This document shows positions 1 to 64,000 of a stretch of 64,000 bases of DNA, piece after piece. Made by a program: the position numbers and the translations under genes. This stretch comes from Akkermansiaceae bacterium. GTDB taxonomy: Bacteria > Verrucomicrobiota > Verrucomicrobiia > Verrucomicrobiales > Akkermansiaceae. Within the stretch, counting starts at the first letter, position 1, and each line of letters begins with the position of its first letter. The stretch covers positions 470-64,469 of the forward strand of contig CAIKHZ010000040.1 of the NCBI GenBank assembly GCA_903827375.1, in the 5' to 3' direction. The notes under the pieces are model-generated. The model had not been told where the DNA came from, did no database searches, and saw only the letters and a program-made list of their open reading frames with translations.

Positions 1-429
1 GATGTAGAGGCGGCCACCGACATACATGTTGCCGGTTCCCTGTCCAAATCCAGTCGCGCCGCCACCGGCAGTCGTGACATCGGCGAGATTGTACGTGCCC
101 GTGCCGCCGCCGATGCCGACAAACATCCAGTTGCCGCTGCCGGTATAGGCATTGCCGGCCGTTTGATTGAGCGTACCGTTGGTGCCGCCGCCTGTGCCAA
201 TGATGATATCCACCGGACTTCCGGGAATGTTACCTGAAATCGTGGCAATATTGGGAGAATTGACGTTGATGACCGCGTTGGATCCATTCGTGCCGCCACC
301 ACCAGACCAGTTGGCGTTATCGTTCCAATTGGCGCTCGTCGAGCCGTTCCAATCGGAGGCGAACGTTGAGCCTGAAAGGCATACCACGATGGCGGAAACG
401 AGAATCTTGGGGATATTTCTAGGTTTCAT
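1..429 (-). CDS. Secreted Gly/Asn/Thr-rich beta-strand-repeat protein (autotransporter-passenger / PEP-CTERM-like), 5' part only; runs off the window start
   Basis: Not in the ORF track. Manual minus-strand translation from ATG at 429 is open to position 1: MKPRNIPKILVSAIVVCLSGSTFA (signal-like) SDWNGSTSANWNDNANWSGGG...GTLNQTAG...GTYNL. The W-x-G...W-x-x-x-x-N-W start is typical of verrucomicrobial passenger proteins. Confidence 0.75.
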   Translation of the reverse strand, partial: MKPRNIPKILVSAIVVCLSGSTFASDWNGSTSANWNDNANWSGGGGTNGSNAVINVNSPNIATISGNIPGSPVDIIIGTGGGTNGTLNQTAGNAYTGSGNWMFVGIGGGTGTYNLADVTTAGGGATGFGQGTGNMYVGGRLYI

Positions 430-596
430 GGCAATATTCTGGGGGGTTATTCGGATCAATTTACAGGGTTGCCGTGGCTTCCAAAAAGGGTTGTCACAGG
501 GTGTAAAAGGGAGTTATTCGAAAATCCCTCAGCCGTCAACCTCCCAGTTTATGGAGGTCCCAGCGCTCAGGATTGCCTAACTTCGTTCGAACAGAA

Positions 597-1154
597 TCAT
601 TTGGAATGACCGTTCTTTTCCAGGTTGAGGCGCTGGTCCAGATCACTCCACTGCTGGCGGCTAACGATGTAGCCCTTGCAGTTGGCAGCGCCGCACAGGC
701 AGGGATGGTCCGCGTAACAATCGACGTCAAAGCCGTAGTCGAACGTGAGCTCAACGCCTGCCTGGATATCCTGCAAGGCATGGATGATGATTTTGCGACC
801 GACGATCCAAGCCTCGCAATTTGGATTGCACGAATGATTGATGAGGCGGGCCGTGTTCCAAGGGAAATTCCCATCAATGTCATAGCGCTTCGAGAGCGTG
901 AAGATATACACTGCGGCATCGCCAGTCTTGATAGATTTCGCGTGTTGCCGGGTGCCCCGGCGCTGGCTTTCTCGCTTGTCGATGCGCTCACCCAGATACT
1001 CGATGATCGGCGCATCCTTGGGAATGAAGCAGGTGGCATACACCCCGCGGCCGTGAATCGCAGATCCCCGCACTTCACAAAGATGGCTCTGACCGCGTTG
1101 CCACAATCCCAACAACTTGCGATACAGGATTTGCTCTTCCGACCCGGATTTCAT
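597..1154 (-). CDS. SET-domain protein-lysine methyltransferase with post-SET Cys motif
   Basis: Motifs SAIHGRGVYA, IIEYLGE, RLINHSCNPN, ELTFDY and post-SET CLCGAANCKG. The ORF extends to 1187; ATG at 1154 is the preferred start. Confidence 0.9.
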   Translation of the reverse strand: MKSGSEEQILYRKLLGLWQRGQSHLCEVRGSAIHGRGVYATCFIPKDAPIIEYLGERIDKRESQRRGTRQHAKSIKTGDAAVYIFTLSKRYDIDGNFPWNTARLINHSCNPNCEAWIVGRKIIIHALQDIQAGVELTFDYGFDVDCYADHPCLCGAANCKGYIVSRQQWSDLDQRLNLEKNGHSK

Positions 1155-1176
1155 TTTTTCAGACTTGTTGAATATC

Positions 1177-1875
1177 TCAATGGGCATCAGCAGCCTTGCG
1201 CTCTTGGATGGGTGGCAATTCCAGGTCTAACGGCAATGTGAGATAGAGCCGCCGCAACGCGCTCACCGTCAGTCCCGAGCCGTCAATAAAGGTCCAATCG
1301 TTCTTCCCCTTGTCGGAAACCGCCACCTGAAAACCGGTCTTCTCAATGACCACTGGCTTGGGCTCACCTTGAAGCAATAAGCGGTATTTCGTTAGAGTTG
1401 GCACCAGTACCAGCCACTTGGTAAAAATCTGAATTTCGACTTCCTCGCCCTTCACCACCTCGACCTTCGAATCTGCGCCGACCTCAAACGAGCGGGGCGC
1501 GCCTTGATGCACCGACGAAATGATGCTCACCCCCTCTTGAGTCATGCGTTTGGACGCCCCTTCGATCTGCCTCAGCACCTCCGCCATGCCGCCCTTCGTC
1601 TGATTGGCCATGCGCTCCTTCCAAAGCGGATTCATCCGCTCAATAGCGACCGCGTAATTTCCCCGCGTCACATCACTTCCGAGCTTGTCCACCGCCGCCA
1701 CCGCCGATGCCAGCACCTCCGCAGGTGCACTGACCGCCGGAGGTGGCACCGCTGCCCCGGCACGCGCCACCGGAGGCGTTGGGGTCGTTGGGGCCACCGG
1801 GGGTTTCTGCGCAAGGGCCTCAGCAGCCAGCCAGGCAGCCAGCGACACAACCGTCAAAAATTCCTGCGTTTTCAC
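1177..1875 (-). CDS. Hypothetical exported protein
   Basis: 232-aa ORF with a signal peptide (..AAWLAAEALA), a Pro/Ala linker and a globular-looking C-terminal region. No family recognised. Confidence 0.7.
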   Translation of the reverse strand: MKTQEFLTVVSLAAWLAAEALAQKPPVAPTTPTPPVARAGAAVPPPAVSAPAEVLASAVAAVDKLGSDVTRGNYAVAIERMNPLWKERMANQTKGGMAEVLRQIEGASKRMTQEGVSIISSVHQGAPRSFEVGADSKVEVVKGEEVEIQIFTKWLVLVPTLTKYRLLLQGEPKPVVIEKTGFQVAVSDKGKNDWTFIDGSGLTVSALRRLYLTLPLDLELPPIQERKAADAH

Positions 1876-1966
1876 AGCCCCTGCATGCCCGTCTGAGGGC
1901 GATCCGTCAAGCCCGCAGCAATTCCGCTTGGATTTCCCCGATCATCTTGCTACTGCTCCTGCCCCC

Positions 1967-2884
1967 ATGGCTAAACAGGCACAAGCACTCGGCAAAGGAC
2001 TCGCAGCCCTCATCCGCAAACACCCCGCCGCTGCAGAGGCCGATGGCGTTGTTTCTGCGGAAGATTTGAAGCGAGTGCGCGACGTGCCTCACCATCTGGT
2101 GGTGCCGAGCCCGCTGCAACCCCGCACCCAGTTTTTTGAAGCGCCGCTGGACGATTTGGTCGAATCGATCCGCCAGCACGGCATCATCCAACCGCTCATC
2201 GTCCGCCCCGTCAATGGCACCTTCGAGCTCATCGCCGGCGAACGCCGCTGGCGCGCCGCTCACAAACTCGGCCTCGCCACCGTCCCGGTCATCGAACGCG
2301 AGGCGTCCGACCGCGATGTGCTCGAAATGGCGCTCATTGAAAACATCCAGCGCGAAGACCTCAACCCCATGGAGGAAGCCGCTGGCTACGTCCGTCTCGC
2401 CAAGGAATATTTCCTCAAACAGGAGGAAATCGCCACCCGCGTCGGCAAAAACCGTGCCAGCGTCGCCAATGCGATGCGCCTGCTCGACCTCCACCCCGAC
2501 ATCCAAATCATGGTGGCCAAAAAGAGCCTGTCCGTGGGCCACGCCAAGGTGGTACTTTCGCTCAAGGATCAAGAAGTCCAACTGCTCGCCTCCTCTCAGA
2601 TCTTGCGCCGCCAACTCACCGTGCGAGCCACCGAGAAATTCGTCCAATCCCTGCTCTCCGCTTCTGATTCATCCCTAGGCGACTCCGGCGACTCCAAAAA
2701 GTCCGCCGCCCTGCGAGAAGCCGATGTCCAGATCCGCGCCATCACCAATCGCCTGCGGGCCCATCTCGCCACCCACGTCGCCATCCAGCACTCACCTAAA
2801 AAGGGCCGCATCGAGATCGAATATTACGGCAACGACGACCTCCAGCGCCTCCTCGAGTTGCTGGGCCTGCCGACCAGCGACTGA
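1967..2884 (+). CDS. parB: ParB/Spo0J chromosome partitioning protein
   Basis: N-terminal LGKGLAALI peptide, QPRTQF, GIIQPLIVR, ELIAGERRWRA, ALIENIQREDLNPMEEA, HTH, and C-terminal GRIEIEYY. Start is ATG 1967 inside ORF 1685..2884. Confidence 0.95.
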   Translation: MAKQAQALGKGLAALIRKHPAAAEADGVVSAEDLKRVRDVPHHLVVPSPLQPRTQFFEAPLDDLVESIRQHGIIQPLIVRPVNGTFELIAGERRWRAAHKLGLATVPVIEREASDRDVLEMALIENIQREDLNPMEEAAGYVRLAKEYFLKQEEIATRVGKNRASVANAMRLLDLHPDIQIMVAKKSLSVGHAKVVLSLKDQEVQLLASSQILRRQLTVRATEKFVQSLLSASDSSLGDSGDSKKSAALREADVQIRAITNRLRAHLATHVAIQHSPKKGRIEIEYYGNDDLQRLLELLGLPTSD

Positions 2885-2965
2885 GCCGTCCTTCCGGACA
2901 TGCCCCTCGGCAAAAACCTGAATTTCCCTCGCAACTCTTCCGCTGCCCGAAGGTTTAGCCCGAGT

Positions 2966-3397
2966 ATGAAAAAGTTCACACTTGCTCTGACCATTGCGGC
3001 CGCGACTCTTTTCGCCAGCCAAAGTTCCGTTCTCGCCCAAGATCCAGCTCCGGGCGCCAATCCCCCACCCGCTGCCCGTCCAGGCGGCCCCGGCGGCCCA
3101 GGCGGCGCACGCCGCATGGACCCGGAGGCCCGGCTCAAATTCATGACCGAGCAACTCGGACTTGACGCCGATCAACAAGCGAAGATCAAGGCGATCTACG
3201 AGAAAAACGCCGCCAAAATCAAGGAACTCATGGCCAAGGGCTTTGAAAATCTCACTGACGCCGACAAGACGGCCATGCGCGATTACTTCACCTCTCAACT
3301 CGAAGAAATCTCCACGATCCTCACTCCTGAGCAACAACAAAAACTCAAGGATATGCGCCCTCAGGGCCGTGGCCCAAGACCCGAACCCGCCAAGTAA
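2966..3397 (+). CDS. Periplasmic helical Spy/CpxP-like (LTXXQ) protein
   Basis: Signal peptide MKKFTLALTIAAATLFA..VLA, Gly/Pro linker, and motifs LGLDADQQAKIKAI and ILTPEQQQK. Confidence 0.7.
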   Translation: MKKFTLALTIAAATLFASQSSVLAQDPAPGANPPPAARPGGPGGPGGARRMDPEARLKFMTEQLGLDADQQAKIKAIYEKNAAKIKELMAKGFENLTDADKTAMRDYFTSQLEEISTILTPEQQQKLKDMRPQGRGPRPEPAK

Positions 3398-3422
3398 CCC
3401 TCACTTCTTCATTCTCCAATCC

Positions 3423-3456
3423 ATGGGCGGGAGGCTTTCGCTTCCCGCCCATTTTC
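3423..3456 (+). terminator. Intrinsic terminator after the LTXXQ gene
   Basis: ATGGGCGGGAGGC-TTTC-GCTTCCCGCCCAT stem-loop followed by TTTT, 25 nt after the stop. Confidence 0.7.
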
Positions 3457-3527
3457 GTGGACCAATCAAATGGACCAAAAAATAATATTTGCCTAGCTGC
3501 CATGTGTGGGCTAGGCAACCCGTTGCC

Positions 3528-3860
3528 ATGACTAACAGCCAAGTCCGACACCACATGCGGCGCGTTTGCGTGCCCTTGGTGTGGCTTGCCATCGTCCAGG
3601 TCCTGCTCCTGTCGATGCTTGCGTCCTCACCGGAAATGCACGGGCATTTCCACCTGTCCTCGCACGACTCCGACCACCATTGCCTGGCGACCGACTTTAA
3701 ATCGGGCCTCATCGAGCAACCCCTCGTGGCCCCAATGAACGCACCGCGCTTCATGCCGGTTTTCATTGACATCGTTCCCTCGGCGGCCGATGCCCGGCGC
3801 TCGATGCCGGTGCATTTATGTGGCAGTTTGCTCGAACACGGGCCGCCACCACTTGTCTGA
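3528..3860 (+). CDS. His-rich small protein with N-terminal hydrophobic segment and C-terminal HGPP motif (DUF2946-like leader ORF)
   Basis: VCVPLVWLAIVQVLLLSMLA hydrophobic stretch, MHGHFHLSSHDSDHHC, and ending LLEHGPPPLV*. It lies directly upstream of the metal-uptake operon. Alternative start at 3555. Confidence 0.6.
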   Translation: MTNSQVRHHMRRVCVPLVWLAIVQVLLLSMLASSPEMHGHFHLSSHDSDHHCLATDFKSGLIEQPLVAPMNAPRFMPVFIDIVPSAADARRSMPVHLCGSLLEHGPPPLV

Positions 3861-3954
3861 TAGGCCGAATTCGCACGCCGGAACCCCGTTGGTTCCGCCG
3901 CTCTACCTGAATGCGCGCAGCCTGCGGCGTTCATCAATCCAACCCATCACTCTT

Positions 3955-5571
3955 ATGATACCTAACAGAATTCTAGCTGTTTTTCTAACTACGATCTTAC
4001 TTCCTGGCCATCTTCTGGCAGAATCCACCGCGACCCCGGCCCCGTCCAACGAAGAGATTCAGCAGCAACTCCTTGGAATGCAAAAGGCCCTCCAAGACCA
4101 GCAAACCCGCCACCAAGCCGAACTCGACGCCCTTAAAAAACAAATCGCCGACCAGCAAACGGTCATCGATTCCATGAAGCCGGCAAGTCCCGACTCGCCC
4201 GCACAGCCGCCACCGACCCCCAGCAAAGCCGCAACTCCGGACCTATCACCGGCATTTCCCACCACCGATCCGTCACTCGTGCCAGAGGCCAAGGCCGTGC
4301 CCCCGCCCGGCAAGCAACCGCCAAGCGCCCCTGCGACGGCGGGCGCTGCGTTTCCCACCACCGATCCATCCATCGTGACCGATGGCCCGGCCAGCGGCCC
4401 GTCAGCCGGGTTACTGCCGTCCCCCGGCCTACTCGGCGGCGGAGCGGCAAAGGGCAGTTATCTGAACATTTCTTTTGATGCGGTGATCGCGGGTGCGGCT
4501 TCCACCGACCCGAATCTAAGCTCACTGGAAGTCGGCGACCACGACCCCCAACAACGAGGATTCAACGCCCGCAACGTCGAACTCGCCCTCGATGGTGCCG
4601 TGGACCCGTTCTTCGAAGGCTTCGCAAATATCGTCTTCAAACTCGACAATAACAATCAAACCCAGGTCGAAGTCGAGGAAGCCTTCGGCCAAACCACCGA
4701 CCTTCCCTTTGGCTTCCAAGCTAAAGCCGGTCAGTTTTTCACCCAGTTCGGCCGCATCAATCCAACCCATCCACACACCTGGGATTTTGTCGATGCTCCA
4801 CTCGTCCAAGGGCTGTTGCTCGGTCCAGACGGCCTCCGCGGTGTCGGTGCCCAACTCGCCTGGGTCATCCCGCTGCCCTTCTATGCCCAAGCGATTTTGG
4901 CCCTGCAAAACGGCCAAGGCGGCACCGGCTATTCCTTCCGCAACCCGGGTGATACCGGCACCTTCTTCGATCGATCAACCATCAATCGACAAACCGACGG
5001 ACTATCCGATCTGGTGATCACTCCACGCCTCGAAGCCTCGGTTGATCTAACATCCACGCAGACGCTCCTTGGCGGTGTGTCCGCGGCCTTCGGGCCCAAT
5101 GACACCGGCTACACCAGTTCCACCCAAATCTACGGCGCCGATTTGTTTTACAAATGGAAACCCTCCAACGCCGAAGGCGGCTGGCCGTATGTAAAATGGC
5201 AGAGCGAGGCGATGGTCCGCAGATTTGAGGCTGGCCAGGGACTCAATAACACCTTTGCCATCGCAGAAACCTTCCATGACTGGGGAGCTTACTCTCAAGT
5301 CGTTTGGGGCTTTTACAAGGGTTGGGCAGCCGGCTTGCGCGGGGATTACATGCATATGCAGACGTCGGACGTCACCAACGATCCACAACGCCAAAGCCGC
5401 AGCCGCGTTTCCACCGATCTGACTTGGTATCTCTCGGAGTTCTCAAAATTCCGCCTCCAATACAACTACGACAGACTTCAGTCTAACGCATTCCTCCCAA
5501 GCCGCGACGAAAACTCGCTCTTCCTGATGTATGAACTCGCCCTCGGCGCTCACGGTGCCCACAAATTCTAA
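3955..5571 (+). CDS. Outer-membrane beta-barrel (porin-like, of the type found with Zn/Mn ABC systems) with N-terminal coiled coil and Pro-rich linker
   Basis: Signal peptide from ATG 3955, coiled coil QQQLLGMQKALQDQQ.., amphipathic strands (ELALDGAVDPFF, KAGQFFTQFGRIN, FRLQYNY), and C-terminal LGAHGAHKF. Confidence 0.75.
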   Translation: MIPNRILAVFLTTILLPGHLLAESTATPAPSNEEIQQQLLGMQKALQDQQTRHQAELDALKKQIADQQTVIDSMKPASPDSPAQPPPTPSKAATPDLSPAFPTTDPSLVPEAKAVPPPGKQPPSAPATAGAAFPTTDPSIVTDGPASGPSAGLLPSPGLLGGGAAKGSYLNISFDAVIAGAASTDPNLSSLEVGDHDPQQRGFNARNVELALDGAVDPFFEGFANIVFKLDNNNQTQVEVEEAFGQTTDLPFGFQAKAGQFFTQFGRINPTHPHTWDFVDAPLVQGLLLGPDGLRGVGAQLAWVIPLPFYAQAILALQNGQGGTGYSFRNPGDTGTFFDRSTINRQTDGLSDLVITPRLEASVDLTSTQTLLGGVSAAFGPNDTGYTSSTQIYGADLFYKWKPSNAEGGWPYVKWQSEAMVRRFEAGQGLNNTFAIAETFHDWGAYSQVVWGFYKGWAAGLRGDYMHMQTSDVTNDPQRQSRSRVSTDLTWYLSEFSKFRLQYNYDRLQSNAFLPSRDENSLFLMYELALGAHGAHKF

Positions 5572-5599
5572 ATCAACTATCTAGCAACCTAACACCTCC

Positions 5600-6505
5600 A
5601 TGAAACCAAGCATCGCAATCCTCCTAACCGTCCTCGCCGCCGTCACCGGCACGGCGCGGGCCAAGCTCAATGTTGTGGCCACTCTAGCTGATTACGCGGC
5701 CATCGCCCGTGAAATTGGGGGTGACCATGTGGACATCACCTCGATGGCGAAGCCCACCGAAGATCCGCACTTTGTGGATGCCCGGCCCAGCTTTGTCGTC
5801 AAACTGCGCAGCGCCGATATCCTCATCGAGGGCGGCGCTGAACTCGAAGTCGGCTGGCTCCCGCCTCTCCTCCAAAATGCCCGCAATCCCAAACTCGACA
5901 CCGGCGCTATCGGCCGCGTCCAAGCCTCAGAGGGAATCCGCCTGCTCGATGTGCCCGCCACCCTCAGCCGCGCTGCTGGCGACGTTCACGCATCGGGCAA
6001 TCCGCATTTCATGGTCGATCCGATCATTGCCAAAGCGGTTGCCGCACACATCGCCCGGGCCTTCAGCGCGGCGGATCCGGCCAACGCCTCTACTTACACC
6101 GCCAATAACAAGAAATTCGAAGCCACGATAGATGCCAAACTTCAGGAATGGGGGAAGGCGCTGCTGCCATTCCGCGGCCAACACCTCGCCGCCTATCATG
6201 ACGACTGGCTGTACTTCGCCCATCGCTTCGGCTTCGAGGTTGACGTCTTCCTCGAGCCCAAACCCGGGGTGCCGCCCTCACCGTCGCATTTGGCCGAAGT
6301 GATCGGCAAAATCAAAGCGGAGAAAATCAAAGCCATCCTAGTCGAGCCCTATCACAACCGAAAAATTGCCACCAAGGTGGCATCCTCCACCGGAGCCCAC
6401 GTCGTGGATGCCGCGCAGTACCCGGACGGCTTGCCTAACACCGCGACCTATGTCGAGTTGATCGACGTGCTGGTCACTCGCCTAACCACAGCCCTCAAAA
6501 ACTAA
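5600..6505 (+). CDS. Metal ABC transporter substrate-binding protein (ZnuA/TroA family)
   Basis: Signal peptide; EDPHFV, GNPHFMVDP, YHDDWLYF and EPKPGVPPSPSHL motifs of cluster A-I binding proteins. Confidence 0.9.
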   Translation: MKPSIAILLTVLAAVTGTARAKLNVVATLADYAAIAREIGGDHVDITSMAKPTEDPHFVDARPSFVVKLRSADILIEGGAELEVGWLPPLLQNARNPKLDTGAIGRVQASEGIRLLDVPATLSRAAGDVHASGNPHFMVDPIIAKAVAAHIARAFSAADPANASTYTANNKKFEATIDAKLQEWGKALLPFRGQHLAAYHDDWLYFAHRFGFEVDVFLEPKPGVPPSPSHLAEVIGKIKAEKIKAILVEPYHNRKIATKVASSTGAHVVDAAQYPDGLPNTATYVELIDVLVTRLTTALKN

Positions 6506-6509
6506 CAGC

Positions 6510-7343
6510 ATGTGGGAAGTCATGATGTGGCCGGTTGTGGCCTGTGTATTGTTGCCCGGTCTGCTAGTGTATCTTGGCCTGCACGTCGTCCGCCGAGGAA
6601 TCATTTTCATTGATATAGCGATGGCGCAAATGGCCTCTCTGGGCGTGTGTTTTGCCGCGATGAAACACATGGATCCGGACAGTCCCCTGACGTTCTGGAT
6701 TTCTCTTGGATTCACGCTGCTGGCGGCAGCCCTGTTTGCCTTCACCGGCAAACGCAACGGCGAGGTGCCGCAAGAGGCGATCATCGGCATCGCCTATGTG
6801 GTGGCCGCCGCCGCCTCGGTCATTCTGTTGAGTTACTCGACGGAAGGCGACGAGCAGATCAAGAACATGCTTGTTGGAAACATCCTGCTAGTCACCAAGG
6901 AGGAAATTTTCCGCACCCTCGGGCTGTTTGTTGGAGTCGGCCTGTTCCACTGGTTTCTGCGTAAACGCTTCCTGCTGCTGTCCTTCGCTCCGGCCGAAGC
7001 GGCTGCCTCCGGCATGCCCGTGAAGTTATGGGATTTCCTGTTTTATGCCACCTTCGGCTTGGTTGTCACTAGCTTTGTGCAAATCGTCGGCGTGTTGCTG
7101 GTATTCACCTATCTGATCGTCCCGGCCGTATGCGGCATCCTCACTGCGCAGCGCTTCGGCACCCGCCTGGCCATCGGGGTGGTGCTCTCACTCGTCGGCG
7201 GCGTGACCGGGTTGATGATTTCGTTTTACGAGGACCTGCCAAGCGGAGCAGCCATTGTTTGCGTCTTTGGCGGGTTGTTGGTGCTGGCTGGCATCGTCTC
7301 AATCTTCCTCAGGCCAACTGAGCCGTCGGCACCGCCGGCATGA
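6510..7343 (+). CDS. Metal ABC transporter permease (ZnuB/ABC-3 family)
   Basis: Multiple TM helices, GLHVVRRGIIFIDIAMAQ, GVLLVFTYLIVPA and DLPSGAAIV; 4 nt after the binding-protein gene. Confidence 0.9.
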   Translation: MWEVMMWPVVACVLLPGLLVYLGLHVVRRGIIFIDIAMAQMASLGVCFAAMKHMDPDSPLTFWISLGFTLLAAALFAFTGKRNGEVPQEAIIGIAYVVAAAASVILLSYSTEGDEQIKNMLVGNILLVTKEEIFRTLGLFVGVGLFHWFLRKRFLLLSFAPAEAAASGMPVKLWDFLFYATFGLVVTSFVQIVGVLLVFTYLIVPAVCGILTAQRFGTRLAIGVVLSLVGGVTGLMISFYEDLPSGAAIVCVFGGLLVLAGIVSIFLRPTEPSAPPA

Positions 7344-7439
7344 AGAATCTGCTTCTTTGTTAGCCCGTTTTAACAAAGGCTCATTGGCACCCCTCAGACA
7401 GCAGCTTCTCCCTGCGGCTCGACGGCAAAGCGGACTCTC

Positions 7440-10400
7440 TCAGCGCATGAGCAGGGCGCGGCGCACCGAGATTTCCGGGTAATCGGCGGCGAGACGGTGC
7501 AACTCCGTTAGGCCAGCGCTGTCGGCGAGTTTGCCGGCGGCGATGGCGGCGGCGTAACGGGTATCGGTCGCATTTTCTAGGTTGGTGATGGTTTTGAGGA
7601 GGACCGGCCGTGCCCGCCCGTCACCGAGGCGCCCCAGGGCCCAAGCCACCTCGGCCCGCCAGCATGGGGTCAGGTCGTTGTGCAAGAACAACACGCCGGG
7701 GCCGAGGGGATCGGGGCGGCCACTGGCGGCTTCTGGCGGGGATTTCTCCAACAGTTCGACCAAGGTTTCCACCGAGTGGGGGTCGCCCAGATTGCCGAGT
7801 GTGCGAGCCAGGAAGAAAGCGACCCAATGGCGGGTTGGCAATTGGTTGACCACAGGAATACCGGTATCAAACACCCGCCGGATGTCCACGGGCTGGTTCC
7901 AATAGCGCAGCAATGCCGCCCGCAAGCGAGGCTCGTAAGCGCGATCGCGACACACAAGGGAAAGGATTTGTGCGGCGCGGTTGAGAGGGTCAGGGGTGCC
8001 GGCCCAAGCGCCGTGGACCGTTGCAATGGCCTTGGCGACGTCCGGTTGTTGGGTGGCCTGGGCATCGCCAAGGATGGCGAGGCAGGTATCGATCACGGCG
8101 TTGGTTTGGCCACTGCGGCGGATGACCCGGCCCACCAGGGTTTCGTAATCATCGTTGCCAGGCAAGAGAGCCCGGTCCGGATCGGTCGGCACCGAGCGAA
8201 TGAGTGCGGGCACAATAGTGACCGTGTTTGTGGTGCCCAGTGCGTCGAGCGCTTCAATGATATAGGCATGGACCGGCGACGAGTGGCAGGCGATCAGGGC
8301 ATCGTGATCCCCATACCAACGGGTGTAATCCGGGTAAGGCGGCAATTTGGCAAAGACATCGATCAAGGTCGCCACCGCCTCCGGCGTGCCAATGTGCCCC
8401 AGCGCCTCCACCGCCGCCTCAGCTAAAAACAAATTCGCGGTTTTCGGGTCCAAGTTCCGGCGAAGCGTCTCGGCAAGCAGCGGCACCGCTTCCACGTCAA
8501 CCAGCCAGCCAAGGGCACGCACTGCTGCTTGCAGCGTGCGCGGATTCACGTCAGCGGGCGAATTGAAGCGTGCGCTGTCGCCGCCGTGGCTGTTGTGCCA
8601 TTGTGGCAACGGATTATTCTCCCGTTCGTGCGTCACATACTCACGCAGGGCGCGGCAGCCAGCGGCAGCGCCGACGTGCCCCAGCGCCACTGCCGCCTTG
8701 CGGACGTCATCGCGATCCTTGCCCGCCAGGCGTTTGACCAATCCGGCTTCTAGCAAATCCCAAGGATTCGCCTGCAGCCAAGCTTGCCACGCATCGGCCT
8801 GACAAGTGCCCGCTTGCAACGAAGCAGGCGGCGGTGTCCCGGTTAGGTTTTCCAGAGCGATTGCCGCAGCGCTGGCGACCGGCGGGTCTGGGTCCCGCAA
8901 GGTCTCTATCAAGGGTGGGCAAGACTCGCGAGTGCCGCAAGCGGCGAGGGCGATGGCGGCGGCGACGCGCACTTCCCGGGGTTGGCCGTGGAGGCATTTT
9001 GCCAGGGCCGGGGCGGCACTGCGATTGCGGAACAGGCCGAGGCGCTGGATGGCACCAAGCTTGAGGGCGGCATCGGGCTGCTGCAAGCGGGCGATGAGGG
9101 AGGCGACTTCCTGATGGCCGGTGGCCGAGGGATCGGAGGTGTCGCTGTGGCGGTTGATCCCTGCGACTTGCCGGTAGCGATCGAACTGCAACTCCATCAT
9201 GCCAGTGACCGCCGCGTTGTTGCCGCGGAAAATTAGCGGGTCGCCCGTGCCTAGCAACGCCAGAGGCTTGACCCGCAACGCCTGCACGCTTTGCAAGGGC
9301 ACCGACGGGGCCAACTGCCGGGGTTGATGGCAGCCGACGCAACTGCGGGATTCTCCGGGGCGGACAAAGATCCAGGACATTTCATTGAGTTCGGAACGGC
9401 CTTCGCCATCGACCGCCTGAAAGGCAATCGGGGTGTCGGCGGGCACCTCCACGGCGAACGAACCGTCCGCCGCCAGCGGCACAGTACCCAACTCAGTGAC
9501 TTCACTCCCGGCGTGTACGATATACGAATGGGACGAGCGCAGGGTCAGGCCCTTGCTAGCGAGTACCCGGACGGCACGCACATGCGGCCAACCCGCTGTG
9601 GTATTCTTGGTGAAGCGCGCGTTTTGGCAAACCAAGACACCGGTGGGATGAGGAGCGGCGGCGACGAGCGGGTCCACATTGTCAGGCAGGAGCGGCGGGC
9701 GTTGGCGGGCACCCAGGAACACCGGCGAGTGCAACGGCGCATCCGGCGAATCAAAGATGACCACAGGCTTGGCATCAGCCTTGCTTGGATCGACGACCGC
9801 CAGGCGGTGATAACTCGTCGCCGGAACGCTCGAACCCGCCACACGGCCCCGCTTGCCAAATTTCGCCCGGCCCGGCAGACTGCACAACAGACGCCCGTCC
9901 GGCATCGCCGCCACATCACCGGCTGCCACTTGCAGGTGGAGCAACTCCCCGGTTCCCGATCCAGGGCGGCCCACCGCAATCCCAGATTCCGTTAGAAAGG
10001 CAACCCGTCCATCGGCCATCGGAGCCGGGCTGCCGCAGTTGAAGGCACGCAGGCGCTCGCCGTACTCCGGACCCAGATCCAAACCAAACTCAGTGACCCC
10101 CGCAGTGCCGTCCGGATGGATCGCGTGCAACAATGTCTCAACCTTGCCACGACCAAAAAAATTGTCAGAGCGAATAAACAGAATGCGGCCGTCGGCGAGC
10201 ACCTCGGGCTCATTGTCGAAGACGATGGTGTTCGTAAGGGCGGAGATGTTGCGGCCGTCGGCTTTCATGGTGAACAACGCCCGTGACGGCGGATTGTGAT
10301 ACTCCTCAAAGGTGCCGATACGCGTTGAGGTAAACACGATTCTGCCATCGGGCAATTCGCAGGGGTCAATGTCGTGAAACGGTCCGTCAGTTAGTTTTTG

Positions 10401-11399
10401 TGGCACACCGCCCGCGGCACTCAGTTTATAGATATGGAAAAACCCCTCGCCGGCGGGGGCCATGGATAGATAGATCCAACGACCGTCGAACGAGACGGAA
10501 GGCGAGCCAAGCGCCCCGCGGCCGGCGTCGAGCAGCGGTAGCGGCGCCGTTCCCGGCTTGGCGGGTTGCAAGAGATAGAGTTTGTGGCCGACCTTCATCG
10601 GAGAGGGCAGGTCGTGCTCGGGAAACGCCCGGGAATCGCGCGGATTAAACACGGTCACCGACAGGCTGTCGTAGCTGTTGCCGGTGCCTCCCGTCGGCCG
10701 GTAAAGACTGCAATCATCCCCCACAAAGGCCACCGCCTCAGGCCAAACAAAGTCGGCCGGAGGCGCGGGTTCACCACCTCGCTCCCGGTTGCCGGCAGGC
10801 TCCAGTGGCGCATGAAACGCAAACTTGCCCCAAGGTGGCGCTCCGACGGCCCCCAAGCTGATAGACACCGCCCACGCTTGGTCATTGAGCGCTGGCTGCT
10901 GCCAGTTAGGCGGCTCCTCAGTGGCACATTTCCAGGTTGGGTTTGTTAGCAGCTCGGCAGTTCCACCGTCCATCAACTCGACGACGAGCCGCACCAGCAG
11001 ACCGGCTGGTCCCGGTGCGGTGTTGACCGCCTCGATGGCGATGACATTGTGGCCGGCCGCCAGCAGAGGGGCGACGTCTAGCCGCTTGGGCCGGTTCCAG
11101 GCATTGGGATCCGCTTCGCTCTCGACGACATACTGGCCATTGAGAAAGACGGTGTAGAGGTTGTCCGCTGTGATGAGCAACTGCGCAGAACGAATCTGCG
11201 CCTTCTCAGACACGGTCACGCTGCTGCGAAACCATGCCGAGCCAGCTGGCTGATTCAAGGCCGTGGCCCCTGCCGGAGGTGGGGACCAAATCCACTCCGC
11301 AGCACCAAAATCCACCACCTCACCCCGCGCTCCGGCCCCCAAGGCAAGCGATATCAAAACTGATGTTAGGAGAATCGATGATCGTATGTAGCCACGCAT
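7440..11399 (-). CDS. Large exported protein: jelly-roll (rhamnosidase-N-like) domain + beta-propeller + HzsA-middle-like domain with CxxCH + HEAT repeats
   Basis: Signal peptide from ATG 11399. AEWIW..ITADNLYTVFLNG; propeller repeats (PSVSFDG, DIDPCELPDGRIVFTSTR); GSFAVEVPADTPIAFQAVDGEG..PGESRSCVGCH; repeated A-A-x-ALG HEAT motifs. Confidence 0.75.
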   Translation of the reverse strand: MRGYIRSSILLTSVLISLALGAGARGEVVDFGAAEWIWSPPPAGATALNQPAGSAWFRSSVTVSEKAQIRSAQLLITADNLYTVFLNGQYVVESEADPNAWNRPKRLDVAPLLAAGHNVIAIEAVNTAPGPAGLLVRLVVELMDGGTAELLTNPTWKCATEEPPNWQQPALNDQAWAVSISLGAVGAPPWGKFAFHAPLEPAGNRERGGEPAPPADFVWPEAVAFVGDDCSLYRPTGGTGNSYDSLSVTVFNPRDSRAFPEHDLPSPMKVGHKLYLLQPAKPGTAPLPLLDAGRGALGSPSVSFDGRWIYLSMAPAGEGFFHIYKLSAAGGVPQKLTDGPFHDIDPCELPDGRIVFTSTRIGTFEEYHNPPSRALFTMKADGRNISALTNTIVFDNEPEVLADGRILFIRSDNFFGRGKVETLLHAIHPDGTAGVTEFGLDLGPEYGERLRAFNCGSPAPMADGRVAFLTESGIAVGRPGSGTGELLHLQVAAGDVAAMPDGRLLCSLPGRAKFGKRGRVAGSSVPATSYHRLAVVDPSKADAKPVVIFDSPDAPLHSPVFLGARQRPPLLPDNVDPLVAAAPHPTGVLVCQNARFTKNTTAGWPHVRAVRVLASKGLTLRSSHSYIVHAGSEVTELGTVPLAADGSFAVEVPADTPIAFQAVDGEGRSELNEMSWIFVRPGESRSCVGCHQPRQLAPSVPLQSVQALRVKPLALLGTGDPLIFRGNNAAVTGMMELQFDRYRQVAGINRHSDTSDPSATGHQEVASLIARLQQPDAALKLGAIQRLGLFRNRSAAPALAKCLHGQPREVRVAAAIALAACGTRESCPPLIETLRDPDPPVASAAAIALENLTGTPPPASLQAGTCQADAWQAWLQANPWDLLEAGLVKRLAGKDRDDVRKAAVALGHVGAAAGCRALREYVTHERENNPLPQWHNSHGGDSARFNSPADVNPRTLQAAVRALGWLVDVEAVPLLAETLRRNLDPKTANLFLAEAAVEALGHIGTPEAVATLIDVFAKLPPYPDYTRWYGDHDALIACHSSPVHAYIIEALDALGTTNTVTIVPALIRSVPTDPDRALLPGNDDYETLVGRVIRRSGQTNAVIDTCLAILGDAQATQQPDVAKAIATVHGAWAGTPDPLNRAAQILSLVCRDRAYEPRLRAALLRYWNQPVDIRRVFDTGIPVVNQLPTRHWVAFFLARTLGNLGDPHSVETLVELLEKSPPEAASGRPDPLGPGVLFLHNDLTPCWRAEVAWALGRLGDGRARPVLLKTITNLENATDTRYAAAIAAGKLADSAGLTELHRLAADYPEISVRRALLMR

Positions 11400-11577
11400 A
11401 TGTATAGGTGTGTTAGAATCTGGAGCGCCCGGTTTGGGCTCACGTCCATCCGTTAAACGGCTCGAATCGGCCGGATCCATCAACTAATTTTGCAGGGGCT
11501 TGCGGGTGGACCGACCCTTGCCAAATGTTTAGTTCAGGAGTTCTGAGCAACAGGCAATGGTCCCCGGCCACCCATCC

Positions 11578-12144
11578 TTACTGCATCGCGAAGAGGGATT
11601 TCTTAAGTTCGAGGACGTTGAGTGGCGGCACGTTAAACAAACAACGCTCGCTGCGCTTGAGGTCAAAGAGCTCGTGCTCGCAAAGTTGCAGAGAAAATTG
11701 ATAGGTGATGAATACGCTCTCCGGTCCCATGGCACGGGCGATGCTGGCGAGCAATTGTTCTCGCAACTGGCGCTCCATGATGGTGAAGGGAATGCCCGAA
11801 ACAATGTAATCGGGCTCGCTGCAGCTGTGCCGTTCCAGCGTCTCAGGCAGGTGCAGCGCATCCCCATGCACCACCGTCACCCGGGCGTCCCCGGAAAATT
11901 GCTTCATCAAATGCTCAACAAAATGTTCGTCCAACTCGACGAGAATAAGCTTGGAGGCCGGGCCCATCCGGCGGGCGATTTGCCGGGTGTGGCATCCTTC
12001 ACCCGGCCCGAGTTCGACGACCACCCGGGGCTGAGAAAAATCCATGCGCTTGGCCGTCTTGCGGGTCAAAAACGGCGAACTCGGCACGAGGTAGCCCACC
12101 TGGATGGGGTTGGCCAGCAATCGTTTGAAAAACAGGAGACTCAT
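11578..12144 (-). CDS. Class I SAM-dependent methyltransferase, phospholipid N-methyltransferase (PmtA/OlsG)-like
   Basis: From ATG 12144: GYLVPSSPFL, VVELGPGEG, VVHGDA, YIVSGIPF and FITYQFS. The ORF-track extension to 12840 is antisense to hisC. Confidence 0.8.
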   Translation of the reverse strand: MSLLFFKRLLANPIQVGYLVPSSPFLTRKTAKRMDFSQPRVVVELGPGEGCHTRQIARRMGPASKLILVELDEHFVEHLMKQFSGDARVTVVHGDALHLPETLERHSCSEPDYIVSGIPFTIMERQLREQLLASIARAMGPESVFITYQFSLQLCEHELFDLKRSERCLFNVPPLNVLELKKSLFAMQ

Positions 12145-12273
12145 GGGGATGTGCTGCCAAAGGATAGCGGGCTGAGCTGGGTGGTCGAGAAATAGTTCAG
12201 ATTTCTTCGCAATTTCCTTCAAGCATCTGCTAGCATTGACACGTGAGATAGGGCCACTAGGGTGGGTCCGGAA

Positions 12274-13377
12274 ATGACCATTGATCACTACGCCAACCGC
12301 TTTGTGTGCGATCTCGTGGCTTACGAGCCAGGAAAACCAATCGACGAAACCGCCCGCGAATTGGGCCTCAATCCCGCCGACATCGTCAAGGTGGCATCCA
12401 ATGAAAACCCGCTTGGGCCCTCGCCGAAGGCGAAGCTGGCGATGGCGGCAGCGCTCGACGAGGCGCACATTTACCCGGACGGGGCGGGCTATCGGCTGCG
12501 CCATGCGATTGCGCAGGGGCTGGATTTGGAGCTTGAGCAGGTGGTGCTGGGCAATGGAAGCAACGAGATCATTGAATTGCTTTGCCACACATTTTTGAAC
12601 CGGGAGGCGGAGTTGATTGCGGCGGAGCACGCCTTCGTGGTGTACAAGCTGATGGCAACCCTGTTCGGCGCGACCTACGTGGAGGTGGCAGACCCGGGGT
12701 TCGTTCACGATTTGGAGGCAATGGCCGATGCCATCACGCCCCTCACCCGCCTGCTGTTCATTGCCAACCCGAATAATCCAACCGGCACGATGGTGGGCCA
12801 GGCGGCCATCGACCGCTTCATGGAACGGGTTCCCGAGCACGTGGTCGTGGTGTTTGACGAGGCTTATTTTGAATTTCTCGATGTGCCGCTAGACACCTTG
12901 AAGTACGTCCGTGAAGGCCGCAACATCTGTGTGCTGCGCACCTGCTCGAAGATCCACGGCCTCGCCGCCTTGCGCGTCGGCTACGCCCTCGCCTCAAAAC
13001 CTGTCGCCGCCTTGCTGCAAAAGGCCCGCCAGCCATTCAATGTCAACGCCATCGGCCAGGCCGGCGCACTCGCCGCGCTGGCCGACACCGAGCACATCGA
13101 ACGCACCCGGGCCGTGAATCGCGAAGGGCTTGCGTTCTATCAGGCGGCGCTGGATGCCCGAGCCATTCAGTACGTGCCAAGCGTGGCGAATTTCCTGCTC
13201 ATCGAGGTAGGCGACGGCGACCGGGTGTTTCGTGAGATGCTCCAGCAAGGGGTGATTGTGCGGGCCATGCGCAGCTACAAACTCCCGGGTTGGATCCGCA
13301 TTTCCATGGGCACCCCTGCGCAGAATGCCCGCTGCCTGGCGGTGTTGGACGCGGTGCTCGCCAGCCCCTCCGCCTGA
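12274..13377 (+). CDS. hisC: Histidinol-phosphate aminotransferase
   Basis: YEPGKPI, KVASNENPLG, GNGSNEII, NPNNPTG, DEAYFEF, and RTCSKIHGLAALRVGY with the PLP lysine. Confidence 0.95.
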   Translation: MTIDHYANRFVCDLVAYEPGKPIDETARELGLNPADIVKVASNENPLGPSPKAKLAMAAALDEAHIYPDGAGYRLRHAIAQGLDLELEQVVLGNGSNEIIELLCHTFLNREAELIAAEHAFVVYKLMATLFGATYVEVADPGFVHDLEAMADAITPLTRLLFIANPNNPTGTMVGQAAIDRFMERVPEHVVVVFDEAYFEFLDVPLDTLKYVREGRNICVLRTCSKIHGLAALRVGYALASKPVAALLQKARQPFNVNAIGQAGALAALADTEHIERTRAVNREGLAFYQAALDARAIQYVPSVANFLLIEVGDGDRVFREMLQQGVIVRAMRSYKLPGWIRISMGTPAQNARCLAVLDAVLASPSA

Positions 13378-13385
13378 CACCCAGA

Positions 13386-14750
13386 ATGCATCCTCACGCC
13401 AGCCAGCCCGGAAGCCCCACCACCATCGCGGCAGTCGCCACGGCATCGGGTGTCGGCGCGGTTTCCTTGGTGCGGCTTTCAGGGCCTGAGTCGCTCGCGG
13501 TGGCTGATCTGGCCACCGGTGGGCGGGCCTCTGGGATGAGGCCGCGCGCTTCCCATTATTGCCGGATACTGGATGACGCGGGTGAGGTATTGGATGACGG
13601 TCTGATGGTGGTTTTCCGTTCGCCTAACAGTTTTACTGGGGAGGACTCTGTCGAGTTCAGCGGGCACGGCGGGATGCTGATAACCCGCGAAGTGCTGGCC
13701 CGTCTCCTCGCCTGTGGGGCGCTACCGGCAGGACCGGGCGAATTCACCCAGCGGGCGTTTCTCAATGGCAAGCTGGAATTAACCCAGGCGGAAGGGGTGA
13801 TGGACCTCATTTCAGCACAAACCCGCCTCGCCCTGCGTGCGGCACGAAGCCAACTCGAGGGCGTCCTTGGCCGCCGCACCACTGCGGCCCGCGATGAAGT
13901 GCTCGCCACCCTCGCCCATCTCGAAGCTTGGATCGACTTTCCCGACGAGGATATCCTGCCCGACACCGGCGTGAGCCTGCGGAATGGCGTCTCCTCCGTC
14001 ATCGCCACTCTCGACGCCTTGCTGGCCACCGCCGATCAGGGCCGACTCCTGCGCGAAGGTGCCCGGACCGTCATTTTCGGCCCCCCCAACGTCGGCAAGT
14101 CCAGCCTGCTCAACCGCCTGCTCGGCTTCGAGCGTGCCATCGTTAGCGAGACGGCTGGCACGACCCGCGACACCATCGAGGAATCCATCAGCCTCCATGG
14201 TATTCCGCTGCGCATCATCGATACCGCCGGCCTGCGCCAGGCCGGTGATCACCTCGAAGCCGCCGGCATCCAACGCACCCAACGCCAGCTCGAAACTGCA
14301 GATCTCTTGCTGGAATTGGCCGACGCCAGTCTGCCGAGGCCACCCGCCATGGCGCGGATTTCGACCGAGACCACCCGCCTGCTGCTGCTCAACAAGAGTG
14401 ATCTGGGCGAGCACGCGTCATGGCATGGGGTGCAGGCACTGCGATTATCCTGCACCAACGGCTCAGGTTTCGAAGACCTCTCTCTGGCCATCCGCGACGC
14501 ACTGCATTTCAATAAATCTGAGTGGGGCGATCATGCCATCGCCATCAACACCCGCCATCAGGCGTGCCTGCAGGCAGCCCGCCGCGCCCTGCTCGCCGCC
14601 CTCGAGCTGCTGGATGATCCGTCCACTGACGCCGAGCTCGCGGCCATCGACCTCCGAGAAGCCCTCGAGGCGCTCGGAGAAATCTCCGGCCGAGTCGATA
14701 CCGAAGATTTGCTAGGCGAGATTTTCAGCCGTTTCTGCATCGGCAAGTAA
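13386..14750 (+). CDS. mnmE: tRNA modification GTPase MnmE/TrmE
   Basis: TIAAVAT, SFTGEDSVEFSGHGG, GEFTQRAFLNGK, GPPNVGKSSLLN, GTTRD, DTAG, NKSD, and C-terminal IFSRFCIGK. Confidence 0.95.
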   Translation: MHPHASQPGSPTTIAAVATASGVGAVSLVRLSGPESLAVADLATGGRASGMRPRASHYCRILDDAGEVLDDGLMVVFRSPNSFTGEDSVEFSGHGGMLITREVLARLLACGALPAGPGEFTQRAFLNGKLELTQAEGVMDLISAQTRLALRAARSQLEGVLGRRTTAARDEVLATLAHLEAWIDFPDEDILPDTGVSLRNGVSSVIATLDALLATADQGRLLREGARTVIFGPPNVGKSSLLNRLLGFERAIVSETAGTTRDTIEESISLHGIPLRIIDTAGLRQAGDHLEAAGIQRTQRQLETADLLLELADASLPRPPAMARISTETTRLLLLNKSDLGEHASWHGVQALRLSCTNGSGFEDLSLAIRDALHFNKSEWGDHAIAINTRHQACLQAARRALLAALELLDDPSTDAELAAIDLREALEALGEISGRVDTEDLLGEIFSRFCIGK

Positions 14751-14885
14751 GTGGCAGCGATGGCTTCGCCCCAAACCTCCGTTGCACAAGATGTCAGATA
14801 TTCTTTGCGAGACTCTGGAGATGGATTTGATGCATCCCCAGTGTCTTCGGGCTGTCGCCTGCGGCTTGCGAAAAAAAAAGCCTGC

Positions 14886-15209
14886 TCAGGGCGGCGGGGT
14901 TGCCGGCGCGTCGGGCACGGGCACGACGATCGGCTTCTTGGCTTCAACGGCTTCGGCTGCAGCAGCTTTCTTGGCGGCTTGCTCGGCTTTGCGCTTGGCG
15001 GCGTCTGCCTTCTGGGCGGCGGTGGCGGCGGCTTCGGCGGCCACCCGCTCCTTCTCTGCTGCAGCTGCTGCGGCCTTCTTCTTGACTTCGGCCTCTTTTT
15101 GGAATTCCGCGTTCATGCGGTCGGCTTCCGCTTGAGCACTTTTTTGACTATCGCAGGAGGCGAACACCAGCGGCATCACGAGTAGGGGAATCCAGAACTT
15201 GATTTTCAT
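14886..15209 (-). CDS. Ala/Lys-rich helical lipoprotein
   Basis: Lipobox VFAS-C after a hydrophobic core; A/K/E-rich helix; Pro-rich tail. Confidence 0.75.
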   Translation of the reverse strand: MKIKFWIPLLVMPLVFASCDSQKSAQAEADRMNAEFQKEAEVKKKAAAAAAEKERVAAEAAATAAQKADAAKRKAEQAAKKAAAAEAVEAKKPIVVPVPDAPATPPP

Positions 15210-15428
15210 GGGTCAGGTTGTCGGGGTTTCGCACTTGGGTGGATACCCCAAGCGCGGGACCTTGAATGACAGACCGGGCTCGGGTTGTCAAGGATTTGCC
15301 GCTGAATTGCTGAAACCCCTCGCCGCCACCCGGACCCACTCACTGCCATCAAGCGCCAGCCGCCTTGTGCGTTTGGCCTTGCCCGGCGGGACGCGCGACG
15401 CTAGACCCGGCCTGCCGCCGCAGCCTGT

Positions 15429-17090
15429 TTGTTCATGTCGCTTTCCCCATACGCCAGTCCCGTCCCCGCGTTGCACCGCGAGGTGAAACGTCGCCGCTCG
15501 TTTGCCATCATCTCCCACCCGGATGCGGGCAAGACGACGCTCACCGAGAAATTCCTGCTCTATGGCGGGGCGCTGACGCTGGCCGGCAGCGTCACGGCCC
15601 GCAAGAATCAACGGGCGACCACCTCGGACTGGATGGAGTTGGAAAAGCAGCGGGGCATCTCGGTGAGTTCCACGGTGCTTCAATTTGAATACAACGATTG
15701 CGTGGTGAACATTCTGGACACCCCTGGCCACAAGGACTTTTCGGAAGATACCTACCGCGTGCTCACCGCCGTGGACGCTGCGGTGATGGTGGTGGATGCC
15801 GGCAAGGGCATCGAAAGCCAAACCCGAAAACTCTTCGAAGTGTGCCGCCGCCGTGGCGTGCCCATCTTCACTTTCATGAATAAACTCGACCGCCCGGCCC
15901 GGCCCTCGCTCGATTTGCTGGATGAGTTGGAGTCGGTCCTCGGCATTCACGCCTTCCCGCTCAATTGGCCGTTAGGCGATGGCCCGCGTTTCCGAGGGGT
16001 CTACGACCGCGAGCACAAGCAGGTGCATTTGTTCGAGCGAACCGTCCACGGTGCCTACCGGGCTCCGGTGAGCGTGAAGGGAATCGAGGATCCGGCGGTC
16101 AAGGATGCGATGGAAGAGGCCACCTACCGCCAGGTCTGCGACGAACTCGAGTTGTTGGAAGGGGCCGGTGCGGACTTTGACATCGCAGCGGTGCTCGCCG
16201 GGAAGCTCACTCCTGTGTTTTTCGGCAGTGCGGCTAACAATTTTGGCGTGCAGTTGCTGTTGGACCGGTTCCTAGCGCTGGCTCCGCCGCCCTTGCCGCG
16301 CACCAGCGGGGGCGGCCAGCGCATTGATCCGGCGGCGGCGGGATTCTCCGCGTTCGTGTTCAAGATTCAAGCCAACATGAATCCAAAACACCGCGACCGG
16401 GTTGCCTTCATCCGCATCGTTTCCGGCAAATTCGAGCGCGACATGAATGTGCTCAACACCCGCAGCGGAGAACGGGTGCGCCTGGCCAATTCCCAGCGTT
16501 TGTTTGCCCGCGACCGCGAAACCGTGGACGACGCGTTCGCCGGCGACGTCGTCGGCTTGGTCGGAAACTACGATCTGCTCATCGGCGACACCCTGGCGTC
16601 ATCCCCGGAGGTGGCGTTTGACGAGATACCTCGCTTCGCTCCCGAGTGCTTCGCCTATCTCCACAACAAGAGCACCGCCAAATACAAACGCTTCCGCGAT
16701 GGCCTCCAACAATTGCTCAAGGAGGGCGTGGCCAGCGAATTTCAATTGCTGGATTCAGGCGGTGCCCAGGCACCATTGTTGGGCGCGGTGGGCCCTCTCC
16801 AATTTGAAGTGCTCCAATACCGCCTCGAGGGCGAGTATGCTGCCGAAACCCGCCTGGAAAATGCCACTTGGTCCATCGCCCGCTGGCTGCGGCCGCTCGA
16901 AGGAGACCCACTTGCCCCCGAGGCGCGGCCCGGACTATCGCTTGGCAGCGTGCTGGCCCGCGATTCCAATGGTTGGTTGGTGGCCTTGTTGCCAAGCGAA
17001 TGGGCGGTAAAAACCTTCACCGACAAAAACGATGACTGGCTCGTTTCCGAGCAGCCCTTTGCGCCCCCGCCGGGAATGAGCAAGGGGTAA
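15429..17090 (+). CDS. prfC: Peptide chain release factor 3
   Basis: RRSFAIISHPDAGKTTLTEK, DWMELEKQRGIS, DTPGHKDFSEDTYR, NKLDR, VFKIQANMNPKHRDR and GAVGPLQFEV. Confidence 0.95.
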   Translation: MFMSLSPYASPVPALHREVKRRRSFAIISHPDAGKTTLTEKFLLYGGALTLAGSVTARKNQRATTSDWMELEKQRGISVSSTVLQFEYNDCVVNILDTPGHKDFSEDTYRVLTAVDAAVMVVDAGKGIESQTRKLFEVCRRRGVPIFTFMNKLDRPARPSLDLLDELESVLGIHAFPLNWPLGDGPRFRGVYDREHKQVHLFERTVHGAYRAPVSVKGIEDPAVKDAMEEATYRQVCDELELLEGAGADFDIAAVLAGKLTPVFFGSAANNFGVQLLLDRFLALAPPPLPRTSGGGQRIDPAAAGFSAFVFKIQANMNPKHRDRVAFIRIVSGKFERDMNVLNTRSGERVRLANSQRLFARDRETVDDAFAGDVVGLVGNYDLLIGDTLASSPEVAFDEIPRFAPECFAYLHNKSTAKYKRFRDGLQQLLKEGVASEFQLLDSGGAQAPLLGAVGPLQFEVLQYRLEGEYAAETRLENATWSIARWLRPLEGDPLAPEARPGLSLGSVLARDSNGWLVALLPSEWAVKTFTDKNDDWLVSEQPFAPPPGMSKG

Positions 17091-17111
17091 TTCTTCAATG
17101 CCTATCCCACT

Positions 17112-18983
17112 ATGAAATCCACCCTTCTGGCCCTAGTCGCACTGCTGTCCGCATCGATCCACGCCGCCGAATTTCACGTCGCAACCACCGGCGACGACAC
17201 CCAGCCCGGCTCCCTAACGGCCCCGCTGCGCACGATCCAACACGCCGCCGTCCTCGCCCAAGCGGGCGACGTCATCACCGTGCACGCCGGCGTCTATCGA
17301 GAACGCGTCAATCCGCCCCGCGGCGGGGAATCTGACGCCAAGCGCATCGTCTATCAAGCCGCTCCAGGTGAGAAGGTGGAGGTCAAGGGCTCGGAAGTGG
17401 TCAAGGGATGGGTCAAGGTCCAGGAGGACGTCTGGAAGGTGAGTGTGCCTAACACCTTGTTCGGTTCCTTCAACCCCTACAGTGACCTGATTCACGGCGA
17501 TTGGTTCTGGGACCGGGGCCGGGCGCATCACACGGGTGCCGTCTATCTGAATGGCGAATGGCTTGCCGAGGCCGCCAAACTCGACGAGGTACTCAAGCCC
17601 ATCGGCCAGGCCCCCCGGTGGTTCGGCCAGGTGGACAACGATGGAACCACGCTGTGGGCGCAGTTCAAGGCCATCGACCCTAACGAGCAACTCGTCGAAA
17701 TCAACGTCCGCCAAACGGTTTTCTATCCGGACAAACCGGGCCGCAATTTTCTCACCGTGCGCGGCTTTATGATGCGCCAGGCTGCCACCCCGTGGGCCCC
17801 GCCGACGGCGGAGCAGATCGGCTTGATCGGCAGCCACTGGAGCAAGGGCTGGATCATCGAAGATAACATCATTTCGGATTCGGCCTGCAGTGGGTTGAGC
17901 TTGGGCAAGTACGGTGACGAGTTTGATAACAAGTCGTCCAATTCGGCTGAGGGCTACGTAGGCACGATCCGCCGCGGGCTGGACAACGGTTGGAGCAAGG
18001 ACTCGATCGGGCATCATATTGTGCGAAACAACACCATCTCGCACTGCGGCCAGACGGGCATTGTCGGCAGTCTTGGCGCGGCCTTCAGCCAGATTATCGG
18101 CAACACAATTCATGATATCCATGTCTGGCGGGTGTACGACGGTTGCGAGCAGGCCGGCATCAAATTCCACGGGGCGGTTGATACTGAGATTCGCGGCAAT
18201 CACGTCTATCGGGCATACCGCGGGCTGTGGCTCGACTGGATGGCTCAGGGCACCCGAGTCACCTCCAACCTGTTCCATGATAACAGTGAGGAAGATATGT
18301 ATGTGGAGGTCAATCACGGCCCGTTTCTTGTGGATAACAACCTCTTCCTGTCACACCGAAGCCTCTGGGATATGTCCGAGGGCGGATCCTATGCACACAA
18401 TTTGCTAACCGGAAAAATCGACAATTGGTATGACATGGGGCGGCTCACTCCCCACTTGCAACCGCACTCGACGGCTATCGTTGGCTTGACCATCACGCAG
18501 GGCGGAGATAATCGTTTTTTCAACAATATTTTCGTCGGACAAGGACTCCCCAGTGATGCTCCCGTGTGGACCGGCGACCCCAAAAAGAGCATCAGTGGTT
18601 GCGGCCTCTGGGTGTACGATGCTAGAAACTTCACCCTGCTAACCGGCGGAAACGCCTATTTCAATGGGGCCCGACCCTGCCGCAACGAGGCTACACCGCT
18701 GACACTGCCGGAAGTCGATCCCAAGATCAAACTCACTGAAAAAGAGCACCATATCTATCTTGATCTGACGCTCGGGCAGGCGATGCACAAGGCGAGCACC
18801 GCTATGGTGACAACTAACACGTTAGGAAAATCTCGCGTCTCGGGCCTGGCTTATGAGAACCCGGACGGATCACCATTGAAAATTGACAGAGACTATTTTG
18901 GCAAGCCACGGGATCCGGCCACTCCCACTGTCGGCCCGTTTGAAAACCTAGGCCCCGGCTCGCTCAACCTCAAGCTCCGCTGA
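17112..18983 (+). CDS. Secreted parallel beta-helix glycoside hydrolase, GH120 (beta-xylosidase XylC)-like
   Basis: Signal peptide; GVYRERVNP, HHTGAVYLNG, AATPWAPPTAEQIGLIG..WSKGWIIEDN, AGIKFHGAVD, GLWLDW.AQGTRV and EVNHGPFLVDNN match my recollection of GH120 proteins. Confidence 0.8.
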   Translation: MKSTLLALVALLSASIHAAEFHVATTGDDTQPGSLTAPLRTIQHAAVLAQAGDVITVHAGVYRERVNPPRGGESDAKRIVYQAAPGEKVEVKGSEVVKGWVKVQEDVWKVSVPNTLFGSFNPYSDLIHGDWFWDRGRAHHTGAVYLNGEWLAEAAKLDEVLKPIGQAPRWFGQVDNDGTTLWAQFKAIDPNEQLVEINVRQTVFYPDKPGRNFLTVRGFMMRQAATPWAPPTAEQIGLIGSHWSKGWIIEDNIISDSACSGLSLGKYGDEFDNKSSNSAEGYVGTIRRGLDNGWSKDSIGHHIVRNNTISHCGQTGIVGSLGAAFSQIIGNTIHDIHVWRVYDGCEQAGIKFHGAVDTEIRGNHVYRAYRGLWLDWMAQGTRVTSNLFHDNSEEDMYVEVNHGPFLVDNNLFLSHRSLWDMSEGGSYAHNLLTGKIDNWYDMGRLTPHLQPHSTAIVGLTITQGGDNRFFNNIFVGQGLPSDAPVWTGDPKKSISGCGLWVYDARNFTLLTGGNAYFNGARPCRNEATPLTLPEVDPKIKLTEKEHHIYLDLTLGQAMHKASTAMVTTNTLGKSRVSGLAYENPDGSPLKIDRDYFGKPRDPATPTVGPFENLGPGSLNLKLR

Positions 18984-19024
18984 TATCATAACGCAACTTT
19001 TCCACAACAACCCATTATCACACG

Positions 19025-20323
19025 ATGAAACTAACAAAATTAATGATTGCAGGCGCGCTGGCATGTGCCGTCCTGGCGGAGGGAGTGCTAGCGGGGGAGC
19101 CGGAGTTTGCGCTTGGCGGGGGCGGGCGGGTGCTGTTGCTGGGCGATAGCATCACCGAACAAAAACTATACACCACCTACATTGAAGCCTACACCGTAAC
19201 GCGTCTGCCAAAGCAGAAATTCAGTTTTTTCAATTCCGGTTGGGGCGGGGATACCTCGTGGTTGCGGATGCGCTCGTTTCCTGACGAGAAGGAGATGTTC
19301 GCGGCGGAAGGCGATGCCCAACAAAAGCTTGTTGAAGCTTCGGTTGACGAGCCGCTCAACCGTGATGTGGTGGCATTCAAGCCCAACGTGGTGTTTATCA
19401 ACTTCGGGATGAACGACCACAATTACGAGGCGTTCCGCGAGGATATTTTCAAAACCTATGTCCGCAGCCAGACACACCTGACGAAGACGCTCACCAAGAA
19501 CGGCATCCGTGTCGTGCTGCTCACACCACAACCGATAGAGAATCGCAGCGGCGATCCCTCCGGCGACGTGCGCAACCAGGCGCTGAGCAAATTCGCCGAA
19601 GGCCTCAAGGACGTGGCAGCCAAACAGGGTGCAACCTTTGTCAACCAGTTCGACCCCTATATGGCCATCATGCGCCGCGAACATGCCTTGAATGTGGGTG
19701 CTTGCATCGGCGGCGGCGATGAAATCCACCCAGGTCCGACCGGCCACACGCTGATGGCCTCAATCATATTAAAACAACTTCACGCCCCGGCACTGGTGTC
19801 CAGCGCAACCCTCGAGGTCAACGCCGACCTCAGTGCCAAGCTGGTGGGCGCGGTGCAATGTGCTGTGACCAACGTCAAGTACGAGAAGAACCAACTCAGC
19901 TTCGATCGGGCAGACGAGTGCCTGCCAATGCCGGTGGATGAGCGGGCGATGCCAGCCTTGAAGCTCGCCCCGCTGCTCGACGACCTCAACCGCTACGAGT
20001 TGAAAGTGGCCGGCCTCAAGGAGGGCCGTTATGATATCTTGATCGACGGGCAAGCCGCAACGAGCGTCACCCACCTCGAACTGGCCACTGGCTGGAATAT
20101 GGCGGTGAGCGCCGGCCCGATCACCCGCCAAGCTTGTGACGTGTTGGCTCTCATTTTTAAGAAAAACCTCGTCGGACAAGCGTTATGGGAAGCTCAGATT
20201 CATGGCCGAAAGGCGAAATTGCCAGGTCTTCAAACACAACGTGACGAGCTTGAAGCACAGATCAACGCCACCTGCCAGCCCAAGCCACATCATTTCGTCA
20301 TCCAGCCGGTGGGCCCGTCGTGA
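19025..20323 (+). CDS. Secreted SGNH/GDSL hydrolase (probable carbohydrate esterase)
   Basis: Block I LLGDSIT, block II SGWGG, block III NFGMND and block V DEIHP; signal peptide. Confidence 0.85.
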   Translation: MKLTKLMIAGALACAVLAEGVLAGEPEFALGGGGRVLLLGDSITEQKLYTTYIEAYTVTRLPKQKFSFFNSGWGGDTSWLRMRSFPDEKEMFAAEGDAQQKLVEASVDEPLNRDVVAFKPNVVFINFGMNDHNYEAFREDIFKTYVRSQTHLTKTLTKNGIRVVLLTPQPIENRSGDPSGDVRNQALSKFAEGLKDVAAKQGATFVNQFDPYMAIMRREHALNVGACIGGGDEIHPGPTGHTLMASIILKQLHAPALVSSATLEVNADLSAKLVGAVQCAVTNVKYEKNQLSFDRADECLPMPVDERAMPALKLAPLLDDLNRYELKVAGLKEGRYDILIDGQAATSVTHLELATGWNMAVSAGPITRQACDVLALIFKKNLVGQALWEAQIHGRKAKLPGLQTQRDELEAQINATCQPKPHHFVIQPVGPS

Positions 20324-20327
20324 CCCA

Positions 20328-20546
20328 ATGAAAACACCTGATTTATTTCCCACATTCGGACTCTTGTTCATCTTCGCTTGCTGCAAAGCGACACTGCGGG
20401 CTGACCCGCCGCCGGGCGGAAAATGGTAACCTATCCCGGAGCCTACCGACGAGTTTAAAGGTGACAAACTGGATTCGACTAAATGGCACGATCACAACCC
20501 TGGCTGGAAAGGGCGTGAGCCGGGATTTTTCTCAGCTAACATGAAC
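20328..20546 (+). pseudogene. 5' remnant of a GH16 (beta-agarase/porphyranase-like) gene with an in-frame TAA
   Basis: [67 protein letters not shown]. The DEF.G..LD..KW...P.W.GR.PG.F pattern is the GH16 N-terminus. Similarity is lost after about 20546. Confidence 0.6.
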
Positions 20547-20915
20547 GCACACGTCCTTTATACACCAACGGAAAATGATCATTGGTCTTACCTTCAAGCA
20601 CCTTGGGAGGGATAGGGTGCTGACTCTCAGTCCTGAGTTTCCAGTGATCGTTGCCGCCGAACTTCTGGCACATTGTTCACGGCTCACATCCAGTAAAAAC
20701 TATCGACTGAAGCGGGATCATACGTTTCGTGCCGCAAGGGTGATGGGATCGGCATCAAGAACAACCAGGGCCTTTGGCGAGATACTCCCCTTTCAAAGCA
20801 CATGCAGGCAGTCTATCCGAAGAGTGTTTACGAACTGGACATCACAGGGGATAGCGGCTTTTACAGGGGCGCCGCCTGCGCTCCCCAGGCAGTGCCGTTG
20901 CCTAGCCGGGCGGGC

Positions 20916-21725
20916 TTAAGGCAATTTTTCCGGGCGGCGGCGGCGCTGGTCAAACAGCACGGTTTCCTGATAGCCGGCGGCCCGGGCCACGGCAATCGCT
21001 TGGGGGAAATCCCGGCCCACTTGGTCAGGTGCATGGGCGTCGGAAGAGAGCACCAAGGGAATGCCTGCCGAGCAAGCCAGCTTCAAAAACCGTGGGTCAG
21101 GATAGCATTGGGCGCAGGGTTTGTGCCAACCGGCTGTGTTCAATTCAATCACGCAGCCCGAGGCCGCCACCGCATCAATCACCGGTTCGTAATACCGGTC
21201 CAAATCTCCCGCCGGTACAAACCCGAATTTTTTCACCAAGTCCGGGTGGCCCAGAATATCGAACAATCCACTTGAGGCCATGTCGGCGTAAGAATTCCAA
21301 TAATGGGTCCAGATGCGTTCCAGATCCAGGGCGGCCCAGCGCGCCAGCCATTTGGGATTGTCGAAGTCCCAGATGCCCACCTCATCGGGCAGGTAGTGGA
21401 CCGAACCGATCAGGTAGTCCCACTGATGGCGGCCGCTGAGTTGCTCAATCCAAGGCTCGCAGCCCGGCAGCCAGTCGCATTCCAGCCCGGCGCGGATGGC
21501 CAGCCGCCCGTTGGCGTGTGTCCGTGCCCGCTCGATCCAGCCGAGGTACTCCGGCAGTTCGCGCTCTAGCATTCGCCAATCGTCAAACGGTTCTGGCAGC
21601 AGCGGCGCGTGATCCGAGACACCGAATTCGCTGAGACCGGCCGCCAGGGCGGCATCGACGTAAGCATGGGCATCGCCCTCGGCGTGGCGACACAAGGGGG
21701 TATGGCTGTGGTAATCGGCTGGCAC
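20916..21725 (-). CDS. Histidinol-phosphatase, PHP family (HisJ/HisK)
   Basis: DYHSHT, SDHAP, GLECD, LIGSVH, ILGHPD and SDAH metal ligands. Confidence 0.85.
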   Translation of the reverse strand: MPADYHSHTPLCRHAEGDAHAYVDAALAAGLSEFGVSDHAPLLPEPFDDWRMLERELPEYLGWIERARTHANGRLAIRAGLECDWLPGCEPWIEQLSGRHQWDYLIGSVHYLPDEVGIWDFDNPKWLARWAALDLERIWTHYWNSYADMASSGLFDILGHPDLVKKFGFVPAGDLDRYYEPVIDAVAASGCVIELNTAGWHKPCAQCYPDPRFLKLACSAGIPLVLSSDAHAPDQVGRDFPQAIAVARAAGYQETVLFDQRRRRPEKLP

Positions 21726-21809
21726 GGGGAATTATTCGGTGGGAATCGGAGTTGAACGGACCCCCGATCTCATACTAGACTCCGGCACGGCGCAAGCGCC
21801 AGCATCCCT

Positions 21810-22883
21810 ATGTCCGATTCCCCCTCAGATTTTCCAGCCGAGAACGTGGTCACCAAGCACCTTCTCGAGCAACTGCGCCGCCATCCTAAACGCGTCGTAT
21901 TCACCGAGGGCGAGGACCTCCGCATCCTCAAAGTCGCTGCTCACCTCGTCAAACAGGAAGCCGTCGCCCCCATCCTCTTGGGCAACCGCGATCGCATCCG
22001 TGCCCTAGCCGCCGCACACGGAGTCCCGCTCACCTTCATCCATATCGTCGATCCGCCCACCGCCACCGATTTCGGGCTGTTCTGCCGACGCATGGAAAAC
22101 ATGGCCCGCTACCGCACGCTTCAAGCGGCCAATCCGGCGGAAATTGTCGCCCGCCCGCATTATTTCGGCGCTTTGATGGTCCAATACGGGCAAGCTGATG
22201 CCATCGTCGGTGGCAACCAATCGATGCCTGCGGCCTTTTTCCGAGCTTTGATTCAGACGATCAAGCCGCTCCCTCATGTCGCCAAAATCTTTGCCACCAG
22301 CCTGATCTTGGGTGCCAACCTCAAGCACCTCGGCAACGAGGGCGTCCTGTTCCTTGCCGATACCGGTCTCATTCCCAACCCAACCGTCGAAGACCTCGCT
22401 GCCATCGCCCTCGAAACCGGAAAGCTCGCCCGCCACTTCCTCGGCCGCCCCCCACATGTCGCCATGCTCAGCCACTCCAACAAGGGCTCAGCCAGCACCC
22501 CCGATGCCAAACGCATGGCCGCCGCCGCCGCCCTCGCCCGTGAGCAAGCCGCTGCCGAATTTCTCGAAATTGAGATCGAAGGCGAGCTGCAAGCTGATGT
22601 GGCTATCGACCCGACAGCCGCAGAAACCAAGCTGCCCGGTGCGGAATCGCGCTCGTCCGCCGACGTGCTGGTGTTTCCCAATCTGGATGCCGCCCACATC
22701 TCACTCAAGCTCCTCCAGCACCTCGCCGGTGCCCAGGTCTATGGCCGGATCATCCTTGGCCTCTCGCGTCCTGCCGCTCAAATCCCCCTCGCTGCCTCCC
22801 TCGACACCATTTTCGGCACTACCGCAGCCGTCGCCGTTGAGGCCATCAAATTCCACCAGCTTTACCCTGACTCCGACTTCTAA
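21810..22883 (+). CDS. pta: Phosphate acetyltransferase (PTA_PTB family)
   Basis: KRVVFTEGED.RIL, VAMLSHS, EGELQADVA, VLVFPNLDAAHISLKL and GRIILGLSRP. Confidence 0.85.
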   Translation: MSDSPSDFPAENVVTKHLLEQLRRHPKRVVFTEGEDLRILKVAAHLVKQEAVAPILLGNRDRIRALAAAHGVPLTFIHIVDPPTATDFGLFCRRMENMARYRTLQAANPAEIVARPHYFGALMVQYGQADAIVGGNQSMPAAFFRALIQTIKPLPHVAKIFATSLILGANLKHLGNEGVLFLADTGLIPNPTVEDLAAIALETGKLARHFLGRPPHVAMLSHSNKGSASTPDAKRMAAAAALAREQAAAEFLEIEIEGELQADVAIDPTAAETKLPGAESRSSADVLVFPNLDAAHISLKLLQHLAGAQVYGRIILGLSRPAAQIPLAASLDTIFGTTAAVAVEAIKFHQLYPDSDF

Positions 22884-23737
22884 GTCCGCTCAATCGGCAG
22901 TCCGGTGATCTGGGCGATGATCTCGGGGGCAATGCCTGCCGCTTTCATTCCCGCCGCCGTCTCGAGCAAAGTCTCGGCCTTCCCCTCGGCCTTCCCCTCG
23001 GCGAATTTCCCACTCAGCAGGCTACGCTCGATCCTCACGGCGTCCCAAAATCCGTCATAGAGGGCGAGTTGTTCGCGTGTGAAACCGCATTCCTCGGCGA
23101 TGCCCAGGGCCTGACGCAGCGGCTCGTTGATCCCGACCTGGGCGCTGAATTCTTCCACTGAAAGATGCCCCTGACTGCCCGCATCCCCAGCTTCCCGCAG
23201 GAATTTGAGCCAGGCCCAGCGCAGTTTGCGCGCATCCTGCGGGTTGGTTTCACGGTATTTGGGCAATTCCACGAAAATCAGGCGCAATCCCTCAAGCACC
23301 CGCTGCGGGTTGCCGATTTCCACAATCTGATAGTCATGGTAGTAGGCATCTGGATCGGGATCGAAGGTGGCATCCAACAAGCTCAGGCCCCAGACCGGAC
23401 AGAGCAGATCGTAGCTCTCGCTTTTTTCCAACTGTCGCACGTAGGCCTTGCTAGCGTTGAAGAGCACCCTTTGCAGAAACGAGCCGGTCCATTGCATCTG
23501 CATTTCCACGATAAACTGGCGGCCGCTAGCATCTTTGCAGCGCACATCGACGATGCTGCTTTTGATGACCGGGATGTCCGGCACCTGCTCGCTGGGCAAA
23601 TACTCCAGCGAAGCGATGTATTGGCTCTCGTCCGAAAACGGCAACATCCCATTGAGAAAATTCCGCAAAATCTCCGGGTGCTCACCGAAAATCCGCTTGA
23701 ACACCAAGTCACTGCGCGGATCAAGAAAATGTGCCAT
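22880..23737 (-). mobile_element. Rpn family / PD-(D/E)XK nuclease 'transposase' gene
   Basis: LDPRSDLVFKRIFG, VDVRCKD..GRQFIVEMQ, IFVELPK, W..FL, and C-terminal EGKAEGKAE..A.GM..AGI..E.IAQITGL. No terminal inverted repeats seen. Confidence 0.88.
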
Positions 23738-23886
23738 GTCCCCAACAGGATGACTCACTGACGGCTGCTGTCAAGCCGACGGATCTGGACAAACCCAGCC
23801 TTGCTCATCAAACGCCCTGCCTACCCGCCCGAGGTTAGTTATGTTAGATTGACTTGGCCACCCCCGTCATTACATTCGGCCCGTTG

Positions 23887-24756
23887 ATGACTCTGCCATT
23901 TTTCCGACTCATTGCTGTGGTTCACGCCGTGTCCGGCTTGGCCCAGGCCCAGCTTGCCACCTCACTGCGCCTCTCCAAGACGCAATACCTCTCCGGTGAG
24001 CCCATTGTCGCAACCGTCACAGTGACCAATCACGCTGGCCGCGACATCGTGTTCCAAGGCGAGGCCCAACGCCCGTGGCTCGACTTCGTCATCACCAACA
24101 CTCACGGCGACTCGGCCACCCCCACAGGTCACAGCAGCTTTGGCACCCTGAAGATTTCAGCAGGCCAAACGTTGTCTCGCCAAGTTGACCTCTCCGCCCT
24201 TTTTCAACTCACCGACCCCGGAACCTACGCCACCACCGCCACGGTCCGCATGCCCGGACACGACGGCGAAACCACCACCACCAACCGCGTGTTCCTCACC
24301 GTTAGTCCGGGCCGCCCGTATTGGACACAAAAAGTAGGCATCGGTGACCGCTCCGGCAAAACCCGCGAATTCCGGGTTCTCAATTTCAGTGGTGATCAAA
24401 AATCCCAGCTCTACGCCCAAGTCCTCGATGGCCGCAGCGGCCTTCCAATCCGCACCTACTCGCTCGGCGAGGCTCTGCTCCTGCGCAAACCCAGCGTGAC
24501 TGTCGATAAAAACCAACGCATGCATGTGCTTTTCCTCACGAGCCCGGATACTTGGATTCATTGCCAGATCGATACCGACGGCCAACTCGCCGATCGCGCC
24601 ATCCACAAGTCCGGCCCCCAGGGCGATCCTCTCCTCATGACCGCCCCAGACGGCAGTGTCAGCGTCTCTAATAGCATCCTCTATGATCCCAAGGCCGCCG
24701 CCGCCGCTCGTGCCAAATTCCGTAAACTCTCCGAACGCCCATCCATCACGTTCTAA
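23887..24756 (+). CDS. Hypothetical exported beta-rich protein
   Basis: Signal-like N-terminus, Ig-like start (YLSGEPIVATVTVTN); no family recognised. The ORF track starts at TTG 23854. Confidence 0.65.
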   Translation: MTLPFFRLIAVVHAVSGLAQAQLATSLRLSKTQYLSGEPIVATVTVTNHAGRDIVFQGEAQRPWLDFVITNTHGDSATPTGHSSFGTLKISAGQTLSRQVDLSALFQLTDPGTYATTATVRMPGHDGETTTTNRVFLTVSPGRPYWTQKVGIGDRSGKTREFRVLNFSGDQKSQLYAQVLDGRSGLPIRTYSLGEALLLRKPSVTVDKNQRMHVLFLTSPDTWIHCQIDTDGQLADRAIHKSGPQGDPLLMTAPDGSVSVSNSILYDPKAAAAARAKFRKLSERPSITF

Positions 24757-24850
24757 AGCAAGCTCCGCAAAATTCACTTTTCCAAAAAAAACGCTTTACA
24801 ATTTTATAAATTATCAATATTTCCAAACTATCTGCAACGCCTCACAACCC

Positions 24851-25453
24851 ATGAAAAAGATTTTGCAATGGATGACGGTTTTGGCTCTTCTCGCCGTGGG
24901 GACAGCCGCGCAAGCTGCGGGGTTTCGCACGGTGGTCATTGATCCCGGCCACGGCGGGCATGATAGAGGGGGGCAATCGGGGCAAGTGTACGAAAAGCAT
25001 CTGGCCTTGGACACCGCCATCCGCTTGGAAAACCAACTGCGTCAACGCGGCATCAACACCGTCATGACCCGCCGCAGCGACTACTTTGTCTCGCTGCCCG
25101 AACGCGTCAACCTCGCCAACGGTTACCGCGACGCGATTTTTGTAGCCGTCCATTACAACTACACATGGAAGAGCGACGTCAGCGGTTTGGAGACCTACTA
25201 CTGCACGCCGCAAAGCCAGCAGCTTGCCCAATGCGTCCATGCCTCAGTGACGGCCCGCGTTCCGAGCCCCAACCGCGGAGTGAAATTTGCCCGCTACTTT
25301 GTCATACGCAACACCACGATCCCGGCGATTCTGGTGGAATGCGGATTTGTGAGTAATCCTAGCGAACGCAACCGCATGAAATCTGCATGGTTTCGTGACG
25401 GGCTCGCCCGCGGCATTGCCGAAGGGATCATGCGCTACCGCAACAGTTATTGA
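24851..25453 (+). CDS. N-acetylmuramoyl-L-alanine amidase (Amidase_3), stand-alone catalytic domain
   Basis: Signal peptide; VVIDPGHGG, EK, VAVHYN and ILVECGFVSN Zn ligands and catalytic Glu. Confidence 0.9.
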   Translation: MKKILQWMTVLALLAVGTAAQAAGFRTVVIDPGHGGHDRGGQSGQVYEKHLALDTAIRLENQLRQRGINTVMTRRSDYFVSLPERVNLANGYRDAIFVAVHYNYTWKSDVSGLETYYCTPQSQQLAQCVHASVTARVPSPNRGVKFARYFVIRNTTIPAILVECGFVSNPSERNRMKSAWFRDGLARGIAEGIMRYRNSY

Positions 25454-25475
25454 GCCGCCCGCGCTATCGACCCGC

Positions 25476-26231
25476 ATGCCATTGCTTCTCGGCGTCAATA
25501 TAGATCATATCGCCACCCTGCGCCAGGCTCGTTATGCCCGCAACCCTGAGGCTCCTAACGCCGAACCCTCCCCCTTGGTGGCCGCCTTCGATGCGCTTGC
25601 AGGTGGTGCAGACTCGCTGACCATCCACGTCCGCGGCGACCGCCGTCACATGCAAGAGGCTGATGCGCTGCAGATCCGCGCCGAGTTGCCACTGCCGCTG
25701 AATTTTGAGATGGGTGTGACAGCGGAGATGCTGGCGTTTGCGCTGGAAATGACGCCGGACTTTGCCTGTCTGGTGCCGGAAAACCGTGCGGAAATCACGA
25801 CCGAGGGCGGTTTGAATGTCATCGGAAATTTTGGCTCAACCCTTGATGCCGTGAGCCAGCTCCAGGACAATGGCATCCGGGTGAGTTTGTTCATTGATCC
25901 GGATCTACCCCAAGTGGAGGCCGCCGCCCGCTGTGGTGCCAGCATGATCGAACTGCACACCGGTGCATTCGCCAACGCCTCCGATGATCTCAGAGAACAC
26001 GAAATTGCCCGTCTAGCCGCCGCTGCCCGCGCCGCCCATGCCGCCGGCCTTCAAGTCAATGCCGGCCATGGCATCAATTACTCCAATATCTCCCACCTCT
26101 GGGCCTTGCCCTATCTCTCAGAACTAAACATCGGCCACAGCATCGTCGCCCGCGCCCTGCGCGTCGGCCTCACCCAAGCCGTCCGCGATATGCGCCAGCT
26201 CATGGCCACTTACCCGCCTGACCTGAGATGA
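25476..26231 (+). CDS. pdxJ: Pyridoxine 5'-phosphate synthase
   Basis: LGVNIDHIATLRQAR, TIHVRGDRRH, CLVPE..EITTEGG, IELHTG, NAGHG and ELNIGHSIVARA. Confidence 0.95.
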   Translation: MPLLLGVNIDHIATLRQARYARNPEAPNAEPSPLVAAFDALAGGADSLTIHVRGDRRHMQEADALQIRAELPLPLNFEMGVTAEMLAFALEMTPDFACLVPENRAEITTEGGLNVIGNFGSTLDAVSQLQDNGIRVSLFIDPDLPQVEAAARCGASMIELHTGAFANASDDLREHEIARLAAAARAAHAAGLQVNAGHGINYSNISHLWALPYLSELNIGHSIVARALRVGLTQAVRDMRQLMATYPPDLR

Positions 26232-26620
26232 CCGTCCACGGCATCGGTATCGACGTTGTGGAAGTGGCCCGCCTTGCCTCTGCCATCGCCCGCCATGGCG
26301 AAGGCATCCTCGCCCGCCTCTTCACCCCTGCCGAACGGGCCTACTGCGATACCAAAAAAATTCCGTCGATCCACTACGCCGCCCGCTTTGCCGCTAAGGA
26401 GGCGGTAGCCAAAGCCCTCGGCACCGGCATCGGTGCCCATGCTAACTGGCTCGATCTCGAAGTCACTCATGGACCTGGAGGGGCCCCCACCCTCGGCCTT
26501 CACGGCGCGGCCGCCGCCTATGCCACGGCCCATGGCATCTGCGATATCCAAATCAGCCTGACCCACACGCACGCCCACGCCGCCGCCAATGCCATCGCCC
26601 TCAAAGAAGACAAGGCTTGA
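26228..26620 (+). CDS. acpS: Holo-ACP synthase
   Basis: GIGIDVVE, AARFAAKEAVAKALGTG and ISLTH; 4-nt overlap with pdxJ, the classic pdxJ-acpS pair. Confidence 0.92.
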   Translation: MTVHGIGIDVVEVARLASAIARHGEGILARLFTPAERAYCDTKKIPSIHYAARFAAKEAVAKALGTGIGAHANWLDLEVTHGPGGAPTLGLHGAAAAYATAHGICDIQISLTHTHAHAAANAIALKEDKA

Positions 26621-26749
26621 ATTTATCGGGGCTGGGCCTTACTTCAGACGTCGGAGGTGGCATTTGACGGAGGTGAAGCCAGACCGTTGAGCCGCCATTA
26701 TTTCACTAGCCATTAGAGTCCCCCGGACGTTGAGACCCGCAAAGCCCCT

Positions 26750-28129
26750 ATGAACCATCACTTGTTGCTGCTCCCCATCGCCTTGTTGCTCGGCTCATGT
26801 AAGCTCGGCCCTGATTTCAAACTGCCCGCTGCGAGTGGCGGGAGCCAGTGGAAGGAAACACGGGATACGAGTGCCGAGCAATTGCCGGACAAGTGGTGGC
26901 AACTCTTTAGAGATGCCAAGCTCAATCAACTCGTGGAGCGCTCCTTGGCAGCCAACAATGATCTGGCAGCCGCCAAAGCCCGCGTGGAAACCGCCCGCGC
27001 CTTGGTCGGAGTGGACCGCGCCCGGCTGTTCCCAACGCTTAATCTGGCCACCAGCGCAGGCGTCAACCGCTCGTCAGACAACGTGATCAACAGCTCCGTT
27101 GTGAAGCTCACCAACAATGACTTTCGCAGCAGCTTCAAGCTTGCCTACGATCCGGACTTGTGGGGGCGCAACCAGCGTTTGCTTGAAAGTTCCACCGCCC
27201 AAGCCGCCGCCAGCGCCGCCCTGTTCGACGCCCAACGCCTGGGATTGGCCACCGAAGTGGCTCGTCAGTATTTCGTGTTGCGCGGCTTGGATGCCCAGGA
27301 AGCTGTCGTCAAAGACACGCTGGTGAGCCGAAAGGAAGCGCTCGACTTGCAGCAAACCAAGACCGACGCCGGTTTGACCGACGGCTTGGCAGCGAGTCGC
27401 GCCCGCACCGAGTTGGAACTTGCCAACAACGATTTGGCGGTTGTCCAACGCCAGCGCAGCTCGGCGGAACACGCCCTGGCCGTATTGTGCGGTGCCCGAC
27501 CGGCCGATTTCTCGCTGCCGACCAAGGTGGTGGAGCCGGTACTACCCACCCTGCGAGTCGGGGTGCCCGGCAGTGTCCTGTTGCGCCGCCCGGACGTGCG
27601 GGCCGCCAGCCAACAATTGCGGGCTGCCAATGCCCAGATTGGCGTCGCTCAAAGCGCATTTTACCCGAATTTCAGCCTTTTGGGTGAAGCCGGGCTCGAA
27701 TCCCTGAACCTGTCCAACTTTGTCAACGCAGAAAGCCGAATCCTCTCACTCGGTGCCGGTGCTTTGGCCCCTGTGTTCGATGCCGGCACCAATCAATCGC
27801 GTCTCGCAGCCGCCCGAAGTTCCTATGACGAGGCCCTTGCCGGCTACCGCCAGACACTGCTTGTCGCCCTGCGCGAGGTGGAGGATGCCCTGGCTGATCT
27901 CAAAGGACTATCGCGGTCTCGTGCTGCGCTGGAAGCCGCCCTAGCCAGTTCCAAGGATTCGCGCCAACTCTCGCAGGAGCGCTACAACCAAGGTCTAACC
28001 AGCTACCTCGAAGTGGTTGATGCCGACCGCACGGTGCTACAAACCCGCCTCGCTCTCAGTGCCGTCGATGCCCAACACCGGATTTCGCTAGCGGCTCTAG
28101 CCAAAGCACTGGGCGGCGGCTGGAAGTAG
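26750..28129 (+). CDS. RND efflux outer-membrane lipoprotein (NodT/OprM/TolC family)
   Basis: Lipobox LGS-C, WWQLFRDAKLNQL, DLWGR, LLRRPDVRAA, AFYPNFSL and GLTSYLEVVDA. Confidence 0.9.
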   Translation: MNHHLLLLPIALLLGSCKLGPDFKLPAASGGSQWKETRDTSAEQLPDKWWQLFRDAKLNQLVERSLAANNDLAAAKARVETARALVGVDRARLFPTLNLATSAGVNRSSDNVINSSVVKLTNNDFRSSFKLAYDPDLWGRNQRLLESSTAQAAASAALFDAQRLGLATEVARQYFVLRGLDAQEAVVKDTLVSRKEALDLQQTKTDAGLTDGLAASRARTELELANNDLAVVQRQRSSAEHALAVLCGARPADFSLPTKVVEPVLPTLRVGVPGSVLLRRPDVRAASQQLRAANAQIGVAQSAFYPNFSLLGEAGLESLNLSNFVNAESRILSLGAGALAPVFDAGTNQSRLAAARSSYDEALAGYRQTLLVALREVEDALADLKGLSRSRAALEAALASSKDSRQLSQERYNQGLTSYLEVVDADRTVLQTRLALSAVDAQHRISLAALAKALGGGWK

Positions 28130-28206
28130 TACCCGGGATCAAATTGTCTCAGATGATTTCCCAGTTGAATACGAGTAGGTCGCCGTATGTTAAGGGTGTC
28201 TGAGGT

Positions 28207-29283
28207 CTAATACCCAACAACCGGGCTGTGAGTCACCACCGTGGCGCTTGTGGGTTCCGGCAAGTCGGCCGTTAGGGCCGCAAGACCGGCACAGGTGGCC
28301 TGCCATTGGGTTGGCGACCACGGCAGCGGCCGGTGGAGTTTTTCGCGCAGACGCTCGACCCGCTCCAAGGCGTCGGCCAGCAGGGGACGGGGCAATTCGG
28401 CAATAGCGTCTGCGGCGGCGGCGGCGGTATCGGTGCGATGACAAATAAGCGCCAAATCATTGCCGGCCGAGATGGCCAGTTGGGCGTCGTGGCCGCGGCC
28501 AAAGCGCCGGGTGATGGCCGCCATGTCCAGATCATCGGTTAGGACAAGGTGGCGATCGAAACCGAGTTGGTCGCGGAGGAAACCGCGGATGAGGCGCGGC
28601 GAGAGTGAGGCGGGGAAATTGCCATCGATGTTAGGAAATTCGACATGACCGAGCATGATGGCATCGAGTTCGGGCATGAGAGCGGTGTATGGCAGCACGT
28701 CCTCATGCAGCAGCTCGTCGAGGCTGGCATGCACGATCGGCAGTTCGTGATGGGGGTCGGCCACGGCCCGCCCGCCTGCCGGAAAATGTTTGGCGCAAGT
28801 GGCGATGCCGCGCTGGCGCAGGGATCGGTTCCACAGGCCGGCGTGAGTGATGACGTGCTGCGGGTCACGGCCCCAACAGCGGCCGCGCAAGGCATTTTGG
28901 GCGGTTGGGTGGTGATCCAGATCCAGCACAGGTGCCAGATTCAGGTTCACACCTAACAAACGAAGCATTTCGCCGGTCAAGCGGCCCGCCTTAGCGGTCA
29001 GGGCCGGTTGGGCATGGGCGGCCATGGCGTTAGCCGAAGGGATTGCGGGAGCCAAGTCTCTGGTGCGGGTGACCCGCCCACCCTCCTGGTCGATAGCGAT
29101 GAGCGGCTGGCTTTTCGAGAGATCTCGCAGCGAGTCGGTGAGCTCGCGGGTTTGCTCCGGAGTGACGAGATTGCGCGAGAACAGGATGAAGCCCGCCGGC
29201 TGCAAGCGGCGAAAAAGCGCCACCTCCAGAGGGCTCAAACGCGGCCCCGCCAGCCCCAGCACCAACAACGATCCAGCGCTCAC
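28207..29283 (-). CDS. nagZ: GH3 beta-N-acetylhexosaminidase (NagZ-like)
   Basis: GFILFSRN, IAIDQEGGRV, NLAPVLD, KHFP..G...DPHH and VLTDDLDM. Confidence 0.85.
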   Translation of the reverse strand: MSAGSLLVLGLAGPRLSPLEVALFRRLQPAGFILFSRNLVTPEQTRELTDSLRDLSKSQPLIAIDQEGGRVTRTRDLAPAIPSANAMAAHAQPALTAKAGRLTGEMLRLLGVNLNLAPVLDLDHHPTAQNALRGRCWGRDPQHVITHAGLWNRSLRQRGIATCAKHFPAGGRAVADPHHELPIVHASLDELLHEDVLPYTALMPELDAIMLGHVEFPNIDGNFPASLSPRLIRGFLRDQLGFDRHLVLTDDLDMAAITRRFGRGHDAQLAISAGNDLALICHRTDTAAAAADAIAELPRPLLADALERVERLREKLHRPLPWSPTQWQATCAGLAALTADLPEPTSATVVTHSPVVGY

Positions 29284-30359
29284 TGCAACGTCTGGTGGAA
29301 CTGGTCCTGGGCACCCAGGGATAGCACAAAGGCGCTGAGCAAATCGATGACGTGGCCGATGTCATCCAGATGGGCGGTTTCCACCACCGAGTGCATGCAA
29401 CGCAAAGGCAGCGACACCAAGGCACTGGGAATGCCTTCGCGGGTGGTGAAAATCTTGTCGGTATCCGTCCCGGTGAAGCGGCTGCTGGCCTCGTGTTGAA
29501 TGGGGATTTTGGCCGTAGCAGCTACTTCCAGAAGGCGTTTGACGACCATCGGGTGGTTAGCTGTGCCATGGGTGAGGCTGGGGCCGCCGCCGAGTTTGAT
29601 GCTGCCGGTCTTGGCAGCATCGAGGCCTGGGGTATCGGTGGCGTGGGTGACGTCGAGGCAGATGCAGAGATCGGGCTGGATCCGGTAACTGGCCATCGTC
29701 GCCCCGTGCCCCCCGATTTCCTCCTGAATCGCATTCAGACAAACCAAGCCGAAAACCGGTTTTTTTTTCCCGCTGGCGAGCCGTTTCATCACCTGCGCGA
29801 TGATGTAGCCGCCGATCCGGTTATCCAGCGCCCGGCCCACCAAGCGGCGGTTAGCCAGCTCGAGCGGGCCGTCCTGATAGACCGCTGGATGACCGACGCG
29901 CAGGCCCAGAGCGGCGACATCGGCCGGGTTGGATGCACCGACATCGACCCACAGGTCGTGGACGGCTGGGGCTTTTTCGCTGCCTTGTTCATCGCGGCGC
30001 AGGTGGATGGCGGTGTTGCCGATGATGCCGGACACCGGTCCTTTATCACCCAACAAATGAAGGCGGCGGCCACGGGCGGTGGCCGCATCCGAGCCCCCCA
30101 CCCGGTCGAGCCGCAAAAAACCTTTGTCGTCAATGTGTTTGATCATGTATCCAATCTCGTCGGCGTGCGCGGCAAGCATGATCGAGCGCGGCGACTTGCC
30201 CGGAAGCGTGGCCCACGTCGAGCCATAGGCATCGCAGGCCACTTGCGGGGTGTACTGCCGGATCCACTCCGCCCACACCCGTTGGCCGGGCATTTCAAAG
30301 CCGGTGGGACTGGGGGTTTCAAGCAGGCGAAACAAAAACTCACGGTCGTCGTTTTTCAT
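29280..30359 (-). CDS. M42 family aminopeptidase
   Basis: AAHADEIG, ALDNRIG, QEEIG, LDVTHA and MHSVVET. Confidence 0.9.
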   Translation of the reverse strand: MKNDDREFLFRLLETPSPTGFEMPGQRVWAEWIRQYTPQVACDAYGSTWATLPGKSPRSIMLAAHADEIGYMIKHIDDKGFLRLDRVGGSDAATARGRRLHLLGDKGPVSGIIGNTAIHLRRDEQGSEKAPAVHDLWVDVGASNPADVAALGLRVGHPAVYQDGPLELANRRLVGRALDNRIGGYIIAQVMKRLASGKKKPVFGLVCLNAIQEEIGGHGATMASYRIQPDLCICLDVTHATDTPGLDAAKTGSIKLGGGPSLTHGTANHPMVVKRLLEVAATAKIPIQHEASSRFTGTDTDKIFTTREGIPSALVSLPLRCMHSVVETAHLDDIGHVIDLLSAFVLSLGAQDQFHQTLQ

Positions 30360-30596
30360 GGGCTGCCAGATTGAAGCGCTTTCCCGCCCACTGACAAGTA
30401 CAGATCTCATCCGATTGTCCAGTGGAGGCAGTGTGGTGATGGGCGATGAATACTCATCGCAATCAGTAGTTATTCAAGCAATTTTCATAAGTGTCGGGCA
30501 TGAATTCTCGATTTTTTCCCATAGATTAGGTGAAAAATACTGATTTTTTTGTATTTGTGCCTTGACGTGAGTTGAAACCAAGAACACGCTTGGATC

Positions 30597-31103
30597 GTGA
30601 GTGCGGCAGTAATCAGAGACTCAATGCCTGAAGGGCAGATCGGGAATGACCGCAGGAACGGTGGGGCAAAGCATCCGCTACAGAGGAGATGGGTGGACGT
30701 GCATTCTGACGTACAGGACAGTCACGCGGAAATTTTGACGGGAGCGGGCCTGCTGCTGGCGACGTTGCTGGTTATGGTCTTGAGTGCGGTGCTGGTGTGG
30801 TTTGCCTTCTTGCGTGAGAACCAAGTATTCTGGACCAATGCTGGCGGCTATCCGATATGGTTGCGCGATTTGGTTCTGTGGACTTACATACCGTTGCTCG
30901 GCGTCGCCGGTCTGAGTCTGATGGCGCTGAGCATGGCATGTTCTTCTCGAATCTGCCGCTCGAAGCGATTTTTCGCCGTTGAGGGGTTGCTGTTGCTGAT
31001 GGGTTGGGGATTGTTAGCTACCTCTGGCGGCATTGCCTTTAGCAACAATATTGTCAATATCATCGACGGCCGGGACTTGCACTATCACCCAACCTCTCTA
31101 TAA
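30597..31103 (+). CDS. Hypothetical membrane protein (about 3 TM)
   Basis: Three hydrophobic segments; ends 11 nt before the TPR gene. Start uncertain. Confidence 0.55.
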   Translation: MSAAVIRDSMPEGQIGNDRRNGGAKHPLQRRWVDVHSDVQDSHAEILTGAGLLLATLLVMVLSAVLVWFAFLRENQVFWTNAGGYPIWLRDLVLWTYIPLLGVAGLSLMALSMACSSRICRSKRFFAVEGLLLLMGWGLLATSGGIAFSNNIVNIIDGRDLHYHPTSL

Positions 31104-31114
31104 TAGACGGCCCG

Positions 31115-33895
31115 ATGCCGTTCGATCCCGCCCAGTTTGCACAAGATCCCGCCGCCACGCAGACCCTGGCCTGGATGCGGGAAGGGCGCTGGCGCAAGGC
31201 TCGCGATGCCGCCAAAGAATTGGTTAAGCGTGAGCGTGAACGTTACATCCCTTTGCTCATCGAAGCTAACGTAGGATTGACACGCGAAATGTTTGGCAAG
31301 GGGCTGCTGAAAGAGGCGGCTACTGTTGTGGAGTACCTCGCAACCATCGCGCCAGCGTCGTTGGTAGCAGGGTTGCGGGCGGAGTTGGCGGCTCCCGTGA
31401 TCAAGCCCAGCGCGCCGGATCCCGTCAAGGCTGAGGCGGCTGAATGGTGGGCGGCCGCCCTGCGAGTGGACGAGGCGGGAACGGCGGCAATTTCACTGAC
31501 GGATCTAGCGGCCGTTGATTTGTTAGTAACTGCTGCCTTGCTGCCGTCTGTGGAGGATGGTGACGAGCGTGAACTGCGATTGGCGCGGGAGTTGGCGGCG
31601 GTGCGGGCTGCCTGTTCGGCGACGGGTGACGGGCATTGGGATGCGGCGCGTGAGGCGTTGCAGGGCTTGCCCCGCCAATCGGTGTTTCGCAATTGGCGCT
31701 TTTTTTTGCGCGGACTGAGGTGTTTTTTTGAAGATGAACCTGACACGGCCCGGCAATGCTTCGGCGAATTGCCGCCGCATGGAGCGCTGGCCCGCGCAGC
31801 CCGGGCGTTCGACCCCGCACTGGTGCCGGCCGGGCCGCTGGCCCCGGTGAGCGCACGCGTGCCGCTGTATTTGGCGGGCACCGGTCAGCCTGCGGCATGG
31901 AGCGGGCCGCTTGTGGCGGCCACTGCGGCGTGGAAGGCGGGCAAGCGTGTGGAGTCGTTCGAAGGGTTGCTGGCAGGCATGAAGGGGGCGTTTCCGGCCA
32001 TCGCTCCGGGGTTGCCAGCATGGCTCACCAAAACCACGTTGCCGTACCGGACGCGCATGAATCGAGTCGAGTGCGAAGCCGCAGACACCTTGATGGATCG
32101 ACTCGGACTCGATCGCGGCGGCAAAAGACTCCCATCACTCGAGGCGCTCCTCGCTGTGATGCAGCCCATGTGCTTGGCTGAGGCTGATCTAATGCCATGC
32201 TCCATTTTGGACCGGTATTGGCGCAGCGTCATCGAATTGTGGAACCGCTGCGAGGGGCCCAATCCGCTGCGTGATGCGGTGGCTTGGGAGTGGCTCGGCG
32301 AAAATTTAAGCGACATGACCGCTCATCTGGGTCCCGCCAAACCCCCTAGGAATACGCCACCAGACTTTGGCAGGGCGGTCAAGGCCTACGAAAATGCGGT
32401 GGAAGCGGATCCTTCCAACGAAACTGCGGCGCTCGGCTTGCTCACCCTTGTGCAGCGCTCAGGCGATCTCAAGGCTCACAAGCGCTTGCTGGACGACCTG
32501 TTGCAACGATTTCCCCGCAACAAGCCGTTGCTGGTTGCCGCCGCCGCGCAGTCCTCCAAGGACAAGGCGTTCGACAACGCCTTGGTCCAATTGCGCGCGG
32601 CTCTGGCCATCGATCCGCTCGACAAAGACATCAAGGGCGCCATCATGATCGCCTTGGCCAGTCAGACCCGCGAATTGCTGAGTAAAAAGCGCCCTGTGGC
32701 TCAACAATGGGCCGCCATGGAACCCCTGTTGGAGGACCGCCCGCCACGCAAACACTTGATGCTGTCGCGCTGGATGGCTCGGATGAGCCAAGCCCTGCTC
32801 GACCCCGAACCCGGCACCGCGTTGCAAGCCCGCGAAGATGCCGTGCGCCTAGCTCCCTCACTCCTCGAATGCCTGTTGCTGGAGGATTGGCTCGCTATTG
32901 CCTATAGAATCACCCCGCGCCCTGAGTGGCTTAAGGAGTGGAAGGCTGCCATCAAACCCGGAGCACGCGACTGGGTGCTGCTCCTCGCCGTGATCGATCA
33001 GCACGCCTTCATCTCTCAAATCAAAGAATGGGGCAAAGCGATGAACACCCGTGCATGCGGCCAAGTACTCGATATCCTCGCCACTCTGATTGGGAAAAAT
33101 CTGAAAAAGGATCCCGCCGGATTGATCGCGTTTCTGGATCGCACCGCGGTGCTGGAAAAAGGCATCACCCAGCACGCCAGAGATGTTATCGATTGTTGCA
33201 TGCGGGATGTGACTGACGAGCTGGACGAGAACGTCGATCCCTCAAATAAAAAGTTAGATCCACGCTTGCGCCTGGCGTCGTTGATCATGGATGAGCGCAG
33301 CGGTGAATGCTTCTATATACCGGAGCACGAGTTTCTGGGGGATCTAGACAGCGTCGCAGCAGCAGCAGCGGCACTCGGGATGCCGGAGATTGCCGCACGC
33401 GCCAAAGCTCTGCGCGAGAAGGTGACAGGTCCCTCGCGCTCGGATTCCTACGACGACCCCTTCGGCCGCTCAGGATTCCCATACGACGATGATGACGATG
33501 ACGATGACGATGACGATGATGATGATGATGATGATGACGATGACGAGGACGAGGACATGGGTGACGATGTCATTGGCGGCATTCCGCATCTCGCCGAACT
33601 TCTCGAGGCCGCAATCAAGAGCGGCGACTCCCAGGCCCTCCACTCAATCCGCTCCGGCCTGCTCAGCTTCGGTTTGCCTAAGAACGAAGTGGACCAAATC
33701 ATCAATAGTCTAACATTGAAATACAAGCTGACGGGTTTGCCTCCAAGTGGCACCAAACCCAAACCGGTAAAACCAGCCGTTAGAAAAAAGCCGTCGCCCC
33801 AGCCATTACCCCCGCCCTCGCCCCCGCCAAAAAAGAAACCGAAGCCGGGCAAGCCGGCGCCGCCGGTGAATCCCGATCAGCCCGAACTTTTCTAA
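31115..33895 (+). CDS. Large helical TPR-like protein with poly-Asp tract and Pro/Lys tail
   Basis: 926 aa. TPR-like segments (AVKAYENAVEADPSN, ALVQLRAALAIDPLD), D20-EDED tract and PKPKPVKP..PPPKKKPKP tail. Confidence 0.75.
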   Translation: MPFDPAQFAQDPAATQTLAWMREGRWRKARDAAKELVKRERERYIPLLIEANVGLTREMFGKGLLKEAATVVEYLATIAPASLVAGLRAELAAPVIKPSAPDPVKAEAAEWWAAALRVDEAGTAAISLTDLAAVDLLVTAALLPSVEDGDERELRLARELAAVRAACSATGDGHWDAAREALQGLPRQSVFRNWRFFLRGLRCFFEDEPDTARQCFGELPPHGALARAARAFDPALVPAGPLAPVSARVPLYLAGTGQPAAWSGPLVAATAAWKAGKRVESFEGLLAGMKGAFPAIAPGLPAWLTKTTLPYRTRMNRVECEAADTLMDRLGLDRGGKRLPSLEALLAVMQPMCLAEADLMPCSILDRYWRSVIELWNRCEGPNPLRDAVAWEWLGENLSDMTAHLGPAKPPRNTPPDFGRAVKAYENAVEADPSNETAALGLLTLVQRSGDLKAHKRLLDDLLQRFPRNKPLLVAAAAQSSKDKAFDNALVQLRAALAIDPLDKDIKGAIMIALASQTRELLSKKRPVAQQWAAMEPLLEDRPPRKHLMLSRWMARMSQALLDPEPGTALQAREDAVRLAPSLLECLLLEDWLAIAYRITPRPEWLKEWKAAIKPGARDWVLLLAVIDQHAFISQIKEWGKAMNTRACGQVLDILATLIGKNLKKDPAGLIAFLDRTAVLEKGITQHARDVIDCCMRDVTDELDENVDPSNKKLDPRLRLASLIMDERSGECFYIPEHEFLGDLDSVAAAAAALGMPEIAARAKALREKVTGPSRSDSYDDPFGRSGFPYDDDDDDDDDDDDDDDDDDDDEDEDMGDDVIGGIPHLAELLEAAIKSGDSQALHSIRSGLLSFGLPKNEVDQIINSLTLKYKLTGLPPSGTKPKPVKPAVRKKPSPQPLPPPSPPPKKKPKPGKPAPPVNPDQPELF
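33485..33556 (+). repeat. GAY trinucleotide repeat encoding 20 Asp followed by EDED
   Basis: Read directly: gac gat gat gac gat gac ... with an internal pure (GAT)7 run, then gag gac gag gac. Confidence 0.95.
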
Positions 33896-33899
33896 CATC

Positions 33900-34244
33900 A
33901 TGAACCCCTTTCTTGTGCTTGAAGTCGAGCTGGATGCCACGGATGCGGAGGTGCGAGCCGCCTATCAAGCGTTGTTGCGGCGTTATCCGCCCGAGCAGCG
34001 GCCTCGGCAGTTCCAACTGATCCAGGAAGCCTATCAGATGTTGCGGACCGAGCGCGAACGCTGGCGCTGGCGCCTTCTGCACCTCGAACCCAGCACCGAC
34101 GGACCCCTCGAGGCACTTGAAAATTTTTCCCAGCTGCCGGGGCGTCTGCGCCCGCCGGGAGCCACTGCGCTGCGCGACTTGGTGCGTAGCTGTGGGGCCG
34201 CCGCGATGCGTGAGCAAGCCGCAGCGCCGAAGCCCGTCAAGTGA
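33900..34244 (+). CDS. Small J-domain-like protein lacking the canonical HPD (has YPPE)
   Basis: NPFLVLEV..DATDAEVRAAYQALLRRYPPEQRPRQFQLIQEAYQML is a J-domain helix pattern. Confidence 0.8.
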   Translation: MNPFLVLEVELDATDAEVRAAYQALLRRYPPEQRPRQFQLIQEAYQMLRTERERWRWRLLHLEPSTDGPLEALENFSQLPGRLRPPGATALRDLVRSCGAAAMREQAAAPKPVK

Positions 34245-34302
34245 ACGTGAAACACTTCCTAACAACCATAGCTTACCCCTCCCGCTTGCCAACCAAATTG
34301 CC

Positions 34303-35001
34303 ATGCTTATGCCTGTGACTGCAGCTGATTTTTCCCCATACTCCGACGATGCCAGTGCGCCCGATCCGGACGTCGATGACGATGCCTACGAGGACGAGGA
34401 AGAACCCTCCGCCGTCACGTTGCACGACCTCCATGAGGAATTGGCCGCCAATTCCACCGAAACACGCCGGAGCACCCGGCGCATGCTCGACGTACTCAAG
34501 AATTTCGGCTCGGTGTTGGATGCACTTTCCACCACCGTAAACGACACTCACAAGGCCATTCGGGCACTGCCGACTGCCGCCAGCCGCCAATCGGAGGGTA
34601 GCGAACTGCCCCGCGAGTGGGCGCTGGCACTGGTGGAATTGGCGGACCGCATCGAGCGGGTGACCGACGGATTTGCCCGCCCTCCTGCAGCCCGAGCCAG
34701 CTGGTGGCCGGGAGCCCGCAAGTCGCTCGCCGCATGGCGTGACGCCTGGGCGATGCAGGCTGATGCGCTCGGCATCCTGCGCAGTCATCTCGGCGTTTTG
34801 CTCCAGCGGGCCAGTCTCAAACGCCTCGATGTGGCGGGCAAATCCTTCGATCCTAACACGATGACGGCACTGGAATCCGCCGTCGATCCGAGCCTGCCCG
34901 ATCACACGGTGCTGGCCGAAATACTTCCCGGCTGGCAGCATGCCGATGGCCAATTGCTGCGCCCGGCTCAAGTCCGGGTGTCACGCCTCAACCCACGCTA
35001 G
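34303..35001 (+). CDS. GrpE-like nucleotide exchange factor
   Basis: C-terminal GKSFDPNTMTAL..PDHTVLAEILPGW..GQLLRPAQVRV matches the GrpE beta-domain; coiled-coil N-terminal half. Confidence 0.8.
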   Translation: MLMPVTAADFSPYSDDASAPDPDVDDDAYEDEEEPSAVTLHDLHEELAANSTETRRSTRRMLDVLKNFGSVLDALSTTVNDTHKAIRALPTAASRQSEGSELPREWALALVELADRIERVTDGFARPPAARASWWPGARKSLAAWRDAWAMQADALGILRSHLGVLLQRASLKRLDVAGKSFDPNTMTALESAVDPSLPDHTVLAEILPGWQHADGQLLRPAQVRVSRLNPR

Positions 35002-35037
35002 AACAAATTCCCATCACTCACCACTTCCCTTCCAACC

Positions 35038-36900
35038 ATGACTCAAACTCAGCAAATTGTCGTCGGTATTGACCTCGGCACCACCAATTCGACCGTCGCC
35101 GTGGTTCAGGATGGCGTGCTTACCGTCATTCCAGTGCGTGGTCAGCCGACCATGCCCAGCGCCGTTGGGATCGATCCGGCCGGCCGCCTGATCGTCGGCC
35201 AAGCTGCCAAAAACCAATCTGCCTCGGCCCCTGAAGATACCGTGCTTTCGATCAAGCGACTGATGGGCACCGATCACCAAGTGGGCTTGGGCGGCAAGAC
35301 GTATCGGCCCGAGGAAATCAGTGCCTTGATCCTCGGTGAGCTGAAACAAGCCGCCGAAGCTCATCTGGGCCAAGCCGTGACCCAAGCGGTCATCACCGTG
35401 CCCGCATTTTTCAACGAGCGCCAACGACTCGCCACCCAAGACGCCGGACAACTCGCCGGCCTGGAAGTCCTTCGTATCATCAACGAACCCACTGCCGCCG
35501 CCCTTGCCTACGGGGCAGGCCAGTCCACAGGGTTCAAACACGAAACCCTCCTCGTCTATGACCTCGGTGGCGGCACCTTCGATGTTTCGGTTGTTAGAGT
35601 GGAGGACGGTATCGTCGAGGTCCGGGCCAGCCATGGTGATATCAACCTCGGCGGCGACGATTTCGATGAGGCACTGGTTTTACTAGGCGAGCAACGGCTC
35701 CGCGAGAAACACGGTGCCGCCGTTGGATTGCTGCCAGTCACTGCCCACCGTCGGCTCAAGAGCGCGATGGAAACTGCCAAAATCCAGCTCTCCGACGCGC
35801 CTTTTGCGAATGTGCGCGAGGAATATCTCACCGCCTCGTTGCATTTGGACACCGAGATTGATCGCCACGACTACGAGCGCCTGATCGATCCGTGGCTGCA
35901 CAAGACGCTCGATTGCCTCCAACGCACCTTGGCGGATGCCGGAATCACCGCCTCGGACCTCGACAAGGTCATGCTCGTCGGCGGTGCCACCCGCACTCCC
36001 GCCGTGCAGGCCTTGCTGATGCAACAGCTTGGCATGGAACCTCGCCACGAGATCGACCCGGATCTGGTGGTGGCGATGGGGGCCGCCATTCAAGGTGCAG
36101 CCCTCGCCGGCCAACCCGCCCCGGCTATCCTGGTGGATATTTCAGCCCACACATACAGCCTGCTCGTGCTCGTCGGTCACGGCATGTTCGGCGAAAAGAT
36201 CATGCAGTGCTGCCCTCTGGTTCGGCGTGGCACCGCGCTGCCGGTCGCCAAGGCGGACGTGTTCACCACCTGTACTGACAATCAAGCCGTCGTAGGCATT
36301 GAGGTATTCCAAGGTGAAAGTGAGCGCCCGGAGGACAACCTGCGGCTCGGTGAATTCGAAATCCAAGGTCTCTCCAGGGTGCCCGCCGGCAATCAGATCG
36401 TCGTCCAATTTCGCATCGACCTCAGCGGCCTGCTCACGGTTACCGCCACTGAAAAGCGCAGTGGCTTGGTCAAGTCGGTGACGATCGACACCGCCGGCCA
36501 GCACCGGATCAACCTGGATGCCGCCCGCACGAATCTGGCAGCCCTGTTCGCCGATCAAGAGGCGAGCCATCCCCAGCCCGCTGCCGAACGCTTCCGATCG
36601 CGCCCCGTCACCATCAACGACGAAGACGACGACTTCGACGATAGGGATGACGAAGACGACGAGGGAGATATCATTGATGTCGGCGATGCCCAAGAGGCCC
36701 CGGCCGGCCTCTTGGCCTCGGCCAAAAGCTTGCGCAACCGCGCGGAAAAATTGTTGAAGCGAGGCGTGGCAGAGTCTGACGCTGCGACCATCCACGCCAG
36801 TCTGGCCGAGGTGGCACCTGCCATCGAGGCGCGTGCCTGGCAATATCTGTCGGAGACGTTGGACACCCTGAGCGACCTGCTGTTTTATCTGGACGATTAG
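35038..36900 (+). CDS. Specialised Hsp70 (DnaK paralog)
   Basis: GIDLGTTNS, TVPAFF, RIINEPTAAALAYG, YDLGGGTFDVS, LGGDDFD, LVGGATRTP and FTTCTDNQ..V.IEVFQGE; the lid region is divergent and acidic. Confidence 0.92.
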   Translation: MTQTQQIVVGIDLGTTNSTVAVVQDGVLTVIPVRGQPTMPSAVGIDPAGRLIVGQAAKNQSASAPEDTVLSIKRLMGTDHQVGLGGKTYRPEEISALILGELKQAAEAHLGQAVTQAVITVPAFFNERQRLATQDAGQLAGLEVLRIINEPTAAALAYGAGQSTGFKHETLLVYDLGGGTFDVSVVRVEDGIVEVRASHGDINLGGDDFDEALVLLGEQRLREKHGAAVGLLPVTAHRRLKSAMETAKIQLSDAPFANVREEYLTASLHLDTEIDRHDYERLIDPWLHKTLDCLQRTLADAGITASDLDKVMLVGGATRTPAVQALLMQQLGMEPRHEIDPDLVVAMGAAIQGAALAGQPAPAILVDISAHTYSLLVLVGHGMFGEKIMQCCPLVRRGTALPVAKADVFTTCTDNQAVVGIEVFQGESERPEDNLRLGEFEIQGLSRVPAGNQIVVQFRIDLSGLLTVTATEKRSGLVKSVTIDTAGQHRINLDAARTNLAALFADQEASHPQPAAERFRSRPVTINDEDDDFDDRDDEDDEGDIIDVGDAQEAPAGLLASAKSLRNRAEKLLKRGVAESDAATIHASLAEVAPAIEARAWQYLSETLDTLSDLLFYLDD

Positions 36901-36906
36901 TCCGCA

Positions 36907-38160
36907 GTGAGCCCCGATTATTTTATCGATGTCCGACGGGTTTCCGTGCAGCCTGCCGGCACCACCATGTTTGTCATTTCCCTTCCAGCCCTGCTGCGCA
37001 ACACCGCGATTTTGCGCGATGTGAAGGAGGCTGCCGGCTGTCGGCTGGTGCTGGCGCTCAAGGGGTTTGCGTGCTGGAAGACGTTTCCCTATCTCCGCGA
37101 TGATCTGGACGGCTGCTGCGCCTCGGGCTTGTGGGAAGCCAGACTCGCCCGCGAGCATTTCCAAAAACATATCATCACCTATTCGCCCGCCTATGATGAG
37201 GCCGATGTGAGCGCCCTGTGCGAATTCACCGATCATCTGGATTTCAACTCGCTCTCCCAGTGGCAGCGCTTCCGCGAACAAGTGCTCGCCCACCCTCGCT
37301 TTCGCAGCGGCCACTTGCTCTGCGGATTGCGCATCAACCCTGAGTGCTCGACGGGCTCCACCCCGATGTACGACCCCTGCGCCGCAGGCTCGCGCCTCGG
37401 CATCACCGCCGACCAACTCGCGGGCACCGACCTAACAGGCATCTCCGGCCTGCACTTCCACACGCTTTGCGAGCAAAACTCGGACGACCTCGAGACCACC
37501 CTCGCCGCCGTCGATGAGAAATTCGGCCACTGGTTGCGCCAACCGCAATTCAACTATCTGAACATGGGCGGCGGCCACTGGATCACCAAACCGTTCTACG
37601 ACCGCGAGCGGCTCATTCGCATCGTCCAGCAAGCCCGCCAGCGCTTCGGAGTCGAGGTCTGGTTGGAGCCGGGCGAGGCCGTCGCCATCCACAGCGGGGT
37701 GTTGCGTGCCAGCGTCATGGATGTGATAGAATATGCCGGCCAGCGCAACGCCATCCTGAATGTGTCGGCCACCGCCCACATGCCCGATGTGCTGGAAATG
37801 CCCTACCGGCCCGACGTATTCTTGGTCGATGCCGCCCCTTGTTGTGCCCAGCCAGCTGCCCAGCCAGCAGTGCGCATCGCAGGCGAAAACTATCATCTGG
37901 CTGGCGACTCCGGGCCATGGCTTTACAGGTTGGGTGGGCCGACCTGCCTGGCCGGCGACGTCATCGGGCAGTTTGCCTTTCCGCGAGCTCTTCGAGTGGG
38001 CGACACACTGGTGTTTGACGACATGGCTCACTACACGATGGTCAAGACGACACTGTTCAATGGCGTGAAGCATCCGCCCATCGTGCTCCAGCATGCCGAC
38101 GGCCGCCTTGAAACCCTGCGCGAATTTGCCTACGAGGATTTCCAAGCTCGCCTAGCGTAG
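36907..38160 (+). CDS. nspC: Carboxynorspermidine/carboxyspermidine decarboxylase
   Basis: LALKGFA (PLP Lys), GCCASGLWEARLA, GLRINPE, YDPCAAGSRLG, GLHFHTLCEQ, NMGGGHWIT, LEPGEA and HYTMVKTTLFNG. Confidence 0.9.
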   Translation: MSPDYFIDVRRVSVQPAGTTMFVISLPALLRNTAILRDVKEAAGCRLVLALKGFACWKTFPYLRDDLDGCCASGLWEARLAREHFQKHIITYSPAYDEADVSALCEFTDHLDFNSLSQWQRFREQVLAHPRFRSGHLLCGLRINPECSTGSTPMYDPCAAGSRLGITADQLAGTDLTGISGLHFHTLCEQNSDDLETTLAAVDEKFGHWLRQPQFNYLNMGGGHWITKPFYDRERLIRIVQQARQRFGVEVWLEPGEAVAIHSGVLRASVMDVIEYAGQRNAILNVSATAHMPDVLEMPYRPDVFLVDAAPCCAQPAAQPAVRIAGENYHLAGDSGPWLYRLGGPTCLAGDVIGQFAFPRALRVGDTLVFDDMAHYTMVKTTLFNGVKHPPIVLQHADGRLETLREFAYEDFQARLA

Positions 38161-38254
38161 CCTCAGAATTCAGGGTTCGACCTCAAGATCGCCACTGGGT
38201 CAAGCAAGTTCAAATATGGGCGTGTGCTCTTATTGGCTTCCGCCCTTTCCCAAA

Positions 38255-38288
38255 TAAAGATTCCGCGTCCGAATGAACGGGCGCGGAA
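38255..38288 (-). terminator. Probable terminator of the EF-hand gene, between convergent genes
   Basis: On the minus strand TTCCGCGCCCG-TTCATT-CGGACGCGGAA followed by TCTTTATTT. Confidence 0.45.
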
Positions 38289-38317
38289 CCGATTTGAATC
38301 AGCACTCGGCTTGTTGA

Positions 38318-38689
38318 TTATTGGCCGGCAGGAGGGGCAGGTGGCGGGGTGCCTTTACCCGGGCCGCGACCTTTGCCTTTGGCACCGGCTTTATGCTCCG
38401 GACGGAACGCCTTGAATTCTTCCAGCGAGACCGTGCCATTGGCATCCGTGTCCATCTTCTTGAAGATCTCTTCAGCCTTGGCTTCGTTGCGCTTGGCCAT
38501 TGGCGAGGCTTTGAACTCATCAAGGCTCAACTGGCCATCACCATTGGTGTCGATCTTCTTGAAAACTTCTTCGGGGGGCGGACGCTTGCCTTCAGGCGCA
38601 CCTTTCGGTGGTCCTGCCGGCTTGTCTTGGGCGAACGATAGCGTGGTGGCGATGGCCAGAGCGCTGAGTGTGGCGATGGTTGCTTTCAT
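38318..38689 (-). CDS. Small exported EF-hand protein
   Basis: Signal peptide MKATIATLSALAIATTLSFA; two EF loops, DTNGDGQLSLDEF and DTDANGTVSLEEF. Confidence 0.85.
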   Translation of the reverse strand: MKATIATLSALAIATTLSFAQDKPAGPPKGAPEGKRPPPEEVFKKIDTNGDGQLSLDEFKASPMAKRNEAKAEEIFKKMDTDANGTVSLEEFKAFRPEHKAGAKGKGRGPGKGTPPPAPPAGQ

Positions 38690-38863
38690 GACTGTGCTTG
38701 TTTTCTGTTGGTTGGGTGGCGGTGGCATGGGCGCCGCTCCGCGACATGCGGGGAAACTCCACAAAGCCGTCCGAGTTGCACCAGATTTTATCAAATCTTG
38801 GTTCACTAAAATATTTTCTTCGGAGAAATTGCCCAACACAGTGGGGATTTTATGATTGAAACG

Positions 38864-38891
38864 TTGACATTTAAGCTTCCTTCAGTACCCT
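38864..38891 (+). promoter_or_regulatory. Sigma70-like promoter of the HU gene
   Basis: TTGACA (38864-38869) - 16 nt - TACCCT (38886-38891), then 6 nt to the ATG at 38898. Confidence 0.55.
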
Positions 38892-38897
38892 CGGGGC

Positions 38898-39227
38898 ATG
38901 GCAACCAAGCTCAAACCGATTAAAGAGAAACTGACCAAGACCCAAATTCTGGACCAAATCGCCGACAGCACGGGACTCGTTCGCAAACAAGTTGCGGCGG
39001 TGCTCGAGAGTCTGACCGAGGTGATCGAAGCCCACGTCAAGAAAAATGCCGTTGGTGAATTTGTGCTACCAGGCCTGCTGAAGATCAGTACCGTGCGCAA
39101 ACCGGCGGTCAAGGCGCGCAAGGGGATCAATCCCTTCACCAAGGAAGAAGTGACGTTCAAGGCCAAGGCCGCCTCAACCGCAGTGAAAGTGCGGCCCCTG
39201 AAAAAGCTTAAGGACATGGCGATCTAA
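38898..39227 (+). CDS. HU/IHF family DNA-binding protein
   Basis: LTKTQIL..IA..TGL.RKQV, GEFVLPGLLKI, ARKGINPFTKEE and KVRPLKKLKD. Confidence 0.9.
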   Translation: MATKLKPIKEKLTKTQILDQIADSTGLVRKQVAAVLESLTEVIEAHVKKNAVGEFVLPGLLKISTVRKPAVKARKGINPFTKEEVTFKAKAASTAVKVRPLKKLKDMAI

Positions 39228-39249
39228 GCGAACGCCAAGTTATCGCTAT

Positions 39250-39297
39250 TCAAACGAACAAGCCCTTCCGGAGAACCGGAAGGGCTTGTTCGTTTGA
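39250..39297. terminator. Perfect 22-bp inverted repeat; bidirectional terminator between convergent genes
   Basis: TCAAACGAACAAGCCCTTCCGG-AGAA-CCGGAAGGGCTTGTTCGTTTGA. Confidence 0.8.
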
Positions 39298-39435
39298 GTG
39301 GAGAGCTATGGGATCAAGTCCCTTGGCTTGAGAACCTACAGGGAACACTCCAGAAGCGGCTTCAGCAAGCACCCCGGGGATGAGGTGCTTGCGATGCCAG
39401 CCGCTTGCTAGAACCGAGAAGATATCTCCGAACCC

Positions 39436-42400
39436 TTATCTGGCAGTTGTGGCAGCCGGCGGGGGCACGCTGCCAGAGGCGACGGCTGGTTGTCCCTCAG
39501 CGGACATCACAACGCGGAAGCCGACGTTGTACACCGCCTGCCATGGCCGGTAGGACAAACGCGTGGCGGAGCCGGCGTGCAGCGGACGATCGAACCACGA
39601 GCCACCCCGAACGGTTTTCATGGCGTCGGATTTGGCATCGTTGCGGCCATCGGTATCCACGTACGGATACGGCCTGTACGAGGTGAGCGTCCACTCGGCG
39701 GCGTTGCCATGCATGTCCTTGAGGCCAAAGGCATTTGGCTGATAGCGGCCGACGTCGGCGGTCACTCCGCAGCCGTCGTTGAAGCGGCGGTCTCTGGGGT
39801 GCCACGGGGGAGCATCACCGCGGTCCAATTGGCTGAGCGAGGCATCGGCCAGGTTGGCGAACTTGGAGAAATCCGTGTCGCGATTGCCATAAGAATACGG
39901 CGTCTCGGTACCAGCGCGGCAGGCCCATTCCCATTGCGATTCCGTGGGCAGGGTGAATTTCTTGCCGGTCTTTTGTGAGAGCCACTTGCAGAATTCCATA
40001 GCTTCGTTCCAGGTGACGCGCACCACTGGTTGGTTAGGGTTATTGATAGAGATGCCACGTTCACCCTGATCCTTGCCAGTCATGCTGATCACACCGCTGT
40101 CATGCTTGGTATCGAAAGCGGCGTATTGGGCATTGGTTATCTCAGTGGCACCCAGATAGAACGGCTTGTCGATCTTCACTTTGGCAACCGGGACTTCATC
40201 AGCCTCACCGGCGGCGTTACCCATGACAAATTCACCCGCTGGAATCAAGGCCAGATCCAGCACCTTGGCGTCTGCCAGTTCGATCTTGAGGGTTGGTGGC
40301 AGCTTGGTGGCAGCTTGGCGTTTGGCGGCCTCGGCTGTATCAAACGGCCAGCCGGCGATGCGGATGTCTTGCTGCTGGCGGGGTGGCAACGGCGCCGGAG
40401 CAATGAACTTGATAGGCTCCTTGTTGGCCGGTTCCGGAATGGCTTCCGGATCACCGCAGCGGTTGGCATATTTCGCGAGCATGTCCATGCGCCGTTGCAT
40501 CACCGGCCGGGCACCATTGACGTGTTCGGTCCAAGTGCCGTGGTCGGGCACGTTGAGGTCGATCCAAGTGATGAGGCGATCCCAAGCCTCGGCGTCGAGC
40601 TTCACGTTGTAGTGGCCGCGTTTGAGCATTTGCATCAGTTCGCTGGTATCGACGTGATACTCCAGGGGCTTTTGCAGATGATAGTCACTTTCCGGACCCG
40701 GACGGCGCACAAACGGATGCAACGCAATGTAAGATTTAGTGAAGTTGCGCTCGCCGTTGTCTTTCTTGGCGGTGAAGTCAGCCACTGCAAGGCCGTTGAC
40801 CGGTTGGGCACCTTCCTTGTGGCAACCCACACAGTATTTGTCTAACACCGGTTGCACTTCACGTTTGAAATCGAAGCCGCGAGCCGGGCCATACCACGGG
40901 GTGATGGGAGAGGCCGGCCGCTGGCTGGCAAGGGTGGGCTTGCTCGGAGGGATCGCGTTCTGGGTGTCGTGGCAACCAATGCATGAGAAACTCTCACCAG
41001 GCATCGCCGTGTACCAACTGCGCATCAACTGGATCGCCTTGCCTTCCGCGTCTAACGGTTGAACCGCAATCGGCGTGTTGGCCGGCACCTTGAAGCTGGC
41101 CGAGCCGTCGGCCTCCACCGGCACGGTGCCGAGGATCCGATGGACGTCCCACGGGCCGTCGATGCCCACATTGATATGGCCGCCCATGCCCTGATAGGCA
41201 AAGTGGGGTTCATAGAGGCGCATTTTCTTGACGGTGCCGCGCGGCACGTCCTTGAGCCCTGGTCCCTGATAGATGTCTGCCAGATAGACAGTGGCATCGG
41301 TTTTGGTAAGATCGACGCGGTCGGGAATGACCGGTGGGCGGGTGGACTTGCGCAGAGGGATGGGTTCAAACATGACAAAGCCGTCCTGTTCCTTGATGAG
41401 GGTCATGTTGTCGAACACATCCACGAGATAGACGCCCCATTTGGCACCTTGAGTGAGTTGGCTGGAGACCAGGAAGTACTTGTCGCTGAGCGGATAGGGA
41501 TGCAGGAACTTTGGCCACGAGCCATCGCAGAGGCCGTCAGCCACGATGGGTTTGACTTCCTGGCCGGCACCGGGGATGCGTTGCACCACACCATCGGCCT
41601 CAAAGCGGCCCTTGGCGGGGTCGAACAAAATCAATTCGCCCATGCGAGGCACGCCGTGGTGGCCGGAGATGACGGAGATGAGTTTGGTTGGGTGGTTAGG
41701 CACGGGTTTGGCATAGAAGAACGAGTTAGGCCAATAGGAATTACTACCGTAGTAGGACATCTGGCCGGAGCCGTCCGGGTTCATGCGGAAGAGGATGCGG
41801 GTGAAGTAATGAGGGGTGTCAGAGTATTCCCAGCGGGTGTAGAGGACGGTGCCATCATTGAGCACGGTCGGGCACCAATCCTGGTCCTGATCGAAGCACA
41901 ACTGGCGGATGCCTGTGCCATCGGCATTCATTTTGCAGATATTGGCCACTGGGTCGCCGCCGCCCACACAGGGCACACCCTGGAAGCCGCGGGTGGAGGT
42001 GAAGAGGATTTGGCCGCTGGGCAGATAGCAAGGTTCGAAGTTGTCCACATCGGGTTCATCGCCCGGGGTCACCTGGCGAAGTCCGCTGCCATCGGCCTTG
42101 ATTTCCCAGACCTGCCAGCGGTCATTTTTGCCGGGCATCGAGAACAGCAGCTTGTCGCCGCCGAAATCCAGTTTCATGTCGCCCACAAAGCCATGGTTTT
42201 CGGGCTTCAGGAGGGTGGTGAGTGTGCCCTGCGGGCCGATTGGGGAGAGCACGTCGATTTCGTTATCGCACTGTTTGCCGATGGAGGCGTTGGATTGCCA
42301 GTTTTGCGGGAGTTCGAGGTTGTTAGCGCTGCGTTTGACCAGCAGCATTTTATCGAAATCTATCACAGGGTTGGCGAGCAATGCATCGCGCTGGAAGGTG

Positions 42401-43158
42401 GCAAACGTGTTAGCCAGTTCTTGGATGCGTTGTTTGGCCCCCTGATCACCGCCGGCCAGGGCGGTTTCCGCGTCCTTGATGGATTTTTCCAACTCGGCGA
42501 GGCGGGCTAGCAGGTCCTTACCCTTGGGGAATTTGGCACCATTGGTGGCGATCATATCTTCGAGCGCATCGCGGGTGGTTGGCACGCCGCGCAGCGCTGG
42601 AAACTCCTTGGCGCTGAGAGGTGCAAGGCGGGTTTGGCTGGAGGCAAGTGCAAAGTAGAACCCATGACTTCCGCTTTGATTGTGGATCTTGAGCAGCAAC
42701 TTGTTTTCGCCGGCTTGGAGGTCGAGGATAACGGTGGCGCTATCCGGCGAGACGCCGCGAGCGACGTCTTGGGAGAGGAGTTTTTTGGCGTTGAGCCAGA
42801 CTTCCAGTCCATCATCGCTGCCGAGACTCACGGATGCTTGGGCCGGTTTCTCAACGGTGAGCGTCCGGAACAGATAGGTCGAGACTCGCCCGTCGGCGGG
42901 CAATTCCTGAGCCTTGCCGTCGCTCCATTCAGGGTGCGCCGTCCACAGGGACTTGCCGTCGGCAGCTTTGGCTGCTAGGTCAATCCCCTTTTCCGGGAAG
43001 AACACATCACCAAATGCCTGCGCCTTCAAGGGGCCGGTTGTGTGCCACGGACCGAGCTTCACCTGTGACGTTGCCGCCAACAAGTTGCCGCTGGCCGCCG
43101 CAGTTCCTATCAAAGCCAGCACAGCGGCCTTGCCAATCATCGATTTCAAGTTTTTCAT
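39436..43158 (-). CDS. Large exported protein: PA14-like domain + beta-propeller + HzsA-middle-like domain (two CxxCH) + FGE-sulfatase (SUMF1) domain
   Basis: Signal peptide. LGSDDGLEVWLN..GENKLLLKI; NFEPCYLPSGQILFTSTR; GSASFKVPANTPIAVQPLDAEG..PGESFSCIGCH; YCVGCH; IPAGEFVMG, LPTESQWEWACRAG, PNAFGLKDMHGNAAEW and RGGSW. Confidence 0.8.
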   Translation of the reverse strand: MKNLKSMIGKAAVLALIGTAAASGNLLAATSQVKLGPWHTTGPLKAQAFGDVFFPEKGIDLAAKAADGKSLWTAHPEWSDGKAQELPADGRVSTYLFRTLTVEKPAQASVSLGSDDGLEVWLNAKKLLSQDVARGVSPDSATVILDLQAGENKLLLKIHNQSGSHGFYFALASSQTRLAPLSAKEFPALRGVPTTRDALEDMIATNGAKFPKGKDLLARLAELEKSIKDAETALAGGDQGAKQRIQELANTFATFQRDALLANPVIDFDKMLLVKRSANNLELPQNWQSNASIGKQCDNEIDVLSPIGPQGTLTTLLKPENHGFVGDMKLDFGGDKLLFSMPGKNDRWQVWEIKADGSGLRQVTPGDEPDVDNFEPCYLPSGQILFTSTRGFQGVPCVGGGDPVANICKMNADGTGIRQLCFDQDQDWCPTVLNDGTVLYTRWEYSDTPHYFTRILFRMNPDGSGQMSYYGSNSYWPNSFFYAKPVPNHPTKLISVISGHHGVPRMGELILFDPAKGRFEADGVVQRIPGAGQEVKPIVADGLCDGSWPKFLHPYPLSDKYFLVSSQLTQGAKWGVYLVDVFDNMTLIKEQDGFVMFEPIPLRKSTRPPVIPDRVDLTKTDATVYLADIYQGPGLKDVPRGTVKKMRLYEPHFAYQGMGGHINVGIDGPWDVHRILGTVPVEADGSASFKVPANTPIAVQPLDAEGKAIQLMRSWYTAMPGESFSCIGCHDTQNAIPPSKPTLASQRPASPITPWYGPARGFDFKREVQPVLDKYCVGCHKEGAQPVNGLAVADFTAKKDNGERNFTKSYIALHPFVRRPGPESDYHLQKPLEYHVDTSELMQMLKRGHYNVKLDAEAWDRLITWIDLNVPDHGTWTEHVNGARPVMQRRMDMLAKYANRCGDPEAIPEPANKEPIKFIAPAPLPPRQQQDIRIAGWPFDTAEAAKRQAATKLPPTLKIELADAKVLDLALIPAGEFVMGNAAGEADEVPVAKVKIDKPFYLGATEITNAQYAAFDTKHDSGVISMTGKDQGERGISINNPNQPVVRVTWNEAMEFCKWLSQKTGKKFTLPTESQWEWACRAGTETPYSYGNRDTDFSKFANLADASLSQLDRGDAPPWHPRDRRFNDGCGVTADVGRYQPNAFGLKDMHGNAAEWTLTSYRPYPYVDTDGRNDAKSDAMKTVRGGSWFDRPLHAGSATRLSYRPWQAVYNVGFRVVMSAEGQPAVASGSVPPPAATTAR

Positions 43159-43261
43159 AAGTAAATCTCTAGCAAACACATTCCATCTGGGAAGGAAATA
43201 CTTCCGAAGCGATGCCCCGGAAGTTTCCCATAAAATTCAGCAACAATGCTGGATCAGCGTC

Positions 43262-44263
43262 TCACCTAACCGTCAGAGCCGGTGTTTGGCAGGGAGCATT
43301 GTAGTATTCCAGCAGTTCGTCATCCATTTTGGCGGCAAACATTTGGAACCCGGCCATTTCCTGCACGGTGAGCCATTCGCCGCAATGAGATGCGGCGATG
43401 CTGATGCCCTGGGTGTCGAGGTACTTTTTGCACCCGCGCAACACGATATACATCTCCATGAGGGTGGTGGCGCCGGCACCGTTGATGACCAAAAGAAGGC
43501 GGTCGCCTGCTTTGGCTTTAACTGCGGCAACCAGACGCGAACACATCAACTCGGCCGTCTGATCGGCACTGAGGATTTTGCTAGGACCGGTGCCGGCTTC
43601 GCCGTGCTGGCCCATGCCGACTTCCATTTCATCTTCGGCGAGTTCGAAGATGGTCTGGCCGCTGGCTGGATGGGTGGCGGTGCGCATGGCAACTGCCAGA
43701 GTGGCCATGTTATCATTGAAGCGGCTGGCGATGGCATACACCTCGTCGAGGCTTTTGCCGGCTTCCGCCGCAGCTCCTGCAACCTTGTAAAGCGGGCAGC
43801 AACCGACCAAACCACGCTTGTCTTCGGCTGGAGCATCGGCTCCCGGCGCAATGTCCTCGTGAGTCACGATTTTCCGATAGAGGATCCCTTCTTGGTCAGC
43901 CATGTCGGCGGCCATGTCGGCGCTCATGACGTCCCCGGCGTGATTGAGAACGACGAAGAGGATGCCAGCATCGCGCTTGGCGAGGCGCAGCGCTTCCAAT
44001 ACCTTGGGCGGTCCCGGTGCGGCGAAGATGTCGCCGACGACGCTGAAATCCAGCGCGCCTTCCCCTACAAAGCCGCTGAGTGCGGGCTCATGGCCAGCGC
44101 CACCGAGGGTAACGATGGCGACCTTGCTGGCCGGCTTGGGCTTAGTGCGACAGACGATTTTGTCGGACTTGACGGTGACGATATCGCCGTGAGCGATGGC
44201 GAAGCCCTCAAGCAGCTCTTTGGTGAGGTCCTTGGGGTCGTTGATAAATTTTTTCATGGCCAT
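43262..44263 (-). CDS. dhaK: Dihydroxyacetone-kinase-family K subunit
   Basis: MKKFINDP, GGAGHEPA, GDIFAAP, NHAGDVM and EVGMGQHGEAG. Confidence 0.9.
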   Translation of the reverse strand: MAMKKFINDPKDLTKELLEGFAIAHGDIVTVKSDKIVCRTKPKPASKVAIVTLGGAGHEPALSGFVGEGALDFSVVGDIFAAPGPPKVLEALRLAKRDAGILFVVLNHAGDVMSADMAADMADQEGILYRKIVTHEDIAPGADAPAEDKRGLVGCCPLYKVAGAAAEAGKSLDEVYAIASRFNDNMATLAVAMRTATHPASGQTIFELAEDEMEVGMGQHGEAGTGPSKILSADQTAELMCSRLVAAVKAKAGDRLLLVINGAGATTLMEMYIVLRGCKKYLDTQGISIAASHCGEWLTVQEMAGFQMFAAKMDDELLEYYNAPCQTPALTVR

Positions 44264-44287
44264 AATGGGAATTGCAGTGGGGGTTGC

Positions 44288-44608
44288 TTACTTGGCGAAC
44301 TCAAGGAATTCAACCGGTGCGCCATCATCGAGGATGAATGCGCAGCGGATGCCTGGTAGCGGCTCGAAGGGTGCCCAGATGACCTCGTGGCCGGCGATGG
44401 CCTCTTCGAGGTTGTCCACGCTGTAGGCAACGTGGGCGGTGGTCTTGAGCAACTCTGGGAACGGGCAACCGGGCTCGGCACGCGTCCACTCGATGCGATG
44501 CGGGCTTTGGGTCGCATCTGTGATGTAAAGTTGGATGCTTTCCAAATAGATCTCGTTAGGCCGGGGCTCGGTCGTGGGGATGCCGATGTGATGGAATTCC
44601 TTTTTCAT
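44288..44608 (-). CDS. Small VOC/glyoxalase-like protein
   Basis: FHHIGIP, HVAYSVDNLEEAI and G.PVEFLE pattern of the VOC fold. Confidence 0.6.
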   Translation of the reverse strand: MKKEFHHIGIPTTEPRPNEIYLESIQLYITDATQSPHRIEWTRAEPGCPFPELLKTTAHVAYSVDNLEEAIAGHEVIWAPFEPLPGIRCAFILDDGAPVEFLEFAK

Positions 44609-44631
44609 GCGGGTCGCGGTGGGAGGATCGA

Positions 44632-45333
44632 TTACAGCTTCACATCGGGATTGGTGAAGACCAAGCCGGCACCGTCATGGAAGCTGGCGTATTCGGCGAC
44701 GATGGCACCGGAAGGGCCACCCATCATGAAGTGTTTGGCGGTGAGGCGATTGAGCGCGAGGATGTCGCCGGCTTTCACCTCGGTGCATTTTTTCACGGTG
44801 ATGAACTTCTCCTGGCTCTTGGGCAGGACCACGCCAGCAGGGATATCACCGCCGGTCTCGCCGAAGCAATAAATGCTGCCGTTGCGCGGATGCCAGCTTT
44901 CCATTTTGGCTTTGCCCTTGTCCGTCTCGGTGTGGCCGTGCTCGACGATCATCTGGCCCGGCAGGAGGAATATCTCGTGGGCGAAGTAATTGGCTTCCTG
45001 GGAATTGACCCAGAACACGCCCCCCATGCCGACGTTGACAAAATCGCCGAGACCGAAATCCGTGTACCAAAATGGGGAGGCCCATTTTTTCTCATTTTCG
45101 AGGTGAATGTCGTAGCCGTGGGCTGCCATCATATCGAGGTAGGCCTTTTTGGCGACTTCCGGTTGAAACTTGCCGTCCACGTAGAAGTCGGCGTTTTTAT
45201 ATTTCGGGAGGGTGACTTTCTTGGGATTCATGGTGGTGGGGATATCCTTAGCTAAGCTCAGGGCACTGCCCAGAGCGGCGGTGCCTGCGGCGGCGGCTAG
45301 CAGTTGCAGGTGGTTGCGACGGGTCATATTCAT
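44632..45333 (-). CDS. D-lyxose/D-mannose isomerase-family cupin with Tat signal
   Basis: MTRRNHLQLLAAAAG..ALSLA Tat-like leader; TDFGLGDF, HEIFLLPGQMIVEHGH..KMESW and HFM cupin ligands. Confidence 0.7.
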   Translation of the reverse strand: MNMTRRNHLQLLAAAAGTAALGSALSLAKDIPTTMNPKKVTLPKYKNADFYVDGKFQPEVAKKAYLDMMAAHGYDIHLENEKKWASPFWYTDFGLGDFVNVGMGGVFWVNSQEANYFAHEIFLLPGQMIVEHGHTETDKGKAKMESWHPRNGSIYCFGETGGDIPAGVVLPKSQEKFITVKKCTEVKAGDILALNRLTAKHFMMGGPSGAIVAEYASFHDGAGLVFTNPDVKL

Positions 45334-45494
45334 GTTGATTTGTTGGTTTGTGGTCATGTGTGACGGGGCTAGCGCTCACACCAGCCCCTCAGATAGCCAA
45401 ACCACACGGCCACCTTTCGGGGCCAGATTAATCAGACCGAAGCCCAACGCAATATAAAAAATTTGCATTTTGGCCGATGCGTGCCAGCAGCGGC

Positions 45495-46373
45495 CTAATG
45501 TTGGTGTTTGAGGGTGTTGTAGAGGTCGAATGCGTCCTTGGGAGTGACCTTGTCGTGGACGACGGCGCGCACGGCCTGGATCATGGCGATCGGGTGTTCG
45601 GACTGGAACACGTTGCGGCCCATATCGACCCCCGCAGCTCCCTGTTGGATCGCCTGATAGGCAAACTCGAGGGCTTCGTCTTCGGGCAATTTTTTTCCGC
45701 CGGCGATGACGATTGGCACCGGGCAGGCGGCCACCACTTGCTCGAAGCCAGTTTCGCAATAGTAGGTTTTCACGAAGGTTGCGCCGTTTTCCGCGCAGAT
45801 GCGGCTGGCCAGCCCGAGGTAGCGGGAATCGCGGACGAGTTCCTTGCCAACAGCGGTTACACCGAGAGTGGGGATGCTGTATTTTGCGCCCATATCGGCG
45901 GTGCGGATCAAATTTTTGATTGTGACTGCCTCGTACTTGCTGCCGATGGCAACCATGATGGCCAGCGCCGAAGCGTTGACGCGGATGGCGTCCTCAATAT
46001 CTAGCAGGCACTCGTCATTAAGATCCGTGAGCACGGTGGTGCCTGCGGAATATCGGAGCGAGACCGGCTTGTTGGATGTGGGCGGCACAATCGAACGCAG
46101 TGCACCGCGAGTGCACATGATGCAATCGGCGTACTCGATGAGCGGTGTGATGGTCAGATCCATGCGTTCCAGTCCGGACGTTGGGCCCATGATATAGCCG
46201 TGGTCGAAGGCGAGCATCACGGTGTTGCCGGATGTCGGGTTGAAGATACGGCTCAAACGATCCTTGATGCCCCAGTCGGCATGCTCCAGGCCTTTGAGGA
46301 AAAACGGATGTTGTTTGACGGGGATGCCGATGCCGTAATCGTTGGCATCCTTGGTGTTGTCTAGTTCAGCCAT
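45495..46373 (-). CDS. lsrF: LsrF-like class I aldolase/thiolase
   Basis: DWGIKDRLSRIFNPTSGNTVMLAFDHGYIMGPTSGLER, CTRGALRS, VKTYY, IAGGKK and GVDMGRNVFQ; closely resembles enterobacterial LsrF as I recall it. Confidence 0.88.
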   Translation of the reverse strand: MAELDNTKDANDYGIGIPVKQHPFFLKGLEHADWGIKDRLSRIFNPTSGNTVMLAFDHGYIMGPTSGLERMDLTITPLIEYADCIMCTRGALRSIVPPTSNKPVSLRYSAGTTVLTDLNDECLLDIEDAIRVNASALAIMVAIGSKYEAVTIKNLIRTADMGAKYSIPTLGVTAVGKELVRDSRYLGLASRICAENGATFVKTYYCETGFEQVVAACPVPIVIAGGKKLPEDEALEFAYQAIQQGAAGVDMGRNVFQSEHPIAMIQAVRAVVHDKVTPKDAFDLYNTLKHQH

Positions 46374-46403
46374 GGTGTTGGTGTGTTAGTTTAGGTGAGT
46401 GGT

Positions 46404-47033
46404 TCACAGCGCCTCGCTAAAACCCTTGAATATAAGGGAAACGGACACGGCACCGGGATCGACGTGGCCGATGACCCGTTCGCCGAGGTTGCGGGCACGG
46501 CCGAATTTGGCGCGAAATTGCTTGGTGGCCTCGGCCCCCTCAGCGGCGGCCGCGGCGGCTTGTTGGAGAGCCAGGCGGATGTCGCCAGAGGGCGCAGCGG
46601 CTAACAACGCATCGAGCGCAGGCAGGAATGCGTCCATCATGGTTTTGTCACCCACCACCGCGCGGCTCTGCTTGGCGAGTTTGAGAATACCGCCGTTGAT
46701 CATCTGCACCAGCGCTGTGCAGTCGAGCTCGGCGCTGTCTCCGGCGGCGCTGCTCATGCCCATGAACCACGAGCCAAGCAGGGGTCCGGTCGATCCTCCA
46801 TCGCAGTCCATTACATCCCAGGCGATTTTGGCGAGCAGCGGTTTGAGCTCGTTACTGGGAGCATCGGCAATGGCCTTGGAGACGGCTTCCATGCAGCGGA
46901 GGATGGTACTGCCGTGGTCGCCATCGCCCACTGCGGCGTCGAGGCGGGAGAGTTGTTCGTGGTTGGCGCGGATTTGTTCGACGGCGGCCAACAGCATCTG
47001 GCAGACTTGGTGATAGGAGATGGTTTCAGACAT
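46404..47033 (-). CDS. dhaL: Dihydroxyacetone-kinase-family L subunit
   Basis: LDAAVGDGDHG, GGSTGPL, GDKTMMDA, GRARNLGER and DPGA. Confidence 0.9.
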   Translation of the reverse strand: MSETISYHQVCQMLLAAVEQIRANHEQLSRLDAAVGDGDHGSTILRCMEAVSKAIADAPSNELKPLLAKIAWDVMDCDGGSTGPLLGSWFMGMSSAAGDSAELDCTALVQMINGGILKLAKQSRAVVGDKTMMDAFLPALDALLAAAPSGDIRLALQQAAAAAAEGAEATKQFRAKFGRARNLGERVIGHVDPGAVSVSLIFKGFSEAL

Positions 47034-47262
47034 GGCGGGATCAATCAGCTAGGTTAACAACGCAAATGGCCCAACAGATGGGTCGCGCTTGACCTAGAGT
47101 ATCTGCCCCAACCAATGCAATAGAAAAAATCGGTTTTTTATCAGTTGATGAAACCCGGCGGCAGTGGCGTGGGGGTGGGGGTGGGTGCTAACAGGCAGGA
47201 AGATTCACCGCGCTGCGAAGATTCGTGGCAAAGATACCCGTGGGTTTACAGCCAGAAGAATC

Positions 47263-47300
47263 ATAAAAAAGCCGTCTCCCGATCGAACGGGAGACGGCTT
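47263..47300 (-). terminator. Intrinsic terminator of the H1-like gene
   Basis: On the minus strand AAGCCGTCTCCCG-TTCGAT-CGGGAGACGGC followed by TTTTTT. Confidence 0.8.
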
Positions 47301-47332
47301 GTATGATCGAATTGGTTTGGTTTTTGGTATGA

Positions 47333-48028
47333 CTAGATCTTACCAATTGTCAGCTTCAACTTGGCGATTTGCTTCTCCAACTTGGCAACCTGATTGGTGA
47401 TGGCGATGACGCCCTTGGCGCTCAGACCACCGGTGGCGGGTGCCTTCACCTTGGCCGCTTTCGCTGGCGCTGCGGCTTTTGGTGCCTTGGCGGCTTTAGG
47501 AGCCTTGGGAGCTTTAGCGGCTTTGGGACCCTTGGTAGCCACGCCAGCTTTTTTGACCCAGCCACTGATGGTCAGCGGAGAAACCTTATACTTGGCGACG
47601 GCGGCACTCAAGCCACCACGGCCCCTGGCAGTGTTAACTTCCAGCACATACGCAACGACTTCCTGCTTCTGCGCATCGGTGTAGCGCTTGCCTTGGGGAG
47701 CGTCTTGCTTGACTGCTGCCTTGGCTGCTGCCTTGGCTGCCTTGGCTGCCTTGGCGACCTTGGAAACTTTCACGATCTTCACGATCTTGGGTGCCTTGGC
47801 AGGAGCAGGAGCGGCGGCCTTAGCGGCTTTGGCTGCCTTGGGTTCCGCACCGGCCTTGAGCCAACCTGCGACCGTAAGCACCGAGATGCCATATTTTCTT
47901 GCGGCTTCGGCTTGACCGCCGCGGCCTTTGTCAGCATTCCACTTGTTAGCGAAATTGATGACTTCTTGTTTCTGGGCGTCAGTATATCGTATGCCCTTGG
48001 TAGTAGTTTTCTTTGGAATTGCACTCAT
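47333..48028 (-). CDS. Lys/Ala-rich histone-H1-like protein with two HTH repeats and a C-terminal coiled coil
   Basis: Two copies of RYTDAQKQEV..RGG..AA..KY..S.LT..GW.K separated and followed by (P)KAAKA repeats; ends QVAKLEKQIAKLKL. Confidence 0.75.
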   Translation of the reverse strand: MSAIPKKTTTKGIRYTDAQKQEVINFANKWNADKGRGGQAEAARKYGISVLTVAGWLKAGAEPKAAKAAKAAAPAPAKAPKIVKIVKVSKVAKAAKAAKAAAKAAVKQDAPQGKRYTDAQKQEVVAYVLEVNTARGRGGLSAAVAKYKVSPLTISGWVKKAGVATKGPKAAKAPKAPKAAKAPKAAAPAKAAKVKAPATGGLSAKGVIAITNQVAKLEKQIAKLKLTIGKI

Positions 48029-48124
48029 GTCGCGGGGAACATATCAGGGCAATTAAGTTTCACAAGAGAAAAGTTACACTTTTTCAAAGTAAATGATAAC
48101 GAGATAAATTCACGAGATAACATG

Positions 48125-49249
48125 CTAATAGCCATTGAGCATGGCAAGCAGAGTTTGTGAATCAGTCATGTTATCGATCCAATGCTTAGCCCCCTGTTTG
48201 ACGTTGGGACGAGTGATAACGCCGCCGAAGCCGATGAACACATCGACGTCGGGCTGGGTTTCCAAATCAGACATACCATCACCGATCATGGCCACGCGCT
48301 GGGGGAAGATGGCTTGGCACCACTCTCGGATGATGAGGTTTTTACCGCCATTGCGGGTGGTAGGATAGCTTTGTGCATAGCCGGCATAGTTGCCAGACGC
48401 ATCGAATTCGAGTGGCACAGCTTCCACATGATCGATGCCAAGATATCGGGCCAATGGAGCGATGAGAGGAGCGAAGCCGCCGGAGAGAATCACAGGCAGC
48501 CAGTCATTCGCCTTGAGTTGCTGGATCAACTCGGGAGCTCCGGGTGTGAGTGTTGCCACATAGTGCGCAGCCACCAGTTCGCACGCAGCCCGGTCCGGAC
48601 GGATGATATCCATGCGGCGGGCAAACACCTCATCGAGGGGCACTTCGCCATTCATGGCGGCATGTGTGAGGGCCACAACTTCGGCATAGACATCGGCACC
48701 CCGCACTCGCGCCAATTCATCAATCCCCTCAATCGCGGAGAGGGTTGAATCGCAATCCAGGAAGATGAGTTTACCTCGGCGTTGGAGCGGTGGATGAATA
48801 TAAACCTCCGCGCCCGGAGGCACCAACTCAAACAACTCAAGCATATCCTCATTACGCAATCGGATGCAACCATGGCTCGCCGGGTGCCCGATGAGATCCT
48901 CGCGATTGGTGCCATGAATATAGATGCAGCGCTGGAGAGTGTTGGCATTTTCCGGGTCCATGCCATCCAAGCGCAGGATCCGGGTGAGTACCAAATCATC
49001 AGTTACCACATCGCAGGGTTGCCAGATGCCGCAGGCCACTCTTGAGCGAAATACCGTGCCCGTGGCTGCACCCGCGCCAAGTTTTTCCAGCACCCGGAAG
49101 CGCCCCAGCGGCGTCCGAAAGGAACCCACAGCAAAGCCCACGCCCTTGGCAGCGGTGGAGACCGGATAGCTGCGCAAGTGCTGCTTCGCCTCGAACACAT
49201 CCAGGCGTTGGTCATCGATGGAAACTTCAAGTGAGATCGACGGATTCAT
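48125..49249 (-). CDS. Fusion of a YkuD L,D-transpeptidase domain and a SerB-like HAD-IB phosphatase
   Basis: N-terminal half: YPVSTA, TPLGRF and IYIHGT..SHGCIRL. C-terminal half: FLDCDSTL..EGIDELA, ILSGG, GGK and IGDGMSDL. One uninterrupted frame. Confidence 0.8.
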   Translation of the reverse strand: MNPSISLEVSIDDQRLDVFEAKQHLRSYPVSTAAKGVGFAVGSFRTPLGRFRVLEKLGAGAATGTVFRSRVACGIWQPCDVVTDDLVLTRILRLDGMDPENANTLQRCIYIHGTNREDLIGHPASHGCIRLRNEDMLELFELVPPGAEVYIHPPLQRRGKLIFLDCDSTLSAIEGIDELARVRGADVYAEVVALTHAAMNGEVPLDEVFARRMDIIRPDRAACELVAAHYVATLTPGAPELIQQLKANDWLPVILSGGFAPLIAPLARYLGIDHVEAVPLEFDASGNYAGYAQSYPTTRNGGKNLIIREWCQAIFPQRVAMIGDGMSDLETQPDVDVFIGFGGVITRPNVKQGAKHWIDNMTDSQTLLAMLNGY

Positions 49250-50424
49250 GAGGGTTGGATTGCGATCAAGGCGTTGTGGCCGCCCATGCCGTGTGCAAGT
49301 TTATATACGGGTCCGGTGGCATCAAGGATGGTTTCAGGCAACACATAGCCGAGCGGCGCGTGCAACCCGGCGCGGTTGCATGGCAATTTGCCGTCACGCA
49401 GGAAACATGCAAGAATCACACTTTCTAACAATCCGCTAGCTCCGATGGTGTGGCCAACGAAGGGCTTGAGCAAATGCAAGGTGGGACGCAAGTCGGGGAA
49501 CGCCCGGTCAAATGCCGCTGGATCGGCAGTGGCTTGCACAGCGGTGCCCGTCGCATGCGGACAGAGCGCCGCAGGCGCTTGGGTCAGGAGCTGGGCTTGG
49601 TGCAACAACTCTGGCGTGCGCCCGCCATCGGCGGGAATGCCAACTGGGTCACAAGCGTCCGCATTGCAGGCATAATGCAACAATTGCAGGTGCGTCCCTG
49701 CAATGGAGGGCTCCAGCGTCATCGCAGCGGCACCTTCACCGGGCACGAAACCGGCGCTCAAGGGATGATAGGGATTGCAATCCATGCTGGCGGCTAGCAA
49801 CCCAGACATGGCATAGTTATCCAACAGCAAGGGCACCAGCGGCAAATCCACGGCGACTGCCAGTGCCCGCGGAGCCATGCCGCCGCGCACCATCAGCAGC
49901 GCCATACCCAGGGCGTCTAGGCCGGCCGAGCAACCACTGGCCAGCACTTGGTTGGGCCCGCCCATGCCGAACTCGATACTGATGGCAGCGGCTGGTTCGC
50001 TATGAATGGTGTTGCTTGCCGCCATCAGGCGGAACGGCCGCCGGCCTGGCCACGGGCCTAACCAACCGGCTGCATTGCCGCGGCTGGTTCCTACGACCAG
50101 CGCGGCATCCTTTAACTCCGCCGGGCCCCAACCGGCATCAGTGATGGCCTGCCTAGCCACATGCAATGCCGCCATCGTCACCGGACTCCATTTGCGATGG
50201 TTCAGCAAGCCCCGCGCTGCAATCCATGCCGCGGGCCGAGCGGCATGCGGGCTATCAGGTCCGAGCAATTTGCCCAGCGGAAGAAATGGCACATATCGAT
50301 CGGCCACCGCGCGATGGTGTTGCGCCACGGATTCGCCGAGGGCGGAGAGCGCGCCTAGACCGGTGATGAAAAGTGTTTGGTCGATGCGCACGAAGTAGCA
50401 AGCCACACCATTCCCGCAACCCAA
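49246..50424 (-). CDS. Beta-ketoacyl-ACP synthase-like (FabF/FabB family), divergent
   Basis: FITGLGALSALG, SGCSAGLDALG (Cys), FVPGEGAA, PHATGT (His) and KPFVGHTIGASG (His). The start may be GTG 50391. Confidence 0.8.
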   Translation of the reverse strand: MGCGNGVACYFVRIDQTLFITGLGALSALGESVAQHHRAVADRYVPFLPLGKLLGPDSPHAARPAAWIAARGLLNHRKWSPVTMAALHVARQAITDAGWGPAELKDAALVVGTSRGNAAGWLGPWPGRRPFRLMAASNTIHSEPAAAISIEFGMGGPNQVLASGCSAGLDALGMALLMVRGGMAPRALAVAVDLPLVPLLLDNYAMSGLLAASMDCNPYHPLSAGFVPGEGAAAMTLEPSIAGTHLQLLHYACNADACDPVGIPADGGRTPELLHQAQLLTQAPAALCPHATGTAVQATADPAAFDRAFPDLRPTLHLLKPFVGHTIGASGLLESVILACFLRDGKLPCNRAGLHAPLGYVLPETILDATGPVYKLAHGMGGHNALIAIQPS

Positions 50425-50474
50425 ATCCGTCCTGACTCAAAAAAATCCAATGCGATTGACGCCACTCGATTGGG

Positions 50475-51434
50475 TCACTTTGAGCGCGACAAGGAGGCGC
50501 GATGGCGCGGGGGCAGAGCCATGAAACTGATCGCCTGGCAGATTTGAAGCATCACTGGGAACCATAGGATTATGGCCACCGGGGGCAGCAAGATTGAGCA
50601 ACAACAGAAGGCTAGGAACAATCCCTCGTTGAGCTTGGGGGCGCGGTTCAGATCTGGATAGCGGGCGGTGATGCGGTTCCAATCCTGTGCCAAGCCATAG
50701 AATGCCACGAAGGTCCAATACAAATTAAAGAAGGGCACGAGCAGCAGCCCGACGGCATTGCCCGGAGTGGTGCGCGGCCGGGCATACTGCAAGGTCAGCC
50801 AGATGCGGTGCAGATACATGGCATTGACGGCGATCCAGCCGATCAGGCAGCCGGCCGCCGCTGCCCACATCAACTTCAGCCAGAGCGTCTGGGTGGCTTG
50901 CGCAGCCACATCGGATTGATCGATGGTCCGCTGTGCCCAGATGGCAATAGCCACCAACGTCACCACGCTACCTAACAACGCCAGCAACAACTCGAAACTC
51001 GCCGGCTTGATGCGCATTGTCGGATACGGGCCGCTTGGCATCGCACGGGAAGATTGTTTGGCCGCCTGCCCGCCGCGTTGCGTCGATGCCTTGCCGGCTG
51101 GGGCAGCAGCCCGTTGGGTGGCGGCTTTGCCTGGCGAGGTGGCGGCTTTGCCTGGCGAGGTGGCTCGTTGAGGAGTCGGGGCGGTGAGGGTGCCAGCCGC
51201 CACTGGGCGTGGAATAGCGGGTGCCTGGGGAACGGCTATGGCTAGAGGTATGGCTGCGGCCACCTGAGGGAACAATCCCTCGAGAGTTGAGGCGGCCACC
51301 CAGCCTTGCATACCCTCGGTCCACAGCAGTGAATCACGCACAATGCGTCCTTCCCGCACGAACTGAAGCAAATCATCTTCGCTGTAGGGTCCATACTGCT
51401 GCCCGTTGTTTAATAAGTGCCATTGGTCGCTCAT
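50475..51434 (-). CDS. GYF_2 (DUF4339) domain membrane protein
   Basis: From ATG 51434: WHLLNNGQQYGPYS..L..G.I..DSLLWTEGMQGW; Pro/Ala linker; C-terminal TMs with LLLVPFFNLYW. Confidence 0.75.
   Translation of the reverse strand: MSDQWHLLNNGQQYGPYSEDDLLQFVREGRIVRDSLLWTEGMQGWVAASTLEGLFPQVAAAIPLAIAVPQAPAIPRPVAAGTLTAPTPQRATSPGKAATSPGKAATQRAAAPAGKASTQRGGQAAKQSSRAMPSGPYPTMRIKPASFELLLALLGSVVTLVAIAIWAQRTIDQSDVAAQATQTLWLKLMWAAAAGCLIGWIAVNAMYLHRIWLTLQYARPRTTPGNAVGLLLVPFFNLYWTFVAFYGLAQDWNRITARYPDLNRAPKLNEGLFLAFCCCSILLPPVAIILWFPVMLQICQAISFMALPPRHRASLSRSK
51117..51164. repeat. 21-nt tandem repeat (about 2.3 copies) encoding TSPGKAA
   Basis: GGTGGCGGCTTTGCCTGGCGA x2 + GGTGGC, within the GYF protein linker. 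Confidence 0.9.
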
Positions 51435-51581
51435 GCCGCGCAAGCAAGCAAATCCCGACTTGCAACCACAAGCACAAAATTTCCGGTTGGCGGAAAATTT
51501 GTGTGGTTTGCTGGTGGGCGAGCTGGAGAGGACGTGAGTCTTGGCTTGGCGGAAATGGAAAACTGGGTGATGGTCGCGGCG

Positions 51582-53951
51582 ATGGCAAGTTGTGAGCATT
51601 GCGGGACAGAGTATGCGCAGCAGACGGGCGCAGGGGATCGGTATTGCTGCCGGGGATGTGAGTTTGTGGCGGCGATGATTGAGGAGAACGGGTTCGAACA
51701 GTTTTATGATCTCAAGCAAGGACTGGCGGTTGCCCCGGTGAGAAGCCGGCCCTTTGAAGAGCACGATTTTTCCTGGTTGGGGTTGAAGGTGGCAGAGGCC
51801 GAGGGAAAGGCGAAGCCCTTGGGAGAGGCGGCACGCATGGAGGTGGCGTTGGAAGGGATTTCCTGCGTCGGCTGCGTCTGGCTCGTGGAAAAACTCTTCG
51901 CCCGCCGAACCGGTTCAGTGCGTGCCGCTGCCAATCCATCCAGTGGACGCCTCCACTTGGAATGGCTGCCGGGACTTTGTGACCTGGAACCGTTCTTGCG
52001 CGAACTGTGCCAGTTCGGCTACGTCGCCGCCCCTGCTGGCTCCGTGAGCGGTGACCATGAACGACGGCGCTTGGCTGCTCGCATCGGCTTGTGCGGCGCA
52101 TTTGCACTCAACGCGATGGCTTTCACCCTGCCAGTGTATTTGGATATGCCGACGGATTTTGAATTTGCCCCGGTATTCCGCCTCATCGCATTTGCCTCGG
52201 CAACCTTGTCGATGTTAGTCGGCGGCGGATACTTCATGGAGCGGGCGTGGCGCTCACTGCGGGTGGGCACCTTGCACATCGACCTGCCCATTGCCTTGGG
52301 TTTGCTCTCGGCTTATGCGGGCTCTATCTGCGGCTGGGTCATGAGGTACGAACGACTCATGTACTTTGATTTTGTGTCGATTTTCGTGTTTTTGATGTTG
52401 AGTGGACGATATCTTCAAACATCCGCCGTGGAGAAAAACCGCCGCCGGCTGGTGCGCCGTCAACCTGTGCCCGAGATGGTGGTTCGCTTCGACCCTGATG
52501 GGCCGCCAGTGGAACGGGAGGCGATTGCCCCGGGATTGAGGTTCTTGTTGGACCAGGGGCGGGCCCTGCCGGTCAGCGGCGTCATGGTGGCCGGCGAGGC
52601 GGATTTTTCCCTTGAGTGGATTCACGGTGAGGCGGCCCCGCAGCGGTTTGCGGCGGGGTCGCGGCTGCCGGCCGGGGCGATCCTGTTGAGCCGGGGGCCG
52701 GCGGCCGTGGAAGCAGGCGAGCGCTGGCAAGACTCACTGTTAGCGAAGTTGACAACAACGCCGACGGGCGAGCGCGGATCACCGGGATTGGCCCGCCTGC
52801 TGCGAGTGTATTTGTCGCTGGTGTTGCTGGTTGGACTGACTGGGTTGGGGTATTGGTGTGCAAATGGGAAATGGCTGACGGGATTGCAGGCGATGATTTC
52901 AGTGTTTGTGGTGTCCTGCCCGTGTGCTTTGGGGCTGGCGATCCCTCTGGCAGACGATCTGGCGGCCTCTGCCATGGAACGGCTGGGCGTGTATGTGCGA
53001 ACCGCCAGCGTCTGGCCCCGGCTGCGACGGGTGCGAAAGGTGGTCTTCGATAAAACCGGGACATTGACATTGGAACGGCCGCTGCTGGAAAACCCGGCCA
53101 CCGTAGCAGGCTTGGACGATGCCGCCGCACTGGCCTTGGCGCAACTGACGCGCGGCTCGCTTCATCCGGTGGCGCGGGCCTTGCTCGAAGCCTTGGGCAT
53201 GCGAGGGCAAAAGTTGCTGGCGCAGAGCCCCGCCGCGTTGCCCGAGGAGTTTGCCGGGCTCGGCGTGGCACTCAACACCCAGGCCGGACGCTGGTCGCTG
53301 GGCCGGGTTGGCTGGTCCGGCAATAGCGCGGTAGGGGCCGCTGCCGCCACGTCGGGAAGCGAATTGCGCCTCGACGGAAAATGGGTGGCAACCTTTCAGT
53401 TCAGCGAAGCCCTGCGCCCCGGCGCGGCTGCCATGCTGCGCCGCTTGGAGCGCCGCGGCCTAGCCCTGTATATCCTTTCCGGCGATCATCCAGACAAAGT
53501 CGCCACCATGGCGGAGGCGCTGGGCCTGCCCGCCGCTCAAGCCCACGGCGGCCTTTCGCCCGAGGAGAAGTCCCACCGCGTCAATCTGGTTAGCCGCCAA
53601 GACACGCTCTATTTGGGTGATGGAGCCAATGACGCGCTCGCCTTTGACGCGGCGCTGGTGACTGGCACTCCAGTGGTGGATCGCAGTTTGCTGGAGGCCA
53701 AGGCGGATTTCTACACCTTGGGCGCAGGCCTCGCTTTCCTGCCTCCTTTGCTCAAAACCGCCGCCGCTCGCACCATCGCCGTCCGCTCGGCCTTTGCCTT
53801 CGCCTTGGTCTATAACCTCACCACGGTCGGTTTTGCGATGAGCGGGCAAATGAGCCCGCTGCTCGCCGCCATCCTCATGCCGCTGAGCTCGATTGTGTCG
53901 ATTTTGCTGGTGGCAACGATTTTTCGAGCAATTGCTGCGAAGAATAGTTGA
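51582..53951 (+). CDS. Heavy-metal P1B-type ATPase, CcoI/FixI-like
   Basis: N-terminal CEHCG..YCCRGC, HMA GISCVGC, CPCALG, FDKTGTLT, HP, LSGD and GDGAND. Start uncertain (ORF from 51417). Confidence 0.85.
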   Translation: MASCEHCGTEYAQQTGAGDRYCCRGCEFVAAMIEENGFEQFYDLKQGLAVAPVRSRPFEEHDFSWLGLKVAEAEGKAKPLGEAARMEVALEGISCVGCVWLVEKLFARRTGSVRAAANPSSGRLHLEWLPGLCDLEPFLRELCQFGYVAAPAGSVSGDHERRRLAARIGLCGAFALNAMAFTLPVYLDMPTDFEFAPVFRLIAFASATLSMLVGGGYFMERAWRSLRVGTLHIDLPIALGLLSAYAGSICGWVMRYERLMYFDFVSIFVFLMLSGRYLQTSAVEKNRRRLVRRQPVPEMVVRFDPDGPPVEREAIAPGLRFLLDQGRALPVSGVMVAGEADFSLEWIHGEAAPQRFAAGSRLPAGAILLSRGPAAVEAGERWQDSLLAKLTTTPTGERGSPGLARLLRVYLSLVLLVGLTGLGYWCANGKWLTGLQAMISVFVVSCPCALGLAIPLADDLAASAMERLGVYVRTASVWPRLRRVRKVVFDKTGTLTLERPLLENPATVAGLDDAAALALAQLTRGSLHPVARALLEALGMRGQKLLAQSPAALPEEFAGLGVALNTQAGRWSLGRVGWSGNSAVGAAAATSGSELRLDGKWVATFQFSEALRPGAAAMLRRLERRGLALYILSGDHPDKVATMAEALGLPAAQAHGGLSPEEKSHRVNLVSRQDTLYLGDGANDALAFDAALVTGTPVVDRSLLEAKADFYTLGAGLAFLPPLLKTAAARTIAVRSAFAFALVYNLTTVGFAMSGQMSPLLAAILMPLSSIVSILLVATIFRAIAAKNS

Positions 53952-54925
53952 AAAAGCTGAATCAACTCACTAGTTTCGTTCAGGACAATTACTGCGACAA
54001 CATGCCGGCCACGATCCAAGCTCACAAATCCTTTGAGAATACCCTGCTGGGTAGAATTGTTCAATCCGACCGATTCAAAATCTATCAGGACGCGTTTCGC
54101 CTCACCACCGGCCTGCCGCTGCGCTTGGTTTCAGCGGATGCCGATCATTGGAGCCTCGACGAAAACACCACCAACCGCAGCCCATTCTGCGAGGCCCTCA
54201 ACCTCTGCACCGACGCCTACACCGCTTGTCGCGATACCAACCGCCGCCTGATGCGCGAAGCTGAAGTCAACGGCCCATCCACCTGCTGTTGTTTTGCCGG
54301 CCTCTGCGCCACCGCTGTGCCCGTCAAAATGGGTGCCTCCGTCGTCGGATTCTTGAAAACCGGTCAGGTCTTTACCAAAATCCCTAGCGAAGCCCAATTT
54401 GCCGAAATGCTCGGCTCGCTGGGCCGCAAGACGCTCAGTGAATCCTCCATCAACCAACTCAAGAGTGCTTACATGAGCACCCGTGCAGTGGATCCGCAAC
54501 GCTACGACAGCATGGTGACGCTGTTGCAAACCTTCGCCGAACAACTCAGCGAACATGCCGAATCACTGGCCATCATCGACGAAGGCAGCGAGCCGGCAGC
54601 CATTACCCGCGCCCGGAAATTCATTCATGCCAATGTTGACCAACCGCTGCCCTTGGGCCAAGTGGCACGCGAAGCCGGCTTGAGTGAATCGCATTTTTGC
54701 CGGCTTTTCAAAGATTCCACTGGCCTGACCCTCACCGATTATGTGAACCGTTGCCGGATCGACTGGGCCAAGCGCGAGTTGCTTCGCCCCGAAGTGCGGA
54801 TCTCAGAAATCGCCTTCCTCGTCGGCTACCAATCGTTGTCACAATTCAACCGCAGCTTCGCCCGGATTGCGGGTGTATCGCCGACCCAGTACCGGAACCA
54901 GCGGCTGGACCGAGCGGCATCGTAA
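53948..54925 (+). CDS. AraC-family regulator with PocR ligand-binding domain
   Basis: Cys-rich sensor (PFC..C..C..CFAGL..AVPV); C-terminal AraC double HTH (SESHFCRLFK..TG, ISEIAFLVGYQSLSQFNRSF). Alternative start ATG 54002. Confidence 0.9.
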   Translation: MKKLNQLTSFVQDNYCDNMPATIQAHKSFENTLLGRIVQSDRFKIYQDAFRLTTGLPLRLVSADADHWSLDENTTNRSPFCEALNLCTDAYTACRDTNRRLMREAEVNGPSTCCCFAGLCATAVPVKMGASVVGFLKTGQVFTKIPSEAQFAEMLGSLGRKTLSESSINQLKSAYMSTRAVDPQRYDSMVTLLQTFAEQLSEHAESLAIIDEGSEPAAITRARKFIHANVDQPLPLGQVAREAGLSESHFCRLFKDSTGLTLTDYVNRCRIDWAKRELLRPEVRISEIAFLVGYQSLSQFNRSFARIAGVSPTQYRNQRLDRAAS

Positions 54926-54992
54926 GGGGCAGAACCCGCTTAGTGCCAGCAGCTAACCCCAGTCCAACACGCCGGTCCCCCTCCCCCGATTT

Positions 54993-57326
54993 ATGGAAGA
55001 GCGCTACGAAATCCGGGAAAAGATCGGTCAAGGAGGGATGGGATCGGTTTACCGGGCTTACGACACGCGAATGAACCGCGAAGTGGCGATCAAGCGCATC
55101 CAACAAGAAGGCGAGGAAGCGCAGCAGCAAGCCACTTCGCAACAGATCATCAGGGAAGCCGGAGCCCTCGCCCAGCTGCAACATCCGCACATTGTCACAG
55201 TCTATGACGTCGGCACCGATGAACAAGGCCCTTATGTGGTGATGGAATTGATCAGCGGCAAAACCCTCGACGAACTCATCGAGAGGGCCCCGCTGACGTG
55301 GGCAGACTTTCACGAGCTCGCCTTGCAAACCCAGGAAGCTCTCATCGCTGCCCAAGAACTCAATCTGGTCCACCGCGACCTCAAACCAGGCAACCTCATG
55401 CTCACCTGGTTGCCCTCCGGCAGATTCCAAGTGAAAATCGTCGATTTCGGCTTGGCCAACCTCGCCGAGACGTCCCAGCTGGACCAACTGGAAAATACCG
55501 AAGCCGTCTATGGTTCGATTTTCTTCATGTGCCCTGAGCATTTTGAGCGTGTCAAATTGGACATGCGTTCGGACATGTACTCGATGGGTTGCGTTTACTA
55601 CAACGCGTTGACCGGGACTTACCCATTCACCGGGGAGACCGGGCTGCAAGTCATGACCGCCCACCTCCATCACCAGGTCATCCCGCTGCATGAAGTCCGC
55701 CCAGATATCCCACTCTGGGCCTGCAATTGGGTCATGTGGCACCTCAACCGCCTCAGCGCCGATCGCCCGCAAAATGCCCGTGAGTCCCTGAAAATTTTCC
55801 TCCAAAACTCCAAAGTCAGATCCTCAACCATGCAAACCAAGCCCACCCCTCCGACAACCGGACAAATTCAGCCCCCGCGCTCTATCGGCCTGAGCGCCTC
55901 TGCGCCGGGACCCGCTGCCGCAATCGTCGTGCCAGAGCCTCCACGTACCCAGACGGCACCCCAATCCCTGCTGCCACCGGAAGGCTCGAAGCCAAGTGTT
56001 CATGCCTCCCCACCCCCGCCGCCGCCGCCGATGCCGCCCCCGCCGCCGCCGCCCGCAGTGGTTTTGCCCGCTGCGACAATCCTTCCAGCTCAGCCGGTAT
56101 TGCCAGCCCTGCCCGCGCCCCGCTTGGCAACCTCCGCCAAGCCCGCCGCTTCCCTCGCCCCCAAGTCCACCCATATCCCGAAAGCCGCCATCGGCCCGAA
56201 AGTGGCCAAGGCTGTCGGCCCAAGCCACGCCCCGGCACCCGTTGCTGTCGTGCGTCAAGGTGAAGTCGCGCAGCCCGATCCTGAAGCGGCACCGGTGGGC
56301 AAGCGCCGCCCGCTGGGCAAGGAGGCCAAGACCGCGATCAAGACGGTGGTGGCGATACTGGTGGTGCTGGTGATTTTGATCATTTATAGCAAAATGCCTA
56401 GCCCGCAAATGGCGACCCTCACCGATATGATGCAAATCGCAGCCGCGCAGGACACCCGCAAGGTTGCGGATGAAGAAAAGGAAGTCATCGTCTCCAAAGA
56501 CTCGTTGGACGTCCTGCTCAAGGCCACCCTGACCCCGAGCATGACCAAAACCCCTGCTCTCGTCTATTTGGCCCTCTGCTATGCCAAACCCGCTCCCGAA
56601 ATAGAACTCGAGGTGGACGCCACCATCGTCGCTTTCGTCCTCCAACAATTCACCAACGACATTTGCGATCCGCAACTCCTCGATGTGTTGCGCAGACGCA
56701 AGAGCCCGACCGTTGCCCCGCCCCTCCTTGAATTCTGCCGTACCACCGGCAATGCCAAGGCCGCCGTCGCCGCCATCGAGGCGTGCCGCACCATCACCAC
56801 AGAAAAGGACTTCCCCAAATTCATCGATATCGTCGATTTCACCGGCAACCCTGACATCAGACAAGCCGCCGAGGAAAGCGCCGCCGATATGCTCAAAAAA
56901 AATATGAACCGCCAGTCGATGGGCAGCAAAGTGAGCGCATCGCTTACCACCGCCTCCAATAGCGACGTCAAGTATGCTCTCATTCGCTTGCTCGGATGCG
57001 TCGGCGGAGTCAAAGCCGCCGATACCATCACAACCGCGCTCGCCTCCACCGACAAAAAGGAGCAACTCGCTGCGGCCATGGGCCTCGCTTCATGGCCTGA
57101 CGATGCCAAGTTTGAGTCCCTGATCACCTATCTCGGCACTCTAACTGACGCCCAAACCCGTAAACTCGTGTTTGATGCCTGTATCGCTTTCGTCGCCAAC
57201 CCGGATCGCACACGCCCCCCCGAAATCAGCGTTAAATTCTGGAACCTCCTCAAAACCAGCTCCAAGTCTCCAGTCGAACAGGCACAGGTTGACCGCGCCC
57301 GCGCCAGTAATAAATCCAAGAAATAG
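54993..57326 (+). CDS. Hanks-type Ser/Thr kinase with poly-Pro linker, one TM and HEAT-like C-terminal domain
   Basis: IGQGGMGSVY, VAIK, HRDLKPGN, DFG and MCPE; PPPPPPPMPPPPPPP; TM VVAILVVLVILIIY; helical repeats. Confidence 0.9.
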   Translation: MEERYEIREKIGQGGMGSVYRAYDTRMNREVAIKRIQQEGEEAQQQATSQQIIREAGALAQLQHPHIVTVYDVGTDEQGPYVVMELISGKTLDELIERAPLTWADFHELALQTQEALIAAQELNLVHRDLKPGNLMLTWLPSGRFQVKIVDFGLANLAETSQLDQLENTEAVYGSIFFMCPEHFERVKLDMRSDMYSMGCVYYNALTGTYPFTGETGLQVMTAHLHHQVIPLHEVRPDIPLWACNWVMWHLNRLSADRPQNARESLKIFLQNSKVRSSTMQTKPTPPTTGQIQPPRSIGLSASAPGPAAAIVVPEPPRTQTAPQSLLPPEGSKPSVHASPPPPPPPMPPPPPPPAVVLPAATILPAQPVLPALPAPRLATSAKPAASLAPKSTHIPKAAIGPKVAKAVGPSHAPAPVAVVRQGEVAQPDPEAAPVGKRRPLGKEAKTAIKTVVAILVVLVILIIYSKMPSPQMATLTDMMQIAAAQDTRKVADEEKEVIVSKDSLDVLLKATLTPSMTKTPALVYLALCYAKPAPEIELEVDATIVAFVLQQFTNDICDPQLLDVLRRRKSPTVAPPLLEFCRTTGNAKAAVAAIEACRTITTEKDFPKFIDIVDFTGNPDIRQAAEESAADMLKKNMNRQSMGSKVSASLTTASNSDVKYALIRLLGCVGGVKAADTITTALASTDKKEQLAAAMGLASWPDDAKFESLITYLGTLTDAQTRKLVFDACIAFVANPDRTRPPEISVKFWNLLKTSSKSPVEQAQVDRARASNKSKK

Positions 57327-57360
57327 AGCCGCCACCCACTCACTCAGCTTCCTACCCACC

Positions 57361-59403
57361 ATGCGCTTTCCATTCCCTCTGGCCGCCAGCACCGCCACTT
57401 CCCTGCTCGTCGCGAGCGTCACGAGCCCCGCCTCTGCCCAGTCCGACTCGGCCACCACCGCCCCTCACTTCGGCACTTGGGGCTTCGACCTCACAGGCAA
57501 GGACGCCGCAGTCAAACCGGGCGACGACTTTTTCAAATTTGCCAACGGCGGGTACGTCGAGCGGACCCACATTCCGGAGGATTTGGTGCGTTTTGGTAAT
57601 TTTGATGTGCTCTCGATCCTATCGGAAAACCGGGTGCGAGAGATTTTGGACGAAGCCACAAAGCAACCGACGGAGGCAACCGCCAAAATCGGCTGCTTCT
57701 ATGCCACATTCATGGACGAGGCAAAGGTGGAACAACTCGGCGCGCAGCCGCTCGCCACGGATCTCGCCAACGTCAAGGCCGCCACTTCGCGGGAGAACCT
57801 TGCCGCCATCATGGGTCATCCGGGCACCATGTGTCGCAGTCTTTTTGGCGCGGGCATCAGTGCCGACGCCAAAGACCCATCGCGCTATGCGGTGCACATC
57901 GGCTCCAGTGGCTTGGGCATGCCGGACAAAGACTATTACCTCAAGCCCGCCTTTGCTGAGACCAAGGCCAAGTATCAGACCTACGCAGCGGATCTGTTAA
58001 CCCTCATCGGCTGGCCCGAACCCGCCCGCTTCGCTACCCAAATCGTCGCATTCGAAACCCGCTTGGCCGAAGCCAGCTGGGAACGCGCCGACCACCGCGA
58101 TCGCGACAAAACCTACAACCCGATGTCCCCCGCGGAACTGTCCGCCTACTCGCCCGGCTTCGATTTCATCGGTATGTTAAATGCACGAGGTCTCGCCAAG
58201 GTGCAAAAATTCATCGTCGGAGATAATACGGCTTTCCCAAAGAAGGCGGCGATCTTCGCCGAAACACCCCTCGAAACCCTGCAAGCTTGGATGGCGTTTG
58301 GCATCGCCGATGCCGCCGCTCCTTATCTATCCAAAGCCTTCGTCGATGCCAGCTTCGGATTCCACGCCAAAACACTCTCCGGCCAGCCCGAGCAACGAGC
58401 CCGCTGGAAACGCGGCGTGATGCTCACCAACGAGGTCCTCGGTGAGGCCGTCGGCCAAATCTATGTCGCCAAGTATTTCCCCGCCGCTTCCAAACGCCAG
58501 ATGCTGGAATTGGTCAACAATATCAGATCGGTGATGGCTGAGCGCATCAACCGCCTCGATTGGATGGGCGAGGAAACCAAAAAAGCCGCCCAGCAAAAAT
58601 TGGCCAGTTTCACGGTCAAAATCGGTTATCCTGATGAGTTCCGGGACTATTCGGCGCTCGTCGTCAAGGCAGGCGATCTTTACGGCAACCTCATCCGCTC
58701 CGGTGAATTTGCTTGGAAGCGCGAACTCGATCGTCTGGATAAACCGGTGGACCGCAAGGAGTGGGGCATGCCACCGCAAAAGGTCAATGCCTACTACAAT
58801 CCCTCATTCAACGAGATCGTGTTTCCCGCTGCTATCCTTCAACCGCCGTTTTTCGATCCGCAGGCGGACCCGGCAGTCAACTACGGCGGAATTGGCGGCG
58901 TCATCGCCCATGAAATCAGCCACGGTTTCGACGATCAGGGCCGCAAGTCCAACGGCGATGGCGTGCTCAAGGATTGGTGGACGAGCGAAGATGCAGCCAA
59001 GTTCAATGCCAGGGCCGAGCACCTCGGGGCTCAATACGAAAGCATCGAGATTTTGCCAGGTGAACACATCAACGGCAAACTCACCATGGGCGAAAATATC
59101 GGAGATATGGGCGGACTCACCTTCGCGCTCGACGCCTACCAAGCCTCGCTGCACGGGGCCGCCGCTCCTGTCTTGGATGGCGTCAGCGGCGTGCAACGGG
59201 TGTTCTTCGGCTGGGCCCAAGTCTGGCGCCAAAAAATGCGCGACGAAGCCAAGCTCAAACAAATCCACACCGACCCCCACTCGCCAGCTGAAGCTAGGGT
59301 CAATGGTGTGGTGCGCAACATTGACGCCTGGTATTCCGCGTTTGACGTCAAACCCGGCGACAAACTCTACGTGAAGCCCGAAGACCGGGTCCACATCTGG
59401 TGA
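57361..59403 (+). CDS. M13 family metallo-endopeptidase (PepO/ECE-like)
   Basis: Signal peptide; PGDDFF..ANG, VNAYY, AILQPPFF, HEISHGFD (HExxH), GENIGD and HSP. Confidence 0.92.
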   Translation: MRFPFPLAASTATSLLVASVTSPASAQSDSATTAPHFGTWGFDLTGKDAAVKPGDDFFKFANGGYVERTHIPEDLVRFGNFDVLSILSENRVREILDEATKQPTEATAKIGCFYATFMDEAKVEQLGAQPLATDLANVKAATSRENLAAIMGHPGTMCRSLFGAGISADAKDPSRYAVHIGSSGLGMPDKDYYLKPAFAETKAKYQTYAADLLTLIGWPEPARFATQIVAFETRLAEASWERADHRDRDKTYNPMSPAELSAYSPGFDFIGMLNARGLAKVQKFIVGDNTAFPKKAAIFAETPLETLQAWMAFGIADAAAPYLSKAFVDASFGFHAKTLSGQPEQRARWKRGVMLTNEVLGEAVGQIYVAKYFPAASKRQMLELVNNIRSVMAERINRLDWMGEETKKAAQQKLASFTVKIGYPDEFRDYSALVVKAGDLYGNLIRSGEFAWKRELDRLDKPVDRKEWGMPPQKVNAYYNPSFNEIVFPAAILQPPFFDPQADPAVNYGGIGGVIAHEISHGFDDQGRKSNGDGVLKDWWTSEDAAKFNARAEHLGAQYESIEILPGEHINGKLTMGENIGDMGGLTFALDAYQASLHGAAAPVLDGVSGVQRVFFGWAQVWRQKMRDEAKLKQIHTDPHSPAEARVNGVVRNIDAWYSAFDVKPGDKLYVKPEDRVHIW

Positions 59404-59575
59404 AGCACCCGCAGTGCCCGCCCCAGAACTCCAAACCTCGACCTTATTTCCCGGAAGGGGTATGCACTGATACCACGCTGAAAAATGGCGGCGGGTAGCT
59501 CAGCCCGCCATTGGTGCCAAATTTCGCCAACCCACGCTTGCGCCACAGCCGCTTCTGGCCTATGCATCCGGCCTC

Positions 59576-60205
59576 ATGGTTAGCTTCACACTCTTTGGAA
59601 TCCCAGTCCAGATCCACCCTTGGTTCTGGATCTCGCTGGCCATGATCGGCGGCGGCAATTCCGCCAATACCCAGATCGGCATCTTGCTCTTGGCCTTGTT
59701 TGTGCTCGCTGGCCTCATCTCCATCCTCGTCCACGAACTCGGCCACGCCCTCACCGGACGCGCCTTCGGTGCCCACAGCGAAATCACCCTCCAAGCTTTT
59801 GGCGGCCTCGCCAGCTTCACCGGCGCACGCTTCACCCGGCCCCAACACTTTCTGGTCACCGCTGCGGGTCCCGTCGCCCAACTCCTGCTCGCCGCCCTCA
59901 TCTTGCTGATCATCCCCAACCACCTCACTGAGTTCACTCCCGCCGCTTATTTCTGGCGCATCCTCACCCGCATCAGCATCGTCTGGGCCCTCATCAACCT
60001 GTTGCCAGTGCTGCCGCTGGATGGCGGCCAAATGCTAAACGCCATCCTCGGCCCAGCCCGCCTCAAACTCACCCTCTCGATCACCATCGTTACCGCCTGC
60101 ATCGCCGCTATCCTCATCTATCAAAAATATCACTCGCCGATTTTTCCGATATTCCTCGGTCTGTTCGTGTGGCAGGCATGGCAGGCGCTCAAGCAGTGTC
60201 CTTGA
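59576..60205 (+). CDS. Site-2 (M50) intramembrane metalloprotease
   Basis: VHELGH and NLLPVLPLDGG motifs in a polytopic membrane protein. Confidence 0.85.
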   Translation: MVSFTLFGIPVQIHPWFWISLAMIGGGNSANTQIGILLLALFVLAGLISILVHELGHALTGRAFGAHSEITLQAFGGLASFTGARFTRPQHFLVTAAGPVAQLLLAALILLIIPNHLTEFTPAAYFWRILTRISIVWALINLLPVLPLDGGQMLNAILGPARLKLTLSITIVTACIAAILIYQKYHSPIFPIFLGLFVWQAWQALKQCP

Positions 60206-60221
60206 TCCTTTCTTTCGAGGG

Positions 60222-62459
<2,238 letters not shown>

Positions 62460-62529
62460 GCTGGCTGGAGATACCCCCCGATATGGACCATTCCTTTCAA
62501 TGATCCCATGAATCCCACCGGCAACTGTC

Positions 62530-63045
62530 CTACGCGGTCTGGGCCTTAATCCATGCCACCAGCTTGGCGTCGTTGTCGCCAACGGCCCACACGCGGCGAA
62601 GGAAATCGGCGGGCGGAATGGACCCATGCTTGCTGAGGAAATTGCGGTCGCCGCCACAGCCGAACATCACGTCAGGATCAAGTTCACCGCGAAGTTTGGC
62701 GCGGGCCTTGGCGAGAATGCGCGGCAAATAGGCGAGTCCCTCAAGCTGGTGGCCAAAACTCGGCAGCTCCTCCGCTGTGAGCTGCCTCTCGCTGGTCACC
62801 CCCTTCTGAATCGTTAAAAAATAATCCCGGCGCACTGCTGCCACCAGTAGCGCGGTAGAGGCACTGGGGTCGCCCGACTCGCAGTGGTCCTCGACAAAAT
62901 CGAAAAACTCACGCGTTTGATAGCCTATGGTGGCGAGATACGCGCGGTCCTCTCCAGAGTAAAATTTCTCGAACTGGCGAGCGCCGCCTCGGTAGCTGGC
63001 ACAGCAACTGTCAAAAAGTGCTAGAAAATAGTCGTTCCAAGTCAT
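62530..63045 (-). CDS. DUF5069-like protein
   Basis: LEGLAYLPRILAKARAKLRGEL..MFGCGGDRNFL pattern, recalled from DUF5069. Confidence 0.65.
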   Translation of the reverse strand: MTWNDYFLALFDSCCASYRGGARQFEKFYSGEDRAYLATIGYQTREFFDFVEDHCESGDPSASTALLVAAVRRDYFLTIQKGVTSERQLTAEELPSFGHQLEGLAYLPRILAKARAKLRGELDPDVMFGCGGDRNFLSKHGSIPPADFLRRVWAVGDNDAKLVAWIKAQTA

Positions 63046-63066
63046 GGCAGGAGGGTGGTTAGTGGG

Positions 63067-64000
63067 TTATGCATCCTTTTCTCTATCGTCCGGGGGGACG
63101 ATGAAATCAATAGCGGCCAACAGGCTTTCGCTGAGGGCTTCGGCCTGGAGCGCGTCAAGCGCGTCATCGAGCTGGGCCACATTGCGGGCACCAATGATGG
63201 CGGAGGTGACGTTGGGAGAGCGCAGGGCCCAGCGCAAGGCAAGGTGGTGCAGCGGCATGCCATGGTCGCTGGCGAGCGCGTTCAAGGCGAGGAGTTTTGG
63301 CTGTTGAGCACTCACTTGTATGGGCTGCAAAAACCCCTCGGGACGAGCGGCACGCGAACCGTCTGGGATGCCGTCGAGGTACTTTGACGTGAGCAATCCT
63401 TGCGCGAGTGGGCTGAACACGGTGCAGCCGATCCCCTCGTCCGATAGCCAGTCAAGGATCCCGGCACTCTCCGGCCAGCGGTTGAGCAGCGAGTACGGCG
63501 GTTGATAAACAAGGCACCGGACGCCCATCTCCTTGAGAATTCGCACCGCCTTCTTGAGCCGCTTGAGCGGGTATTTCGACAGGCCAACGTACAACGCCTT
63601 GCCACTTTGAACAGCACTGGCCAACGCCGACATCGTCTCCTCAAGACGGGTATCGGGGTCCGGGCAGTGGGAATAAAAGATATCCACGTAACTCAGCCGA
63701 AGTCGCTTGAGCGACTGATCCAACGAGGAAAGCAGGTGCTTGCGCGAGCCCGCTTCGCCGTAAGGACCTCGCCACATGGCGTGGCCGGCTTTGGTGGAAA
63801 TGACCAACTCGTCGCGGTGGCAGATGAAATCCTCAGCAAGAATCCGCCCAACAGAATCCTCGGCGGAACCGGGCGGCGGACCGTAGTTGTTGGCCAAATC
63901 AAAATGAGTGACGCCCCGGTCAAACGCCCGACTCATGATCTTGCGGGCTTCCTGGAAATCATCAATGCGACCAAAATTGTGCCAAAAACCCAGAGAAATA
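63067..64000 (-). CDS. Aldo/keto reductase (YghZ/Gpr-like), 3' part; start lies beyond the window end
   Basis: The frame is open from the window end: ISLGFWHNFG..AFDRGVTHFDLANNYGPPPGSAE, ISTKAG, YVDIFYSH and SPLAQGLL. Confidence 0.9.
   Translation of the reverse strand, partial: ISLGFWHNFGRIDDFQEARKIMSRAFDRGVTHFDLANNYGPPPGSAEDSVGRILAEDFICHRDELVISTKAGHAMWRGPYGEAGSRKHLLSSLDQSLKRLRLSYVDIFYSHCPDPDTRLEETMSALASAVQSGKALYVGLSKYPLKRLKKAVRILKEMGVRCLVYQPPYSLLNRWPESAGILDWLSDEGIGCTVFSPLAQGLLTSKYLDGIPDGSRAARPEGFLQPIQVSAQQPKLLALNALASDHGMPLHHLALRWALRSPNVTSAIIGARNVAQLDDALDALQAEALSESLLAAIDFIVPPDDREKDA

Follow-up and report, generated by a model that had tools for sequence, protein, structure and literature searches.

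Our analysis revealed a conserved four-gene module that, on good support, encodes a dedicated, orthogonal Hsp70 cycle. It lies in a 64,000-nt stretch of DNA from a lake-dwelling Akkermansiaceae bacterium (hereafter, the window), and its genes encode a 926-aa solenoid protein, a J-like protein, a GrpE-type nucleotide-exchange factor and a specialised Hsp70, all on the + strand. An earlier note on this DNA had described a self-contained Hsp70 system, and this description held up: the module has its own J-like, GrpE-type and Hsp70 proteins, the order of its genes is conserved and its Hsp70s form a separate clade. Bacterial Hsp70 biology rests on three classes, DnaK, HscA and HscC, to which the module adds a clearly bounded fourth, unusual in combining a dedicated exchange factor with a large scaffold and with a J-like partner whose motif is systematically xP(D/E). 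According to recent reviews, the functions of most other DnaK paralogs have yet to be explored (PMC13580251, PMC8215388). We further propose, with belief and doubt nearly in balance and doubt slightly the heavier, that the scaffold tethers this machine to the beta sliding clamp (DnaN) and to DNA.

The four co-oriented genes span positions 31115-36900 with gaps of 4, 58 and 36 nt, exactly as had been noted. Ahead of the cluster, an intergenic stretch without assigned strand (30411..30596) separates it from a divergent M42 peptidase gene, and the AT-rich core of this stretch is likely the promoter region. The AT-richness itself, which had also been pointed out before, is evident from a GC content of 32-36% at 30450-30600 compared with about 60% elsewhere. 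A sigma-70 consensus scan of 30411..30596 gave no convincing match, and the yield of promoter and terminator scans did not exceed the shuffled expectation. The reported absence of hrcA and of CIRCE elements was borne out, the latter in a scan of the 64-kb window that allowed three mismatches. Module sequence appeared in none of three tiny metatranscriptome sets from the sample containing the organism.

The order TPR-J-GrpE-Hsp70 was found in all of the approximately 36 loci with enough downstream DNA, over a range of scaffold identity from 87% down to 26%. Since the earlier note had made its reading depend on conservation of this order, it is relevant that the order is kept even at 26-35% scaffold identity and between unrelated flanks. 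The carriers come from four orders of Verrucomicrobiota and, outside these, from MAGs labelled Gemmatimonadaceae and Acidobacteriota; several independent MAGs that share a label group into Hsp70 subclades of their own (81% and 73% identity), which argues against random mis-binning. An all-against-all BLAST of 372 flanking ORFs revealed no family common to distant loci, and these ORFs include no conserved neighbour with a role in replication or repair, nor one for pili, polysaccharides or membrane proteins. The flanks consist of housekeeping genes which differ between loci (pdxJ, acpS, the M42 peptidase gene, nspC, HU, G6PD, SHMT, glgB and others). The module is single-copy across whole orders, and its inheritance looks vertical rather than island-like. 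No description of it was found in the searchable literature, in line with the previous reading of it as an uncharacterised system.

The Hsp70 (620 aa; 35038..36900) consists of a nucleotide-binding domain (NBD), a variant linker, a substrate-binding beta-domain with an L1,2 insertion, an acidic insert and a helical bundle, and its AlphaFold (AF2) model has a pLDDT of 79.5. It scores 456.6 bits against Pfam HSP70 and remains below both NCBIfam DnaK cut-offs (471.1 vs 648 for TIGR02350; 466.4 vs 822.55 for NF001413) as well as that for HscA (405.7 vs 708.55 bits); isc, fdx and hscB genes are lacking from the window cluster and the related loci. Identity is at least 49% among family members and drops to 35-40% against E. 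coli DnaK, 33-37% against HscA and 32-36% against HscC. In a neighbour-joining tree of the Hsp70 NBD with 200 bootstraps, the cassette Hsp70s were monophyletic in 200/200 replicates. The second Hsp70 of one relative (L001) paired with E. coli DnaK in 200/200 (63% identity, vs 45% to the cassette copy); it is a true DnaK encoded elsewhere in this genome. Grouping with housekeeping DnaK had been named in advance as an outcome that would speak against a separate system; the scores below the cut-offs and the distinct clade place the cassette Hsp70 apart from it.

All 33 Hsp70 family members compared retain the catalytic residues D8, K70, E171, D194, T199 and D201 and the allosteric and J-interface residues P143, R151, R167, N170, T173, Q378 and D393. 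Compared with DnaK, segments 76-101 and 209-212 are deleted. The linker (nt 36124-36150) reads A363-ILVDISAH-371 where VLLLDVTP would be expected, with [A/S]-I-L-[V/I]-D-I as the family form, and the lid carries an acidic insert (about nt 36568-36702) that is predicted to be disordered, with pLDDT <50 over aa 487-551; both peculiarities had been described earlier. With every residue required for ATP hydrolysis and interdomain allostery in place, the protein is predicted to be an allosteric ATPase, whereas its lid and substrate-binding domain are altered. Its C-terminus is an invariant LSDLLFYL(E/D)D motif (nt 36838-36897), which closes the helical bundle. A search with the C-terminal half of the protein returned mostly gene fragments.

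The J-like protein (114 aa; 33900..34244) combines a J domain (aa ~1-55), which exceeds the Pfam DnaJ cut-off (35.6 vs 27.8 bits), with a conserved C-terminal extension of about 50 aa whose pattern, SP..AL..F..LPGR.RPPG..F..LL..C, is common to its orthologs (~100-115 aa). In agreement with the earlier note, the HPD motif is replaced: the protein reads Y29-P30-P31-E32, and P30-P31-E32 aligns with H-P-D of E. coli DnaJ (nt 33987-33995). At this place all aligned orthologs carry [P/T/S/A]-P-[E/D], so that the proline and the acidic residue are kept and the histidine is gone. To our knowledge the histidine of HPD is essential in all J domains studied, and ATPase stimulation by a J-like protein without it is therefore not certain. 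Only the J domain is matched, a G/F region, Zn finger and client-binding domains being absent, and inspection of the alignment by eye gave no TM segment. The GrpE-type nucleotide-exchange factor (232 aa from the gene-caller start; 34303..35001) has a remodelled helical part and the acidic N-terminus reported before. Pfam GrpE matches it with 44.4 bits (cut-off 25.8) over the C-terminal beta-domain only, the NCBIfam GrpE equivalogs give at most 33 bits against cut-offs of at least 137, and the beta-domain motifs FDP..M.A...G...R.AQV.VS are conserved in an alignment with E. coli GrpE. On the side of the Hsp70, the K55-E267 salt bridge is kept, R56 is changed to N and the IIB loop is kept in part. 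We count the retained salt bridge, the partly kept loop and the real GrpE beta-domain as support for the view that the cognate Hsp70 would need an exchange factor.

The first gene always encodes the large scaffold (926 aa, 31115..33895; ~850-930 aa across the module loci), whose family yielded 74 clusters and, at E<=1e-30, 323 representatives and whose strongest conservation is an N-terminal patch, W26-R-K-A-R30...K34...N52. The former label "TPR protein" needs qualification. The AlphaFold model (pLDDT 81) shows an all-helical, TPR-like alpha-solenoid over aa 1-771, which is consistent with the label, but a canonical TPR signature is confined to three repeats at aa ~417-520 (32363..32674): Pfam gave a single weak TPR_19 match, and the family profile matched consensus TPR proteins, Tom70/71 and OGT in this region only. 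Since Foldseek matches in the PDB were all to generic TPR superhelices (Ctr9, Ski3, OGT, APC/C) with TM ~0.2, they provide no functional lead. We also considered an EEVD-like docking of a free ...LFYLED tail of the Hsp70 into the TPR protein, which we reject in this free-tail form because LFYLED lies inside a confident terminal helix (aa 601-619, pLDDT ~90) that aligns with lid helix E of DnaK. A conserved Asn/Lys/Arg set forming a carboxylate clamp was not seen in the three-TPR unit at aa 417-520, and with the Hsp70 ending in a lid helix, docking of the EEVD type is thus not supported. The terminal helix itself may be a docking surface. The large protein had been taken for a client or sensor of the machine; we revise this, since its tight coupling to the J gene (the 4-nt gap here, and short gaps or overlap in most relatives) and its C-terminal clamp-type motif make it look like a scaffold or targeting subunit rather than a passive client or sensor.

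The C-terminal part of the scaffold is the basis for the proposed link to DNA. Following the solenoid, a disordered acidic segment (aa 774-820, pLDDT <50) contains a poly-Asp/Glu tract (aa 791-814; 33485..33556), whose length varies among near-identical contigs. It is followed by a small domain of three predicted helices (aa 823-836, 839-851 and 856-872; domain aa 823-872, 33581..33730; pLDDT 72-87) in which a pattern kept in homolog tails, L..(M/F)G(L/V)...(I/V)..A(I/L), looks UBA-like by eye; the fold assignment is putative. A Lys/Pro-rich basic tail comes next (aa 875-918, 33737..33868; disordered, pLDDT <50). Family tails contain 19% P, 13% K and 11% A with a median net charge of +4 per 40 aa, and those of L001, L052 and P0018 consist of AKKAAKK-type repeats reminiscent of histone H1.

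The protein terminates in N-P-D-Q-P-E-L-F-COOH (33869..33892), a candidate beta-sliding-clamp-binding motif at the end of the predicted disordered tail, with the family consensus D-P-x-Q-phi-[D/E]-L-F. In its general form, (D/N)PxQx(D/E)LF-COOH, the motif closes the scaffold after the acidic stretch and the Lys/Pro-rich tail. An exact Q..LF-COOH end occurs in 115 of 203 distinct family tails and in none of 521 background proteins, and a penta- or hexapeptide variant within three residues of the end in 169/203 vs 2/521; the motif is missing in about 17% of family members. The exact tails have invariant Q (position 1), L (position 4) and F (position 5); position 3 is D, E or N in 102/115 and position 2 is most often L. 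The bacterial clamp-binding motif is Q-phi-x-L-F with the consensus QL[S/D]LF, in which positions 1, 4 and 5 are critical and an aliphatic residue is favoured at position 2 (bioRxiv 10.64898/2026.05.27.728225). The most divergent scaffold members end in QLDLF or QLELF and hence agree with the published consensus; the window's own QPELF has Pro at position 2, like 26 of the 115 exact tails. The conserved D-P ahead of the Q lies outside the published motif and could be a pointer to a different partner. By its match to the bacterial motif, the scaffold C-terminus is a candidate clamp tether.

In our proposed mechanism, the solenoid and the small J-like protein would together form a split class-C J-domain co-chaperone. 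The solenoid would be responsible for target binding and localisation, the J-like subunit would dock on it and fire ATP hydrolysis in the cognate Hsp70, and the GrpE-like protein would reset the cycle. The acidic stretch, three-helix domain, basic tail and terminal motif would together act as a flexible tether, of which the basic tail would have affinity for DNA and the tip would enter the protein-binding pocket of DnaN. With its tip in this pocket and a DNA-affine tail, the machine would be concentrated at clamp-loaded DNA, namely replication forks and repair patches, and because the scaffold tail ends in a motif resembling a clamp-docking one, DNA that is replicating or damaged is a possible site of action of the chaperone. 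There, a protein complex might be remodelled or dismantled, by functional analogy to the dismantling of DNA complexes by DnaK-DnaJ-GrpE on lambda O-P-DnaB and on the plasmid initiators P1 RepA and RepE (PMC8215388). The DnaK of these replication systems is the housekeeping protein and is recruited by DnaJ-client contacts, whereas the module would be a paralogous machine tethered by its clamp motif. That the tethered Hsp70 would be a remodeller which strips or recycles proteins at forks or repair sites, such as stalled polymerases, nucleoid proteins or clamp partners, is a possibility we put forward with clear reserve.

A dedicated Hsp70 system without any link to DNA, with the solenoid as a client-binding adaptor or as a regulated target for another process, seems to us unlikely, although several observations speak for it. 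Specialised DnaK systems with TPR-bearing J proteins are known (PMC12288463, PMC9239167), and models could be the coupling of pili to polysaccharide secretion, as by cyanobacterial DnaK1/DnaJ3(TPR-J)/GrpE or Myxococcus SglK/StkA, or the handling of membrane proteins by HscC/DjlC. The terminal motif and basic tail would then represent a tethered pseudo-substrate or a peptide on which one of the module's chaperone proteins (Hsp70, J-like or GrpE-like) docks. The Hsp70 has the L1,2 insertion and 76-101 deletion of HscC, which favours positively charged peptides (PMC8215388), and a similar preference would suit a basic tail and an acidic insert in the lid. Clamp motifs, moreover, do not include the conserved D-P that precedes the Q. 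However, pilus, polysaccharide or membrane-protein genes are not conserved neighbours, and the small membrane-protein gene beside the cluster is restricted to the window's closest relatives. In addition, the exact clamp-binding signature is made up of a free C-terminus, an acidic position 3 and the invariant residues Q1, L4 and F5, and the motif is not a typical Hsp70 site, which has a hydrophobic core of 4-5 residues.

A link to DNA could also exist without the clamp if the scaffold tip mimicked that of SSB and recruited the machine to SSB partners or competed with SSB itself. The SSB tip, D-D-D-I/L-P-F-COOH, follows a long, disordered, neutral linker rich in Gly, Gln and Pro; a long disordered linker also precedes the scaffold tip, and DLPF, ELPF or ELPL is the ending of a few tails (P0030, P0031, P0048, P0065, P0226, P0236, P0277 and P0278). 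Given that the scaffold linker is basic and that SSB has no counterpart of the (D/E)LF end that dominates here or of the invariant Gln at -4, we regard such mimicry as quite improbable. Still less probable is the function in anti-phage defence, or in stress sensing with the TPR protein as the sensor, that the earlier note had suggested. The module is self-contained and large repeat proteins often serve as sensors in defence systems, but PADLOC-DB 2.0 gave no family for any of the five proteins (E<=0.01), its flanks are variable housekeeping genes, it encodes no effector-like domain (nuclease, protease, TIR or pore), it is single-copy with vertical-looking inheritance across whole orders, and no relatives were found in IMG/VR viral contigs. 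The module has the parts list of the housekeeping dnaK-dnaJ-grpE heat-shock operon, of which it might be a diverged copy, and the best PDB and NCBIfam matches of the Hsp70 are to DnaK. This reading is refuted by the sub-threshold DnaK scores, the 200/200 clade, the presence of a true DnaK in a relative's genome, and a J partner that lacks HPD and the class A features; CIRCE and hrcA are absent and PGAP assigns nothing more specific than "Hsp70 family protein".

Comparison with known systems places the preferred reading, a dedicated cycle with a clamp-tethering scaffold, among partial precedents. In E. coli HscC/DjlC/DjlB (ybeS-ybeT-ybeU-ybeV-ybeW), as in our proposal, a specialised Hsp70 is served by cognate J proteins that are not interchangeable. 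HscC and the module Hsp70 have in common the 76-101 and 209-212 loop deletions, the L1,2 insertion and a shortened lid (PMC8215388), the DjlC J domain has the same short-loop layout as the J-like protein and reads HPE rather than HPD, and the locus also includes ybeT, a gene with Sel1 (TPR-like) repeats. Nevertheless, at the 32-36% identity given above HscC is no nearer to the module Hsp70 than DnaK is, and it is thought to be GrpE-independent (PMC8215388), while a gene of the GrpE type is always part of the module. With ~480 aa and a membrane anchor, DjlB and DjlC contrast with the small, apparently soluble J-like protein, and the HscC system has neither a ~900-aa solenoid nor a clamp-type motif. 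Compared by description, the cyanobacterial DnaK1-DnaJ3-GrpE system, which couples type IV pili to polysaccharide, also directs a non-housekeeping DnaK paralog to a specific machine, together with GrpE and a J protein that contains TPRs (PMC9239167, PMC12288463). In that system a single polypeptide carries both TPR and J domains, the only GrpE is the shared housekeeping one and the genes lie by pilBTC, whereas the module has separate adjacent TPR and J genes, a dedicated exchange factor, no pilus context and the clamp-type motif.

The same order of TPR and J domain as in the module gene pair is found within the eukaryotic proteins DNAJC7 and DNAJC3, and the TPR co-chaperones Hop, CHIP and Tom70 are further examples of TPR in an Hsp70 machine; these bind EEVD, unlike what the lid-helix end of the module Hsp70 would allow. 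Clamp binders such as Pol II, Pol IV, PolC, Pol Y1, Pol I, MutS and Hda carry a terminal Q-phi-x-L-F or Q-phi-x-L-x-L on a flexible segment, and the likeness to them, with QLDLF or QLELF exact in many scaffold members, is at the motif level. Among the clamp binders known to us, there is neither a TPR solenoid nor a component of a chaperone.

If the motif binds DnaN, the module would be the first known chaperone system hard-wired to the replication clamp and would add a chaperone to the clamp "tool-belt". For Verrucomicrobiota and for some Gemmatimonadota and Acidobacteriota, it would also offer a direct handle on how DNA is cleared of protein complexes. The xP(D/E) J-like partner lets the way in which Hsp70 is fired by J domains be tested on a natural variant and, if functional, would be a working J-domain variant without the canonical histidine. 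Since the module is present in the cultured Verrucomicrobium sp. BvORR034 and BvORR106 (loci L029 and L030), these ideas are testable.

Two small genes accompany the module in part of its range. The gene for a 3-TM protein that had been noted ahead of the operon is present (30597..31103; 168 aa from GTG 30597, or 159 aa from ATG 30624, probably the pipeline start), ends 11 nt before the scaffold gene and encodes three hydrophobic segments without a match in Pfam, NCBIfam or PADLOC. It is not part of the conserved module: its homologs are restricted to the window's closest relatives (L005 and L022), and it is a lineage-specific accessory. A small zinc-ribbon gene next to the module is common to one subclade.

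Our analysis of the window points to a four-gene module that is predicted to encode a full Hsp70 cycle (an ATPase, a J-type partner and a GrpE-type exchange factor), paralogous to and separate from DnaK, together with a large TPR-like solenoid protein, hereafter the scaffold. We consider it very probable that this module is a dedicated chaperone system. Five forward-strand ORFs, flanked by a divergent M42 peptidase gene on one side and nspC on the other, follow each other at distances of 11, 4, 58 and 36 nt: a gene with three predicted transmembrane segments (3-TM gene, 30597–31103), the 926-aa scaffold (31115–33895; a single weak TPR match in Pfam/NCBIfam), a 114-aa J-like protein (33900–34244; Pfam J domain, 35.6 bits), a 232-aa GrpE-like protein (34303–35001; Pfam GrpE C-terminal domain, 44.4 bits) and a 620-aa Hsp70 (35038–36900; Pfam Hsp70, 456.6 bits). 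The ORFs and their Pfam and NCBIfam matches thus lie as the earlier note had read them. Its finer observations were also confirmed, namely the replaced HPD motif of the J-like protein (P-P-E aligns to H-P-D), the acidic N-terminus of the GrpE-like protein, the Hsp70 linker AILVDISAH, an acidic and disordered insert in the Hsp70 lid, an AT-rich region upstream of the cluster (32–36% GC) and the absence of a CIRCE element. The window as a whole has a GC content of roughly 60% and comes from an uncultured lake-water verrucomicrobium; many lake and freshwater metagenomes contain identical or near-identical sequences, and among labelled sequences those of Akkermansiaceae and Verrucomicrobiota MAGs are the nearest.

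Scaffold homologs form 74 clusters at 90% identity, nearly all of 830–930 aa, and an exhaustive profile search of 1.84 billion proteins retrieved 323 scaffold representatives at E<=1e-30. Fifty loci were collected from species-representative genomes. Carriers include Akkermansiaceae, Luteolibacter, Haloferula, Prosthecobacter and the cultured Verrucomicrobium strains BvORR034 and BvORR106, as well as Chthoniobacterales, Opitutales and Limisphaerales/subdivision 3. According to MAG labels, the module may also occur outside Verrucomicrobiota, in Gemmatimonadaceae (loci L035, L037, L040, L051, L054) and Acidobacteriota (L049, L050, L053). This spread may be real, since the Hsp70s of these MAGs form label-specific subclades (81% and 73% identity, respectively). 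In keeping with the self-contained machine proposed in the earlier note, the order solenoid, J-like, GrpE-like, Hsp70 was found in every locus extending far enough (about 36; tblastn with the window proteins), down to 26–30% solenoid identity. The Hsp70 cycle genes always accompany the solenoid gene, and the solenoid and J-like genes usually overlap or stand a few nucleotides apart. Homologs of the 3-TM gene were confined to the two closest relatives, and nspC adjoins the Hsp70 gene elsewhere only in the close relative L006; the conserved unit therefore comprises four genes. An all-against-all comparison of 372 flanking ORFs revealed no family common to distant loci. For example, the neighbours annotated at locus L001 (G6PD, CutA, SHMT, RpiB) and L002 (sulfatases and GlgB) are entirely unlike those in the window (M42, GH3, NspC). 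In one subclade, a zinc-ribbon protein of ~100–110 aa with an N-terminal CxxC…CxxC pattern is encoded right at the Hsp70 stop codon or in overlap with it (L033 13558–13890; L037 11431–11766; L039 13632–13940; L043 5664–5960) and may represent a fifth component there; the window does not carry it.

The Hsp70 scores below the curated NCBIfam cut-offs for DnaK (471 against 648 and 466 against 822) and HscA (405 against 708), and PGAP names it only 'Hsp70 family protein'. Members of the family share at least 49% identity among themselves, 35–40% with E. coli DnaK, 33–37% with HscA and 32–36% with HscC. In L001, a second Hsp70 gene lies some 4 kb downstream; its product shares 60–63% identity with E. 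coli DnaK. Neighbour joining on the nucleotide-binding domain (200 bootstraps) recovered the module Hsp70s as monophyletic (200/200) and paired the second Hsp70 of L001 with E. coli DnaK (200/200). The distinction from housekeeping DnaK, on which the earlier note had relied, is thereby upheld, and the sequences argue for a separate functional paralog. Every residue needed for ATP hydrolysis, NBD–SBD allostery and J-domain allostery is invariant in 33/33 family members, and the hydrophobic-Asp pattern of the linker is preserved. A variable acidic disordered segment takes the place of lid helix B in the AF2 model (pLDDT 79.5), and the C-terminus forms a bundle of helices predicted with confidence, the last of which bears an invariant LSD(L/V)LFYLE(D). 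L001 (ENA contig_9985, 230 kb) contains several frameshift-split genes (e.g. 11091–11736, 13790–14910, 17518–18715), including those for the GrpE-like protein, SHMT and housekeeping DnaK. The breaks resemble indel errors of the assembly, and gene lengths from this contig are therefore unreliable.

The J-like protein consists of a J domain and a conserved extension of ~50 residues (SP..AL..F..LPGR.RPPG..F..LL..C). Its HPD position reads [P/T/S/A]-P-[E/D] in all aligned orthologs, which indicates a fixed family trait rather than decay, and the short loop past this position resembles that of E. coli DjlC (HPE). In the GrpE-like protein, the GrpE beta-domain signature FDP..M.A…G…R.AQV.VS is accompanied by a longer, altered helical part.

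The AF2 model of the scaffold (pLDDT 81) comprises an uninterrupted alpha-solenoid (aa 1–771), an acidic disordered segment with a poly-Asp tract (aa 774–820), a three-helix domain (aa 823–872) and a disordered tail. Canonical TPR sequence is limited to aa ~417–520, Foldseek returned only generic TPR superhelix scaffolds, and surface conservation is highest at the N-terminus (W26-R-K-A-R30, K34, N52). The poly-Asp tract, encoded by GAT/GAC repeats (33485–33556; aa 791–814), has 10, 12 or 20+ Asp in otherwise near-identical contigs, giving scaffolds of 917, 919, 921, 923 and 926 aa and suggesting slippage-prone length variation.

Although the tail cannot be aligned across the family, its composition is steady (P 19%, K 13%, A 11%; median net charge +4 per 40 residues). 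Some members have a tail built of AKKAAKK-type repeats, which resemble histone-H1-like bacterial DNA-binding tails. Conservation is strong at the extreme C-terminus, with the pattern D-P-x-Q-phi-[D/E]-L-F-COOH. An exact Q..LF-COOH ending was present in 115 of 203 distinct full-length family tails and in 0 of 521 background proteins (flanking and Hsp70-family proteins); penta- or hexapeptide variants at most three residues from the end (such as QLDLFE, QPDLPF, QMDFLL and QMDFPL) raised these counts to 169/203 and 2/521. Among the 115 exact tails, 102 have D, E or N at position 3, and the usual residues at position 2 are L (39), P (26) and I (12); the most divergent members end in QLDLF, QLELF or QLNLF. 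By its sequence, this ending matches the published motif for binding the bacterial sliding clamp DnaN, Q-phi-x-L-F with the consensus QL[S/D]LF or the hexapeptide Q-phi-x-L-x-L, in which positions 1, 4 and 5 weigh most and which occurs naturally as QLDLF (Pol Y1) and QLELF (Pol I), commonly at a free C-terminus (bioRxiv 10.64898/2026.05.27.728225). In L009, the module is preceded by an ORF (643–3939) that appears by eye from its N-terminal sequence to encode the NAD-dependent DNA ligase LigA; it starts with the clamp-motif-like MAELDLF… and may hint at how such motifs look in this phylum.

We propose that the solenoid and the minimal J-like protein would together form a split class-C J-domain co-chaperone. 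The conserved basic patch at the N-terminus of the solenoid may be where the extension of the J-like protein and the invariant lid helix of the Hsp70 dock. A weak point of this cycle is the J domain without His, whose activity is predicted. The scaffold tail might tether the assembly to DnaN and DNA, in which case the target of the chaperone would be a protein complex located at forks or repair sites. To this tether we give close to an even chance: the motif is its sole line of support, the window's own version, QPELF, has Pro as its second residue, clamp binding does not account for the conserved D-P prefix, 17% of the family have no motif, and the compared flanking ORFs include no conserved DNA-metabolism genes. 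The tail could instead be an internal pseudo-substrate of a specialised Hsp70 system unrelated to DNA, as HscC-like SBDs favour basic peptides (PMC8215388), or its tip could mimic that of SSB, for which the DLPF or ELPF endings of a minority of tails speak.

The anti-phage role suggested in the earlier note was not supported, as there were no PADLOC matches, the flanking genes are housekeeping genes, an effector domain is absent and viral relatives were not found among IMG/VR contigs. A divergent heat-shock operon is ruled out by the sub-cut-off DnaK scores, the HPD-less J-like protein, the absence of CIRCE and the separate Hsp70 clade.

The nearest known systems are HscC/DjlC, cyanobacterial DnaK1/DnaJ3/GrpE and DnaK/DnaJ/GrpE in replication, but the module, with its dedicated GrpE-type gene and separate solenoid, belongs to none of them. 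Its Hsp70 shares with HscC the deletions of DnaK residues 76–101 and of the 209–212 loop and a 7–9-residue insertion in SBD loop L1,2 (feature list in PMC8215388). However, its similarity to HscC does not exceed that to DnaK and, unlike HscC, it still has the K55–E267 salt bridge and some of the loop in subdomain IIB, which is consistent with a requirement for an exchange factor. The gene order mirrors the TPR-then-J arrangement of DNAJC7/DNAJC3, which is also found in cyanobacterial DnaJ3 but in a single chain (PMC9239167, PMC12288463). The E. coli hscC locus (L059, K-12 678000–686000) contains ybeT, a gene with Sel1 (TPR-like) repeats, and together with the HPE of DjlC parallels the combination of repeat protein and variant J protein. 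Most DnaK paralogs are uncharacterised according to reviews (PMC13580251), and we found no description of the module in the searchable literature. We regard it as a specialised Hsp70 system; if the clamp link is true, it would represent a new functional category.

Downstream of the Hsp70 gene, nspC (36907–38160; carboxynorspermidine decarboxylase, TIGR01047, 452.8 bits) probably starts at ATG 36967 rather than GTG 36907, leaving a gap of 66 nt. Just beyond it lie genes for an EF-hand protein (38318–38839, reverse strand), whose hydrophobic N-terminal stretch may by eye be a signal peptide, and an HU-type DNA-binding protein (38898–39227, forward strand); these surroundings are not conserved at distant loci. 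A PD-(D/E)XK nuclease-family transposase-like gene (22880–23758, reverse strand; PF12784, 126 bits) is the sole mobile-element-like gene among the ORFs scanned. Two reverse-strand genes (7440–11483 and 39436–43179) encode proteins of 1347 and 1247 aa with HZS_alpha middle domains, HEAT repeats being also present in one and an FGE-sulfatase domain in the other. Very large proteins of this secreted or periplasmic kind are typical of the PVC group, and these two are unconnected with the module.

Follow-up and report, generated by a model that had tools for sequence, protein, structure and literature searches.

A conserved DhaK/DhaL-LsrF operon with exported partners in a lake verrucomicrobium: a candidate two-compartment catabolic module

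Our analysis identifies, in the genome of a lake verrucomicrobium, a five-gene operon that combines a two-subunit DhaK/DhaL kinase with an LsrF-family enzyme, an exported cupin and a minimal VOC protein, followed downstream by the gene for an exported haem protein related to the alpha subunit of hydrazine synthase (HZS). We see roughly even chances that these genes represent the verrucomicrobial form of a two-compartment catabolic module, whose substrate would be a small hydroxy-(di)keto sugar. No published description of this module was found in the literature; it is widespread and apparently undescribed. The relevant features of the window, i.e., the whole 64,000-nucleotide stretch of DNA analysed, are as follows:

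47269..47300, minus strand: strong intrinsic terminator (13-bp stem with 9 GC pairs, then TTTTTAT)
46404..47033, minus strand: dhaL, first gene of the operon; nucleotide-binding subunit of the two-subunit DhaK/DhaL kinase (209 aa)
45495..46373, minus strand: LsrF-family enzyme with class I aldolase fold (292 aa)
44632..45357, minus strand: exported cupin with D-lyxose isomerase fold (241 aa)
44288..44608, minus strand: minimal VOC protein with glyoxalase/MMCE fold (106 aa)
43262..44263, minus strand: dhaK, substrate-binding subunit of the kinase (333 aa)
43200..43224, minus strand: hairpin with an 11-pair stem and a weak T tail, within the 82 nt that separate dhaK from the haem-protein gene
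39436..43179, minus strand: HZS-alpha-like exported multidomain protein, co-oriented and downstream of dhaK (1247 aa)

The five co-oriented reading frames described in the initial annotation were all recovered on the minus strand at positions 43262-47033, separated by gaps of 30, 137, 23 and 24 nt (dhaL to LsrF to cupin to VOC to dhaK). Judged from its sequence, the terminator serves the upstream HTH gene and delimits the dhaL transcription unit at its 5' end; the hairpin behind dhaK may act as a partial terminator or as a site of processing. Two features go beyond the initial annotation, namely the twin-arginine signal of the cupin and the conserved partner gene at 39436-43179.

The arrangement of these genes is not due to chance, because they recur together in about 80 loci of several phyla. 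In 58 of 80 LsrF-seeded loci, the genes for DhaK, DhaL and LsrF share one strand and fit within 4.5 kb; these loci span the Verrucomicrobiota, Planctomycetota, Kiritimatiellota, Lentisphaerota, Bacteroidota, Acidobacteriota and Spirochaetota, and the analysis of genome neighbourhoods proposed earlier thus demonstrates that the cluster is strongly conserved. Of the 80 loci, 35 encode the VOC protein and 31 the cupin, and each is missing from some loci that retain DhaKL-LsrF. The usual order is cupin-VOC-DhaK-DhaL-LsrF (32 loci), with the VOC gene directly upstream of DhaK in most loci. The separation of DhaL from DhaK emphasised in the initial annotation is real in the window but merely a local order, found in six loci of the host's clade. 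The existence of several gene orders points to selection on the gene set rather than to a single inherited arrangement. Carriers include human-gut Parabacteroides, and the module is also common in PVC bacteria of oligotrophic lakes and soils. An IclR regulator shows a conserved association with the module, and butyrate-kinase-type genes flank it in two unrelated phyla.

Both kinase subunits are readily recognised. DhaL matches Dak2 (Pfam, E = 4.6e-44) and exceeds the cut-off of TIGR02365 (154.4 versus 138.3 bits); the residues that bind Mg/ADP in E. coli DhaL (Asp30, Asp35 and Asp37) correspond to D32, D37 and D39, which are kept in 83 of 84 family members. In DhaK, which matches Dak1 (Pfam, E = 2.4e-99), His56, Asp109 and His218 of the E. 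coli protein have their counterparts in H58, D111 and H220, and 81-84 of the 84 family members share them. These canonical residues, together with the fact that the pair is the only DhaKL in the genome, would suit an ordinary dihydroxyacetone (DHA) or glyceraldehyde kinase whose neighbours are unrelated and present by chance or mere synteny. However, DhaK falls below the cut-off of the DhaK equivalog TIGR02363 (305 versus 406), and the adjacency of DhaK, DhaL and LsrF in most loci, in seven phyla and several orders, disfavours this reading, which we consider very improbable. An EIIA-Man/DhaM domain was not found in the host genome or in 10 other carrier genomes, in searches whose positive controls matched. 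Since no DhaM is involved, ATP is the likely phosphoryl donor.

The LsrF homologue scores 456 bits against NF006081 (cut-off 297), aligns full-length with E. coli LsrF at 58% identity and contains K203, D57, H58, D251, G226, G227, G253 and R254, all of which are present in 101 of 101 clade members. According to the E. coli LsrF structure paper, Asp251 stands where true aldolases have Glu or Tyr. The protein is predicted to be a CoA-dependent, thiolase-type C-C cleavage enzyme that yields DHAP. In a phylogenetic tree, the 101 DhaKL-linked sequences form one clade (SH-aLRT 96), drawn on a separate branch from the E. coli LsrF clade with an unsupported fork between the two. Alpha-proteobacterial 'lsrF' genes, whose products are about 57-59% identical to the window protein, have an FGGY kinase gene and a gene for a GlpD-like dehydrogenase as neighbours. 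Members of the family thus serve more than one pathway, so that identity to E. coli LsrF cannot fix the substrate.

The quorum signal autoinducer-2 (AI-2), whose breakdown LsrF completes in the Lsr pathway, is itself a possible substrate. In an Lsr-independent breakdown route, DhaKL would phosphorylate exogenous DPD, binding its C3 carbonyl like that of glyceraldehyde, the VOC protein would isomerise the product to P-HPD in place of LsrG, and LsrF would release DHAP and acetyl-CoA, with the exported proteins being accessory or unrelated. To our knowledge, LsrF is the sole characterised member of its family, and the window protein keeps all of its known catalytic residues; moreover, the trio of kinase, small isomerase and LsrF parallels LsrK/LsrG/LsrF. 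LuxS is missing from the host genome (96% complete) and from 9 of 10 other carrier genomes, as expected for scavengers or quenchers of a foreign signal, and dense gut communities are home to many carriers. We nevertheless judge this route to be quite unlikely: the genome was found to encode neither an LsrB-type protein nor any other binding protein or transporter for AI-2, the exported haem, propeller and cupin proteins and the IclR regulator would have no role in AI-2 uptake, the module is common among the oligotrophic lineages, and LsrF homologues of similar identity sit in non-lsr contexts. The lack of dhaM, lsrK, lsrG and other lsr genes, previously noted for the window, extends to the whole 96%-complete genome, which contains no LsrG, LsrB or LsrR and, when searched for LsrK, yields only generic FGGY kinases of ~25% identity; no full lsr operon elsewhere accounts for LsrF. 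The earlier proposal of an Lsr-independent route fits the cytoplasmic half of the system best, with DhaKL standing in for LsrK and the VOC protein for LsrG, given the conserved LsrF residues, the kinase without DhaM and the suitability of a VOC metal centre for the isomerisation.

For the VOC protein, Pfam and PDB sequence searches gave no match. Its AF2 model (pLDDT 96.1) most closely resembles 2r6u, 3oa4, 3hdp (Ni-glyoxalase I) and 6bu2 (MMCE) in Foldseek (query-normalised TM 0.65-0.73), and no variation is seen at H7, E40, H59 or E100 among 20 homologues. On the basis of this model, the protein is predicted to be a metal-dependent isomerase or epimerase of a phosphorylated intermediate; the chemistry of the VOC metal centre suits enediolate isomerisation.

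The cupin likewise had no match in the Pfam search and does not reach PF07385. Phmmer retrieved the D-lyxose isomerases 2y0o (1e-12) and 7nzo (3e-11), and D-lyxose isomerases from Thermofilum and B. subtilis are also the best Foldseek matches of its AF2 model (pLDDT ~97 in the mature domain; target-normalised TM 0.84-0.87, rmsd 2.3 A). All 35 homologues compared share the metal ligands H140, H142, E153 and H209. Residues 1 to ~36 form a twin-arginine signal peptide, TRRNHLQLLAAAAGTAALGSALSLA, followed by KD, with M9 or M11 probably being the true start. An N-terminal signal of the Tat or the Sec/lipoprotein type is found in 22 of 23 homologues examined; in homologue L010, none is seen because its upstream frame is cut. 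Because of the Tat signal and the export signals in nearly every lineage examined, the cupin is predicted to act outside the cytoplasm. Signal peptides are absent from the kinase, the VOC protein and LsrF, a difference that contradicts the one-compartment sequence of isomerase, kinase and LsrF suggested initially. On the whole, the initial interpretation is partly supported.

This difference in location also bears on a rare-aldose route in the style of fucose or rhamnose catabolism, in which the cupin would generate a 2-ketose, DhaKL would phosphorylate C1, and the LsrF-like protein would act as a class I aldolase producing DHAP and an aldehyde, with the VOC protein handling the reactive aldehyde or a 2-oxoaldehyde. 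Such a route is unlikely, although the cupin shares its fold and metal site with aldose-ketose isomerases, LsrF has the class I aldolase fold with its Schiff-base lysine, and a paralogous cluster in the same genome encodes an exported cupin together with a DeoC-type aldolase, an SDR and a Zn-ADH. It would place the isomerase outside and the kinase inside the cytoplasm, and it has to contend with the LsrF-specific Asp251 in place of the aldolase Glu/Tyr. Furthermore, no aldehyde dehydrogenase or reductase is conserved as a neighbour in ~100 loci, and neither the thiol cofactor nor the glyoxalase II that glyoxalase I chemistry needs is present.

The second exported component, the 1247-aa protein, comprises a signal peptide, a propeller, a hydrazine-synthase-alpha middle domain and an FGE/PvdO-like C-terminus without the FGE catalytic cysteines (Pfam: HZS_alpha 1.6e-31, FGE-sulfatase 3.5e-45; PDB: PvdO 5hha 2.6e-21, HZS-alpha 5c2v_A 9e-7), and its translation contains two CxxCH motifs, SCIGCH and YCVGCH. 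An HZS-alpha-like homologue adjoins the operon in 41 of 107 clustered loci, 27 of which belong to the LsrF-seeded set of 80, but the host genome contains more than 40 paralogues of this family, so that orthology of the operon-adjacent copies across phyla is not proven. In other phyla, the clusters also encode a further propeller protein and a fused HZS-beta (6.8e-30) and HZS-gamma (2.9e-23) homologue ('fam13'); in the window, the HZS-alpha-like protein is the only haem partner adjoining the operon, and the beta/gamma-like and second propeller genes of the host lie elsewhere in the genome, beside other alpha-like paralogues. In Bacteroidales, the clusters even include a dedicated gene for cytochrome c maturation, CcsBA.

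In the two-compartment module that we favour, the Mn/Fe-type cupin and the HZS-alpha-like c-type haem protein would act on an extracytoplasmic substrate in the periplasm and deliver a small alpha-hydroxy-keto or diketo sugar. The exported haem and propeller proteins with glycan-binding-type N-termini point to a substrate that is made or modified in the periplasm rather than to AI-2. The link between the compartments is an assumption of the model, since no transporter is conserved in the cluster. In the cytoplasm, His220 of DhaK would bind the carbonyl compound, and its terminal hydroxyl would be phosphorylated by the DhaL-bound nucleotide. The VOC metalloprotein could then shift or epimerise the carbonyl via an enediolate, the role of LsrG in the Lsr pathway, before the LsrF-family enzyme forms a Schiff base (Lys202/Lys203) at the carbonyl beside CH2-O-P and cleaves the C-C bond. 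The products would be DHAP and an acyl-CoA, which would be acetyl-CoA if the substrate is DPD/HPD-like and carry another acyl group otherwise; an acyl-CoA is favoured because no aldehyde dehydrogenase or reductase is conserved and butyrate-kinase-type genes flank the module. Formally, class I aldolase-fold reactions are reversible, and the missing LuxS of the carriers might be taken to indicate a synthetic direction, in which LsrF would join DHAP provided by DhaKL to acetyl-CoA, giving P-HPD, from which the VOC protein would form a DPD-like compound as a LuxS-independent signal or metabolite. This scenario is scarcely credible, as thioester cleavage strongly favours degradation, neither a phosphatase nor an exporter is among the conserved genes, and catabolic loci characteristically feature exported glycan-type proteins and an IclR regulator.

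Like E. coli DhaK-DhaL-DhaM and the ATP-dependent DAKs and erythrulose kinases, the kinase carries Dak1 and Dak2 on two subunits and shares the His that forms the hemiaminal, the Asp and His serving as acid/base and the Asp triad that binds Mg. In contrast to the E. coli system, it has no DhaM partner and its DhaK is below the equivalog cut-off; moreover, it is coupled to LsrF, for which a DHA kinase has no need. The cupin shares its fold and His-His-Glu-His metal site with D-lyxose/D-mannose isomerases (YdaE 2y0o, TsLI 7nzo) but is only ~25% identical to them, and whereas the known enzymes are cytoplasmic, it has a Tat or Sec export signal. The haem protein shares with anammox hydrazine synthase (HZS-alpha/beta/gamma, 5C2V) a propeller, a middle domain of the HZS-alpha type and a pair of CxxCH motifs, and clusters of other phyla add the fused beta and gamma homologue. 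However, the carriers are not anammox bacteria, the window has no adjacent beta/gamma-like gene, and the 1247-aa protein possesses an additional lectin-like N-terminus and the FGE/PvdO-like C-terminus lacking catalytic cysteines. Another close parallel is the Lsr pathway of E. coli and Salmonella, which has in common a true LsrF-family terminal enzyme (Lys203, Asp57 and Asp251 kept), albeit drawn on a separate tree branch from E. coli LsrF, and the sequence of kinase, small isomerase and C-C cleavage to DHAP. Where that pathway employs the FGGY kinase LsrK, the ABM-fold protein LsrG, the LsrACDB transporter and LsrR, the window operon has a split DhaK/DhaL and a VOC-fold protein, without LsrACDB or LsrR, and its conserved partners include a cupin and haem proteins, all of them exported. 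By this analogy, the system is best read as an Lsr-like logic built from non-orthologous parts.

The five open reading frames between positions 43262 and 47033 of the minus strand are tightly spaced, with intergenic gaps of 30, 137, 23 and 24 nt. All five gene identities proposed in the initial annotation (DhaL, an LsrF homolog, a lyxose-isomerase-type cupin, a VOC protein and DhaK) proved to be right. The operon and its surroundings comprise the following features:

48125-49249, minus strand: YkuD L,D-transpeptidase domain fused to a SerB-like HAD-IB phosphatase domain, with no evident export signal
47333-48028, minus strand: 231-aa protein with two HTH repeats
46404-47033, minus strand: DhaL
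45495-46373, minus strand: LsrF-like enzyme
44632-45357, minus strand: cupin with predicted export signal
44288-44608, minus strand: 106-aa VOC protein
43262-44263, minus strand: DhaK
39436-43179, minus strand: exported 1247-aa heme protein resembling hydrazine synthase alpha (HZS-alpha)

At its 5' end, the operon is bounded by a strong intrinsic terminator (47300-47269) that belongs to the upstream HTH gene, and at the other end dhaK is separated from the next co-oriented gene (39436-43179) by an 82-nt gap that holds a hairpin. An Rfam scan of positions 39000-48300 returned no riboswitch or leader RNA, every match lying far under its gathering score, and a promoter scan gave results no better than those for shuffled sequences. 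The HTH gene itself is a stand-alone gene with lysine/alanine/proline-rich linkers; it ends in this very strong terminator, and its position beside the operon is conserved in the closest relatives alone (collected loci L001 and L025).

The LsrF-like protein shares 58% identity with E. coli LsrF across its entire length and matches NF006081 (3-hydroxy-5-phosphonooxypentane-2,4-dione thiolase) with 456 bits, against an equivalog cut-off of 297. The reaction of LsrF is a Schiff-base cleavage of a 2,4-diketo-3-hydroxy phosphate in which the acyl group passes to CoA. Our residue check covered the positions named in the 2009 structure paper: the Schiff-base Lys203, the general base Asp57, the LsrF-specific Asp251 and the phosphate site (Arg254, Gly226, Gly227 and Gly253) are shared by the window protein and 101 of 101 clade members. 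In true aldolases, a catalytic Glu or Tyr takes the place of Asp251, which is specific to LsrF (PMC2728841). In a control E. coli genome, NF006081 matched but remained under its cut-off, compared with the 456 bits of the verrucomicrobial protein, which may be due to the control strain or to the six-frame first-look search.

By sequence and residues, the window protein is a member of the LsrF family, whereas the genomic context of the lsr system is missing. When the 96%-complete genome to which the window belongs was searched by tblastn with the E. coli Lsr proteins, no LsrG, LsrB or LsrR was found, and LsrK retrieved only generic FGGY kinases (~25% identity); the genome contains a single LsrF. 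Similarly, lsrK, lsrG, lsrACDB and lsrR occur in none of the best 80 of >593 loci collected with an LsrF alignment as the seed. A quick rather than careful maximum-likelihood search placed the 101 LsrFs of the PVC/Bacteroidota type in a single clade (SH-aLRT 96), and E. coli LsrF in a separate one with two alpha-proteobacterial proteins (98); the fork joining them, where a Lacticaseibacillus lsr sequence is also placed, has no support, so that this tree does not settle the branching between the two clades.

Annotated lsrF genes on Shinella plasmid p1 (L116) and Sagittula plasmid p3 (L117), whose products are 57-59% identical to the window protein, share their neighborhood with a sugar ABC transporter, a GlpD-like dehydrogenase and an FGGY kinase, plus either an SDR or a class II aldolase, with no canonical lsr operon; this third context of the family appears to be uncharacterized as well. 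Plasmid pMGB0747-1 of Lacticaseibacillus paracasei (L118), by comparison, carries an lsr operon with lsrK, a regulator, an ABC transporter and lsrF that is canonical except for its isomerase, a small cupin and RbsD lying beside lsrK and no lsrG being annotated. The LsrF family thus occurs in at least three gene contexts. There are also LsrF-only loci (Desulfobacterales, some Planctomycetaceae), which show no informative conserved neighbors save a Zn-ADH in two cases.

The kinase subunits match Dak2 (DhaL) and Dak1 (DhaK), with DhaL scoring above the equivalog cut-off of TIGR02365 (154 versus 138) and DhaK below that of TIGR02363 (305 versus 406). The catalytic His56, Asp109 and His218 of E. 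coli DhaK are retained as H58, D111 and H220, the Mg/ADP-site residues Asp30, Asp35 and Asp37 of DhaL as D32, D37 and D39, and the catalytic residues are kept in essentially all 84 family members collected. In this respect, the pair resembles the PTS-dependent DhaKLM kinase, but the window genome lacks the phosphoryl donor DhaM. The EIIA-Man/DhaM domain (PF03610) was found neither in this 96%-complete genome nor in any of 10 other carrier genomes from several phyla, with positive controls matched in both searches, and E. coli DhaM gave a single weak tblastn match in the window's own genome, to its C-terminal part. Kinases of the DhaK type form a covalent bond with short-chain carbonyl compounds and phosphorylate a neighboring hydroxymethyl group. 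Judging from the translations, DhaK, DhaL, the VOC protein and the LsrF-like protein have N-termini without Tat- or Sec-type signals.

Structure prediction was needed to identify the remaining two proteins. The 106-aa protein has no match in Pfam (Glyoxalase families included), in NCBIfam or in any other sequence-level search. Its AF2 model (pLDDT 96) is a minimal VOC domain, whose nearest structures in Foldseek (3hdp, 6bu2, 3oa4 and 2r6u) are of the glyoxalase I/methylmalonyl-CoA epimerase type. The model shares with the VOC superfamily the paired beta-alpha-beta-beta-beta modules and a putative His/Glu/His/Glu set, the predicted metal ligands H7, E40, H59 and E100 being invariant in homologs. 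VOC metal centers stabilize enediolates, as needed by a carbonyl-shifting isomerase.

The cupin matches no Pfam family even at E <= 10, the D-lyxose isomerase family PF07385 included, and no NCBIfam model, yet phmmer reveals its homology to D-lyxose isomerases (1e-12), and its model superimposes on 7nzo, 7nzp and 2y0o with target-normalized TM scores of 0.84-0.87 in Foldseek. The His-His-Glu-His metal site (H140, H142, E153 and H209) is invariant in 35 homologs. Fold and metal site together suggest a D-lyxose-isomerase-fold enzyme of the predicted aldose-ketose isomerase type. Known D-lyxose isomerases are cytoplasmic, whereas the window cupin opens with a textbook example of a twin-arginine signal, in which TRRNHLQLL is followed by hydrophobic residues and by SLA|KD, and a Tat or Sec/lipoprotein-type signal precedes the conserved domain in 22 of 23 cupin homologs, the exception being L010, whose upstream frame is cut. 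A paralog on contig C30 of the same genome, 38% identical to the window cupin, also has an export signal and barely passes the PF07385 threshold (22 versus 20.8 bits). Its neighbors in a second small cluster (C30:21571-24962; locus L113:7571-10962) are an SDR, a class I aldolase of the DeoC/LacD type and a Zn-ADH, and 2.5 kb away the opposite strand encodes two HZS_alpha-domain proteins. In this organism, supplying cytoplasmic aldolase routes may be a general role of exported cupins.

Searches seeded with the cupin yielded 27 loci in Verrucomicrobiota, plus Tepidisphaeraceae and Kiritimatiellia. Among the best 80 of >593 LsrF-seeded loci, DhaL is found in 62 and DhaK in 59, and 58 have DhaK, DhaL and LsrF within 4.5 kb on one strand; a VOC protein is present in 35, the cupin in 31 and an HZS-alpha/FGE-like giant protein in 27. 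Rarer partners are an IclR regulator, a Mal-s-1/ASST-like propeller, a 635-aa propeller/diheme protein, an FkbO/RidA-like protein and a CcsBA gene. Carriers belong to the Verrucomicrobiota, Planctomycetota, Kiritimatiellota, Lentisphaerota, Bacteroidota, Acidobacteriota (a 10-gene operon in Bryobacteraceae) and Spirochaetota; they include cultured strains such as Parabacteroides distasonis (whose DhaK/DhaL pair is WP_009275032 and WP_008779698), Millionella massiliensis, Aureibacter tunicatorum and Lentisphaerae WC36, and inhabitants of the human gut (P. distasonis and Rikenellaceae). The distribution is patchy even inside the window's own family, and LsrF exceeds the cut-off in 35 of 301 sampled genomes of the phylum. 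Some lineages keep the module without the cupin or the VOC gene, so that each is dispensable there. The split between DhaL and DhaK pointed out in the initial annotation is real, but it reflects only a local rearrangement, because the window order DhaL-LsrF-cupin-VOC-DhaK is limited to 6 loci of its own Akkermansiaceae-type clade, compared with 32 loci showing the usual order cupin-VOC-DhaK-DhaL-LsrF.

The exported 1247-aa protein combines a propeller, an HZS-alpha middle domain (PF18582, 1.6e-31; 5c2v_A, 9e-7), two CxxCH motifs, both seen in the translation, and a C-terminal FGE/PvdO-like domain. This last domain is not a true formylglycine-generating enzyme: both catalytic cysteines are missing (GGSWFDRPLHAGSATRLSY), and PvdO, which is not an FGE, is its closest match in the PDB. 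The 635-aa propeller and diheme partner is a fusion of one homolog of HZS-beta (6.8e-30) with one of HZS-gamma (2.9e-23), and the exported part therefore resembles a complete hydrazine synthase set in many lineages. The window shows no anammox gene context and contains no beta/gamma-like gene; such genes are found elsewhere in the genome and in the clusters of other phyla. The window's own genome encodes >40 paralogs of the HZS-alpha-like propeller/heme protein (for example on contigs C128, C30, C200, C347, C229 and C306), five or six of which are 43-52% identical over their full length, FGE-like end included. The alpha-like paralogs on C306 and C229 adjoin beta/gamma-like fusion genes, and the one on C200 adjoins a Mal-s-1-like propeller gene. 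The clusters of gut Bacteroidales (L114 from P. distasonis, L053-L055, and L112 from Millionella) include a cytochrome c maturation gene of the ResB/CcsA type, which implies that the c-type heme proteins work in these anaerobes. The Tannerellaceae clusters are followed by a transporter of the MFS or SSF type and by a GH130 gene.

The cytoplasmic trio and the VOC protein can be read, by analogy, as reproducing the LsrK-LsrG-LsrF logic with unrelated parts. DhaK would covalently bind a short-chain carbonyl compound, whose hydroxymethyl group would be phosphorylated, the VOC metal center would stabilize an enediolate to shift the carbonyl, and the LsrF-like enzyme, judging from its sequence, would perform a Schiff-base C-C cleavage and transfer the acyl group to CoA. 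An acyl-CoA rather than an aldehyde product is weakly favored, because no aldehyde-handling enzyme emerged as a conserved neighbor among the collected loci, and butyrate-kinase-type genes lie beside the module in two unrelated phyla, just upstream of VOC-DhaK-DhaL-LsrF (L115:6068-7141 in Aureibacter and L109:3301-4398 in a Phycisphaerae MAG). The latter hints at a pathway yielding acyl-CoA that is converted to ATP. The interpretation in the initial annotation is thus supported in part, in its Lsr-independent kinase-isomerase-LsrF logic; the export of the cupin and the heme-protein partner had been overlooked. Given that these proteins are exported, we infer a periplasmic first stage, and only a presumptive link between the two compartments, because no transporter is conserved with the module among the collected loci.

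DPD/AI-2 as the substrate fits the cytoplasmic chemistry but leaves the exported proteins, the IclR control and the range of habitats unexplained; LuxS is absent from the window's own 96%-complete genome and from 9 of 10 other carriers from several phyla. The sulfoquinovose, apiose and 5-deoxyribose (DHAP-shunt) pathways were excluded by reasoning, as their signature genes, which we take to be sulfoquinovosidase and sulfolactaldehyde enzymes, transketolase/RLP, and MtnK/MtnA-type genes, respectively, are absent among the conserved neighbor families scanned against Pfam. It is conceivable, if on balance rather unlikely, that the module is the cytoplasmic end of an unrecognized oxidative-thiolytic sugar pathway, with the exported HZS-like heme proteins and the cupin acting upstream of DhaKL-VOC-LsrF. 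In such a pathway, the exported lectin-ended c-type heme proteins would add a second carbonyl to a glycan-released sugar or an amino/deoxy sugar, the cupin would turn their product into a 2-ketose, and the combined action of DhaKL, the VOC protein and LsrF would yield DHAP and an acyl-CoA from the 2,4-diulose phosphate so formed. If this proved true, HZS-type heme enzymes would have a carbohydrate-related role far beyond anammox, in PVC bacteria and human-gut Bacteroidales.

Full-text literature searches found no published account of this gene combination. Solving the module could reveal either a new catabolic route for a common but unrecognized small keto-sugar or a new mode of AI-2 consumption by non-LuxS bacteria, and the existence of cultured carriers makes the question directly testable. 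Moreover, its solution would provide a first functional handle on the large HZS-like heme protein family outside anammox bacteria. To our knowledge, LsrF is known only for completing the destruction of the AI-2 signal in enteric bacteria; in the present case, its family is part of a different and far more widespread module, found in seven phyla with a non-orthologous kinase and isomerase and with unexplained exported heme proteins. Under the oxidative-thiolytic reading, the enterobacterial Lsr pathway would have its terminal enzyme in common with this far more widespread module. Independently of that reading, the module is a variant of the Lsr-type kinase-isomerase-thiolase scheme inside an undescribed two-compartment gene set.

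Follow-up and report, generated by a model that had tools for sequence, protein, structure and literature searches.

A syntenic gene for a very basic protein

The window analyzed here, a stretch of 64,000 nucleotides, stems from a lake verrucomicrobium of the family Akkermansiaceae with a genome of 6.1 Mb and a GC content of 58.8%. Its minus strand carries, at 47333..48028 including the stop codon, a gene for a very basic protein of 231 amino acids (pI 10.57, net charge +39) that contains 43 lysine, 58 alanine and 13 proline residues. The reading frame is real, and its translation is exactly the one quoted in the original prediction, which had described the product as a histone-H1-like protein with two helix-turn-helix (HTH) repeats and a zipper. 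The polypeptide starts with a basic arm (47996..48028, residues 1-11, MSAIPKKTTTK), of which the pattern MSxxxKK is kept in the family. It continues with HTH repeat 1 (47855..47995, residues 12-58), linker 1 (47693..47854, residues 59-112), HTH repeat 2 (47552..47692, residues 113-159) and linker 2 (47420..47551, residues 160-203) and ends in an amphipathic helix of about four heptads (47336..47419, residues 204-231), all of these parts being encoded on the minus strand.

An intrinsic terminator on the same strand (47263..47300, or 47269..47300 in a narrower delimitation) follows 33 nt past the stop codon and consists of a 13-bp stem with nine G-C pairs, a 6-nt loop and a T-run. Eight relatives have it at the corresponding position with compensatory changes in the stem, such that the predicted strong terminator is borne out and the gene is a monocistronic unit with a terminator of its own. 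The 96-nt intergenic region upstream of the gene (48029..48124, minus strand) has a GC content of 35% as compared to 58.8% for the genome. Conserved blocks within it comprise TGATAT (48041-48046), CTTGTG (48061-48066) and GTAACTTTT, and in the upstream spacers of relatives the TGATA block precedes the ATG by 12-13 nt. A perfect 6-3-6 palindrome, AAAAGT-TAC-ACTTTT, is located at 48069-48083, adjoins the conserved CTTGT and TGATA blocks, is kept in the closest relatives and may constitute an operator or a promoter element. The spacer as a whole is presumed to hold the promoter and perhaps an operator. A scan of the 96 nt found no canonical sigma-70 promoter, and the original designation as an AT-rich promoter is therefore confirmed only in part, i.e., with regard to base composition and conserved blocks.

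The neighboring genes are a ketoacyl-synthase-like (KAS-like) gene and a fusion of YkuD (L,D-transpeptidase) and HAD/SerB-like domains on the upstream side, the latter being the immediate neighbor (48125-49249, minus strand), and genes for Dak2 and a DeoC-type aldolase downstream. The YkuD-SerB, KAS-like and HTH genes are conserved together across many genera of the Akkermansiaceae. Among the checked genomes of the genus, 12 have kept both the KAS-like and the YkuD-SerB gene, and in all of them a homolog follows directly on the same strand; among 89 loci from genomes and metagenome-assembled genomes YkuD-SerB occupies position -1 in about 68 and the KAS-like gene position -2 in 65. Related loci feature a Kup transporter gene at position -3 as well as NUDIX and GcvP genes downstream on the opposite strand. 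The neighbors of the homologs in Akkermansia differ from those in other genera. Neither the gene nor its two upstream neighbors gave a defense-system match with PADLOC.

Several metagenomic relatives have the HTH protein in one open frame with the upstream YkuD domain (residues 1-155) or with the SerB/HAD domain. These are P0128, P0136, P0146, P0187 and P0209 as well as an open reading frame at locus L019 (G011:C4, 6739-8436). These proteins still contain the usual MSxK start internally and are either true fusions that arose via loss of a stop codon or read-through ORF calls.

Homologs of the 231-residue protein are annotated as 'transposase-like' or 'Transposase IS3/IS911 family', and weak profile matches extend to the N-termini of IS3, IS66, IS481, IS21 and IS630 proteins. 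Both observations would fit an orphaned or decaying remnant of OrfA, left behind by an IS3/IS66-type insertion sequence and devoid of host function, an explanation to which we give next to no credence. The gene occurs as one copy in the 6.1-Mb genome, and beside 47333..48028 there is no orfB or DDE (rve) gene that could serve as transposase partner, the terminator being followed by the Dak2 gene. In addition, the position is syntenic across genera, and hundreds of homologs have retained an intact frame and conserved residues. The genuine IS66 TnpA genes of the genome look different: a genome-wide PF01527 scan misses the gene at 47333..48028, and the only PF01527-type matches are IS66-type TnpA accessory genes (C225:~1327-1698 and C277:~211-603, loci L114 and L115) that are followed by TnpB-like ORFs and do not resemble the 231-codon gene. 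Single copy, absence of orfB, synteny and intact frames effectively refute the remnant explanation; we are dealing with a host-fixed gene and not with an insertion sequence.

Fold and relatives of the HTH repeats

The two direct repeats (residues 12-58 and 113-159) each comprise 47 amino acids, 25 of which are identical (53%). A hidden Markov model of the repeat unit finds one to three copies in 273 homologs, which excludes that the repeats are due to chance. The signature RY..K..N..GRGG..A..K..W, recognition helix included, hardly varies among more than 270 homologs.

Assignment of the repeat as an HTH rests on Pfam and on structure prediction. HTH_28 matches two stretches of the whole protein with 33.1 bits as compared to a gathering cut-off of 25, and an AlphaFold2 model of the full-length protein, derived from a 25-sequence alignment, contains two three-helix bundles with a pLDDT of about 90. 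The helices comprise residues 17-34, 38-46 and 50-61 in repeat 1 and residues 118-135, 139-147 and 151-160 in repeat 2; a model of the domain alone reached a pLDDT of 84 and a pTM of 0.67. Among 37 tested family members, HTH_28 matched all 37, BrkDBD 36 and HTH_Tnp_1 16, while the matches of the latter two models to the 231-residue protein stay under their cut-offs.

When the model of the domain alone was submitted to Foldseek, the top neighbor in the PDB was 2rn7, TnpE from Shigella flexneri, an IS3-type OrfA-like protein (probability 1.00, TMq 0.75, rmsd 2.8 Å over 54 columns). It was followed by homeodomains, CENP-B, DeoR/SorC, Fis and the HTH domains of Mos1 and Mu transposases. All E-values were above 0.09 and none reached 1e-3, as expected for a query of 57 residues, so that the structural assignment identifies the best neighbor and is not statistically significant on its own. 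The full-length model has bipartite HTH proteins as its neighbors, e.g., the DUX4 double homeodomain and Mos1.

Sequence profiles point in the same direction as 2rn7. Positions 2-73 of the NCBIfam IS3 transposase model NF033516 align to residues 120-226 (E 3.5e-5) and thus span HTH and zipper, with a score far under the full-length cut-off, and a match to PHROG_151, annotated as 'transposase', has an E-value of 2e-8. A search of PDB sequences with the family profile returned nothing significant, the top HTH match being the DNA-binding domain of Brinker (E 0.32). The structured domain of the protein belongs to the HTH_28-type clan and resembles IS3 OrfA most closely. The predicted combination of an IS3-OrfA-like HTH with a zipper accordingly holds as a description of the closest resemblance and fails as a statement of membership in the OrfA family.

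Linkers and C-terminal helix

Residues 59-112 and 160-203 together consist of 24% lysine, 41% alanine and 11% proline, in agreement with the lysine/alanine/proline linkers initially noticed, and linker 2 is characterized by tracts of the KAPKAPKAAKAPK type. AlphaFold2 assigns a pLDDT below 50 to both linkers, which are hence predicted to be disordered. On the DNA level, they are made up of short tandem repeats of 9-18 nt, i.e., 9-12 nt in linker 1 and an 18-nt repeat in linker 2. Length and sequence of the linkers vary across the family while the composition is kept.

The C-terminal heptad pattern was likewise found as predicted. In residues 207-231, the a/d positions read V-I-V-L-I-L-I-I, and AlphaFold2 models a helix from residue 204 to 230 with a pLDDT of 70-83. 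At least 75% of the a/d positions are hydrophobic in 82% of 247 family members as compared to 6% after shuffling. The helix is presumed to act as a coiled-coil pairing element.

A strict filter for windows rich in lysine, alanine and proline is passed by just two of the genome's proteins with a DNA-binding domain, the 231-residue protein and a 282-residue protein encoded outside the window (C99:18979-19827, plus strand); a third ORF passing the filter has no such domain. The 282-residue protein combines a BlaI/Penicillinase_R winged helix (PF03965, 82 bits, residues 8-120) with a tail of about 160 residues of the AKKAAPAKK type, and its layout is closer to that of histone H1 than is the layout of the 231-residue protein. 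No BlaR1-like sensor gene adjoins it, and the upstream region is very AT-rich.

Distribution and repeat number in the family

A word-indexed search yielded 280 homologs, annotated as hypothetical or 'transposase-like', and all named ones stem from Verrucomicrobiota, Akkermansiaceae or Luteolibacter. An exhaustive search returned 388 clusters at E <=1e-3. In a sample covering the phylum, the family is present in 19 of 401 genomes, 17 of which belong to the Akkermansiaceae. Within that family, 153 of 198 high-quality genomes and 15 of 18 genera have it, as do 30 of 31 genomes of the genus to which the window belongs. As a rule, an Akkermansiaceae genome contains one copy, with up to four to six in the largest genomes. 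The proposed relevance to condensed nucleoids in the PVC group is not supported: a family this nearly confined to the Akkermansiaceae says nothing general on PVC nucleoids. Its designation as undescribed, on the other hand, is correct insofar as we found no account of the family in the literature; searches for nucleoid-associated proteins of Verrucomicrobia, for ACD03971, for Tn-seq essentiality and for locus tags Amuc_0124-0129 gave nothing either.

According to the repeat-unit model, 119 of the 273 homologs have one repeat, 151 have two and three have three. The median pI is 10.4 in both the one- and the two-repeat class and 9.8 in the three proteins with three repeats. One and the same syntenic slot is occupied by a 110-residue one-repeat form in some genomes and by a two-repeat form in others. 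The one-repeat proteins align to repeat 2, tail and coiled coil, and repeats 1 and 2 carry position-specific signatures that are common to different proteins. Taken together, this points to a single N-terminal duplication in an ancestor of the type HTH-linker-coiled coil and indicates that the two-repeat form is derived and that the ancestor had one HTH.

The complete Akkermansia genome of 2,664,102 bp is presumably that of the type strain of A. muciniphila. The A. muciniphila homolog, ACD03971.1, comprises 126 residues, is annotated as 'Transposase IS3/IS911 family protein' and has a single HTH that a short basic linker joins to a coiled coil. It lacks a lysine/alanine/proline tract, and H1-like tails are therefore not a property of the whole family. 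In at least three of four Akkermansia genomes, the homolog is located directly upstream of a parC-like gene for topoisomerase IV subunit A; at locus L107 the 126-residue one-repeat homolog (8030-8410) and the parC-like gene (8411-10669) have the same orientation. An operon of the two was considered and rejected, since the two genes are set apart by a strong hairpin with a T-run, with parC beginning about 165 nt downstream. A 90% cluster in which the 126-residue protein is mixed with ParC sequences looks like a database artefact.

Possible functions

We propose, at a probability of roughly 45%, that the 231-residue protein is a host-fixed, lineage-specific and polycationic architectural DNA binder of low specificity that was built from a transposase-type HTH module. 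Charge, tails and pairing helix make a nucleoid-associated role plausible. The extreme positive charge together with about 100 residues of H1/AlgP-like linker was counted in favor of this role, as were the variation in repeat number at a fixed locus and the conserved pairing helix, which would bring four HTHs into each dimer. Counted against it were the presence of a canonical HU (92 residues, separate gene on contig C339), the homologs without tails in Akkermansia and the codon adaptation of the gene. With ribosomal-protein and EF-Tu genes as reference set, its CAI of 0.558 corresponds to the 70th percentile, unlike that of a top-abundance protein (98th for HU and GroEL, 92nd-93rd for RpoB/C in the same genome), with codon adaptation being no more than a proxy for abundance. 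Shine-Dalgarno strength is uninformative on expression because the ribosomal-protein genes of this organism also lack such sequences. In the ribosomal-protein clusters on contigs C129 and C349, the 25 nt before the starts of ribosomal-protein, EF-Tu and HU genes are C-rich, purine-poor and almost devoid of Shine-Dalgarno sequences; judged from these upstream regions, translation initiation in this organism evidently is independent of them.

The source module would have been an IS3 OrfA-like HTH of the HTH_28/HTH_Tnp_1 superfamily, present in an ancestor of about 110-140 residues in which a basic linker connected a single HTH to a C-terminal coiled coil and which thus matched an IS3 OrfA in size and layout. 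In part of the genus, the unit of HTH plus linker would then have been duplicated once, and the linkers would subsequently have expanded to histone-H1/AlgP-like lysine/alanine/proline tracts. In the protein as it is today, the C-terminal helices may pair two chains to a dimer with four HTH domains. Each HTH would dock in the major groove, the basic N-terminal arm and the GRGG loop being placed near the backbone or the minor groove, and phosphate charge could be neutralised by the flexible cationic linkers, which amount to about 100 residues in each chain. Binding of high affinity and low specificity would be the outcome, and distant DNA segments could be bridged or condensed by an architectural or nucleoid-associated protein acting beside canonical HU. 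DNA binding, dimerisation, bridging and compaction are all steps that we infer from the architecture. A more far-reaching version of this scenario, in which an OrfA with HTH and zipper was domesticated at the base of the Akkermansiaceae to give rise to a new class of chromatin proteins, and in which duplication and linker growth in one genus then created a tetravalent H1-like bridger, is offered tentatively.

The main rival to a nucleoid-associated role is that of a sequence-specific transcription factor, possibly an autoregulatory one, whose tandem HTHs read a bipartite operator. The near-invariance of HTH signature and recognition helix in more than 270 homologs is equally compatible with recognition of a specific site and with general binding. 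A regulator would also be consistent with the moderate, regulator-like and HU-unlike codon adaptation, with a copy number of usually one per genome and with the conserved 6-3-6 palindrome and the other blocks in the gene's own upstream region. Nevertheless, we regard it as less likely than an architectural role. Both the net charge (+39) and the H1-like linkers of about 100 residues greatly exceed what is usual for specific regulators, a repeat number that changes from one to three at the same locus agrees poorly with a fixed operator geometry, and there is no conserved linked target gene, given that the neighbors in Akkermansia differ from those in other genera. In favor of a regulator, the full-length model is similar to the DUX4 double homeodomain and Mos1; the tandem HTHs would then act along the lines of paired, CENP-B, Mos1 and double-homeodomain proteins, with the coiled coil for dimerisation and the cationic linkers only boosting affinity or sliding.

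A polyanion other than chromosomal DNA, e.g., polyphosphate granules, RNA or ribosomes, could be the main ligand, and the HTHs would then serve as a tether or interaction module. RGG-type motifs are RNA-binding, and the invariant GRGG loop of the family recalls them. In addition, the lysine/alanine/proline tracts resemble those of the H1-like AlgP of Pseudomonas, which is reported to organize polyphosphate granules (PMC9239181). Such a function appears improbable in view of the conserved structured parts, which are classical DNA-binding HTH folds, and in view of the short tails of A. muciniphila and many other one-repeat homologs, which make the tails secondary.

Most of what is known on nucleoid-associated proteins stems from a few model phyla, and we know of none in the Verrucomicrobiota that has been characterized beyond HU homologs. 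If the 231-residue protein is an architectural binder, it would clearly exemplify how the DNA-binding module of a transposase was recruited for chromosome organisation and, at the same time, represent an independent bacterial invention of H1-like lysine/alanine/proline tracts on a new fold. If the domestication scenario is true, a lineage-specific family of nucleoid-associated proteins would emerge whose origin can be traced to a mobile element and that has a homolog in the gut symbiont A. muciniphila. As a minimum outcome, the annotation is corrected, as the gene is not a mobile element, and the family is delimited, as it is not a general PVC feature. The family is near-core in the Akkermansiaceae; its annotation as 'transposase' or 'hypothetical' is mistaken, and one of its members belongs to A. 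muciniphila, a species under medical study.

Comparison with known DNA-binding proteins

OrfA/TnpE-like proteins of the IS3 family (HTH_Tnp_1, 2rn7, 2jn6) share with the 231-residue protein the three-helix HTH that is followed by a short leucine-zipper-like coiled coil, and the one-repeat family members equal them in size (about 110-130 residues). In contrast to orfA, the gene at 47333..48028 has neither an orfB/DDE partner nor a frameshift site nor terminal repeats; it is a single-copy, syntenic gene without signs of mobility, its HTH is duplicated, and its product contains long lysine/alanine/proline linkers. In line with these differences, the scores stay below the cut-offs of the relevant models, with 17.0 vs. 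24.1 bits for PF01527 and 23.2 vs. 160 for NF033516.

Tracts of the PAKK/KAAK/KPAA type are present in mycobacterial HupB/MDP1, HupS from Streptomyces, chlamydial Hc1/Hc2 and AlgP from Pseudomonas, where they are likewise part of a nucleic-acid-binding protein, variable in length and rich in tandem repeats. For HupB, the tail is reported as indispensable (PMC5676037). The 231-residue protein differs from the tailed proteins of the HupB type by a transposase-type HTH in place of the HU fold, and profile searches found no match to Bac_DNA_binding, the HU/IHF domain. Nor does it consist of a tail only; its tracts are internal linkers, and a C-terminal coiled coil is present in addition.

Eukaryotic histone H1 follows the same logic, insofar as a small helical DNA-binding domain is combined with disordered lysine/alanine/proline-rich regions of similar composition. 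The term histone-H1-like is thus adequate for the tails and inappropriate for the globular part. No match to Pfam Linker_histone was obtained for the protein even at E-values up to 10, and the domains modeled by AlphaFold2 are three-helix bundles without a wing. Two HTHs and a coiled coil take the place of the winged-helix GH1/GH5 domain of linker histones H1/H5, and the proteins are not homologous.

H-NS, Lsr2 and MvaT resemble the 231-residue protein in their bridging-type layout of oligomerisation helix, flexible linker and small DNA-binding domain. The order is reversed in the latter, with the binding domains at the N-terminus and the coiled coil at the C-terminus; its folds bear no relation to theirs, and there is no family match. 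By analogy, the 231-residue protein would work most like HupB/HupS, Hc1/Hc2 and AlgP while its layout is like that of H-NS, and it is a member of none of these groups. What is new is the arrangement of a known fold and a known type of tail in a near-core, lineage-specific and uncharacterised protein family.
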